A DNA stretch of 64,000 bases from an uncultured Phycisphaeraceae bacterium (GTDB lineage: Bacteria > Planctomycetota > Phycisphaerae > Phycisphaerales > UBA1924), in NCBI GenBank assembly GCA_964628245.1, contig CAZVMU010000007.1, forward strand, positions 66,090 through 130,089, in the 5' to 3' direction. Position numbers and translations under genes: made by a program. How positions within the stretch are numbered: the stretch's first letter is position 1; each line of letters begins with the position of its first letter. Positions 1 through 64,000 of the stretch are shown in pieces. The notes under the pieces were generated by a model. That model did no database searches. It saw nothing but the letters and a program-made list of their open reading frames with translations, and had not been told where the DNA came from.

Positions 1-33
1 CATGATACCAGAACCCAAACGTTCGTCAATAGT

Positions 34-936
34 TTGGAGTGTGAACGGAGAATGATCGATACCAAAGCCATGCTGGACAACGACTTGCGTCCGCGAGATT
101 CTTTTCGCATGGGGATTCGAGAGAAACTCCAAGCCCGCATGAACGCTATGGCGGTCTCGTCGCTCGCGCACACGCCGACGTGTCCGAGATGCTGCCAGAC
201 CATCCCGTCGGAGGATGTGAACGTCGTCACGGATGTCGCGTTCTGCAGGGCGTGCAACTTGACCACGTCGCTCTCGGGTCAGGCGAGCAGCGTGCCGCTG
301 GATCCGAATGTGGACATCACGAGTCCACCCGCGGGCGCGTGGTATCGCGATGACGGACTCGAACTCCGCGTGGGCGCGTCATGCCGTTCATTGGGATCAA
401 CGCTCGGTCTGCTCTTCATCTCGGCCTTCTGGAACGGCATCGTCTCGGTCTTCGTGGTCCTTGCGATCTCAGCGACGCTACACCACATCGGCGTGGCCCA
501 GCCCAGTTGGTTCCCCACGCCGAAGATGAACGGCTCAACGATGGGCGTCGGCATGACGCTGTTTCTGTGGCTCTTTCTCACGCCGTTCATCCTGATCGGG
601 TCCGCGATGATCGGTGCGCTTCTCACGTCGATGATGGGGCACACCGAGGTCCGCGTGCGGGGCGGCGAGGGGAAGGTCTTCACCGGGATCGGATCCATCG
701 GCTTCACGAAGCGATTCGACGCCACGGGCGTGAGCGAGATTCGCAACGAGGACCGGCAGTATCGCGACAGCGACGGCGACAATCGCACAAAGAAACAGAT
801 CGTGCTCGAGATCACGAGCGCGAAGCGGATCACCTTCGGGTCGATGCTCCGTGATGATCGACGGGCCTTCGTGGCGAGCGCCCTGGGGAGGGTGCTCCTG
901 CCACGCGACCATGGAACGGTGAGAGCGACGGCGTGA
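34..936 (+). CDS. hypothetical membrane protein with N-terminal Cys4 zinc-ribbon-like motif (CPRCC...CRAC) and two predicted TM helices
   Basis: 300-aa ORF. CxxC...CxxC spacing near the N-terminus. Hydrophobic stretches LGLLFISAFWNGIVSVFVVLAI and LFLWLFLTPFILIGSAMIGALL. No recognisable catalytic motif. The competing antisense ORF 279..1772 is low-complexity. Confidence 0.4.
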   Translation: MECERRMIDTKAMLDNDLRPRDSFRMGIREKLQARMNAMAVSSLAHTPTCPRCCQTIPSEDVNVVTDVAFCRACNLTTSLSGQASSVPLDPNVDITSPPAGAWYRDDGLELRVGASCRSLGSTLGLLFISAFWNGIVSVFVVLAISATLHHIGVAQPSWFPTPKMNGSTMGVGMTLFLWLFLTPFILIGSAMIGALLTSMMGHTEVRVRGGEGKVFTGIGSIGFTKRFDATGVSEIRNEDRQYRDSDGDNRTKKQIVLEITSAKRITFGSMLRDDRRAFVASALGRVLLPRDHGTVRATA

Positions 937-1004
937 GTCGGGCGTGCGCGTGAGCCGAGAGGACTGCCCGCCGGCATCGCCCGTCTCAGCACCGGAATCC
1001 CGCG

Positions 1005-2771
1005 ATGGCGCGTACCCTTCTCGGCATCTTCGAGAAAGGCTACTTCATGCAGAAAACCGCCCCAAACCAAGGCCCGACATCGCTCCGCGAAACGACCGAC
1101 GGCCTGCTCATCGATGAGTCCAAGATTCGCCAGGGGGGCGGAGCCAAGGCCATCGAACGCCAACACGAGAAGGGGCGTTTGACGGCCCGCGAGAGGGTTG
1201 CACGGCTGGTAGATCCTGACGATGCGAAGATGCCCCACGTGGAGCGTGGGGGTACCCGAGACTTCCAGGAACTTGGGCTGTGGGCCGCGCATGGCATGTA
1301 TGGCGAGTTCGGCGGAGCGCCGGCCGCGGGCGTCGTGACCGGCATAGGTCTGGTGCACGGTCGCCGCACGATGATCATCGCGAACGACGCGACGGTGAAG
1401 GCTGGGGCGTTCTTCCCGATGACGTGCAAGAAGATCATCCGGGCACAGACGATCGCGATGATGGCGCGACTGCCATTGATTTATCTGGTGGACTCGGCAG
1501 GCGTGTTTTTGCCGCTGCAGGAAGACGTCTTCCCTGACACCGACGACTTCGGACGGATCTTCCGGAACAACGCGGTGATCAGCGCGATGGGCATCCCACA
1601 GATCGCGGCGATCATGGGGTACTGCGTCGCCGGGGGCGGGTATCTGCCGGTGCTCTGCGACACGCTGCTGATGACCGAGGGGAGCGGGCTGTACCTTGCC
1701 GGGCCCGCGCTCGTGAAGGCGGCGATCGGACAGGACATCACGGACGAGGAACTCGGCGGGGCCGAGATGCACGCGAGCATCAGCGGGACGATTGATTTCA
1801 AGGAGAAGGATGATGAGGCGTGCATCGAGCGCGTGCGCTCGCTCGTCGCGAAGTATTCCGACGACTCGATGCCGAGATGCCGAGTTGCCAAGTTGCCTGC
1901 TTCTGCATCACCCGCGCGCTCAGCCACGGGCATCACGTCGTCCTTCACCGATAAGCCTGGCGCGCAGTACGACGTGAAAGAGATCATCGCGTGCCTGGTG
2001 GATGCGAAGGCTCTCGGAGACTCTCAAGCCACCGACTTCGACGAGTACAAGGCCGAGTATGGGCAATCCATCGTCTGCGGCTATGCCACCATCGGCGGAC
2101 ACGCGTGCGGCATCGTCGCGAACCAGAAGAAACTCACGCAGAAGACCATGGCGGGCGGCAAGGCCGGACCCACCAAGAGCGTGAACATGCCCGGCGTCAT
2201 CTATGACGACTCGGCGGACAAGGCCGCCCGATTCATCATGGACTGCAACCAGCGGAAGATCCCCATCATCTTCCTCCACGACACCACCGGCTTCATGGTC
2301 GGTCGCGACAGCGAACAGGGCGGCATCATCCGTGCCGGGGCGAAGATGGTCAACGCGATGAGCAACTGCGTCGTCCCCAAGATCGTCGTCGTCATGGGCG
2401 GCTCGTACGGCGCGGGGAACTACGCGATGTGCGGGCGGGCCTTCGATCAGTTCCTGTCGTTCGCCTGGCCCAACGCGAAGTGTGCCGTCATGGGTGCGAA
2501 CCAGGCGACGGGCGTGCTCACGACGATCGAGGAGGCGAGCCGAAAACGCAAGGGCGAGACGATCGACGAGGAAGCGCACAAGGCGATCTATGGCGCGATC
2601 CACGCGGCATACACGGAGCAGGCCGACATCCGACACGCCGCCGCCCGGGGGTGGGTGGATCGGCTTATTGAGCCTGAGAAAACCCGCGAGGAGTTGATCG
2701 CGGCGCTCGATGCGGCGAATCAGGGGTGGGACTACTCGGCGGAGTTCAAGACTGGTGTTCTGCAGACGTGA
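1005..2771 (+). CDS. acyl-CoA carboxylase carboxyltransferase (beta) subunit (propionyl-CoA/methylmalonyl-CoA carboxyltransferase family)
   Basis: 588 aa. N-terminal KGRLTARERVARLVDPD, the paired carboxyltransferase N/C domains, and GGSYGAGNYAMCGRAF are typical of the PccB/AccD5/MmdA family. Confidence 0.9.
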   Translation: MARTLLGIFEKGYFMQKTAPNQGPTSLRETTDGLLIDESKIRQGGGAKAIERQHEKGRLTARERVARLVDPDDAKMPHVERGGTRDFQELGLWAAHGMYGEFGGAPAAGVVTGIGLVHGRRTMIIANDATVKAGAFFPMTCKKIIRAQTIAMMARLPLIYLVDSAGVFLPLQEDVFPDTDDFGRIFRNNAVISAMGIPQIAAIMGYCVAGGGYLPVLCDTLLMTEGSGLYLAGPALVKAAIGQDITDEELGGAEMHASISGTIDFKEKDDEACIERVRSLVAKYSDDSMPRCRVAKLPASASPARSATGITSSFTDKPGAQYDVKEIIACLVDAKALGDSQATDFDEYKAEYGQSIVCGYATIGGHACGIVANQKKLTQKTMAGGKAGPTKSVNMPGVIYDDSADKAARFIMDCNQRKIPIIFLHDTTGFMVGRDSEQGGIIRAGAKMVNAMSNCVVPKIVVVMGGSYGAGNYAMCGRAFDQFLSFAWPNAKCAVMGANQATGVLTTIEEASRKRKGETIDEEAHKAIYGAIHAAYTEQADIRHAAARGWVDRLIEPEKTREELIAALDAANQGWDYSAEFKTGVLQT

Positions 2772-2890
2772 CGATGCGACCGCCCCTGCAACGGACAGAA
2801 TCGAAATCCCAAGAACAAATGAGTACACGTGTGGATCACTCTCGAGCCGATGCTAGAGCACCCAAATCAATGTTCCTGGGTTGAACGCGT

Positions 2891-3724
2891 GTGTTGTGTT
2901 CTCGATCCTCCGGAGTTTCCACACCTGTGAGCCATCTACTTTCCGTCTCGGCGCCCGAGGCAAGTGCCATTCGCCTCCCTTGGTCCGCCCTTCTCAGCAA
3001 CAAGGCCTACGAACTGTGGTCCAAGGCCAGCGGGCGGGGCTACCAGGGGCAGGGCATGATCGGCGCCGACGCCTCCAGCGTCCGCCACGGCTTTGCCTCG
3101 CTCATCGGGCGGGACTTCCACACGTACAACTTCCCGCAGGTCTGGGTCGAGAGGCGCCAGATCCCCCGCGTGCTCCACGACCGCGTCCCCAGACACGGCG
3201 CGACGATCGTTGACCTGGGCTGCGGCCCGGGCACATCGACCGATATCCTCTGCCACTTCGCCGATCCCTCATGGACGATTCTGGGATACGACCTCACAGG
3301 GCATCTCATCACCGAGGCGAAACACCGAGCATCACGCGGCGAGTTCAAGAATCGAAAGGGACAGACCATCTCGCCGCGGTTCCATTGCCAGAGCATCGCC
3401 GAGCCACTTCGAGCAATCACAGAAGATCTCGAATCCGTCTCGCCGAACACCGCACAAGCCGTACTCGAGCCTCAGAGCGTGGACCTCGCGATCTCCGGCG
3501 GCGTGGTCGGGTTGTATCTCCAGGTCGAGGAGGCCGAGCGGTTGCTCAGCGAACTCCGGCGCGTCGTGAAGCCCGGCGGGCACATCGCCCTCGACGTCGG
3601 GCCGGCCATTCGATCCGCGACACTCAATCGTCTGGCGACTGCGAATGGCTTTGTGCTTGTCGATCGGGCGCGGAGTTGCCTCGTGGAGCCGAGGCCGAAA
3701 CTGATCTTCCGCAAGCACGCGTGA
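2891..3724 (+). CDS. class I SAM-dependent methyltransferase
   Basis: Glycine-rich SAM-binding motif I VDLGCGPGTSTD and a downstream VVKPGGHIALD motif. The true start may be an internal Met near 3056. Confidence 0.7.
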   Translation: MLCSRSSGVSTPVSHLLSVSAPEASAIRLPWSALLSNKAYELWSKASGRGYQGQGMIGADASSVRHGFASLIGRDFHTYNFPQVWVERRQIPRVLHDRVPRHGATIVDLGCGPGTSTDILCHFADPSWTILGYDLTGHLITEAKHRASRGEFKNRKGQTISPRFHCQSIAEPLRAITEDLESVSPNTAQAVLEPQSVDLAISGGVVGLYLQVEEAERLLSELRRVVKPGGHIALDVGPAIRSATLNRLATANGFVLVDRARSCLVEPRPKLIFRKHA

Positions 3725-3892
3725 GTTGCCTCCGGCCTCAACGACGACCCGGGCGGATGGAATGGCCCGACAGTATTATGCCGGGATGGGTGCCCGCGAG
3801 CGTGCCAGGCTGGATATTGAGCGGGGCGATCTGGGCAGCGCCCGCCGCCGTCTGATGTCACTCGCGCAGACAAAGCAATACCCCGAAGACGT

Positions 3893-4297
3893 GTGCGAGG
3901 AGATCGCACGGCTGTGCGTTCGAATGCACGACCCGATCGAGGCCGGGCGTGGTACTACCTCTGCGAATCAGAGGATGCCGAGGCCGCCGGGTGCGTCGAG
4001 GCGTTTGAGACGCGGTATGGGCGTGAACTTCGACGAGTACTGGGAGCGCTCCCACGACTCATGAGGCAACAGGCACTCCACGGGTGCACGCTCGGCATTG
4101 TCGACAGACGACTTCGCAGGCTAGGCGATCTCGACACGCTCCGTGCCAAGTCGCACCACAATCGAATGGGCGTGCTCTCCACGATTCGGACGTGGGCGGT
4201 TGGTGTTGGATGCCTCGCGGGGTTGCTCCTCCTCATCACTGCGGCGGTTAATGGTTTCGTGTTCTTGGTGAAGCTCGCCATTGACTGGCGACGTTGA
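3893..4297 (+). CDS. hypothetical small protein with C-terminal TM anchor (possibly a frameshifted continuation of ORF 3726..4064)
   Basis: The C-terminal hydrophobic helix VGVGCLAGLLLLITAAVNGFVFLVKLAI is unlikely in a spurious GC-rich ORF. The upstream frame 3726..4064 also looks protein-like up to about 3950. Confidence 0.3.
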   Translation: MRGDRTAVRSNARPDRGRAWYYLCESEDAEAAGCVEAFETRYGRELRRVLGALPRLMRQQALHGCTLGIVDRRLRRLGDLDTLRAKSHHNRMGVLSTIRTWAVGVGCLAGLLLLITAAVNGFVFLVKLAIDWRR

Positions 4298-4344
4298 ATG
4301 GTCCATATTTAGCGTCCTCACCTGCACGCCCCTAGGGTTGGTCC

Positions 4345-4983
4345 ATGGACGTCAATGATCGCATCCGTCAGTTCGAGACCATGGTCCGCCCCGAGGCCGA
4401 CCCGACCAATGACATGGCGTGGTTCAGCCTTGGACAGGCCTATGCCCAGGCCGGGCGTCATCGCGACGCCGCCAACGCCTTCACGCGCTGCACCGCCCTC
4501 AACCCGGCGATGAGCAAGGCCTATCAACTCGCGGGGCATGCCCTCGTCGAGGTCGGCGACACCGAGAAGGCCGCCGAGGTGCTGACCGCGGGTTACATCT
4601 CGGCCAGTGAACGCGGTGACCGCCTGCCCCAGAAGGCGATGGGCGACCTGCTCCTGGCGATCGGGGCGCCCGTGCCCGAGGTCAAGGCGAAAGGTCCAGC
4701 GACGGGCGCCAGCGGCGGCACGTTCGTGTGTGGCCGAACCGGCAAACCCGGGCACCAGATGCCCCGACCACCCTTCAAGGGACCCGTCGGCGAATGGATC
4801 AAGGACCACATCTCGCAGGAGACCTTCAACGCGTGGATCTCGCAGGGGACGAAGGTCATCAACGAACTTCGCCTGGACCTCTCACGCGAGGAGGACAGCG
4901 ACACCTACGACAAGCACATGCGCGAGTACCTCGGCATCGATGACGAGTTGTACGAGTCGCTCATGCGCGTCAAGGGTGTGTAG
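4345..4983 (+). CDS. TPR-repeat domain fused to YggX-like Fe(II)-trafficking / oxidative-damage-protection domain
   Basis: N-terminal TPR-like helices (WFSLGQAYAQAGRHRDAANAFTRCTALNP...). The C-terminal 70 aa (GEWIKDHISQETFNAWISQGTKVINELRLDLSREEDSDTYDKHMREYL) align by eye with E. coli YggX ([48 protein letters not shown]). Confidence 0.7.
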   Translation: MDVNDRIRQFETMVRPEADPTNDMAWFSLGQAYAQAGRHRDAANAFTRCTALNPAMSKAYQLAGHALVEVGDTEKAAEVLTAGYISASERGDRLPQKAMGDLLLAIGAPVPEVKAKGPATGASGGTFVCGRTGKPGHQMPRPPFKGPVGEWIKDHISQETFNAWISQGTKVINELRLDLSREEDSDTYDKHMREYLGIDDELYESLMRVKGV

Positions 4984-5043
4984 AAACGGCAGAAACAGTC
5001 GGGATGGCTGTTCCATGAATATATGACGGGCTTTGGGCGTCGC

Positions 5044-6627
5044 TCAGTCGGCCTGGGCTGTGGGGCGCGAGGAGTCTCGCAGCGACGCTGCGGATTCGCT
5101 GGCGGACATGATCCGCCCGGCGAAGACGGCGAGCACGATCACACCCACCGCGGAGATCGCCGCCGCGACACGACGGGATTGGAAGGGCGAGCGAGCGAGA
5201 GCGTCCTGCGTGGGTGTCGCCGCCTCGAGCAGGGGGGCGCTCATGAGGCGCAGGTAGTAAAACGCGGCGATGGCGGAGTTCAGGCCGAGCACGATGACGA
5301 GTGTGATCTCGCCCGCGCCGACCGCCGACGTGAAGAGCGGCAACTTGCCCCAGAAGCCGAGCAGCGGCGGGAACCCAAGCAGGCTCAGGCTCGACAGGAC
5401 CATCGTCCAGCCGAGGAGCGGGTGCGACGAGCAGAGGCCACGAAGGTCCTCGACGCGATCGATCTCGCGAGGCTCCCCCTTGCTCTCGCGATCGGGTGTT
5501 TTCTCAAGAGCGGCGACGACAGCAAAGGCGCCGACATTCATCACGCCGTACGCCGCGAGATAGAAAAGGACCGCGGCGATGCCGTTGCGAGAGAACGTGT
5601 TGTCGCCCGGCCCGGCGATGACGCCCACAAGCATGTAGCCCGAGTGGGCGACGGAGGAGTACGCGAGGATCCGCTTCACCGACGACTGCAGGATCGCCAG
5701 GACGTTGCCCACGGTCATGGTGAGGGCGGCGACGACCCAGAGCATCACGCGGACGGCGCTGGGAAGTCCATGCCCGACGCCGTCGTGCCCGCTCCAGCCG
5801 ATCGTGGCGCACAAGAGAATGATCGCGAGGAATCCGGCGGTCTTGGGGACGAACGCGAGGAAGGCCGAGACGGGGGCGGCGGCACCCTCGTACACGTCGG
5901 CGGCGTAGAAGTGCATCGGGACGGCGGCGATCTTGAAGGCAAAGCCGATGAGCGCGAGCATCACCCCCGCGAGCGTGATCGCGTTGAGGCCGCCGGTCGA
6001 GATCGCCTCGTGAATGGCGTTGAGTTTCGTGGAGCCGGTGCCGCCATAGATGAGGGCGAAGCCGTAGAGAAAGACCGCGGCGCCGAGCGCGCCGAGGAAG
6101 AAGTACTTGACGCCTGCTTCCTTCGCGCGATCACGCGACGAGGAGATCGTCACCATGATGTACGTCGGGAGGCTCGTGAGTTCGAGGGCGAGGAAGAGCC
6201 AGATGAGATCATCGGCTGAGGCGCAGAGCATGAGGCCCGTGATCGAGAAGAGGAAGAACGCGTAGAACTCCGCCCGATTGGTGCGGAGCGGATTGAAGGA
6301 GGCCTTGCCCGAGGCGACGAGATCCTCCTCGGCCCGATCGACCGTCCCCGCGGCGAGGGCGAGCAGCAGGAGCGCCACCAGCGCGATCATCACCTTGGAG
6401 TACATCGCGAGCGAGGGGAGCATCGTCTGGCCCATCGAGGCGGTCACGACCGCGCCCACGGGCGTTGTGGTATACGCCGAGATCGCCGAGACGACCAGGC
6501 CCAGACCGGCGATGAACGGTGTCGCCCGGCGAGAGGCCGCCGACTTCGACAGCCCCACCACCATCACCGCGCACGTCGTCACGAAGAGGATGATCTCGGG
6601 ATAGAGATAGGCGAGACGATCGATCAT
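5044..6627 (-). CDS. nuoN: NADH-quinone oxidoreductase subunit N
   Basis: 527-aa polytopic membrane protein of the NuoN/ND2 antiporter-like family. Last gene of the nuoJKLMN run. 4-nt overlap with nuoM. Confidence 0.9.
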   Translation of the reverse strand: MIDRLAYLYPEIILFVTTCAVMVVGLSKSAASRRATPFIAGLGLVVSAISAYTTTPVGAVVTASMGQTMLPSLAMYSKVMIALVALLLLALAAGTVDRAEEDLVASGKASFNPLRTNRAEFYAFFLFSITGLMLCASADDLIWLFLALELTSLPTYIMVTISSSRDRAKEAGVKYFFLGALGAAVFLYGFALIYGGTGSTKLNAIHEAISTGGLNAITLAGVMLALIGFAFKIAAVPMHFYAADVYEGAAAPVSAFLAFVPKTAGFLAIILLCATIGWSGHDGVGHGLPSAVRVMLWVVAALTMTVGNVLAILQSSVKRILAYSSVAHSGYMLVGVIAGPGDNTFSRNGIAAVLFYLAAYGVMNVGAFAVVAALEKTPDRESKGEPREIDRVEDLRGLCSSHPLLGWTMVLSSLSLLGFPPLLGFWGKLPLFTSAVGAGEITLVIVLGLNSAIAAFYYLRLMSAPLLEAATPTQDALARSPFQSRRVAAAISAVGVIVLAVFAGRIMSASESAASLRDSSRPTAQAD

Positions 6628-8324
6628 GGGTGGAGTTCCTCGGCGAGCGAGGCAAGGGGCGAGGAGTCCGTCGCCGACGGGGCGTCATTCGTGGACGACC
6701 GCGGGGCGGGTGTGTCGGAGTTCGTGCCCTCGGCGAGCGCGGTGTTGCGGGCCTGGCCCAGGGCCTTCACCGTCTGCGTGATCGGGGCCTCGAGCGGATC
6801 GGTGATGAGCGAGGGATACACACCAAGCACGACACACAGGACCGCGAGCGGAATCAAAAGTCCGATCTCGCGACGCGTGAGATCCGCGGGGAGTGCGTGC
6901 TCCTCATGATGATCCGTGGCGTGATGCGCGTGCGGCTCGAGCAGTTGGCCCCACACCACCTTGCCCAGCATCAGAAGCAGGTACATCGCCGCGACGATCA
7001 TGCCGATGCCGGCGATCGCGGCGTACCACGGACCGAGCGAGCCGAGCGTCGCGCCGGGGATGGCCGCCCCCAACGACCCCCACTCACCCGACCCCCACGC
7101 GCTCGACGCGCTGAACGCGCCCTGCAGGCAGAAGAACTCGCTCACGAAGCCGTTCAGCCCGGGAAGGCCGACGCTCGCCATCGTGAAGAAGACCATGAAC
7201 GTCGCCCACACGGGCATCTTGGCGGCCAACCCGCCGAGTTCCTTCATCGAGCGCGTGTGATAGCGCTCATACATCATCCCGATGAGGAGGAAGAGGGCGC
7301 CCGTGGAGAGCCCGTGGTTGATCATGTACAACACCGACCCTTGCAGCCCGACGTTGTTCATCGCGAAGAGACCGAGCATGCAGAAGCCCAGGTGGGCGAC
7401 CGACGAGTAGGCGACGAGTTTCTTGACGTCGGTCTGCACCCAGCAGATCAGGCCGCCGTAGAGGATGCCGACGATGCATGCCGCTGCGAGCAGGGGCGCG
7501 TGCTCCTGCACCGCAAGAGGCGTGAAGGGAAGCACAAAGCGGAAGATGCCATACGTCCCGAGTTTCAGCAGCACGCCCGCGAGAACCACAGAGCCAACGG
7601 TCGGCGCCTCGGTGTGCGCGAGGGGGAGCCACGTGTGGAATGGGAAGAGCGGCACCTTCACCGCGAAGCCCAGCAGGAGGGCGAGCATCACCCATGCCTG
7701 AATCGCGGCGGGAAGCGCGGCGCTCGTCGCCTCCAGCGTCTTGATGTCGAACGTGAGTGTGTTCCCCATGTCCACGTGGCGCCAGGCGACGTACGCCAGG
7801 CCCGCGAGTGTGATGATCGAGCCGGTGAACGTGTACAGGAAGAACTTGATCGCGGCCTTCCTGCGATTCGTCGAGCCGAAGAGGCTGATCAGGATGAACA
7901 TGGGTATCAGCGTGAACTCGAAGCAGACGTAGAAGAAGACCAGGTCGCGGGCCGCGAACACGCCCGTGACGGCTCCCTGCAGCACGAGGAACCACGCGTA
8001 GTACGTCCGCTCGCGCGTCGTGATCGCGGTGGTCGAGGCCAGCACGCAGATCGGACCCAGGAGCACCGTGAGCGCGATCAGGAAGAGCGAGACGGCATCC
8101 GCCCCCACCGAGAGCGTCACACCGAGTTGCTTCAGCCACGGCACCTGCACCGCGAACTGGAAATCGGCGCTATTGGCATAATCAAACGTGAACAACGCGT
8201 ACGCGCCGCCCAAGAGCGCCGCCAGCGTCGTGAAGAGCGCGATCGGCCTCGCCTGACGCGACGGCCCGAGAGCGATGACGATCGCGGCGACGATGGGGAG
8301 CAGGATGAGCCAGAGAAGAATCAT
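6624..8324 (-). CDS. nuoM: NADH-quinone oxidoreductase subunit M
   Basis: 566-aa NuoM/ND4-like antiporter subunit. Conserved central TM block (..AYSSVAHLGF..). Confidence 0.9.
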   Translation of the reverse strand: MILLWLILLPIVAAIVIALGPSRQARPIALFTTLAALLGGAYALFTFDYANSADFQFAVQVPWLKQLGVTLSVGADAVSLFLIALTVLLGPICVLASTTAITTRERTYYAWFLVLQGAVTGVFAARDLVFFYVCFEFTLIPMFILISLFGSTNRRKAAIKFFLYTFTGSIITLAGLAYVAWRHVDMGNTLTFDIKTLEATSAALPAAIQAWVMLALLLGFAVKVPLFPFHTWLPLAHTEAPTVGSVVLAGVLLKLGTYGIFRFVLPFTPLAVQEHAPLLAAACIVGILYGGLICWVQTDVKKLVAYSSVAHLGFCMLGLFAMNNVGLQGSVLYMINHGLSTGALFLLIGMMYERYHTRSMKELGGLAAKMPVWATFMVFFTMASVGLPGLNGFVSEFFCLQGAFSASSAWGSGEWGSLGAAIPGATLGSLGPWYAAIAGIGMIVAAMYLLLMLGKVVWGQLLEPHAHHATDHHEEHALPADLTRREIGLLIPLAVLCVVLGVYPSLITDPLEAPITQTVKALGQARNTALAEGTNSDTPAPRSSTNDAPSATDSSPLASLAEELHP

Positions 8325-8345
8325 GGAGGTGTGTGCTTCGTGTGA

Positions 8346-10670
8346 CTAGTTCCAGGCGACGGCAAGAACAATGGCCAGAATCATCGCGATGCCGCCCGCC
8401 ATGCCCAGGGCATAGCCGTGGAGGACGCCCGACTGGCTGGGACGGATGGCGTTCCCGGTGAGGCGGGGCAGGATTCCCGCGAGGTTCACCAGCCCATCGA
8501 CAAACATGCGGTCGATGAAGTGGAAGATGTGCGCGAGCACGAGGATCGGCTTGCGGATCAGGAAGTCGTAGAACTCGTCCACGTACCACTTGTGCTGCGC
8601 CCAGCGTGGGATCGAACCAAGCAGGGGGAGCAACTTGTCGGCGTTTGCCGTCGCCGCGGTCGTGCGCCCGAGGAAGTGCAGGACGAACGCGATCGCGATG
8701 CCCAGCGCCCCGACCACGCCCGAGACGTAGTACATCGCTTTGTGCGGGTCCATGCCGAAGATCGTCCCGGCGTGGGCCTCGTGGGGATGCGCGACGAAGT
8801 TCGGCACAACGCTCATGGCCGCGTGGGCCTCGGCCACGTGCTCACCCGCGCCGGCCTCATGGTGGGCGAACGGCGAGGCGAACTGGGCCGTCGAATGCTC
8901 CACGAGCGACGCGATCGCGCCGTGCTTCCCGCCCATCACAAACAGCCCGACGGCTCCGATCGCCAGGATCGCGAGCGTCGCGAGGACGGTGTTGATGGCC
9001 CAGCCCGGCGCGTGCGGATGGGCATCGTGATGCCCGTGGTCGTGCGCGTGATCGGCACTATGTGAATGCCCGTGGTCGTTCGCGTGCCCATGGTCATGGG
9101 CATGGTCGTCCGCGTGTGCGGCGTCGCTCCCGTGTCCCTCATCGCCCATCTCGAACTGCACGGGCCCCATGAAGACGCGGAAGAAGACGCGGAAGGTGTA
9201 ATACGCGGTCAGCCCGGCCGTCAGCACGAGGATCCACCCGACCATCGACATTCCGGGCGTGACGAACGCCTCGGCGAGGATCATGTCCTTGGAGAAGAAC
9301 CCGGCCGTGAAGGGGAACCCCGCGAGATTGAGGCACCCCACGAGCATGCCCACACCCACGATCCGCCACCCGGGCATCTTCATCACGCCCGACAACTTGC
9401 GCAGGTCGAGTTGCCCCCCAAAGCCGTGCATCACCGCGCCGCAGCACAGGAAGAGGAGCGCCTTAAAGAAGGCGTGAGTGACGACATGCGACACGCCCCC
9501 CGCCGTTGAGAGCACCGCCAGCCCGGCGAACATGTACCCGAGTTGGGACACGGTCGAATAGGCCATGATGCGCTTGATGTCGAACTGGGCCATCCCGATC
9601 GTTGCGCTGAAGAGGGCCGTGAGCGCCCCGACCCACGCCACGATCGGCAGGGCCGACTCCGACAGCAGGAAGAACGGGAACATCCGCGCGACGAGGTACA
9701 CCCCGGCCGTCACCATCGTGGCGGCGTGGATGAGCGCCGAGACCGGCGTCGGGCCTTCCATCGCGTCGGGGAGCCACACATACAGCGGCAACTGCGCCGA
9801 CTTGCCGAAGGCCCCGCCAATGAAGAGCAGCGGGATGATCTTCGCGATTGTCGGAATATCGCCGAGCCGTCCGGCCTTGAGGGCCTCCAAGTACACCGCG
9901 GCCTTCTCGAAGACGACGGTGTACTCGACGCTCCCGAAGTGGACAAACGTCAGCATGATGCCGAGCGCCAGGAAGAGATCGCCGATGCGGTTGACGATGA
10001 AGGCCTTCTTTGCCGCCGCCACCGCCGCCGGCTTCTTGTAGAAGTAACCGATGAGCAGGTACGAGCAGAGGCCCACGCCCTCCCAGCCCAGATAGAGCAG
10101 GACCAGATTGTCCGCCATGACCAGGCAGGCCATGGAGAAGACAAAGAGGCTGAACGCAGCGAAGAACCGGTTGTATCCGCTGCCGACATCGTGCGACATG
10201 TACTCGCTCGCGTAGAGCGCAATCAGCGTCGCCAGGCCGGTCACAAAGAGCATCCAGAGGACGCTCAACGAGTCCATGTAGAACGAGAAGTTCGCAACGA
10301 ACGACGAGGCGTCGGAGGTCTTGATGTCGAGCCAGCGGAAGGCCTGAATAACCTGGAACGAGGCGCCGTGCCCCTCGCCGCCGCTCCAGCCGTTGCCGTT
10401 CGCGGTGAAGAAAGTTGCCGCGGTGCAGACGAACGCGAGCGCGAGGCACGCGACCGTCACGAACGCCGGGAGTTTCGTCTTGACGCGCATCGCCGCAAAG
10501 ATCGCGTTGAGCACGAAGGCGAGCATGGGCAGGCCCACGATCGCGAGCACCAGCCCGCTCGAGAGACCCAAGGCCGCGTGCTCGGCGTTGCCAGCACCCA
10601 GCGTCGCGCTGGTCAAGCCGACGAAGGACGGAGCGGCGAGGGACAAGGATTGGTGGAGAGCGTCAAGCAT
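8346..10670 (-). CDS. nuoL: NADH-quinone oxidoreductase subunit L, with an internal His/Asp-rich insertion
   Basis: NuoL/ND5 hallmarks (YLLIGYFYKKPAAVAAAKKAFIVNRIGD, WLPDAMEGPTPVSALIHAATMVTAGVYL). Start assigned to the MLDALHQ Met. The roughly 50-aa insertion HGSDAAHADDHAHDHGHANDHGHSHSADHAHDHGHHDAHPHAPG lies at about 9010..9170. Confidence 0.9.
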   Translation of the reverse strand: MLDALHQSLSLAAPSFVGLTSATLGAGNAEHAALGLSSGLVLAIVGLPMLAFVLNAIFAAMRVKTKLPAFVTVACLALAFVCTAATFFTANGNGWSGGEGHGASFQVIQAFRWLDIKTSDASSFVANFSFYMDSLSVLWMLFVTGLATLIALYASEYMSHDVGSGYNRFFAAFSLFVFSMACLVMADNLVLLYLGWEGVGLCSYLLIGYFYKKPAAVAAAKKAFIVNRIGDLFLALGIMLTFVHFGSVEYTVVFEKAAVYLEALKAGRLGDIPTIAKIIPLLFIGGAFGKSAQLPLYVWLPDAMEGPTPVSALIHAATMVTAGVYLVARMFPFFLLSESALPIVAWVGALTALFSATIGMAQFDIKRIMAYSTVSQLGYMFAGLAVLSTAGGVSHVVTHAFFKALLFLCCGAVMHGFGGQLDLRKLSGVMKMPGWRIVGVGMLVGCLNLAGFPFTAGFFSKDMILAEAFVTPGMSMVGWILVLTAGLTAYYTFRVFFRVFMGPVQFEMGDEGHGSDAAHADDHAHDHGHANDHGHSHSADHAHDHGHHDAHPHAPGWAINTVLATLAILAIGAVGLFVMGGKHGAIASLVEHSTAQFASPFAHHEAGAGEHVAEAHAAMSVVPNFVAHPHEAHAGTIFGMDPHKAMYYVSGVVGALGIAIAFVLHFLGRTTAATANADKLLPLLGSIPRWAQHKWYVDEFYDFLIRKPILVLAHIFHFIDRMFVDGLVNLAGILPRLTGNAIRPSQSGVLHGYALGMAGGIAMILAIVLAVAWN

Positions 10671-10699
10671 GGCGGCGTCGGTCAAGATCGGCGGAAAAC

Positions 10700-11071
10700 T
10701 CACCCCTTCAACTCGGACCATTCCTCGGCGGACAACGACTCATTGCGGCGGAAGAGCAGCACGACCAGCGCCAACGCCATCGCCGCCTCCGCCGCGGCGA
10801 TCGTCAGCACAAAGATCAGAAACGTCTGCCCGTTCATGTCCAGGTGGTACCGCCCGAACGCGACGAGCGCGATCCCTGCGGCCTGGAACATCAACTCCGT
10901 GCACAGGAACATGATGATGAGGTTGCGCCGGGTCAGGAATCCGATCAGCCCCAGCGTGAAGAGCACCGCCGACAGGAAGAGATAGTGCGCCAGCGTCGGG
11001 TGCGACACAAAGGCCGGGTACGCCAACTGCGCGAGCGTGGAGGACGTACTCGACATCGCGGTTGACATCAT
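10700..11071 (-). CDS. nuoK: NADH-quinone oxidoreductase subunit K
   Basis: Small 3-TM protein with the RRNLIIMFLCTELMFQAAGIALVAF core typical of NuoK/ND4L. Abuts the nuoJ stop. The true start is probably a few codons inside the ORF. Confidence 0.85.
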   Translation of the reverse strand: MMSTAMSSTSSTLAQLAYPAFVSHPTLAHYLFLSAVLFTLGLIGFLTRRNLIIMFLCTELMFQAAGIALVAFGRYHLDMNGQTFLIFVLTIAAAEAAMALALVVLLFRRNESLSAEEWSELKG

Positions 11072-12120
11072 GACATCGCCCCCTCGACCCGCTCGGCCGC
11101 GTCACTCAACCGGCGCGACTCATGGAGTTTGCGATCCTCGTCGATCTGCACCTGCTTGCGCGACAGGACCACCGCGCCGAGCATCGCCATGAGCAGGATC
11201 ACGCCGGCGATCTCGATCGAGCCGGGGTGGTCGCGCAGCAGGTTGAATCCGACCTGCTCGACGTTGCTCAGCCGCAAGTCCTCGGGCCACTCGTTCCGAG
11301 CCAAGACCCGCTCGCTCTGGTCGGCCTTCACGATCGTCAGGAACTCACCGCTCGGTCCCATCACAGCACGATCGCCGGCCTGAAGCAGCCCATGCGCCTC
11401 AAGAATCCGATCAACCTTTCGCGGCATGTCGACGAGTAGTGACGAGACCGCCCGGGGCGTCGCCTCGGGAAGTTTCGGAATGCCTCGGAAGAGCAGCGTC
11501 GTCAGCACCGCGAGCACGACAAAGCCGGCAATGGTCGCCGCGATCGGCTCGCGAGCCACCGTGTCATACTCCGCGAGCACCTCGTCCTCGCCCTCGGCCG
11601 GGGCCTGCGTCGCGAGCATGATCACGAAGAGGTACGTGATGAGGATCGCCCCGGCGTACACGATCACCAGTGCCGCCGCCATGAACTCCGCCGACAGCAG
11701 CACGAGGATGCCGGCGGTCGAGAGCACGGTCATGATGAACCACAACGCCGCATAGACGGGCCGCTGGTGCGTGATCATCCGCAGCGCCGACCCGCTCCCG
11801 AGCAACGCGAAGATGTAGAAGAACGGATTGGTCAGCCCCACAGAGTTCCCGGGAGCCGCATCCGCCGCGTACTTCGCGTTCATGCCCAGCACAATGAAGA
11901 CGATCCCCGCCGCCGCCCCAGCCAGGAGCGCGCCCAGCACCTGCGGGTTCGGGCCCTTTCGCGGAAGCGACATCAGCACGCCCACGGCCCCGAGCGCGAC
12001 GCAGGCGTACAGCAGAATCGGATGGATCAGGTCGCTCACTCGGGCGATTCCATGCGAAGGAGCGGTCGGAAGGTCCTCCGATCGGGGCACACGCCACCGA
12101 GCAGGGTCAAGAACCATGGG
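11068..12120 (-). CDS. nuoJ: NADH-quinone oxidoreductase subunit J with long C-terminal extension
   Basis: N-terminal NuoJ/ND6-like TM region (LLYACVALGAVGVLMSLPRKG...). Start at MVLDPARW (12120). About 350 aa, against roughly 170-200 for typical NuoJ. Confidence 0.8.
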   Translation of the reverse strand, partial: PMVLDPARWRVPRSEDLPTAPSHGIARVSDLIHPILLYACVALGAVGVLMSLPRKGPNPQVLGALLAGAAAGIVFIVLGMNAKYAADAAPGNSVGLTNPFFYIFALLGSGSALRMITHQRPVYAALWFIMTVLSTAGILVLLSAEFMAAALVIVYAGAILITYLFVIMLATQAPAEGEDEVLAEYDTVAREPIAATIAGFVVLAVLTTLLFRGIPKLPEATPRAVSSLLVDMPRKVDRILEAHGLLQAGDRAVMGPSGEFLTIVKADQSERVLARNEWPEDLRLSNVEQVGFNLLRDHPGSIEIAGVILLMAMLGAVVLSRKQVQIDEDRKLHESRRLSDAAERVEGAMS

Positions 12121-12251
12121 AGTGTTCGCCCGTTCGTCCGGCGCGGCACCCCATAAGGCCCTGAGGATAGTGCTCGCTGACCCGATCTTCAACCAACCAA
12201 TGCCGCGCCGATGTCGGCTTTGAGCAACCGTGCCGCTACGCTCTGGGTGCG

Positions 12252-12950
12252 ATGACGCACGCGGCGGCCTCGACAGTTCCCGCTCCAGCAACCCTCGGCT
12301 GGCGACGATGGTTCCCCAACGCCTTGACCGGCATGAGGTTGCTCATCGCCATCGCCTTCTTCACCCTGCTGGCCGTCTGGAACTATCCCGCTCGCGAACT
12401 CGTCGTCTCACCGCGTCATCCCTTGATCGCGTACCTCGTCGCCGCCGCGCTCTTTGGCTTGGCCGCCGTCACCGACGCGATCGATGGCCCCCTCGCACGC
12501 CGCTGGAAGGTCGTCTCCGCCTTTGGCCGCATCATGGACCCCTTCGCCGACAAGGTCCTGGTCGTCGGCGGGTTCATCATGCTCGCCGGCCCGACCTTCG
12601 GCACGCCCATCGCCGACGGTGAGGGCGGCCTCGAGATGCTCCACGTCAGCGGCGTCCACACCTGGATGGTCGTCGTCATCCTCGGACGCGAACTCCTCGT
12701 CACCTCCATCCGGGCCGTCGCCGAATCCCAGGGGCACGACTTCTCCGCCACATGGTCGGGCAAGGCCAAGATGATCCTCCAGGCCTGCGTCATTCCCATG
12801 ATCCTTCTGGTCCTCGGGTTCACCAGAATCACCCCGGGCACCTGGGGGCGCTGGATCATCGACATCGCCGTCTGGCTCACCGTGGGCGTCACGATCCTGA
12901 GCGGGATTCCCTATCTCCACAGGGCGATGCAGATTTTCGGGCGTCAGTAG
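12252..12950 (+). CDS. pgsA: CDP-diacylglycerol--glycerol-3-phosphate 3-phosphatidyltransferase (CDP-alcohol phosphatidyltransferase family)
   Basis: CDP-alcohol phosphatidyltransferase signature D-x2-DG-x2-AR...G-x3-D-x3-D (AVTDAIDGPLARRWKVVSAFGRIMDPFADKVLV). Multiple TM helices. Confidence 0.85.
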   Translation: MTHAAASTVPAPATLGWRRWFPNALTGMRLLIAIAFFTLLAVWNYPARELVVSPRHPLIAYLVAAALFGLAAVTDAIDGPLARRWKVVSAFGRIMDPFADKVLVVGGFIMLAGPTFGTPIADGEGGLEMLHVSGVHTWMVVVILGRELLVTSIRAVAESQGHDFSATWSGKAKMILQACVIPMILLVLGFTRITPGTWGRWIIDIAVWLTVGVTILSGIPYLHRAMQIFGRQ

Positions 12951-13056
12951 CCTCATTGCGTTCGCGGCACAGTCTCCTGTTGACCTTCCGGGTCGTTTCC
13001 GGTACGTTGATATCCGGCTGCTCGCGGGGACAACATCTTTTCGGCGAGCCCTCACT

Positions 13057-14544
13057 ATGACCATTCGACGCTGCGCATCCATCGGAGCCGTGCTCGGTGT
13101 TGTCGTCTTCTCTCTCCACGCCCTCGCCGTTGATCCGCCCATCCGACTCCAGAGCGTCGCCACCGGGCTGACCCAACCCGTCTTCGTCACCCACGCTCCC
13201 AACGACCCCTCGCGTCTCTACATCGTCGAGCAGCGCGGCAAGGTCAAGGTCATGGTCAACGGCGTCATGCAGCCCACACCCTACATCGATGTCGGAACTC
13301 GTCTCACGGGCTCGGATGGCTACGTCCTTGAATACGGCCTCCTCGGCATCGCCTTCCATCCCGACTACCAGAACAACGGCTACTTCTATCTCAACTACAC
13401 CGTCGGCACCTCAAGCCTCGCCGACACCGTCATCGCACGCTTCCGGGTCTCGGCCGATCCCAATGTCGCCGACCCCAACTCCTTCCAGCAAATCTTGCGA
13501 ATCCCGTACACCGTCAAGCAGCACCGCTCGGGGTGGATGGACTTCGACCCCGCGGGCTATCTCTACATCCCCACCGGTGACGGCGGCGAGACCGATCCGC
13601 AGAATAACGCCTCCAACACCAACGTCCTCATGGGCAAGATTCTCCGCCTCGACGTCAATGGACCCGACGGAATCCCCGGCACGAGCGACGACGACGGCTT
13701 CCCCGCCGACGCCAACAAGCACTACCAGATCCCCGCGACCAATCCCCACGTTGGCGAGGCTGGCTTCCAGCCCGAGATCTGGGCCTATGGCCTGCGCAAC
13801 GCCTGGCGATGCTCCTTCGATCGCGAAACGCACGACCTCTGGATCGGAGACGTCGGGCAATCGGCGCGCGAGGAAGTCACCGTGATCCCACCAACCACCA
13901 ACGGCGGGTTCCTCGGCTGGCGATGCCGCGAAGGAACCGTGGCCACCGGATACGCCGGCTGCCCCGCGACGCTCCCGCCCTCCCTGGGACCAACGTATGA
14001 GTACACGCACGCCATCGGCACCGCGGTCATCGGCGGGTACGTCTATCGCGGGTGCGCCATGCCCGACCTGCAGGGCACCTACTTCTTCGGCGACTGGAAT
14101 CGAAAGATCTTCTCGTTCCGGTATGTGAACGACACCGTCACCGAGTATGTCGAACGCACCGCGACGCTCCCGATCCCCGGAACCTTTGTCTCCTTCGGCG
14201 AGGACTTCTACGGCGAGATCTACGCCTGCAACTGGTCCACCACGGCCGGCGCCGGCTCGATCTTCAAGATCGTTCCCGTCACACCCGCGCCCGACTCCAA
14301 CGCCAACGGCATCCCCGATTCCTGCGAATCGACCTCGTGCATCGCCGACACCGACGACGGCTCGGGCACAGGCACACCCGACGGCGGCGTCACCATCGAC
14401 GACCTCCTCTACTACCTCGACATCTTCGCCCAGGGGTCCATCGCCGCCGACGTGGATGATGGCAGCGGCACGGGTACACCCGACTCCGGTGTCACCATCG
14501 ATGACCTCCTCTACTACCTCGTCCGATTCGGCGAGGGGTGCTGA
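13057..14544 (+). CDS. secreted PQQ-dependent sugar (glucose/sorbosone) dehydrogenase-like beta-propeller protein with C-terminal tandem dockerin-like module
   Basis: Signal peptide (MTIRRCASIGAVLGVVVFSLHALAV). GSDH-family motif YGLLGIAFHPDYQNNGYFYLNYT. C-terminus DTDDGSGTGTPDGGVTIDDLLYYL x2 ending GC-stop. Confidence 0.8.
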   Translation: MTIRRCASIGAVLGVVVFSLHALAVDPPIRLQSVATGLTQPVFVTHAPNDPSRLYIVEQRGKVKVMVNGVMQPTPYIDVGTRLTGSDGYVLEYGLLGIAFHPDYQNNGYFYLNYTVGTSSLADTVIARFRVSADPNVADPNSFQQILRIPYTVKQHRSGWMDFDPAGYLYIPTGDGGETDPQNNASNTNVLMGKILRLDVNGPDGIPGTSDDDGFPADANKHYQIPATNPHVGEAGFQPEIWAYGLRNAWRCSFDRETHDLWIGDVGQSAREEVTVIPPTTNGGFLGWRCREGTVATGYAGCPATLPPSLGPTYEYTHAIGTAVIGGYVYRGCAMPDLQGTYFFGDWNRKIFSFRYVNDTVTEYVERTATLPIPGTFVSFGEDFYGEIYACNWSTTAGAGSIFKIVPVTPAPDSNANGIPDSCESTSCIADTDDGSGTGTPDGGVTIDDLLYYLDIFAQGSIAADVDDGSGTGTPDSGVTIDDLLYYLVRFGEGC

Positions 14545-14654
14545 TCACGCCCTCGATCCTCCCGACACAGTCGCACGACACCCCGGCGCGTCTACCCTGA
14601 TGCTCTCGCGGCTGGGCCGTTCGCTCCATGCCGCGTCCACACCCAGGAGCGTCA

Positions 14655-15184
14655 TGGCGATCGATCCCTTCCAGCGGCGGCCTCTCCGCCTCATCACTAC
14701 CTTCGGACTTGGACACATGCGCCCCGCCTCGGGGACATGGGGCTCGCTCCCGCCCATCGTCCTTGCCCTCGTTTTCGTGGCGGCAGGCCTCGGTCCCGCC
14801 GACCACCGCGCGTTCTTCGATGCCGCCATGGTCCTCATCGCCGTCGTCTTCTCCTGGGCGTGCGTGCGCGATGGCGACTACGCCGAGGCACGATTCGGAA
14901 AGAAAGACCCGGGCCAGGTCGTCGCCGACGAGACCGCCGGCCAGGCCGTCACGCTCCTCATGCTGCCCACCGCTGCGATGCAGGACGTGCGTGCCGCGAT
15001 CTTCACGATTGTCCTGTCGTTCTTCGCCTTCCGCATCTTCGACATCCTGAAGCCCTGGCCGGCCCGCTCGCTCCAGCGCGTCCCCGGCGGCTGGGGGATC
15101 CTCATCGACGACCTCTTCGCGGGCGTCTACGCCGGCATCACCGTCTGGCTCGCGTGGCATCTCGGCGTCGCCTGGCGCGGCTGA
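14655..15184 (+). CDS. pgpA: phosphatidylglycerophosphatase A
   Basis: PgpA motifs GTWGSL, VADETAGQ, FDILKPWP, GGWGILIDD. Start at MAIDPF within the longer ORF 14147..15184. Confidence 0.8.
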
Positions 15185-15218
15185 GATCCAGCACACCAAC
15201 TCATCACCGCCAAGGAAA

Positions 15219-15246
15219 CAGGCCCCAGCATCTGCCGGGGCCTGAG
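15219..15246. terminator. putative bidirectional intrinsic terminator between convergent pgpA and rplI
   Basis: Inverted repeat CAGGCCCC-agcatctgcc-GGGGCCTG in the 100-nt convergent intergenic region. No strong U-tract. Confidence 0.45.
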
Positions 15247-15284
15247 TCGTGCTTGCTCATTCAATCTGCTGTGAAACCAGCGAG

Positions 15285-15882
15285 TTACTGCGCGGTCTCG
15301 GCCTTCGCCCGCGGCTTGCGAGCCTTCTTCTCGCCGCCCTCGGCGTTCTCCGCCGGAGCCGCCCCCTCGGCCGGAGCGTGCTCGCTCGCCGCCGACTCGG
15401 ACTTCTCCTCGTCCAGATCCAGTTCGCGATCCGGGTTGATCTTGAGTTTCAGCGTCGCGTCGAGGTCCGCGTCGAGTTTCACGTGGATGTCGTACGTCCC
15501 GAGACGCTTGATCGTCTCGTTGATGCGGATCTCACGCGGCTTGACCTTGTAGCCCTTCTCGGTCAACACGTTCGCGAGTTCCTGCTGCGTCACGCCGCCG
15601 TACAGGATGCCTTGGTCATTGCACGAGCGGACCAACTCGATCGAGATCCCCTCGATCTTTTTGATCATGTCCTCACGCTGCTTGCGGAGGAGCGAGAGTT
15701 GCTTCTGGGCCTCGGCCCGCTTCGACGCGAGTTGCTGGATCAACTCGTCGCTGGGCGTCGTCGCCAAGCCACGCGGCAGGAGAAAGTTCCGGGCGTACCC
15801 GAGACGAACGCCGACCACGTCGCCGACGATGCCCAGGCTATCGACGGACTCGGTGAGCAGAAGTTTGACGGTCTTGGCCATG
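15285..15882 (-). CDS. rplI: 50S ribosomal protein L9 with E/K/A-rich C-terminal extension
   Basis: MAKTVKLLLTESVDSLGIVGDVVGVRLGYARNFLLPRGLA is the canonical L9 N-domain. The ATG is at 15882..15880. The C-terminal approximately 50 aa are low-complexity, rich in A/E/K. Confidence 0.85.
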
Positions 15883-16131
15883 ATGCTGTCCTTGTCTCCC
15901 GCGATATTGGCTTGGCGGGGAAAGTGAGGAGCCGGAGAGCGACACCACGTCGAACCGACCCCAACGGGGGGGGGAAATGGGATGTGAGCGGAGAGTATAG
16001 GCGATGGACCCCGAGGCCGCACGTCCCATGCGTGCGATCTAAGTCCATTCCAGAGAACGACCTACACAAACTCGTGGCACAAGCGTCCCGCCTGTGACTA
16101 CCCATTCTACTGGACCAACTCCAACGATTTC

Positions 16132-16624
16132 TCAGAACGGAATGTCATCCGGCTCAGGCTCATGCGCCGGCGCCGGCCGCCCGGAACCAGAACCCGACGC
16201 CGACCGCGAGGCCTGACGCGGCGCCGACGAGTAGTTCCCGCCGCCGCCACCACCATCGCCTCCCCCACCACCGCCGCCGCCCTTGCTGTCGACGAACTGG
16301 AAACCTTCAACCACAACCTTCAATCTCGAACGGTTTTGTCCAGAGTCCTTGTCTTGCCACGTGTCGAGTTTCAGGCGACCTTCGATGAAAATCGGTTTGC
16401 CCTTCGACAAGTACTTTGCGATGGTCTCTGCGGTCCTTCCCCACGCCTCACAGTCAACGAATGTGGTCTCTTCGCGCCGCTCCCCATCTGGAGTGGACCA
16501 ACTGCGATTCACCGCAAGTCCAACCGTTGCGACCTGCTGCCCACCCTGCGTCGACTTCAGTTCGATGTCGCGTGTGATGTTGCCCATCAGAAACACTTTG
16601 TTGAAGTTTCCCATACGTGCATGG
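16132..16624 (-). CDS. ssb: single-stranded DNA-binding protein
   Basis: MGNFNKVFLMGNITRDIELK... OB-fold. Poly-Gly linker. Acidic C-terminal tip DDIPF. Start ATG at 16624..16622. Confidence 0.9.
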
Positions 16625-16814
16625 TATCCGAAACCATGCCCCGAGGGGAACAGAATCCGGCCAAACCACCATCCACTCACACCAAATCCACACCCCGTCA
16701 ACACCGGCAAAATGACAACCTCCAGCCAGACCCTTCGGCCAGACCGGCTCCTCCGCCGCAAACCCCGAATATCAAATCACCAATGCCGAATCACCAATGC
16801 CGAATGCCGCTTCC

Positions 16815-17252
16815 CTACCCCTTTGGCACAAACGTCGCCCCCGCCTGCACATCGAAACTCACCAGTTGCCCCGCCTCGAACTTTTCCGCGACCTGCCTCG
16901 GGTCCGTCGGCGTGCAATGGATCACCGTCCCCGCGTCCACCACCACCGCCCCACCCTCAACACGAACCACCACCCCCTGCACGCGCCGAGGCCGCCCCGC
17001 CACAGGCTCCACGAATCGCCCCCCCGTCTGCACGACATCGATCCGCCTCGCCTGCGCGTGGATCGTTCCGATCAATCGTCCGCCCTTGGCCGCGCGGATC
17101 TCACCTTTGGGCACGAGATGCAACTGGTAACTCGTATTCGGCACGCCAAAGACCAACAGCGCCGGCCGCCCCGACACCGACGAGGTCATCCCCTCGTACA
17201 CCCCGCGAGCAAGCCCGGCATCAATCTTCGTCGTCGGTGAAGGCGTGATCAT
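16815..17252 (-). CDS. hypothetical protein
   Basis: 145-aa ORF directly upstream of ssb on the same strand. No recognisable motif. The overlapping plus-strand ORFs are Pro-rich low-complexity. Confidence 0.3.
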   Translation of the reverse strand: MITPSPTTKIDAGLARGVYEGMTSSVSGRPALLVFGVPNTSYQLHLVPKGEIRAAKGGRLIGTIHAQARRIDVVQTGGRFVEPVAGRPRRVQGVVVRVEGGAVVVDAGTVIHCTPTDPRQVAEKFEAGQLVSFDVQAGATFVPKG

Positions 17253-17258
17253 GGCCGA

Positions 17259-18029
17259 TCAGAATAGGAACCCCGATCGTGTCCCATCCACGTCCCCGTC
17301 GTTCCCATCCGGCTCCTGCTCACCCCCTCGATTCGGGACGCTCGCGATCAACTCTCGTGAATCGTTCCGCGGGTTGTTCACGAGCGGCCGGACACAATGC
17401 CCCACAAGGATCTCCTCCGGTGCGGGACGTATCAGACTTTGAGCCGTCTCCACCGTCCCACCCACCCACGTCCACGCGTCCCTCGTCTCCAGAATCACCG
17501 GCATGCGATCGTGCATCCGCGACATGAACCCGTTCGCCGGCGTCGTCACGATCGAGAACGTCGGCATCGAATCTCCCAGCGACTCGTTCGCCGATTCCCA
17601 CACTCCCGCAACAAGCAACGGCTTCGTGTCCATACGCGTGAAATACCACGGCTGCTTCCCCACGCCCGCGGTCGCCGATCGCTCCCACTCATAGAACCCG
17701 CTCATCGGCACGACGCCGCGTCGCTTCGCAAACGCCCCACGATACGCCGGCTTCTCCGCGATCGTCTCCCCGCGCGCGTTGATCATCCGCGAGCCGATCG
17801 ACTCGTCCTTCGCCCACGTCGGCACCAGCCCCCACCGCGCCAGCACGCACGCGATCTCGCTGTCCGCATCCCCGGCACACATCAGCATCGAACTCTGCGT
17901 CGGCGCCACGTTGAAACTCGAACCGATCCCGCCCGCGAACGGCGAGAGCGACACCCCATCGGGGAGAAACACCCGCATCAGTTCATGGAGATCGGCCCAC
18001 GAGAAATCCCGCGTGAATCGCCCGCACAT
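17259..18029 (-). CDS. SOS-response-associated peptidase (SRAP/YedK family, abasic-site processing protein)
   Basis: Starts MCGRF (Cys2 nucleophile) and continues ..INARGETIAEKPAYRGAFAKRRGVVPMSGFYEW.., characteristic of SRAP. Start assigned to the internal Met at 18029. Confidence 0.8.
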   Translation of the reverse strand: MCGRFTRDFSWADLHELMRVFLPDGVSLSPFAGGIGSSFNVAPTQSSMLMCAGDADSEIACVLARWGLVPTWAKDESIGSRMINARGETIAEKPAYRGAFAKRRGVVPMSGFYEWERSATAGVGKQPWYFTRMDTKPLLVAGVWESANESLGDSMPTFSIVTTPANGFMSRMHDRMPVILETRDAWTWVGGTVETAQSLIRPAPEEILVGHCVRPLVNNPRNDSRELIASVPNRGGEQEPDGNDGDVDGTRSGFLF

Positions 18030-18073
18030 GCCAAACTCTACGTGATCCGCTCGAGGCGAGCGGCAGATGAACC

Positions 18074-18892
18074 TCAGGCCGCGTCGCTGCTCTGGTCGGG
18101 CATCCACGCTTTCGTCCCCGCCACGCCGTCACGCGTCACGAAGAAGAAGTCCGCGCAGATCGGATAGGGCAGGCGCCGGTAATCGTGCTCAACGCGCCCG
18201 TGCAACCGCTTGAGGAACGGATCAGGTCCCGACGACATCGCGACGAACATGTCCCGCGCCGGCGTCGCCACATAGAAATCGCCGCCGAGTTGTGGCGCGA
18301 GCCGATCGTGGAGCCCGCTCAGGAGCAGGCGTGCCGCGTCGTAGCCGTCGTGCTGCGACAGGATCGCCGCCCGCCCGCCTTCTTTGCTCTCCACCAGTTG
18401 AACCTCCAGATCCGGCGCGTAATCGTCCAGATTCTTCCGCGCGATCTCCTCCATCTCGTCCACGTCCAACTTCCACCGGACCATCTGCTCGGTCGTGATG
18501 CTCACCGTCATGTTCGGCAGGTCCGTCACGAAGACCACCACCGTGTCATTCACAAACGGCACGTGGGCCACTTGCTCACGCGACAGGTGCTCAAAGATCG
18601 ACTCGGGCTGGATCCGCGGCATGATCCGGTGCCGGGCAAAGTCCAGCGTCATCGCGTTCGCCTGCACCGAGTCGCTCGCGAACAACTGCTCGATGTAGTG
18701 CGAGACGATCTCCGTCCCGCGACCCGGCTCGTGGTTCACCATCCGGAAGAGGTTCTCAAGGTCCAGGCGACGCCCGTTCACCAGGAGTTCGCGCGGGCCA
18801 ACCAGGTCGATGGAATACCCGGGCTGACGCTCGCGCAACATGGTCGCGACCTGTTCGGCAAAGGCTTCCGGCTCGTGAGGCATGAGACCCAT
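18074..18892 (-). CDS. hypothetical protein (possibly DUF1444/YtpQ-like)
   Basis: 272-aa ORF with balanced composition. No confident motif. Confidence 0.45.
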   Translation of the reverse strand: MGLMPHEPEAFAEQVATMLRERQPGYSIDLVGPRELLVNGRRLDLENLFRMVNHEPGRGTEIVSHYIEQLFASDSVQANAMTLDFARHRIMPRIQPESIFEHLSREQVAHVPFVNDTVVVFVTDLPNMTVSITTEQMVRWKLDVDEMEEIARKNLDDYAPDLEVQLVESKEGGRAAILSQHDGYDAARLLLSGLHDRLAPQLGGDFYVATPARDMFVAMSSGPDPFLKRLHGRVEHDYRRLPYPICADFFFVTRDGVAGTKAWMPDQSSDAA

Positions 18893-19345
18893 CCGCGCTC
18901 TCCCCCGCTGTCGTCCGTGGGCCTCTCACCACAGAAGCGGGGTTGCTCCACGCGAACCCTTGACGCCCCTCCAGCGGTGCCGTGGGCCATCCATCGACCG
19001 TTGCGCCCCCGATCTGAACCTCCCGTTCGGGTTCATCAAGAAGTCATGGAGGGTGATTCCGGTCCAAACGGTCCGAGACCCACAGGTCTCGATTCGACAG
19101 GCAACAAAGACCAAAGTCGCAACCGCCTATAATCAACGCTTCACCAAACCCGCACCCAAACGCGGGGCTCATCTTCCCCAAGGACCGGCGCCAAACCCCG
19201 TCCATCTACCCACCTCAGGCAACCCCCGGGTTGAGACGACACGACCCACCAAGGCGTCATATGCTCTGCCCAAGGAACGTCCGGAAAGGAACCCGAACGT
19301 ACCTTCAAACACCGGCTCAACCGAGCCATCTTCGGAGAATCACAC

Positions 19346-19594
19346 GTGACCGAACAGGAAATCGAATCCAAGGTCATCGAGATCGTCGCCCAGCAACTCG
19401 GGCACGATAAGGCCAAAATCAGCCGCACCATGAGCTTCACCGAAGACCTCAACGCCGACAGCCTCGACCAGGTCGAACTGGTCATGGAACTCGAGGAAGC
19501 CTTCGAGACCGACATCCCCGACGAGCAGGCCGAGAAGATCAAGACCGTCGGCGACGCGGTGGACTTCATCAAGACCCAGCACGGGATTGAATAA
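19346..19594 (+). CDS. acpP: acyl carrier protein
   Basis: 82 aa. Phosphopantetheine attachment motif [20 protein letters not shown] start preceded by GGAGA. Confidence 0.9.
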
Positions 19595-19672
19595 CCCGCT
19601 CCCACGGGCCCGCCGCCCGAAACTCGATGAACCGGGCGGGTCCACCATCCTCCCTTTGGAGCAGCGCGCGCC

Positions 19673-20959
<1,287 letters not shown>

Positions 20960-21033
20960 GCGGATTCACAACACACGATATCTCGTGGCAAAGGCGTCCC
21001 GACTGGGCCTATCACATCTACTGCTTTTCGCCA

Positions 21034-22851
21034 CTACGTCGGCAGCCCAAGGTCGTCGCCGCCCATCTCGTCGTCCGCGTCCGGCCCGCCGCCATCGCGG
21101 AACCCCGACACAGGCCCCGTCTTCTTCCCCGGCGAGAACGCCACACTCCCCGGCTCAAACGGCGAGCCGAAACTCTGCGCGGCCTGACTCGGCGACGAGT
21201 ATCCCGAGGCTGGCCCGCTGGGCCTCGCCTCCATCATCGATCCGCCGCCCACCGCGCCGCCCAACCCACCACCAATCCCACCGCCGCCGAACGAGTGCGG
21301 CTCCATCGCCGTCGCGTCGTAGTTCATGAACCGCGTCCGCCGGTTGTCCCACTTCAACTCCACGATCCCCGTCGGCCCGTTTCGCTGCTTCGCGACGATC
21401 AACTCCGCCATCCCCACCTTCGTCGGGTTCTCGATCGCCCAGTCCTGATTCTGCACGTGGTAATACTCCTCGCGGTGCAGCAGGATGATCACGTCGGCAT
21501 CCTGCTCGATCGACCCCGATTCACGCAGGTCGCTCATCCGTGGGCGATTCCCCTCGCGCTGCTCGCTGGCGCGATTCAACTGCGAGAGACAAATCACCGG
21601 CACGTTCAACTCGCGCGCCAGCGCCTTCACGCCGCGCGAGATCGCCGACACCTCGACCTGCCGGCTCTCGCGGGCCGCGCCCGGCGCCGTCATCAACTGG
21701 AGATAGTCGATCATGATGACCTTCACGCCGTGCTGGGCCACCATCCGCCGCGCCCTCGCGCGCAGCGACAGCACCGTGAGGTTGGGCGTGTCGTCGATGT
21801 ACACCGGCGCGTTCTTGAGGTCGTCCGCCGCCTCCAAAAGCCGCCGGAAGTCGTCGTCGGGAATCCGATGCCCGCCGCGCAGCATCTGCGATGAGACTCC
21901 CGACCTCGCGCTCAGCATGCGCTGCACGAGCGCGTTCTTCCCCATCTCCAGGCTGAAAATCGCCGTCGGCACGCTCCGGGTCGCCGCCGCTCCGGGGACG
22001 GGCACTCCCCCGATCGAGATCTGCTCCGCCATGTTCAGCGCCAGCGCCGTCTTCCCCATCGACGGCCGCGCCGCCACGATGATCAACTCGCCCGGCTGCA
22101 ACCCCGCAAGCAGCTTGTCCAGTTCGTGGTAACTCGTCTTGACGCCCTGACCGCCCGTCCCGTCGAAGTCCGCCGCCTCGATCCGCTGCATCTCCGCGTC
22201 GAGCAACTCCGACAAACTCTGCGGGTCCGCCGACTCCTGCTCCTGCGCGATGTCGAAGACCATCGTCTCGGCCTTGTCGAGCACCTCCTTCGCCCCCTCG
22301 GGTCCCAGATCTCCCGAGTGGTACGCGTCGTACAGGATCTGCCCCGCGGCATCGATCAACCGGCGCAACTTCGCCTTCTCCGCCACGATCCGCGCATAAT
22401 GCTTCGCGTTCGCCGCACTCGGGACGGCCTCCGCCAACTCCCGCAGATAGTCATCCCCCCCGATCAACTCCAACTGGTTCTTGCTCCGCAGCGTGTCCTG
22501 CAGCATCACCAGGTCGCCGTCGCTCCGCGCGTCATACACCTCCACCAGCGCCCGGAAGATGTGCCCGTGCGACTCGGTGTAGAAATCCTCGGCACTCTTG
22601 ATGTGCGACAAGACGTCCGCGATCATCCGCGGGTCGAGGATCATCGATCCCAGCAGCGACATCTCCGCCTCGACGCTCCGCGGCGGATCCTTCTCAAAGA
22701 GCCTCTGCGCCGAGACCCCAGGGCCCGCACCGCCGCGCCCTCGTCCACGACCATCCCTGTTGAAACGGCTCTCGCCCGCTGCGTCCATGCGACCCTCCAG
22801 ATGTGGTTGTAGGCGCTTCCCGCCCTCGCACACCCGACAACTTCCCCACAC
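21034..22851 (-). CDS. dnaB: replicative DNA helicase DnaB with Gly/Ser-rich C-terminal tail
   Basis: N-terminal domain (AEMSLLGSMILDPRMIADVL...), Walker A (ARPSMGKTALAL), RecA-like core. Approximately 110-aa Gly/Ser/Pro-rich C-terminal extension. Confidence 0.9.
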   Translation of the reverse strand: MWGSCRVCEGGKRLQPHLEGRMDAAGESRFNRDGRGRGRGGAGPGVSAQRLFEKDPPRSVEAEMSLLGSMILDPRMIADVLSHIKSAEDFYTESHGHIFRALVEVYDARSDGDLVMLQDTLRSKNQLELIGGDDYLRELAEAVPSAANAKHYARIVAEKAKLRRLIDAAGQILYDAYHSGDLGPEGAKEVLDKAETMVFDIAQEQESADPQSLSELLDAEMQRIEAADFDGTGGQGVKTSYHELDKLLAGLQPGELIIVAARPSMGKTALALNMAEQISIGGVPVPGAAATRSVPTAIFSLEMGKNALVQRMLSARSGVSSQMLRGGHRIPDDDFRRLLEAADDLKNAPVYIDDTPNLTVLSLRARARRMVAQHGVKVIMIDYLQLMTAPGAARESRQVEVSAISRGVKALARELNVPVICLSQLNRASEQREGNRPRMSDLRESGSIEQDADVIILLHREEYYHVQNQDWAIENPTKVGMAELIVAKQRNGPTGIVELKWDNRRTRFMNYDATAMEPHSFGGGGIGGGLGGAVGGGSMMEARPSGPASGYSSPSQAAQSFGSPFEPGSVAFSPGKKTGPVSGFRDGGGPDADDEMGGDDLGLPT

Positions 22852-22994
22852 CTCGTCCTAGGCTTTCGTAAGGGCACGCCACACCGTCACCTACACCCAC
22901 TCGTGGCACAGGCGTCTCGACTGTGTCTACTCCTTCATCCGCAACTCACCGCGCTGCCCTTTGGGACATTGTTTCTCTCCCCAAGGAGCCGCCC

Positions 22995-23723
22995 ATGAAC
23001 CCCTCCAATCCCGCCATTCCAGTCCCCGAGGCCCTCCTCGAACGCCTCCGATCCCACCATCCTCTACCGGCGCCGCTGCCGACCGACCCATTCGCTCTCT
23101 TCAAGTCCTGGCTCGACGCCGCCGAGCGCCACCGCCACACCCCAAACCCCAACGCCATGTGCGTCGCCACCGTCGATCCCGACGGCACGCCCTCGGCCCG
23201 CATCCTCCTCTGCCGCGGCGTGAACATCGCCCAAGGCAGCATCACCTTCTTCACCAACTACACCAGCGACAAGGCCGCCGCCCTCGACGCTCACCCGGTC
23301 GCCTGCGTCAACTTCCACTTCGACCACGCCGAGCAACAGGTCCGCATCAAGGGCCCGATCGTCAAGGCCTCGACCCAGGCCTCCGACGAATACTTCAACG
23401 CCCGCCCCTGGGAGAGCCGACTGAGCGCCTGGATGAGCCACCAGAGCCAACCCCTCGCCAGCCGTGAGGAACTCTTCGCACGCGTTCCCGGCATCCTCCA
23501 GAAACTCAACCTCACCCCAGACGAAATTCTGTCGAAGGGCAATGAGACCCACATTCCACGCCCACCACACTGGGGCGGATACCACCTCATCGCTTCCTGC
23601 GTCGAACTCTGGCTCGGCGGCCCGGGACGCCTCCATGACCGCGCCCGCTGGACGCGAAACGTCACGCCTAACGCCGCCGCGTTCGACGTAGGCCCCTGGA
23701 AGGTCACAAGGTTGAATCCGTGA
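22995..23723 (+). CDS. pdxH: pyridoxamine 5'-phosphate oxidase
   Basis: PNPOx motifs (RILLCRGVN, FFTNYTSDKA, WGGYHLIASCVELWLGGPGRLHDRARWTR). Start assigned to MNPSNP. Confidence 0.85.
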   Translation: MNPSNPAIPVPEALLERLRSHHPLPAPLPTDPFALFKSWLDAAERHRHTPNPNAMCVATVDPDGTPSARILLCRGVNIAQGSITFFTNYTSDKAAALDAHPVACVNFHFDHAEQQVRIKGPIVKASTQASDEYFNARPWESRLSAWMSHQSQPLASREELFARVPGILQKLNLTPDEILSKGNETHIPRPPHWGGYHLIASCVELWLGGPGRLHDRARWTRNVTPNAAAFDVGPWKVTRLNP

Positions 23724-23895
23724 TCGCCGCGCTCCTGAATGAGCCTTGGACGAGGCCGCAGGCCAGCGACACCATCCGATAACTGATTTCACAGACGCCG
23801 ATTCTGACCCACACTCAGGGGAGAATCACGTCGTGCCGATGTGCAGTACACCTGGAACCTCGTCGACAGGTCGCCCATCTCGCGAACTTCTCCAC

Positions 23896-25155
23896 ATGCC
23901 GCCACAGACCGACACCACCCTCGCACCGCTGCCCGCGCCCATGGCCGCCTCGCTCATGGACCGCCTGGCTTCCCTCTCGATCCCCACGCCCGATCCCGTC
24001 GCGTTCCGGATCCTTGAACTCGGGTCCAATCCCGATGCGGGAATCCGTGAGTACGCCGCCGTCCTTCGATCGGACCCGGCCTGCGTCGCGCGCCTCCTCC
24101 GCCTCGCGAACTCTGCATTCTGCGCCCAGCGCACCTCCGTCACCACGATCGAGCGTGCGTGCATGCTCCTGGGCGTTGGACGAGTCCGCGCGGTCGCCCT
24201 GGGGATCCACCTCTCGCGGGCCGCGCAAGGGAGCACCCCCGATGCGTTCACCCGCCAGGTCTGGGGCGAGTCGCTCTTCCGAGCCTGCCTCGCCACATCA
24301 CTCTCGAAACTCTCGAACCCAACCTATCAAGGCGAGGCCTTCGTCATCGGGCTTCTGCTCGACGTCGGCGTGTCGCTCCTCACCCGACTCTTCCCTGGTC
24401 TCTACCCGACGCGTGAGTCGCGCGACCTCTCCCCCGCGGTGCGTGCCGCATGGGAGCGAGAGCATCTAGGCGTCTCCCACGCCGACGTCGCCGCCGCGCT
24501 CACGCTGATGTGGAAACTCCCCGATCTTCTCGCGTTTCCCATCGCCCACCACCATCAGGTCCCGCGCGATCTCACGCGCCCCGAACCGGTCCATCGCCTC
24601 CACCGTCTCGCCTACGCCGTTGGCATCGTGGAACTCGCGGCCTCGCCCGCGCGCGTTCGTCCCGACACGCTCCCCAGCCTGGCCTCACCCACGCGCCACG
24701 CGATCGCCGAGCGCCTGCTCACGATCGACCACCACCAATCCGAGGCCGCCCTCGCGGCCGCTCGAGCCGAGTACGCCCTCCTCGCCGACACGTTCACCGA
24801 CATCGCCCAGCCGGTCGACATCGCCGACGCCCTCCTCGAACGTTTGCAGACGCTGCTCACCTCCACCATGGACCAGATTCTCCTGGAGTCCATGGGTCCA
24901 CGCCCAGACCAGCCTCTTGCGCATCTGACCCTTGGTGGGCATCGTGTCGAGATCCAACGCGAGCCGGCGGGAAAGATGACCGCGTTTCTCTATGACTCCA
25001 AGGGCCAGCGGCTCGTCGGCCACTCGTTCTTCCCCTCCGACGAATCCGCCTCGACCATCGCCGGGGCCTTGGGGCTCTCGATTGCCCCCAACGACGACGT
25101 TGACGCCCTCACAACTCTTCTGGACCAGGCCTCGAACACAAGACGATCCGCCTAG
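23896..25155 (+). CDS. HDOD domain-containing signalling protein
   Basis: HDOD-like segment (AVLRSDPACVARLLRLANSAFCAQRTSVTTIERACMLLGVGRVRAVALGIHL). Start uncertain; could be 23746. Confidence 0.65.
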   Translation: MPPQTDTTLAPLPAPMAASLMDRLASLSIPTPDPVAFRILELGSNPDAGIREYAAVLRSDPACVARLLRLANSAFCAQRTSVTTIERACMLLGVGRVRAVALGIHLSRAAQGSTPDAFTRQVWGESLFRACLATSLSKLSNPTYQGEAFVIGLLLDVGVSLLTRLFPGLYPTRESRDLSPAVRAAWEREHLGVSHADVAAALTLMWKLPDLLAFPIAHHHQVPRDLTRPEPVHRLHRLAYAVGIVELAASPARVRPDTLPSLASPTRHAIAERLLTIDHHQSEAALAAARAEYALLADTFTDIAQPVDIADALLERLQTLLTSTMDQILLESMGPRPDQPLAHLTLGGHRVEIQREPAGKMTAFLYDSKGQRLVGHSFFPSDESASTIAGALGLSIAPNDDVDALTTLLDQASNTRRSA

Positions 25156-27953
25156 TCCGCGACGGCCGCGCTCGACCTCGCCCCGCCGGACTTCCCTCGC
25201 GCGTGCGACACGATCACTCGCCCGATCTCCACGAACCCCATCGCCCGACCACCGCTCGCCCGCCGATCGGCGCCGAGCGCATACATCCGCGTCCACAACC
25301 CCAGCAGCACGCCATACGCCCACACCGGCGATCGCCCGGGGTCGTACATGTTCGTCGGCTCCGACGTCAAGCCATTGAGTTCGACGATCCCGAACTCCCG
25401 CCCCTCACGAAGCGATTCCTCGCTTGTGTACCGCACATCGAACCGCCCGAAATCCAACCCGCCGAAGTCACGCACCATCGCGTCGATCGCCGCGCTCAAC
25501 TTTGGGCTCATCAGGTGCGCCCCGTCCCGAAACAAGGTCCCCTGCGCATGATTCCCGGCCTGCGCCAGTCGGATCCGCTCGCCACGCTCGGGCACGCGTG
25601 AGAGATCCGCCGCGAACCGATCGAGAAACACCCCCGCCTGCCGCCGATATCGCGGATGCGTGAGAATGAACTCCTCGAGCGTGCGCACGCCGTCCCCCTC
25701 CACAACCGGAAACTCCTTGTGCGTCACCGCATAGATCGACCCCAGCGCCTCGGTGTCCGTCTCGCGCTTCCCCGGATGCCGAACCCACAACACCCCGCAC
25801 TCGTGCGGCCCCTCGTGGAACGCCTGCACCACCACATCCGCCGAGATCTCGATCAGCACCTCGCGCAGTCGCGCCTCATCGCGCACCACCCGCACCGAGT
25901 GGCCACGCTCCCCCTTGTCGGCCTTCACGATCACCGGAAAGCCGCCAAGTTCCGCATCGTTCCGGATCGCGTGCATCGCCCGCTCGAACCGCGCCTCGAT
26001 CGATGCTTCGCGCGAGATCAGCACGCTCTTCAGGACACCCGCCGGGCGCTCCGCACGCCTCGTGTGCCCGCGCTCGACGAACCGCGTCACGATCGCGTGC
26101 TTGCTCTCGCCGGCAATCCCGCCTCCCTGCTCGATCCCCGGATTGCAGCATGTGGGCAGCGTCGCCCCGCGATGCCGGATCGCCAGCCACGCCGCCCAGG
26201 GCACCACCGGCATATACCACGCCCACGTCGGCCAGTACTCATGCCGCCACAATCGTCCCACCCACGCCTTCATCCGCGCCCTTCCACGCCACGACGCCAC
26301 GTGCACCACCAACCCAACGATCGCCGCAGACACGATCGACTGGATCATCAGTCCCCACACGCCCCACTCGATCGTCAACCGCTTGCACAGTCCCACCGCG
26401 ACCACCGCGCCGACCATCGCCAGAAAACCGAAAATCCCGATGGCCACGAGCCGCCACATCCCAAGCCACAACGTGACGATCCAGACATTTCGCACAGCTG
26501 CCTGTGCCAGCGCCCGCCCCACACCCACCGCCGAAGCCCGGCGTGATCGTGTCTCAAACGTACTCGCGAGCACATCCATCGCCGTGCCGTGAGAGATCCG
26601 CCGACGCCAGTCCGCCCCCGACACGCTCGGCCCCACACCACCCAGCCACGACACATCCATCGCGCCCGCCGAACGCCGCCCCGCCACCCACAGTCCAACA
26701 CTCTCCGCCCCCAGCCCCACCATCACACCAACAGCAGCCACCGCCGGGTCCAGCGCCGCCCGCCCGATCAAGAGCGAAGCCAGCACCCCCGCCAGCACCG
26801 GGCTTCGCAGGCACACCGCCCCGATCGCCAGCGCCTCCACCCACCACGGCATCATCTCCACCGCCCGTCGCGCGACCGACACCAACCACTCGCCCACACC
26901 CCGCCGCTCCACACTTTGATCCTCAACTCCCGCCCACGTCGCGTCCCCACTCGCGCGCTCACTCCCCACTCCACGCGCCGCCCGATCGATCCACGCTGTC
27001 GACTCCGCCACCTGAAGCATCGGCAGAAAGTGATCCGCCTCCAGGATCTCCAGCCGGCTCCCGGCGATCAACGCGTGCGCCGACTCCGCCGACCGCACCG
27101 GCGCCAGCGAGTCATACTTCCCATGCAGGATCAGCGTCCGTACGCCATGCTCCCCCACGCGGCGCATCGATTCGCCCAGCACCCGCTGATCCGACTCGGC
27201 AAAGGAATCCAGCCATGCCGTCCGTCCCGCGGCCGTCCCCAACGCCCCAAAGTGAGGCAGCACCTCCACGCCCCATCCCAACCCCAACTCTCCAACCGCA
27301 TACTTGAAGTGCTCGAAGCGATAACTCCCTGAGCCCTCGAACGCCTGCTCACCGATGCTCGCCATCAGCGTCATGCTGCCCGTGCGCTCGCTGTGCGCGT
27401 CGGCCATGTGGACCACGACGCCCCCGCCGTTCGACCACCCCACCAGATTCGCCCGCTCGACGCCCATCGCGTCCAGCACATCCCAGCACGACCGCGCCGT
27501 CGCCCGCATCGACCGAGATTCCGCAGGGAACCGCCCGCCGCCCTCCACACGCGTCCCGGCAAACCCAAACAGATCGATCGCCGCAACGCGATACCCACGA
27601 TCGCCCAGCATCGCCCCAAGCCGCGCAAAGTCCCGCGAACTCCCAGGCGAGCCGTGCACCAGAAACACGACAGGCCGCCCCCCACCATCACCCGCCCACT
27701 CCCCCCACCGAGATACCACAAACCGCATGCGGACACCGGCGGCCGTCCCGTCCGCGAGATACAGAGGCGCCTCCACCGCGACCTCGTTCGGCTCCATCGC
27801 GATCTCGTGATCCGCGTCGTGCATCCCGGCACGAGCACGCACCACCCACGACGCCACGAACGCCACCACCCACACCGCCACAATGACAACAACCACGCGC
27901 CGCCGCCGGGCACGCCGCGCCATCCACCCCACACTCGCCACCGCGTCCCTCAT
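25152..27953 (-). CDS. tripartite fusion: alpha/beta-hydrolase - polytopic membrane domain - ATP-grasp ligase
   Basis: N-terminal alpha/beta-hydrolase (VFLVHGSPGSSRDFARL, GWSNGGGVV nucleophile elbow). About 6 hydrophobic helices. C-terminal ATP-grasp (PVIVKADKGERGHSV, FGIVELNGLTSE). Start ATG overlaps the rlmN stop as ATGA at 27950-27953. Confidence 0.7.
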   Translation of the reverse strand: MRDAVASVGWMARRARRRRVVVVIVAVWVVAFVASWVVRARAGMHDADHEIAMEPNEVAVEAPLYLADGTAAGVRMRFVVSRWGEWAGDGGGRPVVFLVHGSPGSSRDFARLGAMLGDRGYRVAAIDLFGFAGTRVEGGGRFPAESRSMRATARSCWDVLDAMGVERANLVGWSNGGGVVVHMADAHSERTGSMTLMASIGEQAFEGSGSYRFEHFKYAVGELGLGWGVEVLPHFGALGTAAGRTAWLDSFAESDQRVLGESMRRVGEHGVRTLILHGKYDSLAPVRSAESAHALIAGSRLEILEADHFLPMLQVAESTAWIDRAARGVGSERASGDATWAGVEDQSVERRGVGEWLVSVARRAVEMMPWWVEALAIGAVCLRSPVLAGVLASLLIGRAALDPAVAAVGVMVGLGAESVGLWVAGRRSAGAMDVSWLGGVGPSVSGADWRRRISHGTAMDVLASTFETRSRRASAVGVGRALAQAAVRNVWIVTLWLGMWRLVAIGIFGFLAMVGAVVAVGLCKRLTIEWGVWGLMIQSIVSAAIVGLVVHVASWRGRARMKAWVGRLWRHEYWPTWAWYMPVVPWAAWLAIRHRGATLPTCCNPGIEQGGGIAGESKHAIVTRFVERGHTRRAERPAGVLKSVLISREASIEARFERAMHAIRNDAELGGFPVIVKADKGERGHSVRVVRDEARLREVLIEISADVVVQAFHEGPHECGVLWVRHPGKRETDTEALGSIYAVTHKEFPVVEGDGVRTLEEFILTHPRYRRQAGVFLDRFAADLSRVPERGERIRLAQAGNHAQGTLFRDGAHLMSPKLSAAIDAMVRDFGGLDFGRFDVRYTSEESLREGREFGIVELNGLTSEPTNMYDPGRSPVWAYGVLLGLWTRMYALGADRRASGGRAMGFVEIGRVIVSHARGKSGGARSSAAVAD

Positions 27954-29146
27954 GCCCCCGGCACGGTGACCTGCACCAGTCTCCGCCGGCGGATCTCCTC
28001 GCTCCCCAACTGCCCGCACGCCCCCATCATCCGCCGCCCCTTCGTCCGCCGCCGCTTCGCAAAGACGCCGTGCTCGTACAACTCCTCCAGGAACCGTGTC
28101 ACCGACTCCTCGCTCGGCGCAGGCCACGGCGACTCACGCCGAGGGTTGTACGGGATCACATTCACGATCGCCCGCCTCTTCCCCTTGCGATCCACCAGCG
28201 GCCTCACGAACTCCGCCACCTCCGCAGCCGCCGCCATCGAGTCGTTCACGCCGGGGATCAGCACATACTCCACACAGATCTTGTTCCCCGCATACTCGGG
28301 CCACTCGCGCAGCGCCCGCTGCACCGCCGCCAGATTCCACTTGCGATTCACCGGCATCAACTCCGACCGCACCGCGTCATTCGGCGCATTGAGCGACAAC
28401 GCCAATCCCAACCGATGCCACCCCGGCTCACGCACCTTCTCCGCCAGCCGCCGGATCCCATCCACCCGCCCCACCGTCGAGACCGTGATCTGACTCATCG
28501 CGATCCCCGCCCCGAACTGATCCGTCAGCACCTCGATCGCCCCCAGCACCGCCTCTATGTTGTCCAGGGGCTCCCCCATCCCCATGAACACGATGTTCTG
28601 TGGCCGGATCCCCACCTCGTGCGCCGCCGCGTGCCATTGCCCCACGATCTCCGCGACCGTCAGTGACCGGATCAGCCCCATCTGGGCCGTCTCGCAGAAC
28701 CCGCACCCCATCGCGCACCCGACCTGGCTCGACACGCACAGCGTGTACGTCCGCGCGCCGCTGCTCCCGATCATCGGGATCAGCACCGATTCAATATCCA
28801 GATGCGGAAACCGCTCGCGCCCCGCCCTCCCCTCCTCCCCCGCCTCCCCCAGAGGCAATCGCTGCACAAACTTCACCACCTCACCCTCGTCCGACTCCTC
28901 GCGCAGCATCCGCACGATTCCCGCCCGATCAACCCGGACCTCTCCTCCATCCGTCGTCGCGACGCTCATCACCCCATCGCGCACCATCGCCCGATACGCC
29001 GCGATCGCTCCGCGCGCGCCCCCGACCCGCCCCCCCCGCCCCGCCCCAGCGCTCCCGTCCACGTGCACAATCCGCCCGCGCCACCGCTCCGCGAACGCCG
29101 CGCTCGTCATCGCCAACGGAGATTCCACGCCCGATTCGACCACCAT
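27950..29146 (-). CDS. rlmN: 23S rRNA m2A2503 / tRNA m2A37 methyltransferase (radical SAM)
   Basis: Radical-SAM CxxxCxxC (GCAMGCGFCETAQ) and downstream RlmN-type motifs (NIVFMGMGEPLDN, SLNAPNDAVRSEL). Start uncertain. Confidence 0.85.
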   Translation of the reverse strand: MVVESGVESPLAMTSAAFAERWRGRIVHVDGSAGAGRGGRVGGARGAIAAYRAMVRDGVMSVATTDGGEVRVDRAGIVRMLREESDEGEVVKFVQRLPLGEAGEEGRAGRERFPHLDIESVLIPMIGSSGARTYTLCVSSQVGCAMGCGFCETAQMGLIRSLTVAEIVGQWHAAAHEVGIRPQNIVFMGMGEPLDNIEAVLGAIEVLTDQFGAGIAMSQITVSTVGRVDGIRRLAEKVREPGWHRLGLALSLNAPNDAVRSELMPVNRKWNLAAVQRALREWPEYAGNKICVEYVLIPGVNDSMAAAAEVAEFVRPLVDRKGKRRAIVNVIPYNPRRESPWPAPSEESVTRFLEELYEHGVFAKRRRTKGRRMMGACGQLGSEEIRRRRLVQVTVPGA

Positions 29147-29355
29147 CCCCAAGCGTACGCCGGGCGCGATTCGCCCCGACCAAAGGCCGGGACGAGGTGA
29201 GGGGGATCGGGATTGGAAATGAGACCACGAGCAGTGACAGTCGTACCGACATCGTTCGGGTGCCATCAGCCGGCGCCTCCGGGCCGACTGATGCATATGT
29301 GTCAGCGATGGGTACGGACGGCCTGGGCGCTGGAGGGAGTCCGCCACCAGTCGAC

Positions 29356-29669
29356 TCAAAGCCGCCGACTGGTGACACCCAAGGCAGTTTCAACCCACGC
29401 CACCCACCAGAATGTGTCGTCGGCCGCCTGCGCCGGCGTGACGTTGGGGTTGCCCAGAAAGGGCTTGACATCCACGCCCATGCGGTGCTCACCCAACCAG
29501 AAGGGGTTAAAGATGGCGCTGTCGGTGGAGTTGGCGCTGCACCCGCCGGGGTGGGGCCAGCCGGTGAGGTTCACGCGAGGATAGAACGGTTCAGGCTGGG
29601 CGACCGCCATGGGCGAGAGTCCGGTGATGACTCCGATCACCTGGCAGGCGCGGACCAACAGACTTGTTC
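29356..29669 (-). CDS. hypothetical small secreted protein
   Basis: AAGGAG 10 nt upstream of the ATG. Signal-peptide-like N-terminus (MSMGTSLLVRACQVIGVITGLSPMAVAQP). Trp/Pro-rich mature part of about 80 aa. Confidence 0.4.
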
Positions 29670-29737
29670 CCATACTCATCGAGCACCGACTCCTTTCTAA
29701 GAACATCATTCAAAGCGATGTCGAGAAACGTCCGGCG

Positions 29738-30901
29738 CTATTCACGTGCCCGGCGACGTGTCATCGAGAGTGCCAAGAGCGTCAGAATGGGGATCGCGAT
29801 ACCCGGCGCGGGGATCGTCGCGACGTATGCCTCGAATGTGCCATCGCCAAAGACGTAGGCGCCATAGAAATGCAGCCCATCACCAGAGACCCCGCCTACG
29901 CCGATCTGACCGCCCGCGGGAAACTCGATGCCGTGCATCGAGAAGTAGTCGCGCGTGGAGATCGCCCCCGTCTCTTCGGTCCAGATCCAGTGGCCGGCAG
30001 CGCCGCCGCCCCCGATGGCGACGCTCGCGTCGTTGGAGAGGTCGGCGGGGAGCAGGCCCGGGACGCCATAGGGGCCCTGGGGATTCCAGTACGTCGAGAC
30101 ACCGTCGTGGATCATGACAGTGTCGATGTAACGAACAAAGAGCGTGCGACCATCCCCGCTCATGATCGGAGCCTCCGCGTCAAGACCCAGAGGCGATCCG
30201 TCGGGAAAGGTCATCGGCGTAAACTCGGATTGCGTCGAATCCCACAGGAACGCGGCGTGCGGGCCAAAGACACTCGGCCCCGCCTGACCGGCCACGAGCC
30301 GGCCGTCCGACGAGATCGACCGCACGGTGTTGTACGTGCTTCCCTGGAGGACCGAGGGGATCTGGGCCGTGCCCGTGCCGGATGTCCAGCGATACGAGAG
30401 GCTCTGTGTGTGGCCATCGACGAACGGGCTCGCGTTGAGCATCACAACGCTTCCATCGTGGCTGATGTGCGTGACCCGTCCCTGTTGCTCTTCATCCAGG
30501 TACTGCAGATTGGGCAGCGAGATTGAAGACCCGTCTTGGTAATAGAGCAGGTCGTGGTCGAGGTTGGTGCTCGAGACCGCGACCACATTTCCATAGCCGG
30601 AGATTCGTGCGGCATAAACGCCCGAAGCGAACTCGACCCGTTCTGCGCCCAGGTTCGACGGGTCCTCTTTGAATGCGGACCCCCACGTGAACCACGTTGA
30701 TGGCGAGTAGTTGTAGCTCCGCGCGACGATGATCCCGTTGTCGGAGATGTCTGCTATCCCGGCATGCTCGTACCCCGGACTCGGCTGGATGAACCGCAGG
30801 CTCGGCGTCTGGGCGTGAACATGGCCCGCGACCCCGGCCGCCAAACCGACCACGCCCCACACGACCGCTTTCGTCGCCGCTCTCTGTGCCCAAGTTCGCA
30901 T
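29738..30901 (-). CDS. secreted HAF-family repeat protein with PEP-CTERM-like C-terminal sorting signal
   Basis: Signal peptide. Repeated S-x-DG-x-x-V-x-G units (ISDNGIIVAR, ISHDGSVVM, ISSDGRLVAG, MSGDGRTLFV, VSGDGLHFYG). C-terminus IPAPGIAIPILTLLALSMTRRRARE (PxP + TM + Arg cluster). Confidence 0.7.
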   Translation of the reverse strand: MRTWAQRAATKAVVWGVVGLAAGVAGHVHAQTPSLRFIQPSPGYEHAGIADISDNGIIVARSYNYSPSTWFTWGSAFKEDPSNLGAERVEFASGVYAARISGYGNVVAVSSTNLDHDLLYYQDGSSISLPNLQYLDEEQQGRVTHISHDGSVVMLNASPFVDGHTQSLSYRWTSGTGTAQIPSVLQGSTYNTVRSISSDGRLVAGQAGPSVFGPHAAFLWDSTQSEFTPMTFPDGSPLGLDAEAPIMSGDGRTLFVRYIDTVMIHDGVSTYWNPQGPYGVPGLLPADLSNDASVAIGGGGAAGHWIWTEETGAISTRDYFSMHGIEFPAGGQIGVGGVSGDGLHFYGAYVFGDGTFEAYVATIPAPGIAIPILTLLALSMTRRRARE

Positions 30902-31139
30902 CACGCCGCCTCCAGACCCCGACGGGCTGGCCCCGTCACATTGGGGCCTCCAGGGAGGAATGTGCACCACGCTTCCGGTTTGTCAACCAAAGTGGCCGGA
31001 TTCTGGAAGATTCAGGGAAACGACCGGGCCCGCGACCCGCCCCCCGAGTGCCCGATCACGAATGCCGACTCACGAATCACGATTCATGAACCACCAACAT
31101 CGATCACCCAGTCGTGCCGCGCCCCCGCAAGAGAGCCCT

Positions 31140-32861
31140 CTACTTCTTCCCACCCCCACCCCCCGCCCCCCCCGTCCCTTCATCCTTCACGAGCGCGTCC
31201 AGCATCGTCCCCACCAACGCCGCCCCTTCCCCATTTCCACCCCCACCACTCCCATTCACCATCACCCGAGGCGTGATCTGGATGTTCCGCTCCCCCACCA
31301 CCTTCAGGATCTCAATGAGCGCCGCGTTGCTCGCCCCGATCGATTCGGCAATCTTCGCGTACGCCGCCGCCTGCGACTTCGCGCGGATCTCGATCGACTC
31401 CGCCTCCGTCGCCGCCTCGATCAGTTTCTTCGACTTCTCCTGCTCGGCGATCTGCACCGCATACGACGCCGTCGCCAACTTCCGCTCCTCCTCGGCCTCC
31501 TGCTCCGCACGCGTCAACGACTTCTTCTGCTCCGCCGCCTTCTCCTGCTCCTTGTATGTCTCCAGTTGCTGCTTGGCGATCTCGCGGTCGCGCTGGGTCT
31601 TCAGCAGCGTCCCCAGCGTCTCCTCGTCGCCCACCGCGCCGATGCGCACCGCCGTGATGCTCACGCCAAAACGCGACATCTCGTCGGCCAGCATGTCCAG
31701 GCTCTGCTTCTCCTGGTGCGATCGCTGCTGCACATAATCCAACGCCGCGACCTTCTCCGCGTTGTTGCGGAAGATCGCCCGCACCGCCGAGTTCAGCGCG
31801 TTGTGGAACCGGTCCTTCTCGTCGTCCCCAAGTTTCGCCACCACGATCGGCGCATTGTGCGGCTCAATGAAATACTCGATCCGCACATCAACCGGGAACT
31901 GGAACCCGTCCCGCGTGATCACCGTGATCGCCCGCTCATCCGCCGCCGAGTCACGCGAGACCCGCGTGGAATCATTCTTGCTCGGCACCGGGTTCGACGA
32001 CCCGCTTGCCGTGTAGTGCGCGATCATCTGCGTCGTCCAGATCTCCGTCACCGTGAACGCGTCCGTGTTGAGCGGATACTTCCCAGGCGGCAGCGTCTCG
32101 GCGCGAATCCCCATCTCTCCCTCGCCCGCCAGTCTCAACCGCCGGACGTTCGAAGGAGGCATCGCGCTCGCGTTGGGCGAATCCGCCCCCGACTCGAGCG
32201 AGCCGGCCGGACCCTCGACCACCTTCGTCGGAGGATCGCCGAAGTTCGCCGTCAGCACCGCGACCTCGCCGGGGATCACCACGGTCTGCGAGACCATCTT
32301 CACCTTGAACAGCCGCGTGTTGAGACGGTACGTCCCCGGCTTGAGCACCGTCGTCTGCTTGCCCTTGTACCCCTTGCCCGTCGTGAGAAACGTCTGCGCG
32401 TCAAGCATCGCGGAGACCTCACCCGCCGCCCACTCGGGCGCAAAGAGCATTCCCTGCGTCATCGCCACGCCATCGGTCGCCTCGATGATCCCCACCTGGT
32501 CCGCCGGCACGACGACCAGATCCTCATTCGACACGCTGTACAGCACAGGCCACAGACCCCAGTGCCATCCCGGCGCCAGCACCTCGGCCTGCACGCCCAT
32601 CTCGCCATCCACAGCGATGATCCGTCCATCCTTGAGCGACGAGCCCAACGCGTTCTTCGTCACAATCCCGACCTCGTTCGCCCCGACATACGCGACAGAA
32701 CTCATCACCACCCCGCCGACAAAGACGAGAACCGCCCCGATGAGCGCCACGATCCGCAGTCTCTTCATCGGGATCCTCGGAATCGTGGACAGAATGCCCA
32801 CCGCCAGAACCATCGCGATGACAAGCACGATCAACTGCATGATGACCCCCTTCTCGAGCAT
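31140..32861 (-). CDS. flotillin-like SPFH/Band-7 domain protein
   Basis: N-terminal TM. SPFH domain. Long Ala/Glu-rich coiled-coil flotillin C-terminus (EQEAEEERKLATASYAVQIAEQEKSKKLIEAATEAESIEIRAKSQAAAYAKIAE). Confidence 0.85.
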   Translation of the reverse strand: MLEKGVIMQLIVLVIAMVLAVGILSTIPRIPMKRLRIVALIGAVLVFVGGVVMSSVAYVGANEVGIVTKNALGSSLKDGRIIAVDGEMGVQAEVLAPGWHWGLWPVLYSVSNEDLVVVPADQVGIIEATDGVAMTQGMLFAPEWAAGEVSAMLDAQTFLTTGKGYKGKQTTVLKPGTYRLNTRLFKVKMVSQTVVIPGEVAVLTANFGDPPTKVVEGPAGSLESGADSPNASAMPPSNVRRLRLAGEGEMGIRAETLPPGKYPLNTDAFTVTEIWTTQMIAHYTASGSSNPVPSKNDSTRVSRDSAADERAITVITRDGFQFPVDVRIEYFIEPHNAPIVVAKLGDDEKDRFHNALNSAVRAIFRNNAEKVAALDYVQQRSHQEKQSLDMLADEMSRFGVSITAVRIGAVGDEETLGTLLKTQRDREIAKQQLETYKEQEKAAEQKKSLTRAEQEAEEERKLATASYAVQIAEQEKSKKLIEAATEAESIEIRAKSQAAAYAKIAESIGASNAALIEILKVVGERNIQITPRVMVNGSGGGGNGEGAALVGTMLDALVKDEGTGGAGGGGGKK

Positions 32862-33017
32862 CCGGCCAGGTGCACGCCGCTCCGCACGATACTGGTGATT
32901 GCGAAAATCTCACACACGATTTCGCCGACAGTGTACCCGATCCCGCGATCACACGTGTCGCGCGCGCAACAACGCCACGCCAGCGTTTCACGTGGAACAA
33001 TGAATCGATCGCGCAAC

Positions 33018-33920
33018 TCAGGGTCTTGGATTGTCCGCCCAGCCGAACGGCCTCACCGTCGCCGGCCAACTCGGGCCGATCGTGAACCAGCCCGTCTTCC
33101 CACGAACGTAAATGTCGTTCGCCACGCAGTCGCCCAGGTCCGCCTGCGAATCGCCGCGCGGCCCGCGCGGCAAGCCGACGAGCTGCACATCGCCGTTGAT
33201 GTACAGGATGTGCCCCTTCCCCCCGTGACGATTCGTCAACTGGTCCCAGTTGCTGAACATGCCGTCAGGACTGCGGCTGTTCCACCACTCGATGTCCTCC
33301 TCGAGATACGCCGGCAAACCGGCGAGCTTCTCGAGATTAATCGCCGGCGGCTGCCCGGCGCGCGCGGCCTGGGCCGTGCGCGTGCGGCATCGGTTGTCCC
33401 ACGCGACCTCGTAGAACCCATCCACGCGTGCGCCCGAGGCGCCGGTGATCATGGTGTAATCAAAGTTGATAGCGCGCGGCGTGAGAAACTCGTTGAACAA
33501 CACCAACTGCAGTCGCCGCGCCGGGTCCTGCCATTCCGGCGCCGATGGGTTCGCGACAAACTGCGTCGGCGTGCGGCGCTTGTTGGTCGGGCAGGCGAAG
33601 ATGTTGTCCACGTTGGTGAGATAGATGAACCCAGGGCCGACGACCGCCGGGTTCGCCGTCGAGAGCGCCTGGAGCGGATTGCGAGGCTGGGCGTACCAGA
33701 ATCGGTACGGGTTGTTGACGCCCGTCTCCCAGACGCGCCCCTTGAAGTCGTTGGCGTAGGCCTGGAGCCCGACGCCGATCTGTTTGTTGTTCGACATGCA
33801 CGCCACGGTCCGCCCGGCTTCACGCGCCTTACTGAGCGCAGGAAGCAGGAGCGAGATCAGCAGCGCGATGATGGCGATGACGACGAGCAACTCGATGAGG
33901 GTGAACGCCTTCCGAATCAT
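33018..33920 (-). CDS. DUF1559 family protein with prepilin-type N-terminal cleavage/methylation domain
   Basis: N-terminus [37 protein letters not shown] is a type IV pilin-like signal. This architecture is typical of Planctomycetes DUF1559 proteins. Confidence 0.85.
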
Positions 33921-34006
33921 GACTGTAATTTATCACACTCCGCGGAAAACACAAGTTCGGGAACCGTTTGTGCCTAGGATCGGCTCGACTTTTTGGGAGA
34001 TTTGGC

Positions 34007-35440
34007 ATGTCGTGGCTCCGCGTTTCTGAGGCGTTCAAGGCTCTTGTGGGCACCCCGGTCACTGTGAAGGGGTGGGTGCGGACGAATCGGGAGTCGAAGG
34101 CCGACGGCGGCTTGTGCTTCCTGGGGGTCAGCGATGGGAGCACATTCGACCCGATCCAGTGCGTGGTTCGCGGCTCGATCGCGAACTTCGGCGAGGTCCA
34201 GAAACTCACGACGGGCTGCTCGGTGGAGGTCGATGGCGTGCTCGTCGCCAGCCAGGGGAAGGGGCAGGCGGTCGAGATCGCCGTGGATGCGGGGCAGGGC
34301 GGCGCGGTGCGGGTGATCGGGCTGGTGGAGAACCCCGACACGTATCCGGTCTCGAACAAGCGGCACACGTTCGAGTATCTGCGCGAGGTGGCGCACCTTC
34401 GCGTGCGGACGAACACCTTCGGCGCGATCGCGCGCGTTCGGCACACGCTGGCGATGGCGATCCACCGGTTCTTCCACGAGCAGGGATTCCAGTGGGTCCA
34501 CACACCGATCATCACGGCGAGCGATTGCGAGGGCGCCGGGCAGATGTTCCGCGTGAGCACGCTGGACATGATGAACCCCAAGAAGACTCCCGAGGGTGCG
34601 ATTGACTACACCGAGGACTTCTTCGGGAAGGAGTCGCACCTGACGGTCTCGGGGCAGTTGAACGTCGAGACATACTGCATGGCGTTGTCGAAGGTGTACA
34701 CGTTCGGGCCGACGTTCCGGGCGGAGAACAGCAACACGAGCCGGCATCTCGCGGAGTTCTGGATGATCGAGCCGGAGATCGCGTTCGCGGATCTGGCGGC
34801 GGACGCGGCGCTTGCCGAGGCGATGCTCAAGTCGATCTTCAAGACGGTCTTGAGCGAGCGCGCGGACGACATGGCGTTCTTTGGCGAGCGCATCGACAAG
34901 GAGGCTGTGTCGCGGCTCCAGCACATCATCGAGAAGCCGTTCCTTCGGGTGACGTACACCGAGGGGATCCGGATTCTCGAGGAGGCCGTGAAGAAGGGAA
35001 CGAAGTTCGAGTTCCCGATCTCGTGGGGGAAGGACCTGCAGTCTGAGCACGAGCGGTTTTTGACCGAGCAGCACTTCAAGCAGCCGGTGATCCTGACGAA
35101 CTATCCGAAGGGGATCAAGGCGTTCTACATGCGGATGGACGACGGGTGCGACAAGGGTCGCGAGACGGTGAGCGCGATGGACGTGCTCGTGCCGGGGATC
35201 GGCGAGATCATCGGCGGGAGCCAGCGCGAGGAGCGGCTGGACGTGCTCGATCGTCGCATCGACGAGATGGGCTTGCCCAAGGCCGAGTACTGGTGGTATC
35301 GGGATCTTCGGCGATATGGAACGGTGCCCCACGCCGGGTTCGGGCTTGGGTTCGAGCGTCTGATCCAGTTCGTGACGGGGATGCAGAACATCCGCGATGT
35401 GATCCCGTTCCCGCGGGCACCGAAGCAGGCGGAGTTCTGA
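34007..35440 (+). CDS. asnS: asparagine--tRNA ligase
   Basis: Class IIb synthetase. [21 protein letters not shown] matches the AsnRS-specific motif 2 region. Motif 3 ([15 protein letters not shown]) is present. Start at MSWLRV. Confidence 0.9.
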
Positions 35441-35609
35441 GTCGCGTTGGCAGGGCTGCAGGTCCGATTTGGCGGGGAGAGTAGTAGAAGTAGGTCGAAG
35501 GGGGAGAACCTCACCGAGCACGGTGGTACCCGGGTATCTCGAGCCTTTGTGACAGAGAATTTGTTTGGCACTTGCCCATGATCTCGGGTATAGTGCACAG
35601 TGTCATTTT

Positions 35610-35637
35610 TTACACTAGACCTCGCCCCATCGTTTCG
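35610..35637 (+). promoter_or_regulatory. stem-loop in asnS downstream / 35688-gene 5' region (possible terminator or 5'UTR structure)
   Basis: CCTCGCCCC-atcgtttc-GGGGTGAGG inverted repeat followed by TTTGGATT. It sits about 170 nt after the asnS stop and about 50 nt before the next start. Confidence 0.3.
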
Positions 35638-35687
35638 GGGGTGAGGTTTGGATTCGCACGATTCTCACGGGGCTTGGAGGTTCCAAG

Positions 35688-37334
35688 ATGTTTGACCGCA
35701 AGATGTTGAGCACGAGGTGGTTGTCTGGCGCATCTCTGGCTGTACTCCTGGCGGGGTCGGCGTATGGGCAATGGTCCACGGATCCCGCGAACCACCTGCT
35801 GGTGGGCAATGCCGCGGGCGATCAGAACCAGCCCAAGATTGTGCTTCGTGCCGATGGCGGGTTCTCGATCTCGTATCTGAGCACACAGGGAACGGGGTGG
35901 GACACGTTCGTGCAGCGGCTGAACGCGGGGGGCGTAGAGCAATGGGCGCACGACGGCGTGAACTGTGCCGACACGAACTTCAGTTCGACCGAGGACTATG
36001 GCCTTGCGGTCGATGGCGATGGCAACACGCTCATCGCCTTCCGTGACGACCATGGGACGTTCACGCAGATCGGGCTGCAAAAGATCGCGCCGGACGGGTC
36101 GCTCCCCTGGGGGCCGTTCGGAGTGACGGTGTCGGCGGCAACGTCGGCGGGCGAGGTGCACTCGCCGGGCGTGGTCGTGACGAGCGACGGGAACTATGTC
36201 GTGGGCTACTCGCGTGGCACGACGACGACGAACGGCCGAGCGTGGTACCACAAGATCACGCCGACGGGCACGGCGATGTGGGGGTCGGGCGTCTCGATCG
36301 CGCCGGCGTCGAACAGTTATACGGCGGGGACGATGGTCGCGGGTGACGGCGGCGCGGTGATTGCCGTGCTTCAGACGTCCGGGAGTTTCACGGCGAACCG
36401 TCGCGTGCACGTGCAGCAACTCGACAGCGCGACGGGGGCGCAGGTGTGGAACGGCGGCGTGCCGATCGTGGTGCAGACGGCGAACCAGTTGCAGATCGGG
36501 AACTTTGCATCGGCGGTCTCGGATGGCGCGGGTGGCGCGGTGATCGCGTGGTATGAGGTGCCGAATGGCGCGTTCATGTGCCGGGCGCAGCGGGTGGATT
36601 CGAGCGGGACGCTCTTGTTCCCGGCGGGTGGGGCGGCGGTGGCGTCGACGGCCGGGCCGCTGCGGGTGTCGCCCGACGTGATGTTCGACGCGGGATCGGG
36701 TTCGACGTATGTGTTCTATGGCGAATCCGATGCGCTGCAGGCGAACTTTGCCGTCTATGGGCAGAAGTTCGACGCGACGGGGGCGCGGCAATGGGGCGAG
36801 GGCGGCGCGCCGATCACGTCGCTCTCGTCGAGTCAGACATCCTTTGTTCGCACGACGAAGACAAGCGGTGGAGCGATGGTGGCGTGGTTCGAGGCCGTGG
36901 GACCCATGGCGGCGAATGTGCGTGCGGCGATGGTCGATGAGACCGGCGCTGTCGTCGGCTCGGTCGTGACGGTGGACACGAACTTTGCGTCGAAGACGCG
37001 TTTGAGCGCGGCGGCGACGGCGGACGGATCCATGGCGCTCGTGTATGGCGAGGCGTCGGCGGGCGATCTGGACATCCGGTCGCTGCGCATGAACCCGGAC
37101 GGGTCGCTTGGTGTGAGTGTGCCGACGTGCGTCGCGGATGTGGATGACGGCACGGGCACGGGCACGCCCGACGGCGGCGTCACGATCGACGACTTGCTCT
37201 ACTACCTGTCGATTTTCAACCTCGGGCAGGTGAGCGCTGACGTGGACGACGGCACGGGCACAGGGACACCCGACGGCGGGGTGACGATCGATGACTTGCT
37301 GTACTACCTTGCCCGCTTCAACGCGGGATGCTAA
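35688..37334 (+). CDS. secreted repeat/beta-propeller-like protein with C-terminal tandem dockerin-like module
   Basis: GGAGG RBS. Signal peptide (LSGASLAVLLAGSAYGQ). C-terminus CVADVDDGTGTGTPDGGVTIDDLLYYLSIFNLGQVSADVDDGTGTGTPDGGVTIDDLLYYLARFNAGC-stop. Confidence 0.75.
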   Translation: MFDRKMLSTRWLSGASLAVLLAGSAYGQWSTDPANHLLVGNAAGDQNQPKIVLRADGGFSISYLSTQGTGWDTFVQRLNAGGVEQWAHDGVNCADTNFSSTEDYGLAVDGDGNTLIAFRDDHGTFTQIGLQKIAPDGSLPWGPFGVTVSAATSAGEVHSPGVVVTSDGNYVVGYSRGTTTTNGRAWYHKITPTGTAMWGSGVSIAPASNSYTAGTMVAGDGGAVIAVLQTSGSFTANRRVHVQQLDSATGAQVWNGGVPIVVQTANQLQIGNFASAVSDGAGGAVIAWYEVPNGAFMCRAQRVDSSGTLLFPAGGAAVASTAGPLRVSPDVMFDAGSGSTYVFYGESDALQANFAVYGQKFDATGARQWGEGGAPITSLSSSQTSFVRTTKTSGGAMVAWFEAVGPMAANVRAAMVDETGAVVGSVVTVDTNFASKTRLSAAATADGSMALVYGEASAGDLDIRSLRMNPDGSLGVSVPTCVADVDDGTGTGTPDGGVTIDDLLYYLSIFNLGQVSADVDDGTGTGTPDGGVTIDDLLYYLARFNAGC

Positions 37335-37590
37335 CACATTGCGAACAGACACATTCTCGGAATCTGGAATGGTTGGCCGGGCGAAGTTGGAGACGAATTG
37401 GGGTCTTTGAGTACGGGCGTTCTGCTTGCGATGCGTTCAGTTTTCGGTACACTGTCTTTGTCTAGGACCCGTTCGGGTCGTGTGATCTCGTGGAGGTTGG
37501 AGACTCGCACTGGAAACGGTGCGGGGTGTAAGTGGGTGTCGTTGGGTGTGCCCGGTCGTCAACGTGCCGGCTTTATGGAGTAGGTTTCCC

Positions 37591-40227
37591 ATGAAACAGA
37601 AATGTCTGATTGGTATCGGGGCGTTCGCGATGAGCGCCGGTCTTGCGTGCACGTGTCTGGCGGCTGAGGGGCCGGACGTGATCGTGGGTGACTTGCCGGA
37701 CATCTCGAACTGGACCGCGGGGAGCCCGGTGAACGGGATCCGCGCGTATTCGGTGGGCACGACATCGTGCAACGTCGGCACCGTCGTCCTGCAGTGGATC
37801 GCGAGCAACAACCGGCACCCGGTCATCGGGCAGAATCTGTACAAACTGAGCAACGGCCGATTCACGCAGATCGGACAGAGCTGGCTGAAGCACGGCTTCA
37901 CGGCGCTCCAGGGAACGGTCTGCAGCACGAGTTGCACGCCGAATCCGGGCGGCGGATCGGGGCTGGGCCTTCTGTGCTCGGATCCGTACGGCTCGTCGCT
38001 CAACGGCGGGCAGTCGCGCCTTGGGCCCAAGTCCGAGGTGAACGCGGCGACGGGTTTCTATCCGTATCCGTTCATCAACCAGGGCACGACGGGCACGATC
38101 GGCAAGCGCCTCCAGGTGAACGACACCGAACTGACGCCCGAGGATGGCTCGCAGTACTTCGTCTCGGGGCAGTATGTCACGTGGGACGACACCCAGGCGG
38201 GGAACAAGACCAACAACGAGTCGTATCGGCGCGCGACCATCGGTGCGGCTCCGAACCGGAACATCACGGTGACGGGCACGACGCAGCGCGGGATCCCGGC
38301 GATCTATGCGTGGCAGGATCACGGGCTGGGGGCGAACATCCCCGACCCCGGTGTCATCATCACGCATCTCCAGGTGCCCGAGGACGGCGATTTCTTTGTC
38401 GGGTCCAAGGCGACCTCGGTGGGGACGAACGTGTGGCGGTATGAGTACGCGATCCAGAATCTGACTTCGGATCGATCGGGCGGATCGTTCAGCATCCCGC
38501 TCCCCGAGGGCGCGGTGGTGACCAACGTCGGGTTCCATGACGTGGACTACCACTCGGGCGAGCCGTACAACAACATCGATTGGACGCACACGATCTCGGC
38601 GGATTCGATCACGTGGAACGTGGTCGGGACGTACGTGCCGAATCCGGCGCCTCCGGCCCCTCAGACGGCGGACACGGCGAACGCGCTGCGATGGGGCACG
38701 ATCTACTCCTTCTGGATGGATGTGAACTTCCCGCCGGAGAACGGGACGGGAACGTTGGGCCTCTTCAAGCCCGGGACGCCCGCGGACGCGAGCGTCGGCA
38801 TTCGCGTGCCGAGCGTGACGGGCCAGACGGGCCCGACGAATAACGATTTTGTGTTCGCGCCGCCGGTGGGCGCGGGAACGACGCAGTTCACGACGACGGG
38901 CGCCTCGACGGACGGGAACAACCTGTCCGACGGGACGACGATCGCGAACGACGTGTGGTTCCGCTACACGGCGGCGTGCGCCGGCGCGACGACGATCGGG
39001 CTGTGCGGAAGCTCGTTCGACACGAAGATGGCGGTCTATCCCCTGAGCGCCGGCGTGCCGGCGGCGGGATCGGAGATCGCGTCGAACAACGACGATCCGC
39101 TCTGCCCCACGGGGAACGGGACGCAGTCGCGCGTGACCTTCAACGCGACGGCGAACGCGACGTATTTCATCCGCGTGGGTGGGAACGGGACCGCGTCGGG
39201 CGATGCCGAGATGAGCATCGTCGGGCCGTCCTGCACACCCCAGCCCCCGGCGAATAATGCGGTGGCGGGCGCCCAGTGGCTCGCGGACGCGGCCGAGGTC
39301 ACGGGGACGACGAGCCTCGCGACGAATGACGGGACGGCGACGTGTGGCAACTCGGCGACCTCGCCCGACGTGTGGTTCCTCTATCGCCCGCAGACCAGCG
39401 GCGTGATCTTCTTCACGACGTGCGGGAGCCAGCTCAACACCGTGCTCAGCGTGTATGACCACGCGAGCGGCACGCAGATCGCGTGCAACGACAACGCCCA
39501 GTCGGGCGATTGTGCCGGGACCAACCAGTCTCTCGCGGCGATCGTCGGGACGGCAGGGACGACGTATCGCGTCCGCCTCGCGGGGGCGAACAACTCTCGC
39601 GGCTCGTACGCCATGAAGGCGACGGGCGGCGGGGGGGTGCTCCCGGCGGCCAACGACACGTGCCTCAACCGGCAGGTCCTGCCCTTCGGCACGACCAACT
39701 TCAACAACTTCGGCACCGCGACCGACGGCCCGACGCACGTGGGCTGCCCGGTTCCCAATGACGTGTGGTACAACCTTCACACGGACTCCGCCGGCGACGT
39801 GACGATCTCGACGAACGCGACGTTCGACTCGGCGCTCTCGGTCTACTCGGGCGCTGGCTGCTCGGATCTGGCCTCGCGTCTGGTGATGTGCAGCGACACG
39901 GGTGGCTCGGGCACCAACGCCGCGGTGACCTTCGCCGCCAGCGCCAACAGCAACTACACCATCCGCGTGGGTGGGACGACGACGGGCACGGGTACCATCT
40001 CGGTGACGGCGGGCGTGACCTGCGTCGCTGACATGGACGACGGGACCGGGACGGGCACGCCCGACGGCGGCGTCACCGTGGACGACCTGCTCTACTACGT
40101 CGGGATCTTCGGGAACGGCAACATCGGCGCTGACGTCGATGACGGCAGCGGCACGGGCTCGGCCGACGGCGCTGTGACGATCGACGACCTGCTCTACTAC
40201 ATCGTCCGCTTCCAGGCGGGGTGCTAA
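37591..40227 (+). CDS. large secreted protein with three internal approximately 135-aa repeats and C-terminal tandem dockerin-like module
   Basis: Signal peptide (MKQKCLIGIGAFAMSAGLACTCLAAEG). Three repeats carrying DVW[FY]..T.CGS.FDT..[AS]VY. C-terminus CVADMDDGTGTGTPDGGVTVDDLLYYVGIF...ADVDDGSGTGSADGAVTIDDLLYYIVRFQAGC-stop. Confidence 0.75.
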   Translation: MKQKCLIGIGAFAMSAGLACTCLAAEGPDVIVGDLPDISNWTAGSPVNGIRAYSVGTTSCNVGTVVLQWIASNNRHPVIGQNLYKLSNGRFTQIGQSWLKHGFTALQGTVCSTSCTPNPGGGSGLGLLCSDPYGSSLNGGQSRLGPKSEVNAATGFYPYPFINQGTTGTIGKRLQVNDTELTPEDGSQYFVSGQYVTWDDTQAGNKTNNESYRRATIGAAPNRNITVTGTTQRGIPAIYAWQDHGLGANIPDPGVIITHLQVPEDGDFFVGSKATSVGTNVWRYEYAIQNLTSDRSGGSFSIPLPEGAVVTNVGFHDVDYHSGEPYNNIDWTHTISADSITWNVVGTYVPNPAPPAPQTADTANALRWGTIYSFWMDVNFPPENGTGTLGLFKPGTPADASVGIRVPSVTGQTGPTNNDFVFAPPVGAGTTQFTTTGASTDGNNLSDGTTIANDVWFRYTAACAGATTIGLCGSSFDTKMAVYPLSAGVPAAGSEIASNNDDPLCPTGNGTQSRVTFNATANATYFIRVGGNGTASGDAEMSIVGPSCTPQPPANNAVAGAQWLADAAEVTGTTSLATNDGTATCGNSATSPDVWFLYRPQTSGVIFFTTCGSQLNTVLSVYDHASGTQIACNDNAQSGDCAGTNQSLAAIVGTAGTTYRVRLAGANNSRGSYAMKATGGGGVLPAANDTCLNRQVLPFGTTNFNNFGTATDGPTHVGCPVPNDVWYNLHTDSAGDVTISTNATFDSALSVYSGAGCSDLASRLVMCSDTGGSGTNAAVTFAASANSNYTIRVGGTTTGTGTISVTAGVTCVADMDDGTGTGTPDGGVTVDDLLYYVGIFGNGNIGADVDDGSGTGSADGAVTIDDLLYYIVRFQAGC

Positions 40228-40357
40228 GCCTCCAGAGTCGGTTGCAACTTCCGACATCCACACCCGCCCGCGAGAGCATCGCGGGCGGGTTGTTTTTTGT
40301 CCGTCCTGGACGCGCGGCGCGCATAGTTCTCCCTCGCCGCGATATGCTGAGACCATC

Positions 40358-43300
40358 GTGCAGGCCGAGCGTGTCTTTCTGGGTTGGGACGGGCCGATGC
40401 TCCCGCGGGCGGCGGCGTGGCTGCGCGAGCGATTTTCAGATCCCGGTGTTCTGGGTGGGGTGATTTGCGTCGTACCAGGCGCCCGAGCCGGGCGACGGTT
40501 GGTGGCGCTCCTTGCCGAGGATGAGGGTGATGGCGTGTGTGTGCCGCCTCGGGTGGTGCAGCCGGGCGGGCTTGCGTCGCTGCTTCGATTTCGAGAACCG
40601 GTTCGTCGGGTGGCGAGCGAGGCCGAGCGACTGCTGGCGTGGGCGCGATCGATCGAAGTGGAGAAGGGTGTTTTCGAGGCGCTGCCGGCGATGGAGGCGG
40701 GGCGATCGACGCTGACGGGGCGATTGGGCCTGGGCAGGTCGCTCGAATCGATTCGCGGCACGATCGCGCGATCGGGGATTGTGGACGGATTGTGCTTTGA
40801 ACGCGCGGGTGCGGCGGCGAGTGAGATCCATCCGGGCGACGAGGAACGCTGGGGCGTGCTCGAGCGGCTCGAGGCGAGGACGCGATCGATTCTGTCGAGA
40901 CGATCGTTGGGGTTTGAGGAGGACGTTCTGCCTCGCCTGCGTGAGGCGGGTCGGCGACCCTCGGCGATCGTGCTGATCGGCGTCCCCGAACTCGACGGCC
41001 TCTCGCGGGCGGTGCTTCGTGTGATGCTCGACGCGGGTGTGCCCGTGGTCTCGCTTGTGGGGGCGCCGCAGAGCGAGTCGCTTCTCTTCGATGAGCACGG
41101 ATGCGTTGATGTGAATCGAGCCGACGGGTGGCCGGAGCGGGAGATCGATCTCGCGCGCGAGAGAGAAGATCCGGTGCGAGTCGTGAAGGACCAGGGCGAG
41201 CAGGCCGAGGGTGTGCTCGAGGTGATCGAGGCGCTCGCGGTGGCGGCGGCGTCTCGCGGGGGCACGCTGGCCGCGGATGAGGTGGTTGTGTGTGCGCCGT
41301 CGCCCGAGGGCGCTCGGCACCTGGAGATCGTGGGGCTTTCGCGGGGTGTGGAGTTCCATGATGCCGCGGGTGTGCGGCTTTCGCGTACGCTTCCCATGCG
41401 ACTGCTCGAGGATCTCGCGGCATACGCGCAGTCGCCAACGCTTGAGCACCTCTCTTCGCTCGTGCGGCATCCGGATGCGGAGCGGTGGCTCTCAAAGCGG
41501 TTGGGATCGCCGGCGGTCGATATGCGGGGTGGGACGGAGATGTGGCTGGAGGCGCTGGACAAGGCCGTGAGCAGGCGGCCTTCGGTGCGGATCGAGGCGA
41601 GCGAGTTGGCGAGCGGGGCGGCGAGCGCATCACGGCACGAGTCTGAGGTGTTGCGCGCCGTGTACCAGTGTGTGCAAGACCTTGTGGGCGTGGCGATGGG
41701 GTTGGCTGGGGGCGGCGTCGATGGTGAAGGGAATGAAGAGGCGAGGACGGTGCCTGAAGCAGAAGTAAGCACAGGCGGGACGCCTGTGCCACGAGAGCGA
41801 GTCGATCGCGCTGCGCGAGTCTCTGTCGGCTTCTCGGCCGGATCGACCACGGTTGGAGAGTGGGCGCGGCGGGCGTGGCGTGTGCTTGGCGTGGTGTATG
41901 CGTCGGGATTTGGGAGAGACACGCTTGCGGACACCCAACGCGCGACCGGCGAGGAGTTTGCCGAGGCGACTCGGGCGGCGCTGGATGCGATTCGCGGGGC
42001 GTGTGAGGAACTCGCGAGTATCGAGATGGAATCCGACGCGTCGAAAGCGACTCGCGTTGGTGTGGTTGAGGGGTTTGGGGTTGTGTTGTCACTCGTGCGT
42101 GATCGCGTGGCGGCCGAGGAGGCGACGCGTGAGAGCGTGGACATGATCGGGTGGCTGGAGTTGGCGCTCGACGACGCGCCGATGGCGATAATTCTGGATC
42201 TGAGTGAGGGGGTCGTGCCGTCGAGAGTCGCGGGGCATCCGCTGCTTCCCGGGCGTGTGCGCGGGAGGCTCGGCCTGGAGACGGACGAGAGCCGGGCGGC
42301 GCGTGACGCGTATCTCCTGCAGTGGGTCGCGCGATCAAGACGACTGGTTCGCGTCTTTGTGCCCCGGCGGTCGGCTCGCGCGGACGCGATGACGCCGAGC
42401 CGGTTGTTCTTTCGCGGTGACGATGCGACGCTTCTTCGGCGAGTCGGCGTGTGGACCAAGGACGAGAGTGAGCATCCACGCCCGGTGGTTGTGGGGAGTG
42501 GATCGCGGGGCGTCGAAGCGCGATTCGAGCCGGTGGAGGTCGGCGTGTTCCGTGTGCCCGTGACGGGGTTCAAAGACTACCTGCTCTCGCCCCGGTATTT
42601 TTATTACAAACACATCCTGGGCCTTCGTGAGCGGGAGGAGGAAGGGTGGGAGATCGGCGCGCTCGGGTTTGGCACGATGATCCATGGGGCGATCGAGGCG
42701 ATCTCGTCCATGCCCGAGGCGGATCGGTCGCATGAGTCCTTCGTGGGCGAGGCGATGCACGCGGGGTTGGAGGAGTGGGTTCGCACGCACATCGGTGGCC
42801 GCGTGCCCCGGCCTGTAGAGTTGCAACTCGAGGCCGCGCGGCGGCGGCTTGTCGCGGTGGCGGCGTGGCAGGCGCGTGAGGCGCAGGCCGGGTGGCGCGT
42901 GATGCACAGCGAGTGGAAGGGCGTCGGCAACGTGCTCACACGGTTTGAGGTCGAGCATCGTGACCGCGAACGCGGCGTGACGCGGCGGTCGTTGCTCGTG
43001 ACAGGACGGATCGATCGCGTGGATGTCCACGCGGAGACCGGTGACATTCGAGTCATCGACTTCAAGACCGGCGACAGCGCGTCGACGGCGGACCGTGCCC
43101 ACTACTCGCGCTCGAGGGGGTGGATCGATCTGCAACTGCCGCTGTATGTGCGCGGCGTGGAGTTGCTACGTCCCAAGGGCGCGATCCATGCGGGGTATGT
43201 GTGCATTCCGGCAAGCGTTGGGGGCGACGAAGGCGGCGAGGTGGCGTTTGATGTCGCCACCTGGGAGAAGTCGTCGCTCGGCGAGGCTCACGCCCGGGCC

Positions 43301-43441
43301 CAGGAGATCGCGCAGGCGATGGTGAATGGGGAGTTTGAGGAGGAGGGCGATGTGCCGACGCACGCGGGGGCGTCTTTGGTGCGGCTGCTTGGGATGTTCG
43401 ATCGTGATGACACGGATGATGGAGATGAGGTGGGTGCATGA
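40358..43441 (+). CDS. AddB-like helicase-nuclease subunit (inactive-helicase scaffold with C-terminal PD-(D/E)XK nuclease)
   Basis: 1027 aa. No clear Walker A. C-terminal RecB-family nuclease motif (GRIDRVDVHAETGDIRVIDFKTGD). Stop overlaps the next start as ATGA. Confidence 0.65.
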   Translation: MQAERVFLGWDGPMLPRAAAWLRERFSDPGVLGGVICVVPGARAGRRLVALLAEDEGDGVCVPPRVVQPGGLASLLRFREPVRRVASEAERLLAWARSIEVEKGVFEALPAMEAGRSTLTGRLGLGRSLESIRGTIARSGIVDGLCFERAGAAASEIHPGDEERWGVLERLEARTRSILSRRSLGFEEDVLPRLREAGRRPSAIVLIGVPELDGLSRAVLRVMLDAGVPVVSLVGAPQSESLLFDEHGCVDVNRADGWPEREIDLAREREDPVRVVKDQGEQAEGVLEVIEALAVAAASRGGTLAADEVVVCAPSPEGARHLEIVGLSRGVEFHDAAGVRLSRTLPMRLLEDLAAYAQSPTLEHLSSLVRHPDAERWLSKRLGSPAVDMRGGTEMWLEALDKAVSRRPSVRIEASELASGAASASRHESEVLRAVYQCVQDLVGVAMGLAGGGVDGEGNEEARTVPEAEVSTGGTPVPRERVDRAARVSVGFSAGSTTVGEWARRAWRVLGVVYASGFGRDTLADTQRATGEEFAEATRAALDAIRGACEELASIEMESDASKATRVGVVEGFGVVLSLVRDRVAAEEATRESVDMIGWLELALDDAPMAIILDLSEGVVPSRVAGHPLLPGRVRGRLGLETDESRAARDAYLLQWVARSRRLVRVFVPRRSARADAMTPSRLFFRGDDATLLRRVGVWTKDESEHPRPVVVGSGSRGVEARFEPVEVGVFRVPVTGFKDYLLSPRYFYYKHILGLREREEEGWEIGALGFGTMIHGAIEAISSMPEADRSHESFVGEAMHAGLEEWVRTHIGGRVPRPVELQLEAARRRLVAVAAWQAREAQAGWRVMHSEWKGVGNVLTRFEVEHRDRERGVTRRSLLVTGRIDRVDVHAETGDIRVIDFKTGDSASTADRAHYSRSRGWIDLQLPLYVRGVELLRPKGAIHAGYVCIPASVGGDEGGEVAFDVATWEKSSLGEAHARAQEIAQAMVNGEFEEEGDVPTHAGASLVRLLGMFDRDDTDDGDEVGA

Positions 43442-46400
43442 GCGCGGCACCCGGGAAGAAGTACGGGATCGCTCGCGGTGAGGGGGGTGCCGCTCGCGGT
43501 CGCGCGCCGATGGAGCCGACGGTCGCGTTGCGGACGATTCTGGCTTCGGCGGGTTCGGGGAAGACGCACGAGTTGACGAGCGCGTATCTGCGACTGCTCG
43601 TGCATGGCGTGCCGGTGACGCGGATTCTGTCGGCGACGTTTGCCCGGCGGGCGGCGGGGGAGATTCTTGATCGGCTTTTGAAGCGGCTGGGCGAGGGTGC
43701 GGCGAGTGACACGGCGGCGCAGGCGCTGGGCACGGCGCTTGGCGTGAGAGACCTGACGGCAACGGAGTGCCTCTCGACGCTGCGCGTTTTCACGAGGTCG
43801 ATCCACTCGGCGTTCGTTGGCACCTTGGATTCGTTCTTTCATCGCTTCGCGTCCACCTGTGCGCTCGACCTGGACCTGCCGCTGACGTGGTCGATCGCGG
43901 ACGAGGAGACGGATCGGGAGTTGCGGCGGGTGGCGCTCCTTGATTCGCTCGAGGCCGCGGACGTGATCGAGCAGGCGCAGGTGATCCGGACGCTGCATGG
44001 GCAGTATGCCAAGCGGGCGATCGTGTCGTCGCTGGAGCGGTCGGTCGCCGCGACGTATGACGTGGCGCGTGATGTGGCGGATGGGGCGTGGGAGACGATT
44101 CCGCCGCCGGGCGAGGCGGACTGGGGAATCGCGGAGAAGAGCGCTGCCGCGATCCGCGAGGAGATGCTGGAGCCGAAGCGTGATGGCACGCCAAACAAGA
44201 ACTTTGTCAACGCGCTCATTCGGCTTCGTGGAAATATCGAGAATCGAGACGCGGAGGCGATCATCTCCGCCGGGATCGGCAGGCCGATTGTGGAGAGCAT
44301 CTTGAGCGGTGCCGAGACCATCACGTACTACGGCAAACCACTCCGCGAAGATCTCCTTTCACAACTCTGGCCAATCGTCGAGCTGGCGATGAACGATCTG
44401 CTCACGCGGCACGTTCGTGGCGGGATGGCGCTGCGTGACATCCTCAAGGACTTTGGCGTTCACTACACGCGGCTGAAGCACGCGCGGGGGCTGGTCAAGT
44501 TTGATGATGTGCCTCGGGCGCTCTCGCGGGCGCTTGCGCGGATGAAGATCGACGATGCGTACTACCGGCTTGATGGACGGATCGATCATGTCCTGCTCGA
44601 CGAGTTCCAGGACACGTCGATGGACCAGTACCGACTCTTCGGGCCGATACTCGATGAAATCCGGGGCGGGGGCGAGGGGGCGGGCGGGTCCGCTATGGGG
44701 CGGAGCGTGTTGCTGGTGGGCGATCCGAAGCAGAGTCTGTATCAGTGGCGCGGGGCCGAGCCGCGGCTGCTCCCGATGCTGGCCGAGCGAGGAAAGGCGG
44801 AGCCGCGGGACACGAGTTTCCGGAGTGATCCGGCGGTGCTTGGCGCCGTGAACGAGGTCTTCTTGAATCTGCACGATGGGTTGAGTGACGAGTTCGATGG
44901 CGTGGCTTTGGCGTGGGGGTCGATGTATCGGGAGCATCGCAAGGACCCGAAGGCGAAGCGGCAGGAGGCGGTTGGGTTTGCCGCGTTGCATGAGGCCATC
45001 GACTCTTCGATTGCCGATGATGATCCGGACACGAAGGCGAAGAAGGATGATCGACTCGTGGCGTGTGCGACGAGCGCGGCGTTGCTGGTCGAGCGGCTCT
45101 TGAGCGAGCGGCCGGATTGGACGATCGGCGTGCTCGTGCGCGACCATAAGGGGTTGTTCGCCGTGATGCGGGCGCTGCGGAAACGGGGCATTCCGGCGAG
45201 CCAGGAGGGGGGGAACCCGCTGACTGATGCGCCGATCGTGAGGGCGGCGATGAGCGCGCTGACCTTTGCGGATTCGCCGAGTGATGGCGTCGCGTGTTAC
45301 CACGCGATGCACTCGCCGGCCCGGTCGCTGCTGGGAATCGAGGACGAGTTCCCCGGCCGGACGCGGGTGCGGCGGGCGGTGTCGCGGCTTCGGTTCCGGC
45401 TGGCGACCGAGGGGTATGACCGCGTGCTCGCCGCGTGGGCGCGATCGATCGAGGGTGAACTCGACGAGTGGAGCCGGCGACGACTGTCGCAGTTGGTGGA
45501 AGTGGCCGAGCGATTCGGGCCTGAGGCGGGGGAGAGGCCGAGGCGATTTGTCGATCGCGTGGAGCGGCATGGGGTGGAGTCGCCTCAACCCGAGCGGGTG
45601 CGGGTGATGACGGTGCATGCGAGCAAGGGGCTGGAGTTCGACGCGGTGGTGCTCCCGACACTGATGGAGAGTCTGGTGGGAAGGCCGCCAGAGGTGCTGG
45701 TGCACGCGCCGGACCCGATGAAGCCGGCGGCGTGGGCGGGGCGGTATCCGAGCGCGGAGGTGAAGGCGTGCCATCCGATGCTGGATGAGGCGTGGCGGGC
45801 GTGGCGAGCGCGGTGCGTGCATGAGCAGTTGTGCGTGCTGTATGTGGCGATGACGCGAGCGAGGCAGCGGCTGGACATGATCGTGCCGGCCGGCAAGGAA
45901 GGCACGGCCACGACGAAGCCAGGAACGAGTGGCGTGCCGACGTTCGAGCGGGTGCTGCGGGGCACGCTCGTGCGAGATGGATCGTCAGGACGCGCGACCA
46001 ATGTGACTCATGACGACTTGCGTCTTCGGACGGTGTGGTCGATCGGCACGCCGCACGCTTCGAGTCCGAGGCCGATCGAGCGCGAAGTGGAGGTGAAGAT
46101 GCCGGGCCGGATCTCGCTCGCGCCGGCTTCGCGGCGCGTGGTGCGTGTGAGCGCGACGCGCGAGGCGGCGGTTGGCGCGGGCGTGAGTCGCTACCGAACC
46201 GAAGTGGATGATGGCGTGGCACGGGCCCGGGGGCTTGTGGCCCACGCGTGGTTCGAACTTATCGAATGGCTGGAGCGCGACGGACCGACCGACGCGATGC
46301 TCCGCGCCCGGTGGGAGGATCTCGCCTCGGACGTGCCGGCACTCGCGAGTCTGGACTTTGCCCGGGAGGTCGATCGATTCCATGAGGCGATCCGTGCGGT

Positions 46401-46758
46401 GGAGGTTCGGGCGCTGCTCACGCGGCCCGAGTCGCCGACCCGAGTCATGCGTGAGCAGTCATTCGCGTTCACCGAACCAGGTCCAGATGGCGGATCTCGG
46501 GTGCTGCGGACCGGGCGGATCGATCGGCTCGTACTCCATCTTGACGCCTCCGGCACGCCTACACGGGCGGAGGTGATCGACTTCAAGACCGAGGTTCTCC
46601 TCGCGGATCGGGCGGGGGCTCGCCGCGCGGCCGAGACCCACCGATCTCAGGTCGAGATCTACCGGGAGGCAGCGGCGAGACTCGCAAGTCTTGCGCGTTC
46701 GCGGGTGGAGGCCCGGGTAGTCTTCACGAGCCGGGGGTGGCTCGAGACACTTTCGTGA
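43438..46758 (+). CDS. AddA-like ATP-dependent helicase/nuclease (UvrD/Rep superfamily 1 helicase with C-terminal RecB nuclease)
   Basis: Walker A ASAGSGKTH. UvrD motifs (VLLDEFQDTS, TVHASKGLEFDAVVL). C-terminal nuclease motif (GRIDRLVLH...EVIDFKTE). Confidence 0.8.
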   Translation: MSAAPGKKYGIARGEGGAARGRAPMEPTVALRTILASAGSGKTHELTSAYLRLLVHGVPVTRILSATFARRAAGEILDRLLKRLGEGAASDTAAQALGTALGVRDLTATECLSTLRVFTRSIHSAFVGTLDSFFHRFASTCALDLDLPLTWSIADEETDRELRRVALLDSLEAADVIEQAQVIRTLHGQYAKRAIVSSLERSVAATYDVARDVADGAWETIPPPGEADWGIAEKSAAAIREEMLEPKRDGTPNKNFVNALIRLRGNIENRDAEAIISAGIGRPIVESILSGAETITYYGKPLREDLLSQLWPIVELAMNDLLTRHVRGGMALRDILKDFGVHYTRLKHARGLVKFDDVPRALSRALARMKIDDAYYRLDGRIDHVLLDEFQDTSMDQYRLFGPILDEIRGGGEGAGGSAMGRSVLLVGDPKQSLYQWRGAEPRLLPMLAERGKAEPRDTSFRSDPAVLGAVNEVFLNLHDGLSDEFDGVALAWGSMYREHRKDPKAKRQEAVGFAALHEAIDSSIADDDPDTKAKKDDRLVACATSAALLVERLLSERPDWTIGVLVRDHKGLFAVMRALRKRGIPASQEGGNPLTDAPIVRAAMSALTFADSPSDGVACYHAMHSPARSLLGIEDEFPGRTRVRRAVSRLRFRLATEGYDRVLAAWARSIEGELDEWSRRRLSQLVEVAERFGPEAGERPRRFVDRVERHGVESPQPERVRVMTVHASKGLEFDAVVLPTLMESLVGRPPEVLVHAPDPMKPAAWAGRYPSAEVKACHPMLDEAWRAWRARCVHEQLCVLYVAMTRARQRLDMIVPAGKEGTATTKPGTSGVPTFERVLRGTLVRDGSSGRATNVTHDDLRLRTVWSIGTPHASSPRPIEREVEVKMPGRISLAPASRRVVRVSATREAAVGAGVSRYRTEVDDGVARARGLVAHAWFELIEWLERDGPTDAMLRARWEDLASDVPALASLDFAREVDRFHEAIRAVEVRALLTRPESPTRVMREQSFAFTEPGPDGGSRVLRTGRIDRLVLHLDASGTPTRAEVIDFKTEVLLADRAGARRAAETHRSQVEIYREAAARLASLARSRVEARVVFTSRGWLETLS

Positions 46759-46815
46759 GAGGCGGACTGCGGCGGTGTGCTTGCCATTGGCCCGGAGAAT
46801 CCCAACCATGTCGGC

Positions 46816-48366
46816 ATGAACACGCACCACGCGACGCGGACGATGGGCAAGGCTTTGACCTTCTTCGGGACGGGCTTGGGAGTGCTGGCGATCGCGCTCC
46901 ATGGGGGGTGCGGATCGGGCCGCTCGAGCGGGGGGTCGGAGGGAACGGTCATCTCCCGAGTCGCGGCGGGGGTGCCCCTACTCGATGGCGACATCGCGGA
47001 CTGGCCGAGCGACAAGGTGCTGGCCGCGGATGCGAACTACGTGTACTTCCGCTTCACGGTGCAGGATCGTGAGTTCACGCTGCAGCGGGCGCCGCAGTCG
47101 GTGGTGATGTTTATTGATGCGGACGGGAGCGCTTCGACGGGCCTGCGGATGGGCGAGCCGGAGTTGACCGATCTGGGGATCGACTTGCAGGTCGAGTTCT
47201 CGCCTCGGACGCAGGATGGCGTGGGCGTGCAGGTCTTCGAGGTGCGGGCGGATGGCTCGCGTTCGCCGATTGGGGCCAACGACGCGGGAGTGGAGTTCTC
47301 ACCGACGTACGCGTCGGTGTGGTATGAGGGCCGGATCCGGCGGAACGCACGCGTGCTGGCGAACCTGCCCGAGGGCGGGATGCGGTCGGTCGGTCGCGCG
47401 GGGGTCTTCTTCGCGACGCTGACACCCGAGGCAACGCTCGATCAGTATTCCGACCCGTCGTTCGTGGAACTTCCACGGGCGAGCGCGACGTTCGAATCGG
47501 TCCGGCGCGACGTGCGGATCCCGCCCCAGGCGGCCAATAGCGTGCGAGTCGTCTCGTGGAACGTGCTGCGTTCCTCGCCTATGTCCAAGCCCGACGTCTT
47601 CAAGCGGATATTCGACGCGCTCAACCCCGACATCATTCTGGTGCAGGAATGGGAGGTCACCGACGCTCAGACGCTGCTGGACTATTTCCAGCGGAACACG
47701 CCGCTCGCGGGCGGGTGGCACGTCTTTTCCACGGAGACGGACATGTCCAAGGGGGGCGGCGTGGCGGTGATCAGCCGGTATCCGCTGGCGGGCGGGCCGG
47801 CGCTCCTGACGACGGCACCCAACAGCCAGGCCGGTCGCTCGGCGGACGTGCGATTCATCAGTGCCGTGGTCTCGGGGACGCCCTGCGGCGAGATCCTGGT
47901 GGGGAGCACGCACCTCAAGAGCGGCGGGAGCAAGGGGAGTTCCGAGGACCTTCGGCGCATGGCGGAGGCGGAGGCGATCAACGCGGCCTGGTCTGAGTTT
48001 GCCGCCTCGGGGAGGGCTCCCAAGGGTCGCGTGATCGCGGGCGACATGAACCTGGTCGGGTCGCGGCCGCCGCTGGAGATCCTCGCCTCGGGCCTCGATG
48101 CCGACGGGAGCGAGTTGTCGATGGCAAACGCGAAGGTGCTCGGCGACAACACGCTCTCGACGTGGTACCACAAGGCCGAGTCGTTCACGCCAGGGCGTCT
48201 GGATTACGTTCTTTTCTCGGATTCGAGCCTGATGGTCGCGGACGCGTTCGTGCTGGACACGCGTCGGCTGGCGGACGCCGCACTCATGGGCATCGGGCTG
48301 GACGTGTCGGACTCTGAGGTCAGCGATCACATGCCGGTTGTGGTGGACTTTGTGAACCGGCGGTAG
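46816..48366 (+). CDS. secreted endonuclease/exonuclease/phosphatase (EEP) family protein
   Basis: Signal/lipoprotein-like N-terminus (LGVLAIALHGGCG). EEP catalytic region (ILVQEWE..., GDMNLVGSRPP, SDHMPVVVDF). Confidence 0.75.
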   Translation: MNTHHATRTMGKALTFFGTGLGVLAIALHGGCGSGRSSGGSEGTVISRVAAGVPLLDGDIADWPSDKVLAADANYVYFRFTVQDREFTLQRAPQSVVMFIDADGSASTGLRMGEPELTDLGIDLQVEFSPRTQDGVGVQVFEVRADGSRSPIGANDAGVEFSPTYASVWYEGRIRRNARVLANLPEGGMRSVGRAGVFFATLTPEATLDQYSDPSFVELPRASATFESVRRDVRIPPQAANSVRVVSWNVLRSSPMSKPDVFKRIFDALNPDIILVQEWEVTDAQTLLDYFQRNTPLAGGWHVFSTETDMSKGGGVAVISRYPLAGGPALLTTAPNSQAGRSADVRFISAVVSGTPCGEILVGSTHLKSGGSKGSSEDLRRMAEAEAINAAWSEFAASGRAPKGRVIAGDMNLVGSRPPLEILASGLDADGSELSMANAKVLGDNTLSTWYHKAESFTPGRLDYVLFSDSSLMVADAFVLDTRRLADAALMGIGLDVSDSEVSDHMPVVVDFVNRR

Positions 48367-48369
48367 GCC

Positions 48370-48621
48370 TTAGGCAAAGGACGGCGGGATCGGTGTGGCC
48401 CGGCCATACTGCCCATAGGGCGAACTTGGCGCGGGGCGAGCCTCGGGTGATGCCGCGGGCTGGGCCGGCGGTGCCGGGGGCTGCTCGGGCTGGCGCGGGG
48501 CCGAGCGCGGCGCGTCGGCACCGGGCTTGTGCGACCGGCGGGCGCGCAACTGGTCGATGTTCTGATCCAGTTTGTTCAGGATCGCCTTGACTTGGTTGAA
48601 TGACTTCTCGGACGGTCCCAT
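48370..48621 (-). CDS. hypothetical small protein
   Basis: 83 aa. Helical-looking N-terminal 30 aa (MGPSEKSFNQVKAILNKLDQNIDQLRARR), then a Pro/Ala-rich tail. Weak support. Confidence 0.25.
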   Translation of the reverse strand: MGPSEKSFNQVKAILNKLDQNIDQLRARRSHKPGADAPRSAPRQPEQPPAPPAQPAASPEARPAPSSPYGQYGRATPIPPSFA

Positions 48622-48804
48622 GAGGCTGCTCCCCGGTTGATTGGCAGGCGTATCGGCGGGTTTTGCCGGGGGCTTTCGGACCGACAGAGTTTCGGGAGGC
48701 TTGTCGCGTGAACGGGTGCCGGGTGTGCGGGCTGTGAGGCTAGGACGCCCGGCCTACAGGACGAAACTCCAACCACCGCCCTGGGAACGGGTACGATGCC
48801 ACAT

Positions 48805-49932
<1,128 letters not shown>

Positions 49933-49937
49933 GAGGC

Positions 49938-50840
49938 GTGGCACGCATCATGGCAAAGAAGACGACCAAACCCGTCAAGTCAGGGAGCAAGGCCGCCGCA
50001 AGTTCGGCCCGTACAAAGGCCTCAGCAAGCGCCAAGGCGTCCGCGGGCGCACAGTCCTCGGCGAGTGCTCGTGGCGTTCGGACTGGAGCTGGCTCGGCCC
50101 CATCGCCACCAGCGGGATTGTCGCTCGCGGGTCGGCTCGACATGGCGAATGTGGCCGCCGCTCGCGAACTCTTCTGGAACAACATCATCCGAGAGATTCT
50201 GACGTCACTCTCGGTGCTGTCGGCGCGAATCGGGGCGCGCCGACCGTCGCCGACGACTGCTGCCGCCGCTCCGAAGACGCTCGCGGCAGAGTCCGGCGGC
50301 GTGGGGAGCGTGTTCGATGACGAGGATGATGACGACGACCTCGAGAACTCCGGCGGGCCGGTGCTGACGTCGATCACGAGCATGGCGGATTCGGCGAGCG
50401 ACGCGGACAAGGGTGAGGGTCAGGACCAGCGGACCCTCGCGACCAGACCGAGCGGGCCCGAGGCGCTCTTCGATGGACGGCTGGCCGTGATCACGACGCT
50501 CGGGCAGCGGATCCCGATCGCCGAGGTCAGCCCGGTCTTCGCGTGCGGCGTGCCGGGCCCTGGCGGGAAGCACTGGCTCTCGACGGCCATCGAGTGCACC
50601 GTCTTTGAGATCCGTACGCCCGCCGGCGAGGTCTTCACCCTTCCCGTGCACGAGATCCGAGCGTTCCATTCGCTGACAGATGAACTCATGCAGAAACTCG
50701 TCGAATCCTCTCGCGAGGAGGCCGGGGAAAAGGCCCAGGAGGCGCCCTTCGGCTTTGCGGCGTTCACGTCGCTCGCCCGTGGCTCGGAAGGATCGGGGGA
50801 GCCCGAGCACACGTACGAGCCAGGGTACTTTGGCGAGTAG
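49938..50840 (+). CDS. hypothetical protein with histone H1-like Lys/Ala-rich N-terminal tail
   Basis: N-terminus MARIMAKKTTKPVKSGSKAAASSARTKASASAKASAGAQ. The C-terminal half has a more globular composition. Confidence 0.45.
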   Translation: MARIMAKKTTKPVKSGSKAAASSARTKASASAKASAGAQSSASARGVRTGAGSAPSPPAGLSLAGRLDMANVAAARELFWNNIIREILTSLSVLSARIGARRPSPTTAAAAPKTLAAESGGVGSVFDDEDDDDDLENSGGPVLTSITSMADSASDADKGEGQDQRTLATRPSGPEALFDGRLAVITTLGQRIPIAEVSPVFACGVPGPGGKHWLSTAIECTVFEIRTPAGEVFTLPVHEIRAFHSLTDELMQKLVESSREEAGEKAQEAPFGFAAFTSLARGSEGSGEPEHTYEPGYFGE

Positions 50841-51032
50841 CGTGAGGTGTGCTCACGAGTGTGCCGAGCGGACCGATCAAACGGCTGTTGGCGTGGTGTT
50901 CGGGCGTTCCCCCGGCCTTCATTCTGGGACCGATTGGTCCACACGGTCTGGATGCCCAAACCGCGAAACCGGGTCCCGCAGATCGGCATCGGAACCTCGC
51001 GTCGCGGCTGGTCCATTTCCCTGGAGTTTCGC

Positions 51033-51848
51033 ATGGCACGAACGCTGGTCGCTATCCCGGTCTACAACGAGGCGAAGTATGTCCGGCGCGTGCTCGATCG
51101 CGTGCTCTCCTTTGCCCAGCATGTCCTGGTGATCGACGACGGCTCGACCGACGACACTCCCCATTTTCTCGCCGACGCTCCGGTCGACATGATCCGGCAC
51201 GTGCGGAATCGCGGGTATGGGCGGGCGATGCGTGACTCCTTCCGCTGGGCGATCACCGAGGGGTACGACTGGCTCATCACCATGGATTGTGACGAGCAGC
51301 ACGAGCCCGAGTCGATCCCGCACTTCATCAAGGCCGCGGCACGCCTCGACGTGGATGTCATCAGCGGTTCGCGGTATATGGACCATGACGCCAACGGTCA
51401 TGAAGTATCGGCGGCGCCCGCGGATCGTCGCGCGATCAATCGGACGATCACGGAAGAGATTAACGATCGATTCGCGGGGCGATTCGGCACGCGAATCACC
51501 GACGCGTTCTGCGGGTTCAAGGCGTACCGCGTCGAGGCGCTTCGGTCGCTCCGCCCGAGCGTGAGCGGGTATGCCTTTCCGATGCAGTTCTGGGTGCAGG
51601 CGGCGGCGCGAGGGCTTCGCGTCGCGGAACTCCCGGTGAGTCTCATCTACAACGACCCGAACCGGACATTCGGCGAGGTGCTGGACAATCCGGAGATTCG
51701 GCTCGCGCACTATCGCCAGGTGATGCACCGCGAGATCTGTCGACAGGCCGACCATTTGCCGCAGGAGGCCCTGGTGGGGCTGGATATCTGCGGGAAGCGC
51801 GTGGTCTCGCGTGGTGCGGCGGCACTGATCGCCGACGAGAAGGCCTGA
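51033..51848 (+). CDS. family 2 glycosyltransferase (dolichyl/polyprenyl-phosphate sugar transferase-like)
   Basis: MARTLVAIPVYNEAKYV...VLVIDDGSTDDT...DCDEQHEP: GT-A fold DxD/DDGS motifs typical of GT2. Confidence 0.85.
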   Translation: MARTLVAIPVYNEAKYVRRVLDRVLSFAQHVLVIDDGSTDDTPHFLADAPVDMIRHVRNRGYGRAMRDSFRWAITEGYDWLITMDCDEQHEPESIPHFIKAAARLDVDVISGSRYMDHDANGHEVSAAPADRRAINRTITEEINDRFAGRFGTRITDAFCGFKAYRVEALRSLRPSVSGYAFPMQFWVQAAARGLRVAELPVSLIYNDPNRTFGEVLDNPEIRLAHYRQVMHREICRQADHLPQEALVGLDICGKRVVSRGAAALIADEKA

Positions 51849-51856
51849 GCACGTCC

Positions 51857-53296
51857 GTGCCGATGGCGTCCAATACTCCTGTCGTGCCCATCCACTCGAG
51901 GATTGAGAGCGTTCATCTGGCCCCGGAACGGGACCATTGGGCGTGCGCGCTCCGCGGTGAGCGCGGCGTAGTGCCTCCCCACATCGATGGCACCTCACGC
52001 GAGTTCCGAGAGGCTCTTGGTCTTCCAGTGGATCGCGCGATTGTGATGAGCGGGCACCAGCCGACGCTGTGGCACGCGGGGATCGCCGCAAAGTGGCTCG
52101 CGATCGGCGCGGCGGCGGAGGCGTGGAATGCCGCACCGGCATGGGTGGTCGTGGATCATGATGCCGTCGCGCCCTTGACGCTGGATGTGCCCACGATCGA
52201 CGGCGAAGGCACGGTGCGGCGTGTGCGGATGATGCCCGAGGCGTCGGGTGACGCCGGACGGCCGGCGTGCGATCGGCGGGCGATGACCACGCGGGGCGTG
52301 CGACTGCCGAGTGATGTGCCCGAAGGAGTTCGAGTGCGTGCGGAGCGGACGCTCGAGTTGATCGAGTCGCATTCGAATGCCACGAACGCGAGCGAACAGT
52401 CAACGGAGGTGATGGCGGAGTACCTGCGTGGGTTCTTCCCTTCGCCGACGATTGTGAGGGCGTCGGCGATCTTGAGTGCTTCGCCGGTGACGGGTGTGAT
52501 CGTGCACATGGCGCGCGAGGCCCGCGTGTGTGTGGAGGCCTACAACGCCGCGGCCGCGAGACATCGTCACACACGCATCCGCCCATTGCGGATCATGGGC
52601 GACGACGCCGAACTCCCGCTCTGGAAACTCGAGCACGGGGCCGAACGCCGGCCTGTGTTCGCGAGCGAGGTTCAGGCACTTCTGGATAATCCACGCGTGA
52701 GGCTGGCGCCACGGGCGTTGCTGCTGACGTATCTCCTCCGGCGGTTTGCCTGTGATTTCTTTGTGCATGGGACCGGCGGCGGCGGGACGAGCAGCGACCC
52801 GGGCGACGATGGATACGACGCGGTGATGCACGAGTGGATCGATGGATGGCTCGGAGACCACGCCGGGCTGGCGATGCTGGGCGTCGCCACCGCAACCGTG
52901 CGTCTCGATCTCCCTGTGGATGACGATGCCGAGCGCGTGGCGTGGCTCGCCCATGCGGCGCGGCACAATCCGGCGCTCGCCGACGCCGCGCAGAGCGCCC
53001 CGGCCCAGGAGGCGAAGTTCGATCGCGTGGGGCAGATCGCGCGAAGCACGGATCGAAACGAGCGGGCACGCTTGTATTATGCGATGCACGCGGATCTCGC
53101 CGAGTTTCGCTCCAGACACGCGGGGATCCTCGATGATCTGGACGCCCGCGCCAGGACACGGCACGCCACGGGGGCCTCGATCGCCAGGAGTCGAACGTGG
53201 AGCGTGCTGCTCCACGACCCGAAGGCAATCGTGGAACTCGGCGATCGACTCCGCTCATCGCTGACAAGTGGGACAGGCGTGGAGAGCCATCGATGA
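51857..53296 (+). CDS. hypothetical protein, possibly BshC-like (bacillithiol biosynthesis cysteine-adding enzyme family)
   Basis: N-terminal segment IVMSGHQPTLWHAGIAAKWLAIG...PAWVVVDHDAVAP resembles the BshC motifs GGQQaglltGPlytihK...ipifWvagEDHD by inspection only. Starts 9 nt after the GT2 stop. Confidence 0.45.
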   Translation: MPMASNTPVVPIHSRIESVHLAPERDHWACALRGERGVVPPHIDGTSREFREALGLPVDRAIVMSGHQPTLWHAGIAAKWLAIGAAAEAWNAAPAWVVVDHDAVAPLTLDVPTIDGEGTVRRVRMMPEASGDAGRPACDRRAMTTRGVRLPSDVPEGVRVRAERTLELIESHSNATNASEQSTEVMAEYLRGFFPSPTIVRASAILSASPVTGVIVHMAREARVCVEAYNAAAARHRHTRIRPLRIMGDDAELPLWKLEHGAERRPVFASEVQALLDNPRVRLAPRALLLTYLLRRFACDFFVHGTGGGGTSSDPGDDGYDAVMHEWIDGWLGDHAGLAMLGVATATVRLDLPVDDDAERVAWLAHAARHNPALADAAQSAPAQEAKFDRVGQIARSTDRNERARLYYAMHADLAEFRSRHAGILDDLDARARTRHATGASIARSRTWSVLLHDPKAIVELGDRLRSSLTSGTGVESHR

Positions 53297-54312
53297 TCGC
53301 CCGGATTGCACTGGCTCCATGCCTCAGCGACGTGACTCGACGGGTGACGTTTCCGGTCCTGATGTTGTCGGTTCTCGTGTGGTTGTGCGTTTTGATCGCC
53401 GCGTGCGGGAAGCATCCCACTGGATCGGCGAGTTCGAATGACACGGTACCACAGGACTCACACCCCGTTGAGAGCCATCCGCCGGTTCGAGTTGTCTCAC
53501 TCAGCCCGGCCGTCTCGGCAATTCTGCGAGATCTCGATCTGCAGGACCGCGTGGTGGGGCGATCGTCGTACGAGATCGCCCTGCCTCGATCGCTCGAGAT
53601 CTGTGGCGATCAGGCGGGGATCGACTATGAGGCCCTGCTCCGCGTGCATCCGACGCACATCATCACACAATGGGGGGCGCGGCCGTTGCCCGAGCGGCTT
53701 CGTGAACTCGCGGACGAGAACCACTGGACGCTGCTCGATGTCGGGCTTGTGCGGCTCGACGACATCCCGCGAGTCACGCTCGAACTCGCAACATGGCTCA
53801 CGCCCGAGGATCGCTCTCGCGCGAGGGCGCTGGTCGATCGCATGTCCAAAGCCTGGCGGCGGCGTGATGGACTGGAGGGCGTGGGGAAGATCCTTCTGCT
53901 CGCTTCGGTCGATCCTCCCGCGGCACTCGGGCCGGGTTCGTTCCATCACGATCTGCTCCTGAAACTCGGGGGCGTGCCGGCGCTCACCGAGGGGCTGGCG
54001 TATACACGTCTCGACCACGAGGATCTGGTGCGGCTCGCGCCCGACGCCATCGTGCTCATCTCGCCGCGTGGTCCGGACGAGCCTGCCGAGGACTCCCCCA
54101 CCGCCCTTGCATCCATGGGTCCAATCGCGCGTCTGGATCTCCCGGCTCTTCGATCCGGGCGCGTCGCGGTCGAGAGCGATCCGCTCTGCCACACGCCCAG
54201 CACGGCGATGATCGGTGTGGGCGAGCGACTCGCCGCGACACTGGAGGCGTGGCGCGACGCCCGGCGGAATGCGGCAGATGCCACGAACGCCGCGAATACC
54301 ATCCGCCCATGA
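53293..54312 (+). CDS. ABC transporter periplasmic substrate-binding lipoprotein (BtuF/FhuD-like class III SBP)
   Basis: Lipobox LIAACG. Class III SBP-like segment (VRVVSLSPAVSAILRDLDLQDRVVG...IITQWG). ATGA overlaps with both neighbouring genes. Confidence 0.65.
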   Translation: MIARIALAPCLSDVTRRVTFPVLMLSVLVWLCVLIAACGKHPTGSASSNDTVPQDSHPVESHPPVRVVSLSPAVSAILRDLDLQDRVVGRSSYEIALPRSLEICGDQAGIDYEALLRVHPTHIITQWGARPLPERLRELADENHWTLLDVGLVRLDDIPRVTLELATWLTPEDRSRARALVDRMSKAWRRRDGLEGVGKILLLASVDPPAALGPGSFHHDLLLKLGGVPALTEGLAYTRLDHEDLVRLAPDAIVLISPRGPDEPAEDSPTALASMGPIARLDLPALRSGRVAVESDPLCHTPSTAMIGVGERLAATLEAWRDARRNAADATNAANTIRP

Positions 54313-56225
54313 CGCACGGCACACCACCCGGCGGGCACGACCCCGTCGCGATCCTTGGCGATAGGTTTACACGCGCGATCCTCGTCGCCTTCCCGGAACT
54401 CTCGGGCGACATCGATCCATTGATCGTCGCGAGCAAGGCCGGCACCAAGAACGCCGCGACGGGCGACTTCCAATGCAACGCGGCGATGGGCCTCTCCAAG
54501 CGCGTCGGCAAGCCGCCCCGTGAGGTCGCAAAGGCGATCGTCTCGATGGTCGATGTGCGAGGCGTGGCCATGCCGCTGAGCGAGGCGTCGATCGGCGGGC
54601 CTGGGTTTATCAACATCACGCTCGACCCCGACGCGCTCTCGGCGATGCTCTCGGCCCTCGATTCGCCCTCGCTCGGCGTCGCAGCGGCGGAGCATCCGGA
54701 GCGGATCGTCGTCGATCTCTTCGGCGTGAACCTCGCCAAGCAGATGCACGTGGGGCACCTGCGCTCCCCCTTCATCGGCGACGCGATCGCGCGCACCCTC
54801 GAACGGCTCGGGCACACCGTCATCCGTCAGAATCACGTCGGCGACTGGGGCCTGCCCATCGCGATGGTGACCGCGCGCCTCATGCGCCAGCAGGAGCGCG
54901 GCGAGATCGATCTCAACACGCTCACGCTCGATGATCTCGATCGCAACTACAAACTCGCCCAGGCCGAGTGCCAGCGCGACATGGCGGGGCTGGAGTCGGC
55001 CAAGCGTTTCGGCATGGGCCCGAAGGCGATCGCGGAACTCGAGGCGCAGGTCGAGGGGGCGACCGAGTCGTTCACGCACGCTCGTCAGACGCTTGTCGCG
55101 CTCCAGCGCAAGGATCCCACGACCTTTGACGTGTGGCAGCGCATCGCGGATGTGACGATGTCGGTGTGTCTGAGCGTGGCGGAGCGATTGAACGTCAACG
55201 TCACAGCGGAGCACTCGGCGGGGGAGTCGAGTTATGCCGAGGAACTCCCGGGAGTGGTCGCGGACCTCGAGTCACGCGGTGTTGCGGAGGTCGATCAGGG
55301 CGCGCTCGTCGTGCGTCTGGAGGACCCGAAGTTCGGCGGGATCAAAGAGCCTTGCCTCATCCGCAAGACCGACGGCGGGTATCTTTATGCGACGACGGAT
55401 ATCGCCGCGATCCGTCGGCGTGTGCAGACCATGCGCGCGACGCGACTGATCTATGTGATCGACGCGAGACAGAATCTCCACCTGCGCCAGGTCTTTGGGG
55501 CGTCGGCCAGGGCGGGATACGCCACAATTCCGGGGACGGATCGCGTCGCGGTCATGGAGCATGCGGCCTTCGGCTCGGTGCTGGGCGAGGATGGCCGGCC
55601 GTTCAAGACCCGCACGGGCGAGAGCGTGAATCTGCAGTCGCTCATCGACGAGGCGGTCTCGCGGGCACGCGTCGCGGTGGAATCTCGAGCGGCAACCGCC
55701 GAGCCGCCGCTCACGCCCGACGAGATCTCACGCACGGCCGAGGCGATCGGCGTGACGGCGATGAAGTACGCCGACTTGTGCAACGATCGCGTGAAGGACT
55801 ATGTCTTCTCCTTCGATCGCATGCTCTCGTTCGAGGGGAACACCGGGCCGTATCTTCTCTATGCGCTGGTGCGGATCCGGAGCATTTTTCGCAAGGCTGC
55901 GGCACGCGGCGTGCACACGAGTCCGTCGAGTCTCGCCAAGACTGCGTTCATGACGGTCGAGCCGGCAGAAAAGGCCCTGGCCCTGGCGCTCCTGGGATAC
56001 TCCAGCGCCCTCGAGGGCGTGGCGGCATCGCTCGAGCCGCATCGACTCTGCACCTATCTCTTCACGCTCGCGGGAACGTTCAGCACGTTCTTCGACCAAT
56101 GCCCGGTGCTCGGTGCGCCCGACGAGGCCACACGATCGGCACGAATGAGGCTCTGCCACATGACGGCCCGAGTGCTGGAGGATGGGCTTGGCGTGCTGGG
56201 GATGCCGACGGTGGAGCGGATGTGA
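54309..56225 (+). CDS. argS: arginine--tRNA ligase
   Basis: Class I HIGH-type motif HVGHLRS. ArgRS anticodon-binding C-terminus. The start ATG overlaps the upstream stop (ATGA at 54309-54312). Confidence 0.9.
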   Translation: MTHGTPPGGHDPVAILGDRFTRAILVAFPELSGDIDPLIVASKAGTKNAATGDFQCNAAMGLSKRVGKPPREVAKAIVSMVDVRGVAMPLSEASIGGPGFINITLDPDALSAMLSALDSPSLGVAAAEHPERIVVDLFGVNLAKQMHVGHLRSPFIGDAIARTLERLGHTVIRQNHVGDWGLPIAMVTARLMRQQERGEIDLNTLTLDDLDRNYKLAQAECQRDMAGLESAKRFGMGPKAIAELEAQVEGATESFTHARQTLVALQRKDPTTFDVWQRIADVTMSVCLSVAERLNVNVTAEHSAGESSYAEELPGVVADLESRGVAEVDQGALVVRLEDPKFGGIKEPCLIRKTDGGYLYATTDIAAIRRRVQTMRATRLIYVIDARQNLHLRQVFGASARAGYATIPGTDRVAVMEHAAFGSVLGEDGRPFKTRTGESVNLQSLIDEAVSRARVAVESRAATAEPPLTPDEISRTAEAIGVTAMKYADLCNDRVKDYVFSFDRMLSFEGNTGPYLLYALVRIRSIFRKAAARGVHTSPSSLAKTAFMTVEPAEKALALALLGYSSALEGVAASLEPHRLCTYLFTLAGTFSTFFDQCPVLGAPDEATRSARMRLCHMTARVLEDGLGVLGMPTVERM

Positions 56226-56347
56226 AGCGATGTGCCGACGTGGTGCCGGGGTTTGTGCGTGAAGGTGCACTCGATCATTGCCGCGTTATATGAAGGATGG
56301 GGAGGAGTGGAATCCCCTCACGGAGCGTGGGGTACTCGAGTGTGTCC

Positions 56348-56382
56348 AATGAAAAACGGGCGGCGATTGCTCGCCACCCGTG
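56348..56382 (-). terminator. intrinsic terminator for the minus-strand PA14-domain gene (also closes convergent argS)
   Basis: On the minus strand: CGGGTGGCGA-gcaa-TCGCCGCCCG stem followed by TTTTTCAT. It lies about 25 nt downstream of the 56405 stop. Confidence 0.55.
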
Positions 56383-56404
56383 TGAGATATGCTCGGAACT
56401 GGGA

Positions 56405-57979
56405 TCAGTCGTAGAGGCCGGAGACGGGGGGGAGATCGACACTCTTCGCGGAGCGAAGGTGGACGTTGGTGCGGAGGGTGAAACCGGCGTTGTCGCCCCG
56501 CTGGGCGTAGAAGAGCTGGACGCGGACGGTCTTGTCGCCAAATTCCAATCGATCGAACTCGAGGAACTGCCCGCCGTTCCCGCCGCCGCTATTGCCGCTG
56601 GTGGTGCCGATGTCCATGACGAGCGTGCCGTCCACGAAGAGCCACGCGTCGCCATCGCCCGCGACCTCGATGAACTGCCCGCCGCACGCCTTGCAGTCCA
56701 TCTCGGCATCGATGACCATGGTGAAACCGCGGTTGTGCGAGGCGCCCATGTTGCCATAGAGCATGTCGTCGATGGGGTGGAGGTCGGGCGTCGAGTAGGA
56801 ATAGACCCCGGTCGCCTCGTCACGCATCATCTTCAGCGTGTGCTTGGCGGCGAGATTCTGCCCGCTGACGTTGGTGAACCACTGGGAGAAACTGTTGGGC
56901 GAAGTGATCGAGCCGTTGTTGGCGGCGCCGAGACGGGCGGCCGTGTCGCTGAGCGTGAGGCACCCGCTGGTTGTGCCCTCGGTCGTGGTGTTGAAGTAGG
57001 ACGGGTCGCTCGCGAGTTCGACGAGGACGACGAGGTCCTGGAGATCGAACGCGGAGTTGCTCTGGTTGGTGGTGTACAACTCGAAGAGATAGACAACCTG
57101 GTTGTCCTTCAGTTTGATCTTGCCCGAGGCGTCCGTCGTGGTGCTGAGCATCTGGGCGACCGAGGTCTGTGCGCCGAAGCCCGCGACCGTCGGGACCGTG
57201 TCGCCGTTGCGGAGCGCGATGACCTGAGCACTTCCGGCGCTCGAGTTCGCATCCATGAGCGTCTTCCACCCCGAGTCCACCGTGGAGGCCTGGTTGCCCG
57301 AGACAGGCTCCCAACTCTTGCCGTTCACAGCGACGTACGACCCGGGCTGGACCATCACCGGAAGGACCGTGTGCCGTGGGTTATTCTTGTCGTCGACGTT
57401 CCCCGTGGTCGGGCTGTTGTAGGGACCGAAGGGCTCAAAGTTCGAGCCATTCGCGACGATCTGCGTCGTGACGGGATAGACCAGACTCCCGCTATACAAC
57501 TCGGAGCCGATGACCGTGATCTTCGCCGCCATCGGTTCGTTCGCCACGACGCGGTCGCCCGAGATCGAGAACGAGGAGACGGCATGGGCCTTGACGGCGC
57601 CGGGCGGGATGGTTCGGCCCTTGGAGTCTCGCGCGGGCGAGTCCACGACCTTGCCGGCGCCGGTGTAGACCGGGGCGCCCGTGCCGTCGAGCGTCGTCGA
57701 GATGTTCCCCGCGGTGGGGCGCGCACCGGACATGACGACGGATTGGAAGTCGGGATTGTTCGCGCTGAAGTCGCGAACGACGGTGATCAGCGGATAACTG
57801 GCCGGGGGCGAGTTCTGGGCCGCAGCATTCTTGGGTCCGCGACCAGCGAAGAAGGCCGCCACGCCCGCGAGGGCGATGAGCGTCGCCGCGGCGGCTCGAC
57901 GATTCAGCCACGAGCACGTTCCATTCTTTTCCATCGACATCCTCCCAGAGTGAGCGACGTCGATGCGGGAAAGCGACAT
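56405..57979 (-). CDS. secreted PA14/fibro-slime domain protein
   Basis: Signal peptide. C-terminal PA14-like region (GDGDAWLFVDGTLVMDIGTTSGNSGGGNGGQFLEFDRLEFGDKTVRVQLFYAQRGDNAGFTLRTNV). Confidence 0.75.
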   Translation of the reverse strand: MSLSRIDVAHSGRMSMEKNGTCSWLNRRAAAATLIALAGVAAFFAGRGPKNAAAQNSPPASYPLITVVRDFSANNPDFQSVVMSGARPTAGNISTTLDGTGAPVYTGAGKVVDSPARDSKGRTIPPGAVKAHAVSSFSISGDRVVANEPMAAKITVIGSELYSGSLVYPVTTQIVANGSNFEPFGPYNSPTTGNVDDKNNPRHTVLPVMVQPGSYVAVNGKSWEPVSGNQASTVDSGWKTLMDANSSAGSAQVIALRNGDTVPTVAGFGAQTSVAQMLSTTTDASGKIKLKDNQVVYLFELYTTNQSNSAFDLQDLVVLVELASDPSYFNTTTEGTTSGCLTLSDTAARLGAANNGSITSPNSFSQWFTNVSGQNLAAKHTLKMMRDEATGVYSYSTPDLHPIDDMLYGNMGASHNRGFTMVIDAEMDCKACGGQFIEVAGDGDAWLFVDGTLVMDIGTTSGNSGGGNGGQFLEFDRLEFGDKTVRVQLFYAQRGDNAGFTLRTNVHLRSAKSVDLPPVSGLYD

Positions 57980-58198
57980 TGCTCTTCCGATTCGACGGGC
58001 ATGCCGCCCGCGGAGGTTCCCTGCACCTCCCGCCTCGGCGGCTTCGACTCACCATCGGGAATCTGTCATTTGACGTGAACAAATGCCACCCCGTCGGGGG
58101 TGGTGTGTGCGCCGGCGTGGCGGTCGCGAGGACTGTGCTGTTCGCAAGGGGCGATGATCCGGTCCGGACGCGCCCGAGAACGCTGTCCGTCCCAGAAC

Positions 58199-59548
58199 TC
58201 ACTTCCCCGTTGGTGGGAGTTCCGCGTTCTTCTGCTCCAGCAACTTCACACGCCCGAGCACCTCATCGCGGCGGGCCGTCTGATCCTTGGTCAGTTCGGC
58301 CGGCAACTTCGCGAGAATGCTCCTGGACTTCTCCGGCTCGCGCGAGAGCATCGCGCACTCGGCGACCATGAGACGCGACTCGATCTCGGCCGCGCCGCCC
58401 AGAGGTTTCTGAGCATCGGTGCACGCCCGGGCATATCGGTCGAGTTCCGCCGCCGCGCTGTCGGCACGTTCCTTGATGCGGGCCTGGCCCTGCTCGTGCC
58501 GCGCCCAGTTGAGGAGCGTGACCGCCTTGAGGGCGCGTCCATCAAGTACCGTGGGATCGTCGGCGATCGCGCGGTCCATCTCCTGCATCCCTTGGCCGAA
58601 CTGCTTCGTGCCCTCTTTGAAGTCGCCCTTCACGAACGATTCGTTGCTGCGGATCGTCCGGAGGAAGCCGCGCCAGGCCCGAGCGCTCGCGTCGGCGACA
58701 TCGGCCTCGAGGCGCGCATCCACCACCGCGATCGCGCGATCCAGCGCCTTGTAGTCGCCGCGTCCGCCAGCACGGATGTCCTTGACCAGCGGCTTCACCC
58801 ACTCGACGTCGCGGAGCGTGAGCGCCGAGTCGATCGCGAGGAGCGTCGTGTCCTTGGGACGGTGGGCGGCGTCCTCGGCCTGGGCCTTCTTGAGTTGCTC
58901 GCCGGCCATCAACTTGTACTTGTCGGCCTTGGCCTTGTCGCCCAGTCGCTCCCAGCCGTCGCTCAGCCACGCCGCGATCATCCGCGACTCCTGCGCGGGA
59001 ACGCGCTCGTTCGGATCGTTCACGAGCACCAGGGCGAGTTCGAGATCCTCGACGGCGGTCTTCAGCGCCTTGGCCTTGCTCTCGGGGTTGGGGTCATAGA
59101 CCGACGACTCGAGCATCGTCTTGCCGCGCACCATCCGCACGACGGGGTTGTCGCCCTGGAGTTCCACGGCATGATTCAACCCGGCCACGCCCTCGGTCCA
59201 CAGGCGCATGCCTTCCTGCGGATTGCCCGAGGCGAAGGCCTGCCCGCAACTCGCCGTCATCCCGGCCCCGCGCCACGCCATCGCCTCCGCGTTCTCCGGA
59301 TTCTGCCGAAGGATGTCGTCCGTCGAGGCGATCGCCCGGGACATGGCCTCGCTGTCGCCATCGAATCCGCGGAGGAAGTCCTCCATCACATTGCGGGGCA
59401 CGCCCGAATCGGTCGACTGACCGGCGGGCTGACTTGCCGCAGGGTGGGGAGCCGACGCGCCCGCCGCATCCTGGGCAAGGCAGCACTCAATCGGAAGCGA
59501 CACGACCGCGAGCGTGGCGAACCCGGCAATCAATCGACGATGGGACAT
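58199..59548 (-). CDS. secreted TPR-repeat protein
   Basis: Signal peptide (MSHRRLIAGFATLAVVSLPIECCLAQD). Multiple TPR-like helical pairs throughout. Confidence 0.7.
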   Translation of the reverse strand: MSHRRLIAGFATLAVVSLPIECCLAQDAAGASAPHPAASQPAGQSTDSGVPRNVMEDFLRGFDGDSEAMSRAIASTDDILRQNPENAEAMAWRGAGMTASCGQAFASGNPQEGMRLWTEGVAGLNHAVELQGDNPVVRMVRGKTMLESSVYDPNPESKAKALKTAVEDLELALVLVNDPNERVPAQESRMIAAWLSDGWERLGDKAKADKYKLMAGEQLKKAQAEDAAHRPKDTTLLAIDSALTLRDVEWVKPLVKDIRAGGRGDYKALDRAIAVVDARLEADVADASARAWRGFLRTIRSNESFVKGDFKEGTKQFGQGMQEMDRAIADDPTVLDGRALKAVTLLNWARHEQGQARIKERADSAAAELDRYARACTDAQKPLGGAAEIESRLMVAECAMLSREPEKSRSILAKLPAELTKDQTARRDEVLGRVKLLEQKNAELPPTGK

Positions 59549-59728
59549 GGCAAACCTCCTCGTGGGCGTTCTGGCCCGTCACGGCGAGTCTTGGAACACG
59601 GAACCCTAGACCCCTTGATTCGGAGGGGGGTGGTCCGGGTTTCGCATCGGACGTGAAACAGCCCACGCCGCGAGGTGGATTCTGGGTGATCAAGAATCGA
59701 GTTCGCCCAACCACGAACGCCTGCCGAC

Positions 59729-61840
59729 TCATGCGGGCGTGGGCATCGTCCCCGGCGGCATCTCGGGCGGGGCGTCGCCGGCCCGCGGCGCGTTGGGGTC
59801 TGCTAGCTTTCGCGTCTCGGCCTTCAGAATATCGCTCACGGTCGGGCGAGAGAGCCGCTCGCCACGCATGAGGCGCTCGACCTCATCCGCCGAGAGCGTC
59901 TCGTGCTTGAGCAGCCCCTCGGCGACCGCGACGACCTTCTCCCAGTTCTCATCGATGATCCGGACGGCGTCGTGATAGGCCTCGTCCACGAGCCTTTTGA
60001 TCTCGTGGTCGATCTCGCCGGCGGTCTCCTCGGAGAACTCCCGCTCGGCGATGAACCGCTCGCGCGTGTCGACGCCGCTGTAGCGGACGAATCCGAGCCG
60101 CTCGCTCATGCCCCACTCGAGGACCATCGTCCTTGCGATGCTCGTGACCTGGAGGATGTCCTGGGAGGCGCCGCTCGAAACGTCGTTCATGGCGCGCTGC
60201 TCGGCGATGCGCCCGCCGCAGAGCACGCGCATCGTCGCCTTGAGCCACTTGAGCCCATAGCCCATGCGGTCCTTCTCGGGAAGGCTGAAGGTCGCGCCCC
60301 CGGCCGCCCCGCGCGCGATGATCGTCACCTTGTGCAACGGATCGGCGTCCTTCAGGATCGACTGGAGAACGGCATGCCCCGCCTCGTGGTACGCCACGAG
60401 TTTGTTCTCGTCCTTCTCGCGGACGCGGCTCTTCTTGGCGCGGCCGAACTTCACCTTGTCGCGGGCCTCTTCGAGGTCCTCCTGCTCGACGAAGTCCTTC
60501 TCCTGCATCGTCGCGGAGATCGCGGCCTCGTTGATGATCGCGGCGAGGTCGGCCCCGCTGAACATCGGCGTGCCACGAGCGACGCGTTCGAGGTCCACGT
60601 CCGGACCCATCTTCACCTTCTTCGCGTGCACGCGGAGGATCTCCACGCGCCCCTTGAGGTCCGGGAGCGGGACCGTCACCTGGCGATCGAACCGGCCCGG
60701 GCGGATCAGCGCGGGGTCCAGCACGTCGGCGCGATTGGTCGCGGCGATCACGATCACGCCGTCGCTGGGCGTGAAGCCGTCCATCTCCACGAGGATCGCG
60801 TTGAGTGTCTGCTCACGCTCGTCGTGCCCGCCCGTGTTGTAGCCGCTGCCGCGCCGGCGCCCGACGGCGTCGATCTCATCCAGGAAGATGATGCACGGCG
60901 ACGATTCCTTCGCCTGCTTGAAGAGGTCGCGGACACGGCTGGCGCCGACGCCCACGAACATCTCGACAAAGTCCGAGCCGGAGATCGAGAAGAACGGAAC
61001 ATCGGCCTCGCCCGCGATCGCCTTGGCGAGGAGCGTCTTGCCGCACCCCGGCTCGCCCACTAGGAGCACGCCGCGCGGGATCCGACCCCCGAGTTTCGCG
61101 AACTTCTTGGGATTCTTGAGGAACTCGATAATCTCGTGGACCTCTTCCTTGGCCTCGTCCACGCCCGCGACATCGGCGAAGGTCACGCCGGTCATCTCCT
61201 TGTTGAGCGTGCGATGCCGGCTCTTGCCGAAGTTTCCGAGCATCCCCGCGCTCGCCCCAGCGCCGCGGAGCATGCGCCCGATCAGGTACCACCCGAGGAG
61301 AACGATCGCCAGCAGCGGCAGGAACGTGAACAAGAGACCCATCCAGGGCCTGGCCGCCACGCTCTTCACATTGCCCGAGGTGATCCGCAGGACCTCGCTC
61401 GTGATCGTCTCGCGTGTCGCCGTGTTGAGAGGGATGACGACAACGGAGGTCTCACTGCCCGTGAGTTTCGCCTCGATCGCCTCGTCACGGACGATGACCG
61501 AGTCGGTGTCGATGGAGTTGGGGTAGAGATTCGCGAACTCCTGAACGGTGATCTCGCGCCCGCCACGGTTTGTGTTCAGCAGCATGAACGCGACCATGAT
61601 CAGCACCATGAACGCGACCATGCCAAAGAGCGATCGCGAGGGCTGGGGCGGCGGTGTCTTTCCGCTCGGACCGCCGGGGCCGCCCTGACCACCACCTTGC
61701 CCACCACCCTGACCAGAACTCCTGGATGTACGAGCCCGAGACGATCCCTGACCTTCATCCGACGACGGACCGGGCGCGGCGAAACCAACTCGATCGAGAA
61801 CGCGTTGTGCCAATCCGTGGATCATCCTGCCTCGTTTCAT
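59729..61840 (-). CDS. ftsH: ATP-dependent zinc metalloprotease FtsH
   Basis: AAA+ Walker [22 protein letters not shown]. Zn-binding HEAGHA. Gly/Gln-rich N-terminal tail ([18 protein letters not shown]). Start assigned to the internal MKRGRM. Confidence 0.9.
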
Positions 61841-62166
61841 GCTCGCGTCGGTCACCACTCCCACCCGAATCCCATACACCTTCTTCGGCCTCACTCTCTC
61901 ACAGATGCAGCCCGACCCGAAACGATTCTCGGTCCTTGCCCCCCGCAACCTCTCTGGATTGCCAGATTGAGGCTCGTCAGATCTCATTGAGAGTATAGGG
62001 ATTCTGCCCCGGTTCCCTTTCTGGAGCCCACGAGATCGCTCCTCGACGCTTCCAAGGCAACTCCATATCTCTCAGTCCAATGGTCTAAATGGGCATGTGC
62101 CGGTCACGCTGTTCTACGTCCCATACGCAACTCGAACATCCCCAGTTCGCGTTGGCTTCGCCCACA

Positions 62167-62718
62167 CTACCACTGCGTCTGGAGTTCGCGCACGAGGTCC
62201 TTGGCGAGTCGGTCGATCGCCGCTCGCTCGCCCATCGCCAATCGCTCGCCCGTCCCGCGCGCGGGCACAAACGTGTCCACGGCCGAGAATCCGCGCCGGC
62301 TCACGAGCACGTCGCCCGTCCGCTGGTCGGTCCAGTCAAAGTCCACGCGGAGTTCGACGGCGAGTTGATCGACAAAGCCCGTCTGCGAGTCGCGGGCCGT
62401 CTGGTGGAGGTTCTCGCCGCGGATCACGCCCTTGAGTTGCGTGTCCGCCGCGCCGATACTCACCACGCGCACGTCGGTGGAGCGCTGGAGTTCCTTGATG
62501 ATCGCCTCGGTGAGCGTCGCCTCGATCCCCGGCGCGAACGTCGCATTCTCAAACATCGGAACGGCGATCGTCCGCACGCGGCTCGTGCCGACCGAAGACA
62601 TCGTGCTGGCGAAGGAATACCCCTTTGCGGGGTCATTCGAGCACGCCGACAGCAACGACGCGCCCGTGGCGAAGACGATGAGAAGGCCCACCGTGCGAAT
62701 CGCCGCACCTGGACTCAT
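62167..62718 (-). CDS. LptE-like LPS-assembly lipoprotein
   Basis: Lipobox LLSAC. About 180 aa with LptE-like architecture. Adjacent to a BamD-like gene. Sequence similarity to LptE is weak; the call rests on architecture. Confidence 0.45.
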   Translation of the reverse strand: MSPGAAIRTVGLLIVFATGASLLSACSNDPAKGYSFASTMSSVGTSRVRTIAVPMFENATFAPGIEATLTEAIIKELQRSTDVRVVSIGAADTQLKGVIRGENLHQTARDSQTGFVDQLAVELRVDFDWTDQRTGDVLVSRRGFSAVDTFVPARGTGERLAMGERAAIDRLAKDLVRELQTQW

Positions 62719-63914
62719 GGTGTCCCCTCTGGACTGTCCTGCGCCGGCTCGCGTGGAACACTCGGCATCGAACCGGTCGGATCATTCCTGGTCTCTGGTG
62801 CGGCCGGCCCGAGCAGAGTTGGCCCGGGTGCGCCGTCGGGCGTCGTTTCGAGCGTGCTCGCCGAGCCTGGCTTGGAGACCGCCCACCCTTTGTCCTTGAG
62901 AATCTCGATCGCGCGGGCCGCGGCCGCCGTTTCGGGAGTGTCGCGGATGATGCGATTGAGGATGTATCGCGCGCCGACGTCGTCGCCTCGCTTCATGGTG
63001 AAGCGTGCGGTCTGCAGGCGCTGCTGGGCGATCGACTCGACGAGGCGTACCTCGAGCGCGTCGCTGAGGCCCTTCTCCTCGGCCTCGCGCGGGAACTGCT
63101 CGGCAAACTCTCGCGTCAGCACGATCGCATCACGATACGGCGAGGCGTCGTACCGAGGCCCCTTCACCATCGCGATCGTCGCGTAGATCCGGCGCTGCTT
63201 CGCGAGCGAGACATACTCGCTGCGCGGGAACATCGCGGCAAAGACGTCGTACGCCTGGATCGCCATCTTCAGGTCGCGATCGCGGAAGTAGAAGTCGCCC
63301 AACGCGAGCAACGCCCGCTCGAGGAGGCGGCTGTTGGGCAGGCGCAGCCCGATGCGATAGATGATCGCCTCCGCCACGGGCACGCCCGAATCGATGCGCA
63401 CGCCCAACACCTTGCGACGCCGCCCGTCGAGATACGTGTTCGCGATCTCAAACTCGCGTTCCAGAGCCGTCACAAAGTGCTCGGAGGATGGGAAGAGCGT
63501 GACCAACTGCTCATAGTCGCGGATCGCGGCCTCCTCGCGACCCTCGGCGAGTTTCGCATCGCCACGGAGCAGGTAGCCCTCCGCGGCATATGGACTCTTC
63601 AGCGACCCCGCTCTTTCAAGCCAGTCCGACAGGAGTTCCTTCGCGACCGAGGGTTTGCCGGACGCGAGCGCCACTCGAGCCTCGGCGATCACCGCGGCAT
63701 CCGTCCCCGGGTCCGGCGCCTTCACCTCCACCCACTGCCCACTCGCGTCGAGCGTGTACTCGCGCGACTGGGCTATCGCCGATGGTGTGAACGCACCGAG
63801 AGTCATCGCGATGCAGACCGCGAGTCCAGAGACCGACGTTCCACGACGTGCGCTGTGCTGTGGCACACGTGCCGGTGCATCACTCGCCGAGATTCGACTT
63901 CCGAATCGCTCCAT
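62715..63914 (-). CDS. BamD-like TPR outer-membrane assembly lipoprotein
   Basis: Signal peptide plus TPR helices (AAEGYLLRGDAKLAEGREEAAIRDYEQLVTLFPSSEHFVTALEREFEIANTYL...). 4-nt overlap with the downstream gene. Confidence 0.45.
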   Translation of the reverse strand: MERFGSRISASDAPARVPQHSARRGTSVSGLAVCIAMTLGAFTPSAIAQSREYTLDASGQWVEVKAPDPGTDAAVIAEARVALASGKPSVAKELLSDWLERAGSLKSPYAAEGYLLRGDAKLAEGREEAAIRDYEQLVTLFPSSEHFVTALEREFEIANTYLDGRRRKVLGVRIDSGVPVAEAIIYRIGLRLPNSRLLERALLALGDFYFRDRDLKMAIQAYDVFAAMFPRSEYVSLAKQRRIYATIAMVKGPRYDASPYRDAIVLTREFAEQFPREAEEKGLSDALEVRLVESIAQQRLQTARFTMKRGDDVGARYILNRIIRDTPETAAAARAIEILKDKGWAVSKPGSASTLETTPDGAPGPTLLGPAAPETRNDPTGSMPSVPREPAQDSPEGTP

Positions 63915-63964
63915 GCCGCAAGCATAAGACTGGACCCGCCGTCATGCCGAACGAATCATTCTGC

Positions 63965-64000
63965 ATGAAGACCACCACCGCCATCGTGGTTGCCGCGCTC
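63965..64000 (+). CDS. 5' fragment of a secreted/membrane protein (runs off window)
   Basis: ATG AAG ACC ACC ACC GCC ATC GTG GTT GCC GCG CTC = MKTTTAIVVAAL. Signal-peptide-like; truncated by the window edge. Confidence 0.25.
   Translation, partial: MKTTTAIVVAAL

Follow-up and report, generated by a model that had tools for sequence, protein, structure and literature searches.

A conserved, uncharacterised membrane protein that fuses an alpha/beta-hydrolase, a DedA-like module and an ATP-grasp ligase

The fusion protein encoded in the analysed window (a 64-kb stretch of DNA from an uncultured Phycisphaeraceae bacterium) is a real, conserved and uncharacterised membrane protein. It combines an alpha/beta-hydrolase, an ATP-grasp ligase and a membrane module whose sequence relatives trace it back to DedA/VTT, a family of lipid transporters and scramblases. 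The prediction that the hydrolase is periplasmic and the ligase cytoplasmic, on opposite faces of the membrane, has good support, and the protein probably attaches a modification to a membrane-bound molecule and later takes it off again. The following gene encodes it:

25152..27953 (-): complete hydrolase–DedA-like–ATP-grasp gene (933 aa; stop codon at 25152-25154)

Translation of this reading frame gave 933 aa with 0 internal stops. BLASTP with the fusion protein returned 43 homologs of 689-1137 aa (E 0 to 7e-70), which have an architecture in common with the window protein. Query coverage was ~90% or more in most of them and 28-44% in one third, where the figure refers to the best BLASTP segment alone. 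A look at the phylogenetic spread of the fusion found the same three-part protein in dozens of independent assemblies, and both ends are strongly conserved in a 27-sequence alignment. The full-length AlphaFold2 (AF2) model is confident along the whole chain (pLDDT 87.3, pTM 0.82). High-GC DNA yields many long spurious ORFs, several of which were seen in the window, but the recurrence of the protein, its conserved ends and its confident model leave next to no chance that the ORF is an artefact of frameshift-joined genes or of base composition. A chance high-GC ORF was ruled out by the Abhydrolase_1 match (E 6e-18), the 43 homologs and the confident AF2 models. The original prediction, made from the sequence alone, had called a single polypeptide and quoted three motifs; the recurrence of the fusion and the uninterrupted frame bear out the former, and all three motifs were found: GWSNG (Ser174), PVIVKADKG (K677) and E-L-N (E858, N860).

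The N-terminal part of the protein comprises the following features:

27840..27896 (-): N-terminal transmembrane anchor, residues 20-38 (Kyte-Doolittle, flanking charge, AF2)
26964..27785 (-): alpha/beta-hydrolase domain, residues ~57-330, predicted periplasmic (PF00561, triad, Foldseek)
27432-27434 (-): triad residue Ser174, in the nucleophile elbow GWSNG of the hydrolase
27111-27113 (-): triad residue Asp281 of the hydrolase domain
27030-27032 (-): triad residue His308 of the hydrolase domain

The domain order proposed earlier, from hydrolase through membrane part to ligase, stands, but it missed the transmembrane anchor ahead of the hydrolase. This anchor has a Kyte-Doolittle peak of 2.96 and lies within a helix that AF2 predicts at residues 3-41. 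It is preceded by an RRARRRR stretch, which would place the N-terminus in the cytoplasm. Across the homologs, the net charge per 10 aa is +2.3 in the N flank and +0.1 after the anchor helix.

The predicted hydrolase fold with a GWSNG elbow was confirmed. The match to Pfam Abhydrolase_1 (PF00561) scored 65.8 bits against a cut-off of 25.8, and S174, D281 and H308, in the canonical triad order, are invariant in 27 sequences. Hence, the domain has the family match, the G-x-S-x-G elbow and the Ser-Asp-His order of the alpha/beta-hydrolase fold. Sequence searches of the PDB matched it to esterases and MCP hydrolases. In a Foldseek search, the full-length model matched alpha/beta hydrolases alone, and the membrane module gave nothing. 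The best match was PlaF (6i8w; E 4.4e-11, 344 aligned columns, TM 0.62 to target); valacyclovir hydrolase, an amino-acid-ester hydrolase, reached a TM of 0.76 to target. PlaF is a membrane-anchored phospholipase A1 of Pseudomonas aeruginosa and, like the N-terminal part of the fusion protein, consists of a single N-terminal helix and an alpha/beta hydrolase. PlaF is unfused, however, and 18% identical to the fusion, and numerous generic esterases reach nearly the same score. The VirJ family gave no match in a Pfam scan of the fusion protein.

The membrane part had been described as about six transmembrane helices. Membrane segments are indeed present, but they are better described as a DedA-like set with two predicted re-entrant hairpins:

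26298..26897 (-): DedA/VTT-derived membrane module, residues ~353-552, degenerate (VTT_dom in homologs, local HMM, AF2)
residues ~370-397: re-entrant hairpin 1 (AF2 model)
residues ~403-427: TMH1 (AF2 model)
residues 428-489: Arg-rich cytoplasmic loop, containing hairpin 2 (AF2 model)
residues ~490-530: TMH2 (AF2 model)
residues 532-552: C-terminal TMH (AF2 model)

Pfam VTT_dom (PF09335) was matched by five of the 27 homologs (best E 1.5e-14). The window protein itself gave no match to this Pfam family, so that its homology to DedA runs through intermediates alone; a local family HMM matched it at E 6.5e-43. The helix pattern of the AF2 model and the charge pattern fit the published topology of two facing re-entrant hairpins with cytoplasmic termini. 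The fusion is predicted to have the same succession of N-terminal TMH, hairpin 1, TMH1, cytoplasmic loop, hairpin 2, TMH2 and C-terminal TMH, and the same cytoplasmic termini, as DedA/VTT proteins (YqjA, PetA, UptA, TMEM41B, VMP1). In contrast to DedA/VTT proteins, the fusion has one enzyme domain inserted in the first periplasmic loop and another appended C-terminally, and it lacks the conserved acids and one arginine of the conserved pair.

With a local HMM based on the canonical members, the family splits into two subtypes. Of the 32 positions without variation among canonical members, the window protein retains only nine, and it lacks both acids of the SED motif (E and D) as well as the D of the GD motif. 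With respect to YqjA, E39 corresponds to P385, D51 to S418 (with a Glu one position earlier) and R130 to T465, while R136 is kept as R471, the one signature arginine of two that remains. The acids are lost in 22 of the 22 non-canonical members. The equivalent acids and arginines, E39/D51 and R130/R136, are required for YqjA function. Because the acidic residues that DedA proteins require are lost in the window subtype, a flippase or translocation step by the window protein's own VTT module is doubtful.

The predicted topology rests on sequence rules and on the architecture of homologs. Across the homologs, the net charge per 10 aa is +1.15 in loop 424-489, 0.0 in the turn and +2.5 after the C-terminal TMH, a positive-inside pattern that agrees with a periplasmic hydrolase and a cytoplasmic ligase. 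The predicted order of elements is identical to that of TMEM41B, whose topology has been verified experimentally. Furthermore, in the homolog P0180 the ATP-grasp domain comes first, followed by one TM and then the hydrolase. In Leptospira the ligase stands alone, and the related hydrolase encoded at a distance of two genes is a lipoprotein (lipobox LFSSC). Together, the charge pattern, the order in P0180 and the Leptospira lipoprotein place the fused type of hydrolase outside the cytoplasm. With the N-terminus in the cytoplasm, the first helix would cross the membrane and display the Ser-Asp-His hydrolase on the periplasmic face. The chain would then go back via the degenerate DedA/VTT module and end in the cytoplasmic ATP-grasp ligase, which may rest on the inner leaflet through its own Trp/Pro-rich hairpin.

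The ligase domain contains the following elements:

25185..26291 (-): ATP-grasp ligase domain, predicted cytoplasmic, residues ~555-923 (CphA1 G-domain profile, fold comparison)
residues 572-596: Trp/Pro-rich interfacial hairpin, which with an amphipathic helix forms part of the ligase domain
residues 604-618: conserved loop NPGIxxGGGxxGESK of the ligase domain
25923-25925 (-): catalytic K677 of the K-loop
25437-25445 (-): catalytic R837/D839 of the ligase domain
25374-25382 (-): catalytic E858/N860 of the E-x-N motif

The ATP-grasp domain, which the original prediction had called unmistakable, is genuine, but that adjective was too strong. For the C-terminal part, searches of Pfam, of NCBIfam and, with a single sequence, of the PDB yielded nothing beyond sub-threshold K-loop matches, so that the assignment depended on a family profile and on a structure model. 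RimK (PF08443) scored 14.8 bits against a gathering cut-off of 21 (E 0.022) and was matched at E<0.01 in just one of the 27 homologs; the cyanophycin synthetase model TIGR02068 scored 13.3 bits against a cut-off of 850. The ligase family profile, by contrast with these searches, matched the CphA1 G domain at E 2.4e-8, with the K-loop and E-x-N aligned. K677, R837, D839, E858 and N860 are invariant in the homolog alignments; the ATP-binding Lys, the catalytic Arg and the acidic/Asn Mg ligands are thus all kept. The AF2 model of the C-terminal domain (pLDDT 89.6) has the central and C-terminal subdomains of the ATP-grasp fold, with LysX/ArgX, CphA, Ddl and RimK as closest relatives. The pre-ATP-grasp N-terminal alpha/beta substrate-binding subdomain is absent, and a membrane-interface element stands in its place. 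Even ligases that stand alone retain its hydrophobic EFWPxWxFYxP hairpin, which supports action at the membrane surface.

Identity of the fusion ligase to RimK/LysX/ArgX and to the G domain of CphA is just 12-20%. It differs from RimK, LysX and CphA in that ELNGxxSExTNxYDP replaces the E-x-N-x-x-P-G motif, a helical membrane-interface segment replaces the N-terminal alpha/beta subdomain, and the enzyme is membrane-tethered and fused to other modules. Moreover, CphA1 has M and N domains, whereas the similarity of the fusion protein is to the G domain alone.

The ligase family is large, with no fewer than 570 species genomes and 5,324 protein clusters. Its members range from Planctomycetota to all Leptospira, including pathogens, under generic names throughout. 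Relatives with an intact VTT domain lie in an operon with a DinB-fold protein and TANGO2-type Cys-Ntn hydrolases, which have been proposed to act on fatty-acid derivatives (PMC13044924). The 64-kb window contains no DinB-like gene, no TANGO2-like gene and no second copy of any module, so that inferences from the DinB/TANGO2 operon may not transfer to the window subtype. Its surroundings are instead the following:

27950..29146 (-): RlmN-family radical-SAM methyltransferase gene, upstream of the fusion gene (TIGR00048; start approximate)

The RlmN-family gene matched TIGR00048 at E 4e-71 with a score under the equivalog cut-off. Its longest ORF extends to 29359, and the approximate start is based on syntenic rlmN-like genes of ~400 aa. 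The predicted start/stop overlap is real: the ATG of the fusion gene (27953-27951) overlaps the TGA of the rlmN-family gene (27952-27950) as ATGA. In about 30 related loci an rlmN-like gene is the immediate upstream neighbour, but this linkage occurs only in a single Phycisphaerae subtype and never together with the DinB/TANGO2 arrangement. Since, in addition, we know of no biochemical connection between rlmN and the fusion protein, a functional tie was set aside, and the overlap reflects a lineage-specific operon arrangement. The window fusion gene belongs to a diverged subtype, in which the VTT signature has decayed and the gene has been relocated behind rlmN; it is therefore the less informative member of the family. 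A role in anti-phage defence was dropped because the PADLOC models gave no family at E<=0.01 for the fusion protein.

With a ligase inside and a hydrolase outside, the system would be a writer inside and an eraser outside. Tentatively, and at somewhat below an even chance, we favour a polytopic inner-membrane enzyme on a DedA scaffold, whose ligase modifies a membrane-associated partner that the hydrolase restores. The ligase would spend ATP to convert a carboxylate into an acyl-phosphate and, at the cytoplasmic leaflet, join this to an amine or hydroxyl of the partner, which is most likely the head group of a lipid or lipid-like molecule. The product would reach the outer leaflet, in intact-VTT relatives probably through the VTT domain and in the window subtype perhaps by passive movement or some other route. 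There, the tethered hydrolase on the periplasmic side would cleave the product or an acyl ester of it. A lipid partner sits less easily with the closest ATP-grasp relatives, which act on soluble peptides, proteins and amino acids. The proof-reading esterase of the original prediction is unlikely, because the membrane lies between the two active sites.

The original prediction had also raised an MprF-like function achieved without tRNA. The protein has no defining MprF feature, and LPG_synthase_C and LPG_synthase_TM were absent at E<=1 in Pfam and NCBIfam scans. In the system of MprF (LpiA) and AcvB/VirJ/PA0919, a synthase in the cytoplasm and a translocator in the membrane are encoded together with a periplasmic hydrolase of alpha/beta fold (PMC13197417; see also PMC8131360). 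The functional layout predicted for the fusion is alike, but MprF/AcvB and the fusion have no sequence or domain relationship, and the hydrolases have the general fold class alone in common. MprF relies on aminoacyl-tRNA and a GNAT-like synthase, whereas the energy in the fusion would come from ATP via acyl-phosphate, and the fusion would carry all three functions in one chain.

A tRNA-independent aminoacyl-phospholipid synthase, in which the ligase esterifies an amino acid onto phosphatidylglycerol or a related lipid, the VTT module flips it and the hydrolase de-acylates it outside, would share the spatial logic of the LpiA(MprF)/AcvB pair. It would also suit the DedA/VTT-derived module and the resemblance of the hydrolase to PlaF and valacyclovir hydrolase. 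We consider it unlikely, as there is no similarity to the MprF synthase/flippase domains or to VirJ/AcvB, the nearest ligases form amides on peptide carboxylates, and the VTT signature is degraded in the window subtype.

The protein could also be a membrane-tethered peptide or poly-amino-acid ligase, similar to RimK, LysX or cyanophycin synthetase. It would lengthen a peptide, a small polymer or the C-terminus of a protein, and the product would be exported and then trimmed or released by the periplasmic hydrolase. This too is improbable. The Mur-ligase-like M domain and the N domain of CphA1 are missing, the RimK match is under its gathering threshold, and the N-terminal substrate-binding subdomain has been swapped for the membrane-interface element. 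Furthermore, DedA/VTT proteins have no known peptide export, and no carrier-protein or precursor gene is conserved near the related loci examined.

ATP-grasp enzymes add D-Asp to peptidoglycan precursors, and Ddl-type ligases are among the fold matches. The fusion could add an amino acid onto a carboxylate of the lipid-linked peptidoglycan precursor (lipid I/II) or of another undecaprenyl-phosphate-linked intermediate, with the DedA-like module binding the polyprenyl carrier; in a relative with two domains, the VTT part shows a weak resemblance to the undecaprenyl-phosphate transporter UptA (E 6e-7, far under the cut-off). This modification of cell-wall precursors is very improbable: the UptA similarity is generic DedA similarity alone, no mur, fts or pbp genes are conserved beside any subtype, and the hydrolase is esterase/lipase-like, not a peptidoglycan peptidase.

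Glutathionylspermidine synthetase/amidase unites in one polypeptide an ATP-grasp ligase with the hydrolase that reverses its reaction. By analogy, both enzymes of the fusion could work on one side of the membrane, with a soluble metabolite as substrate (e.g. a low-molecular-weight thiol conjugate) and the membrane part as a mere anchor. In that system, however, the hydrolase is a CHAP amidase and both domains are cytoplasmic and soluble, whereas the fusion has an alpha/beta hydrolase predicted to lie across the membrane. The topological evidence given above puts this hydrolase outside the cytoplasm and the window holds no DinB or DoxX gene, which leaves the same-side arrangement very unlikely.

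DedA/VTT proteins are currently the subject of active research as transporters of lipids and polyprenyl phosphates. In the literature searched, no DedA fusion of the hydrolase/ligase kind is described, and neither an enzyme covalently attached to a DedA/VTT protein nor an experiment on any member of the fusion family was found; nothing relevant appeared for DedA with ATP-grasp, TANGO2 with ATP-grasp or TANGO2 with DinB. The fusion sets an ATP-dependent ligase and a hydrolase, enzymes with opposing actions, on what are predicted to be opposite faces of a DedA scaffold. The family as a whole might represent an unrecognised, tRNA-independent lipid decoration, in which the ligase, at the membrane surface, adds an amino acid or another carboxylate or amine to a lipid head group, the DedA/VTT domain carries the product across and the periplasmic hydrolase erases it; we regard this as a minority possibility. 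If the substrate were indeed a membrane lipid, it would be a new tRNA-independent way of remodelling bacterial envelopes. TANGO2 is a human disease protein whose biochemical function in humans is still disputed, and the DinB–TANGO2–VTT–ATP-grasp operon offers a testable bacterial context for it; if lipid decoration were correct, the operon linkage would point to the native substrate class of TANGO2. In favour of a lipid-like partner, a lipid theme recurs among the relatives, in the TANGO2 partners and in the transport of phospholipids by VTT/DedA proteins (PMC10193950).

The fusion gene at 25152..27953 on the reverse strand runs through 933 codons with no stop inside the ORF. Its start codon (ATG, 27953) and the stop codon of the upstream gene (TGA) share bases in the sequence ATGA. 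This upstream gene encodes a radical-SAM methyltransferase of the RlmN family (match to TIGR00048 at E 4e-71, short of the equivalog cut-off). Long spurious ORFs are frequent in this high-GC window; 30960-33977 (+) and other very long Arg/His/Pro/Leu-rich ORFs opposite real genes look like high-GC antisense artefacts, so ORF length by itself is no evidence of a gene. [quoted passage not shown] A longer GTG start, reading to 28127, was unsupported, as the extension falls within rlmN. The start at 27953 is preferred because the closest homolog (P0002, independent genome, 79% identity) also has 933 aa, with the same start and 4-bp overlap. Hence, the original prediction of one polypeptide rather than separate genes, starting across the rlmN stop, was borne out, and the fusion was found again in homologs.

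The genes downstream (the convergent HDOD-domain gene, pdxH and dnaB) are housekeeping genes, and their synteny is kept in close relatives only. The nearest is:

23746-25155, forward strand: convergent gene, HDOD-domain by synteny with two related loci (L001 and L003)

Its stop codon and that of the fusion gene share the palindrome CTAG (window 25152-25155), leaving no intergenic room for a terminator between them.

The protein can be divided as follows, with the basis of each assignment in parentheses:

Residues 20-38: strongly hydrophobic helix, preceded by RRARRRR (hydrophobicity)
Residues ~57-330: alpha/beta hydrolase domain (Abhydrolase_1, Foldseek, triad)
Residues ~353-552: variable hydrophobic middle, the membrane module (homolog Pfam matches, AF2 helices)
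Residues ~555-923: ligase domain (family profile, invariant catalytic residues)
Residues 572-592: Trp/Pro-rich hydrophobic hairpin EYWPTWAWYMPVVPWAAWLAI (alignment, model)

The hydrolase triad, Ser174 (in GWSNG), Asp281 and His308, was invariant in 27 aligned family members, in line with the N-terminal alpha/beta hydrolase and GWSNG elbow proposed earlier; the domain is predicted to be an intact serine hydrolase. By sequence, its PDB relatives are esterases of the ordinary kind, C-C hydrolases and valacyclovir hydrolase. The best Foldseek match of the full-length model was PlaF (6i8w), a single-pass membrane phospholipase A1, with an alignment of 344 columns, too long to be confined to the hydrolase domain.

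No Pfam or NCBIfam model reached its cut-off on the ligase domain, and single-sequence and library searches detected the K-loop alone. A profile of 19 ligase sequences matched the G (ATP-grasp) domain of cyanophycin synthetase (E 2.4e-8) over ~200 residues, a stretch that takes in the lid insertion and E-x-N. The invariant residues are K677, Q710, E718, R837, D839, R841, E858 and N860; by comparison with D-Ala-D-Ala ligase (DdlB), we read these as the Lys that binds ATP and the R-x-D / E-x-N set. The proposed ATP-grasp domain thus has its catalytic residues, and the ligase is probably intact. It lacks the canonical N-terminal alpha/beta subdomain; an amphipathic Arg-rich helix, the Trp/Pro-rich hairpin and a conserved NPGIxxGGGxxGESK loop stand in its place. 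The hairpin is kept even in stand-alone ligases, and it comes after a strongly positive segment both in the fusion and in P0180, a permuted homolog. Since the ligase is cytoplasmic, the hairpin behind this segment is no full span. The preferred reading is a monotopic membrane anchor, and the ligase has a membrane-interface element of its own. In another homolog (P0007), a low-complexity Gly/Arg/Gln-rich insertion lies within the ATP-grasp domain.

Residues ~353-552 gave no Pfam match in the window protein itself. VTT_dom (PF09335, DedA/SNARE-associated) was matched by 5/27 homologs (best E 1.5e-14) and by two-domain relatives of ~540 aa. In DedA domains, re-entrant loop 1 is followed by TMH1, an extramembrane region, re-entrant loop 2 and TMH2, with N- and C-terminal TMHs flanking; both termini are cytosolic, a topology verified biochemically for TMEM41B. 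The AF2 model of the window protein agrees with this order, with a hairpin (370-397), a helix (403-427), an Arg-rich loop, a long helix (490-530) and a further helix (532-552). The window protein is a DedA/VTT descendant. Of the 32 positions without variation among the five canonical members, those with an intact VTT_dom, it retains 9. The acids of the SED and GD motifs were absent from all 22 non-canonical members, and only the second (R471) of the two signature arginines is kept in the window protein. The equivalent positions E39/D51 and R130/R136 are required for YqjA function. Judged from these motifs, the membrane module of the window protein is decayed.

By four independent lines, the hydrolase is probably extracytoplasmic and the ligase cytoplasmic. 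The first is the charge pattern, given here as net charge per 10 residues for the homologs taken together:

N flank: +2.3
After TM1: +0.1
Before hairpin 1: 0.0
Loop 424-489: +1.15
Turn 521-533: 0.0
After last TMH: +2.5

The predicted order of elements fits the DedA topology verified for TMEM41B, and the hydrolase would occupy the first extracytoplasmic loop. In P0180 (689 aa, metagenomic), ATP-grasp (18-373) is followed by one hydrophobic helix and the hydrolase (463-673); this protein has no VTT domain, so the ligase-hydrolase pairing is independent of the DedA module. In Leptospira ainlahdjerensis, the ligase is a protein by itself (342 aa, N-terminus MKRPEFWPAWIFY), and a related alpha/beta hydrolase two genes downstream has an N-terminal lipoprotein signal (…LLFSSC). 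The need for ATP also places the ligase in the cytoplasm.

At E<=1e-3, a profile of the ligase domain matched the representatives of 4,011 clusters (50% identity), 1,556 of them at E<=1e-30. Relatives of the ligase are encoded in no fewer than 570 GTDB species genomes. Searching with the Leptospira protein gave 5,324 clusters (90% identity) at E<=1e-10; VTT+ATP-grasp was the commonest form among the best 120 of these. Source annotations were all generic ('alpha/beta fold hydrolase', 'membrane protein DedA', 'VTT domain-containing protein', 'carboxylate--amine ligase', 'hypothetical'). Six-frame ORFs of 89 loci, scanned with local HMMs, showed four arrangements:

(i) Triple fusion whose membrane module has decayed, with rlmN immediately before it: ~30 loci, in each case a Phycisphaerae or Planctomycetota MAG; the window's type
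(ii) Triple fusion with intact VTT domain
(iii) VTT+ATP-grasp, ~540-610 aa: Planctomycetales, Gemmataceae, Phycisphaerae and others
(iv) Stand-alone ligase: Leptospira, Polarisedimenticolia and some Phycisphaerae

The window's ligase domain clustered with the rlmN-linked forms in a rough neighbour-joining tree, and the window's copy is a diverged subtype. Some triple fusions (P0008 and P0010, about 1120 aa; loci L059, L078 and L044) have an extra N-terminal extension of ~250 aa, with several further hydrophobic helices before the hydrolase.

In most loci of types (ii) and (iii), DinB-superfamily and TANGO2/NRDE-family genes, sometimes with DoxX, lie immediately upstream on the same strand, in the order (DoxX)–DinB-superfamily–TANGO2/NRDE-family–[hydrolase]–VTT–ATP-grasp. 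Examples are:

L083, 3453-7059
L015, 2993-7119
L005, 2068-6082
L009, 2448-5774

DinB-like genes occurred in 28 loci and TANGO2-like genes in 31, and linkage to rlmN and to DinB/TANGO2 was mutually exclusive in the loci scanned. The 64-kb window held no DinB-like or TANGO2-like ORF, nor a second copy of any module. The TANGO2-like proteins have a Met-Cys-Thr N-terminus and NRDE, residues for which a catalytic role in human TANGO2 has been proposed (PMC13044924).

Ligase, hydrolase and VTT module thus recur jointly, as fusions with ligase and hydrolase in either order or as genes near one another. We infer with good support that hydrolase and ligase would sit on opposite faces of the inner membrane, held by a DedA-derived scaffold. 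At the cytoplasmic leaflet, the ligase would proceed via an acyl-phosphate, with an acceptor or carboxylate associated with the membrane as its substrate; at the periplasmic leaflet, the hydrolase would cleave this molecule or the lipid part of it. Such a cycle would place a writer inside and an eraser outside, like MprF/LpiA with AcvB. That the substrate is membrane-associated, made inside and removed outside, is a tentative reading with nearly as much for it as against it. A lipid may be the substrate class, as indirectly suggested by phospholipid distribution by DedA proteins (PetA, PMC10193950), a phospholipase as the best hydrolase match, and the partner TANGO2 in the relatives' operon, for which hydrolysis of fatty-acid-derived amides has been proposed (PMC13044924). 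However, the nearest ligases use peptides and amino acids, and synthesis of a peptide or poly-amino acid is possible, as are modification of a cell-wall precursor and a same-side cycle on a soluble metabolite. Against a lipid also stand the absence of the DinB/TANGO2 context from the window and the decayed VTT signature of its subtype, which makes translocation via the module doubtful. An aminoacyl-phospholipid specifically is improbable.

The window protein belongs to two superfamilies, ATP-grasp and alpha/beta hydrolase. It falls outside RimK (Pfam score under the cut-off), outside the cyanophycin synthetases (no M or N domains) and outside MprF and AcvB/VirJ (no domains in common), and it matched no defence system. 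New with respect to the literature searched is an unnamed membrane-interfacial ATP-grasp subfamily within an undescribed fusion; this literature held no link of DedA to ATP-grasp, or of TANGO2 to ATP-grasp or DinB. More can be learned from the family and the DinB/TANGO2 operon, both outside the window, than from the window's own copy, and the DinB–TANGO2–VTT–ATP-grasp operon may bear on human TANGO2 function.

Two of the related loci carry candidate neighbours. The first is the Leptospira ainlahdjerensis locus:

L066, 5422-9332: DinB-like gene, 342-aa ligase, adenylate-cyclase-like candidate, alpha/beta-hydrolase lipoprotein

Its ligase starts with a hydrophobic EFWPAW hairpin, and the gene after it appears adenylate-cyclase-like on reading its sequence. 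Many Leptospira species have homologs of this ligase, among them the pathogens L. interrogans, L. santarosai and L. weilii; the names given are 'carboxylate--amine ligase' or hypothetical only. In the second locus (L067 7053-9592, Planctomycetaceae), the gene after VTT–ATP-grasp encodes an alpha/beta hydrolase that lacks a signal sequence, and next to it is a 550-aa ORF with an SSGTTSG motif, a candidate GH3-type acyl-acid amido synthetase.

Follow-up and report, generated by a model that had tools for sequence, protein, structure and literature searches.

The window, a 64-kb stretch of DNA, contains three open reading frames whose products end in a common two-repeat module with a terminal Gly-Cys. 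The existence of these three tails, described in an initial annotation of the sequence, is confirmed by the ORF calls and by HMM searches. We refer to the proteins as A, B and C; the features of the three genes are as follows.

13057..14544, plus strand: protein A, 495 aa, with a signal peptide, a glucose/sorbosone dehydrogenase (PQQ-type beta-propeller) and a GC-type dockerin (ORF, HMMs)
13057..13128, plus strand: putative Sec signal peptide of A, MTIRRCASIGAVLGVVVFSLHALA followed by VD, assigned by eye from a basic n-region, a hydrophobic core and an A-x-A-like site
14338..14544, plus strand: module A, 68 aa and stop codon, CIADTDDGSGTGTPDGGVTIDDLLYYLDIFAQGSIAADVDDGSGTGTPDSGVTIDDLLYYLVRFGEGC (NF041540 match and six-frame HMM)
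35565..35594, plus strand: promoter-like site upstream of B, TTGGCA-18-TATAGT, 10/12 (consensus scan only)
35688..37334, plus strand: protein B, 548 aa, with a signal peptide, a beta-propeller passenger without a Pfam family and a GC-type dockerin
35688..35768, plus strand: putative Sec signal peptide of B, MFDRKMLSTRWLSGASLAVLLAGSAYG followed by QW, assigned by eye from the sequence
37128..37334, plus strand: module B, the segment originally flagged, 68 aa and stop codon, CVADVDDGTGTGTPDGGVTIDDLLYYLSIFNLGQVSADVDDGTGTGTPDGGVTIDDLLYYLARFNAGC
37591..40227, plus strand: protein C, 878 aa, with a signal peptide, an uncharacterised N-terminal region, galactose-binding-like/PPC-like beta-sandwich domains and a GC-type dockerin
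37591..37665, plus strand: putative Sec signal peptide of C, MKQKCLIGIGAFAMSAGLACTCLAA followed by EG, assigned by eye from the sequence
40021..40227, plus strand: module C, 68 aa and stop codon, CVADMDDGTGTGTPDGGVTVDDLLYYVGIFGNGNIGADVDDGSGTGSADGAVTIDDLLYYIVRFQAGC (NF041540 match and six-frame HMM)
40262..40290, plus strand: strong intrinsic-terminator-like hairpin just after C, with a 12-bp stem, 10 G-C pairs and a T-run (consensus scan only)

The module is 68 residues long and comprises two repeats in all three proteins. The coding spans are 14338..14541, 37128..37331 and 40021..40224, each followed immediately by the stop codon. These positions agree with those first given for A and B, while the start of module C moves by one base, from 40020 to 40021, and the repeat pattern put forward in the initial annotation is fitted by all six repeats. 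That annotation overlooked an invariant Cys at the start of the module (C-[IV]-A-D...), which is consequently bracketed by Cys and Gly-Cys. A six-frame scan of the 64 kb with an HMM built from the three modules returned exactly these three copies, with only noise elsewhere and no fourth copy, and A, B and C are the only long ORFs in the window to end in Gly-Cys. The modules share 75–79% amino-acid identity and 75–78% nucleotide identity in pairwise comparisons, and 31–41% of the identical residues are encoded by different codons. This synonymous divergence rules out recent duplication or gene conversion as the source of their likeness, and thus selection on the protein conserves them.

The passengers, by comparison, are unrelated to each other, as had been proposed, the best blastp match between them having an E-value of 0.4. 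The passenger of A belongs to the Pfam GSDH family (E = 2.2e-33); the sequence P0222 is 100% identical to A, and a member of its cluster bears the name 'PQQ-dependent sugar dehydrogenase [Phycisphaerales bacterium]'. Protein C, whose start at 37591 is that of the NCBI-annotated 878-aa product, matches PF23759 (GBD_T9SS_assoc, E = 2.1e-10). The predicted N-terminal signal peptides would deliver all three proteins to an oxidising compartment; in B, residues 10–22 form an isolated low-confidence helix in the AlphaFold model. Genes B and C may be co-transcribed, since the consensus scan found no terminator-like hairpin between them. The rest of the window consists of housekeeping genes and also encodes a DUF1559/prepilin-type protein, from a family typical of Planctomycetota. 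Scans of the window for tRNA genes and Rfam families gave no matches.

Relationship to the dockerins

Comparison with NF041540 ('dockerin_GC'), an NCBIfam model of 67 positions with a curated cutoff of 29 bits, identifies the three tails, by profile match, as members of the catalogued GC-type dockerin family. The match spans model positions 1–67 of 67 in A, B and C, and scores range over 68–83 bits for the three proteins and the isolated module of B (A, 71.7 bits, residues 428–495; B, 77.7 bits; C, 68.3 bits, residues 811–878; isolated module B, 82.9 bits, E = 1.6e-23), with E-values for the whole proteins of 5.6e-19 to 6.7e-22. The module is therefore already known, through a curated NCBIfam model and through GenBank records in which the window proteins are so labelled. 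Proteins B and C fall into 90%-identity clusters with MGD9789406.1 and MGD9789407.1, and the cluster mates (at least 90% identity) are named 'GC-type dockerin domain-anchored protein [Phycisphaerales bacterium]'; older records of the two proteins read 'hypothetical protein IPK69_10650/10645'. MAGs of Phycisphaerales or Phycisphaeraceae are the origin of both the cluster mates and the closest loci, which fits the taxonomic range of NF041540. The window thus derives from a Phycisphaerales (Planctomycetota) genome, an assignment with which its DUF1559/prepilin-type protein and its housekeeping genes agree. The window modules are like this family in every respect tested (length, repeats, C-terminal Gly-Cys and Phycisphaerales origin) and show no sequence-level difference from it, the family itself being an annotation model only. 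Our literature search found no paper containing the name 'GC-type dockerin' or the accession NF041540, and nothing relevant on dockerins, disulfides and Planctomycetota combined. The GC-type dockerin family is known from annotation and is absent from the experimental literature that we found.

The relationship to the type I dockerins of clostridia and ruminococci is less direct. The initial annotation had likened the repeats to the clostridial calcium-binding F-hand, for which a match to the Pfam dockerin or EF-hand models would be expected. However, neither the three proteins nor the isolated module matched Dockerin_1 (PF00404, gathering threshold 22.9 bits) at E <= 1, which rules out direct membership of that family, and EF-hand_1, _5, _6 and _7 likewise gave no match to the window modules at E <= 1; short-loop relatives of the module have sub-threshold EF-hand matches only. 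The homology was therefore shown through intermediate tails. The C-terminal tails of passenger A orthologues form a continuum: that of P0253 exceeds the cutoffs of NF041540 (53.3 bits) and of Dockerin_1 (28.2 bits, cutoff 22.9), that of P0238 passes Dockerin_1 (25.1 bits) and narrowly misses NF041540, and that of P0230 passes Dockerin_1 with 24.1 bits. In addition, a profile built from 42 family members was run against the sequences of the whole PDB and gave three matches, all of them dockerin modules (4wi0_B, E = 1.4e-3; 4u3s_B, E = 2.7e-3; 6kge_D, E = 0.66).

Alignment of long- and short-loop tails reveals how the module departs from Dockerin_1. The GC-type loop consists of the canonical 12-residue motif D-x-[DN]-x-[DS]-G-x-[VI]-x-x-x-D plus a 7-residue Gly/Thr-rich insertion, G-[ST]-G-T-G-T-P, which sits between loop positions 4 and 5 and leaves the flanking ligand positions conserved. 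The literal match to the clostridial F-hand fails because the loop measures 19 residues from first to last Asp instead of 12, and the same insertion is the reason that the Pfam model misses the window modules. Natural intermediates exist in P0289, whose first loop is short and whose second is long, and in P0224, with a partial insertion. Across the 42 aligned sequences, invariance is confined to the two Cys, a single Gly and, in each repeat, the Asp at loop positions 1, 12 and 19, which lie where Ca2+ ligands are expected. The predicted fold of the module is helical, with the two tandem F-hand (loop-helix) repeats of the dockerin fold. Thus, of the original dockerin reading, the homology stands, by way of the profile and the intermediates, and the literal F-hand match does not; the assignment of the module as a diverged type I dockerin with two tandem loop-helix F-hand repeats is well, if indirectly, supported.

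A pair of invariant cysteines

The two Cys that bracket the module are both invariant in the 42-sequence alignment and in a non-redundant set of 274 complete modules, are both present in 272; of the remaining two, one has three repeats and its Cys lies one repeat further upstream. Exactly two Cys are found in 230 of the 274 (84%). Cys1 is placed three residues ahead of the first loop Asp and Cys68 just past the last helix. This bracket extends beyond NF041540. Among 120 GSDH homologues with diverse dockerin-like tails, a Cys occurs within the last three residues in 102, as the last residue in 41 and as the penultimate residue in 56 (mostly -CP), and 81 of these 102 tails also have a Cys 1–3 residues before the first loop Asp.

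These positions correspond to a known structural feature of dockerins. For one dockerin, Slutzki et al. (2013) demonstrated by experiment a contact between residues just ahead of the first Ca loop and residues at the C-terminus, which they also saw in every intact dockerin crystal structure that they examined. They named this contact the intramolecular clasp and showed that stability and cohesin binding require it (PMC3821032). The clasps described there involve aromatic stacking, electrostatic or hydrophobic contacts, and a disulfide type is unmentioned (PMC3821032). The invariant Cys pair of the GC-type module occupies both clasp positions. From this placement, together with the signal peptides, we infer an intramolecular disulfide, and the likeliest role of the terminal Cys would be to form one half of a disulfide clasp with Cys1.

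Single-repeat forms of the module (P0357, P0070-72 and P0081) keep both Cys; P0357 is 90% identical to protein B but shorter by exactly one 34-aa repeat. These forms sit awkwardly with an intramolecular clasp, and may form head-to-tail dimers, because a single loop-helix should keep its ends apart. It is possible that they result from collapse of the repeats during metagenome assembly, an explanation that we do not favour given that the two repeats within the window modules are merely 77–81% identical in DNA.

Docking, sorting and the distribution of the module

An exhaustive profile search over 1.84 billion cluster representatives gave 2,334 family matches at E <= 1e-3 and 1,394 at E <= 1e-10. 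The module ends on the last residue of the protein in 274 of 274 complete modules and in all 150 of the matches listed. Within species-representative genomes 235 stretches were confirmed, and the best 80 of these 235 come almost entirely from two Phycisphaeraceae MAGs. The loci examined in these two MAGs contain at least 80 distinct GC-ending ORFs in one and at least 28 in the other, which bears on the genome-wide count that the initial annotation had suggested; adjacent genes in these MAGs often both bear the module, as do B and C in the window. The passengers are highly varied, with 43 Pfam families among 89 proteins, including Ig, Kelch and other propellers, lamin-tail, lectin, FG-GAP, M36 peptidase and GSDH domains, and signal-peptide-like N-termini were found in 79 of 101 family proteins by a crude test. 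The GC-type module is thereby among the most expanded C-terminal tags in Phycisphaerales.

The best-supported function is that of a shared docking or anchoring tag for exported proteins. We propose that the module is a diverged dockerin, closed by a disulfide clasp, that serves as a common docking or anchoring tag at the cell surface, and we regard this explanation as a whole as probable. After Sec export, the module would fold around two Ca2+ ions, the Cys1–Cys68 disulfide would provide a covalent version of the intramolecular clasp that joins dockerin N- and C-termini, and the module would fix its varied passengers (propellers, Ig, lectin, peptidases and dehydrogenases) to a cell-surface receptor. 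The interpretation given in the initial annotation is partly supported. No Pfam Cohesin match occurs among the approximately 43 predicted proteins of the window, and cohesin-bearing scaffoldins or proteins have been reported in other Phycisphaerae (PMC6461901; PMC11557425).

Such a tag would differ from the cellulosomal type I dockerins in several respects. Those are recognised by PF00404, have the canonical 12-residue loop and an aromatic or electrostatic clasp, and are found on carbohydrate-active enzymes, whereas the GC-type module has the loop insertion and the invariant Cys pair, its passengers are not such enzymes, and its host is a diderm planctomycete. A parallel from the same class is the 'Planctosome' hypothesis of Andrei et al. 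(2019, PMC6461901), in which cohesins and dockerins form non-cellulosomal assemblies in Phycisphaerae (Nemodlikiaceae); it shares the idea of dockerin-tagged non-cellulolytic proteins on a surface scaffold. However, that proposal, a hypothesis only, is drawn from cohesin/dockerin domains in a small number of proteins that belong to another family, and lacks the GC-type module, the Cys pair and the expansion to dozens per genome (PMC6461901).

The strongest rival is a pure sorting role, in which the module would chiefly mark proteins for dedicated Phycisphaerae machinery that acts in outer-membrane translocation and/or processing, much as the T9SS C-terminal domain or PEP-CTERM/exosortase signals do, with the near-terminal Cys taking part in the recognition or attachment chemistry. 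We consider this unlikely as the main role, and it is compatible with docking. The tails of homologous passengers speak for it, as they do for a docking or anchoring tag. The closest Phycisphaerales orthologues of passenger B end in the GC-type module, more distant homologues have Cys-bracketed canonical dockerins in the same position, and 21 of 120 homologues, from other phyla, have T9SS type A sorting or FlgD-Ig C-terminal domains there, one from Ignavibacteriales being named a T9SS sorting-domain protein by NCBI. This exchange of tails indicates that the module holds the position of surface-sorting or anchoring tags in other lineages. T9SS C-terminal domains are linked to cell-surface attachment; a sortase-like peptidase removes them and puts a lipid or LPS anchor in their place. 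The type A domain (PF18962; Bacteroidota, FCB group) resembles the GC-type module in being strictly C-terminal and in tagging dozens of diverse cargo proteins per genome; both properties, together with the word 'anchored' in the NCBI family name, would suit a sorting signal. A few GSDH homologues, four in number, also end in a TM-plus-Arg tail reminiscent of IPTL-CTERM, a resemblance only, since the scores of 14.7 and 14.5 bits fall short of the respective cutoffs of 20.5 and 20.8 bits.

Against a pure sorting signal, the module is by fold and by homology a dockerin, which is a protein-binding domain, and the T9SS domain is a beta-sandwich, unrelated to the Ca-loop helices of the GC-type module. 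PF18962 matches none of the window proteins, being present only on the distant homologues of passenger B, nor do the NCBIfam and Pfam sorting domains match any of the three. The module contains neither a TM helix nor a recognisable cleavage motif, and the hydrophobic stretch and basic tail of PEP-CTERM, IPTL-CTERM and LPXTG-type signals are missing from it. The penultimate Cys of so many sister modules implies that a free C-terminal Cys is not a general requirement. Finally, no candidate machinery lies beside the genes in the window, where the neighbours are housekeeping genes.

We find it considerably less plausible that the module has no specific partner and acts as a Ca2+-dependent folding or stability element, or as a Ca2+ or polysaccharide binder, that helps proteins fold outside the cell or loosely holds them at the envelope. 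The invariant Asp ligands and the lack of a cohesin in the window would be consistent with this, and Peer and colleagues reportedly found in 2009 that genomes where recognisable cohesins are scarce or absent commonly encode dockerin-like modules. However, the helix-surface residues (D-D-L-L-Y-Y-L and R-F-x-x-G) are strongly conserved across thousands of unrelated proteins, beyond the needs of a Ca site and in a manner typical of an interaction surface, and scaffoldins that contain cohesins have been reported in Phycisphaerae (PMC6461901; PMC11557425).

Least probable of all is an intermolecular link through the terminal Cys that would tether the protein irreversibly, akin to the covalent tethering first suggested, whether by a disulfide, with either the receptor or a second GC-type module as partner, or by thioester or lipid attachment: the invariance of this Cys and its retention in single-repeat variants, which could mean head-to-tail disulfide-linked dimers, are outweighed by an equally invariant partner exactly at the clasp position, by the even Cys count of most modules and by the residues tolerated after the Cys in sister modules, and we know of no bacterial system that modifies a C-terminal Cys without a preceding TM or sorting motif.

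Returning to the docking tag, a broader version is doubtful, namely that the GC-type dockerin, locked by its disulfide and extended in its loops, is the address tag of a Phycisphaerae-specific surface display of 50–100 proteins per cell, read by a dedicated receptor or scaffold that is possibly not a classical cohesin. If true, it would play in planctomycetes the part that cargo tagging by T9SS or exosortase plays elsewhere, with the uncurated sister tails (-ACP, -SSC) serving the same system as parallel tags.

As a discovery the module is minor, since a curated model exists and GenBank labels have already been applied. What is added here is the second invariant Cys, with the hypothesis that the dockerin intramolecular clasp here takes the form of a disulfide; the definition of the loop difference as a 7-residue insertion, bridged to Pfam Dockerin_1 by natural intermediates; a census of the family; and the exchange with T9SS sorting domains on homologous passengers. 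A receptor, if found, might yield a redox-lockable dockerin for protein engineers, and would define surface decoration in a poorly studied diderm group.

Repeat number and relatives of the GC-type dockerin module

The number of repeats in the GC-type module is not constant, with one-, two- and three-repeat forms found among the database relatives (P0357, P0070–P0072, P0081 and P0083–P0085). P0357, an orthologue of protein B with 90% identity to it, is short of exactly one 34-aa repeat, P0083 has three repeats, and P0084 and P0085 carry additional internal dockerin-like copies without the terminal GC. The Cys at both ends of the whole module is kept in every one-, two- or three-repeat form.

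Many GSDH orthologues, homologues of protein A (P0240, P0252 and their relatives), terminate in other Cys-rich, two-repeat dockerin-like tails, exemplified by '...CATCNGDTTGDN..DIQRF..C...CRCANMNAD...FIDKLLG..DPDPACP' and 'SADFDNNGD.G.DADIEAFFACLAGNCC..CGSADFNADGD.GTDADIEAFFRVL.G..C'. These tails match neither NF041540 nor Pfam Dockerin_1, which makes them sister modules for which there is no curated model.

Genomic setting of the GC-dockerin genes

The gene for protein A, which joins the GSDH passenger to the GC-type dockerin, sits inside a housekeeping pair, a placing between two phospholipid-synthesis genes that is probably coincidental.

12252..12950, + strand, CDP-alcohol phosphatidyltransferase (PgsA-like), phospholipid synthesis
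~14690..15184, + strand, PgpA, phospholipid synthesis

Signals around the genes for proteins B and C came from a consensus scan only.

35565..35594, + strand, promoter-like site 5' of B
40262..40290, + strand, strong terminator-like hairpin after C (12-bp stem with 10 G-C pairs, T-run)

The same scan found no terminator-like hairpin in the 256-bp B–C spacer. The promoter-like site before B, with a hairpin after C only, suggests that B and C form a two-gene operon of GC-dockerin proteins.

Other genes of the window

33021..33920, − strand, protein with a prepilin-type N-terminal methylation motif and DUF1559 (domain matches)
25155..28127, − strand, 991-aa ORF with an alpha/beta-hydrolase domain only (residues ~150–260)
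27953..29359, − strand, radical-SAM gene upstream of the 991-aa ORF
56408..57979, − strand, 524-aa secreted-looking protein with a sub-threshold C-terminal fibro-slime match

Planctomycetota show a large expansion of the pseudopilin-like DUF1559 family, and its member here fits the taxonomic assignment. The 991-aa ORF overlaps the end of the radical-SAM gene by ~175 nt; probably either its start has been placed too far upstream or the greater part of the protein lacks annotation. For the 524-aa protein, TIGR02148 (fibro-slime) scored 34.2 bits, below the cutoff of 45 (E = 2.6e-8), and a Pfam scan gave no match. Across window positions 1..64000, a tRNA scan returned no tRNA genes and an Rfam scan no families at the gathering threshold.

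A candidate second C-terminal tag

29741..30970, − strand, 410-aa ORF with a signal-peptide-like N-terminus, ending '...IPAPGIAIPILTLLALSMTRRRARE'

This ORF had no match in Pfam and NCBIfam scans. Its IPAPGIAIPILTLLALSMTRRRARE end comprises a hydrophobic helix followed by an Arg-rich tail, and looks like a sorting signal of the PEP-CTERM/IPTL-CTERM type. Alongside the GC-type dockerin, this genome may have a second C-terminal tagging system, uncurated and represented by this tail.
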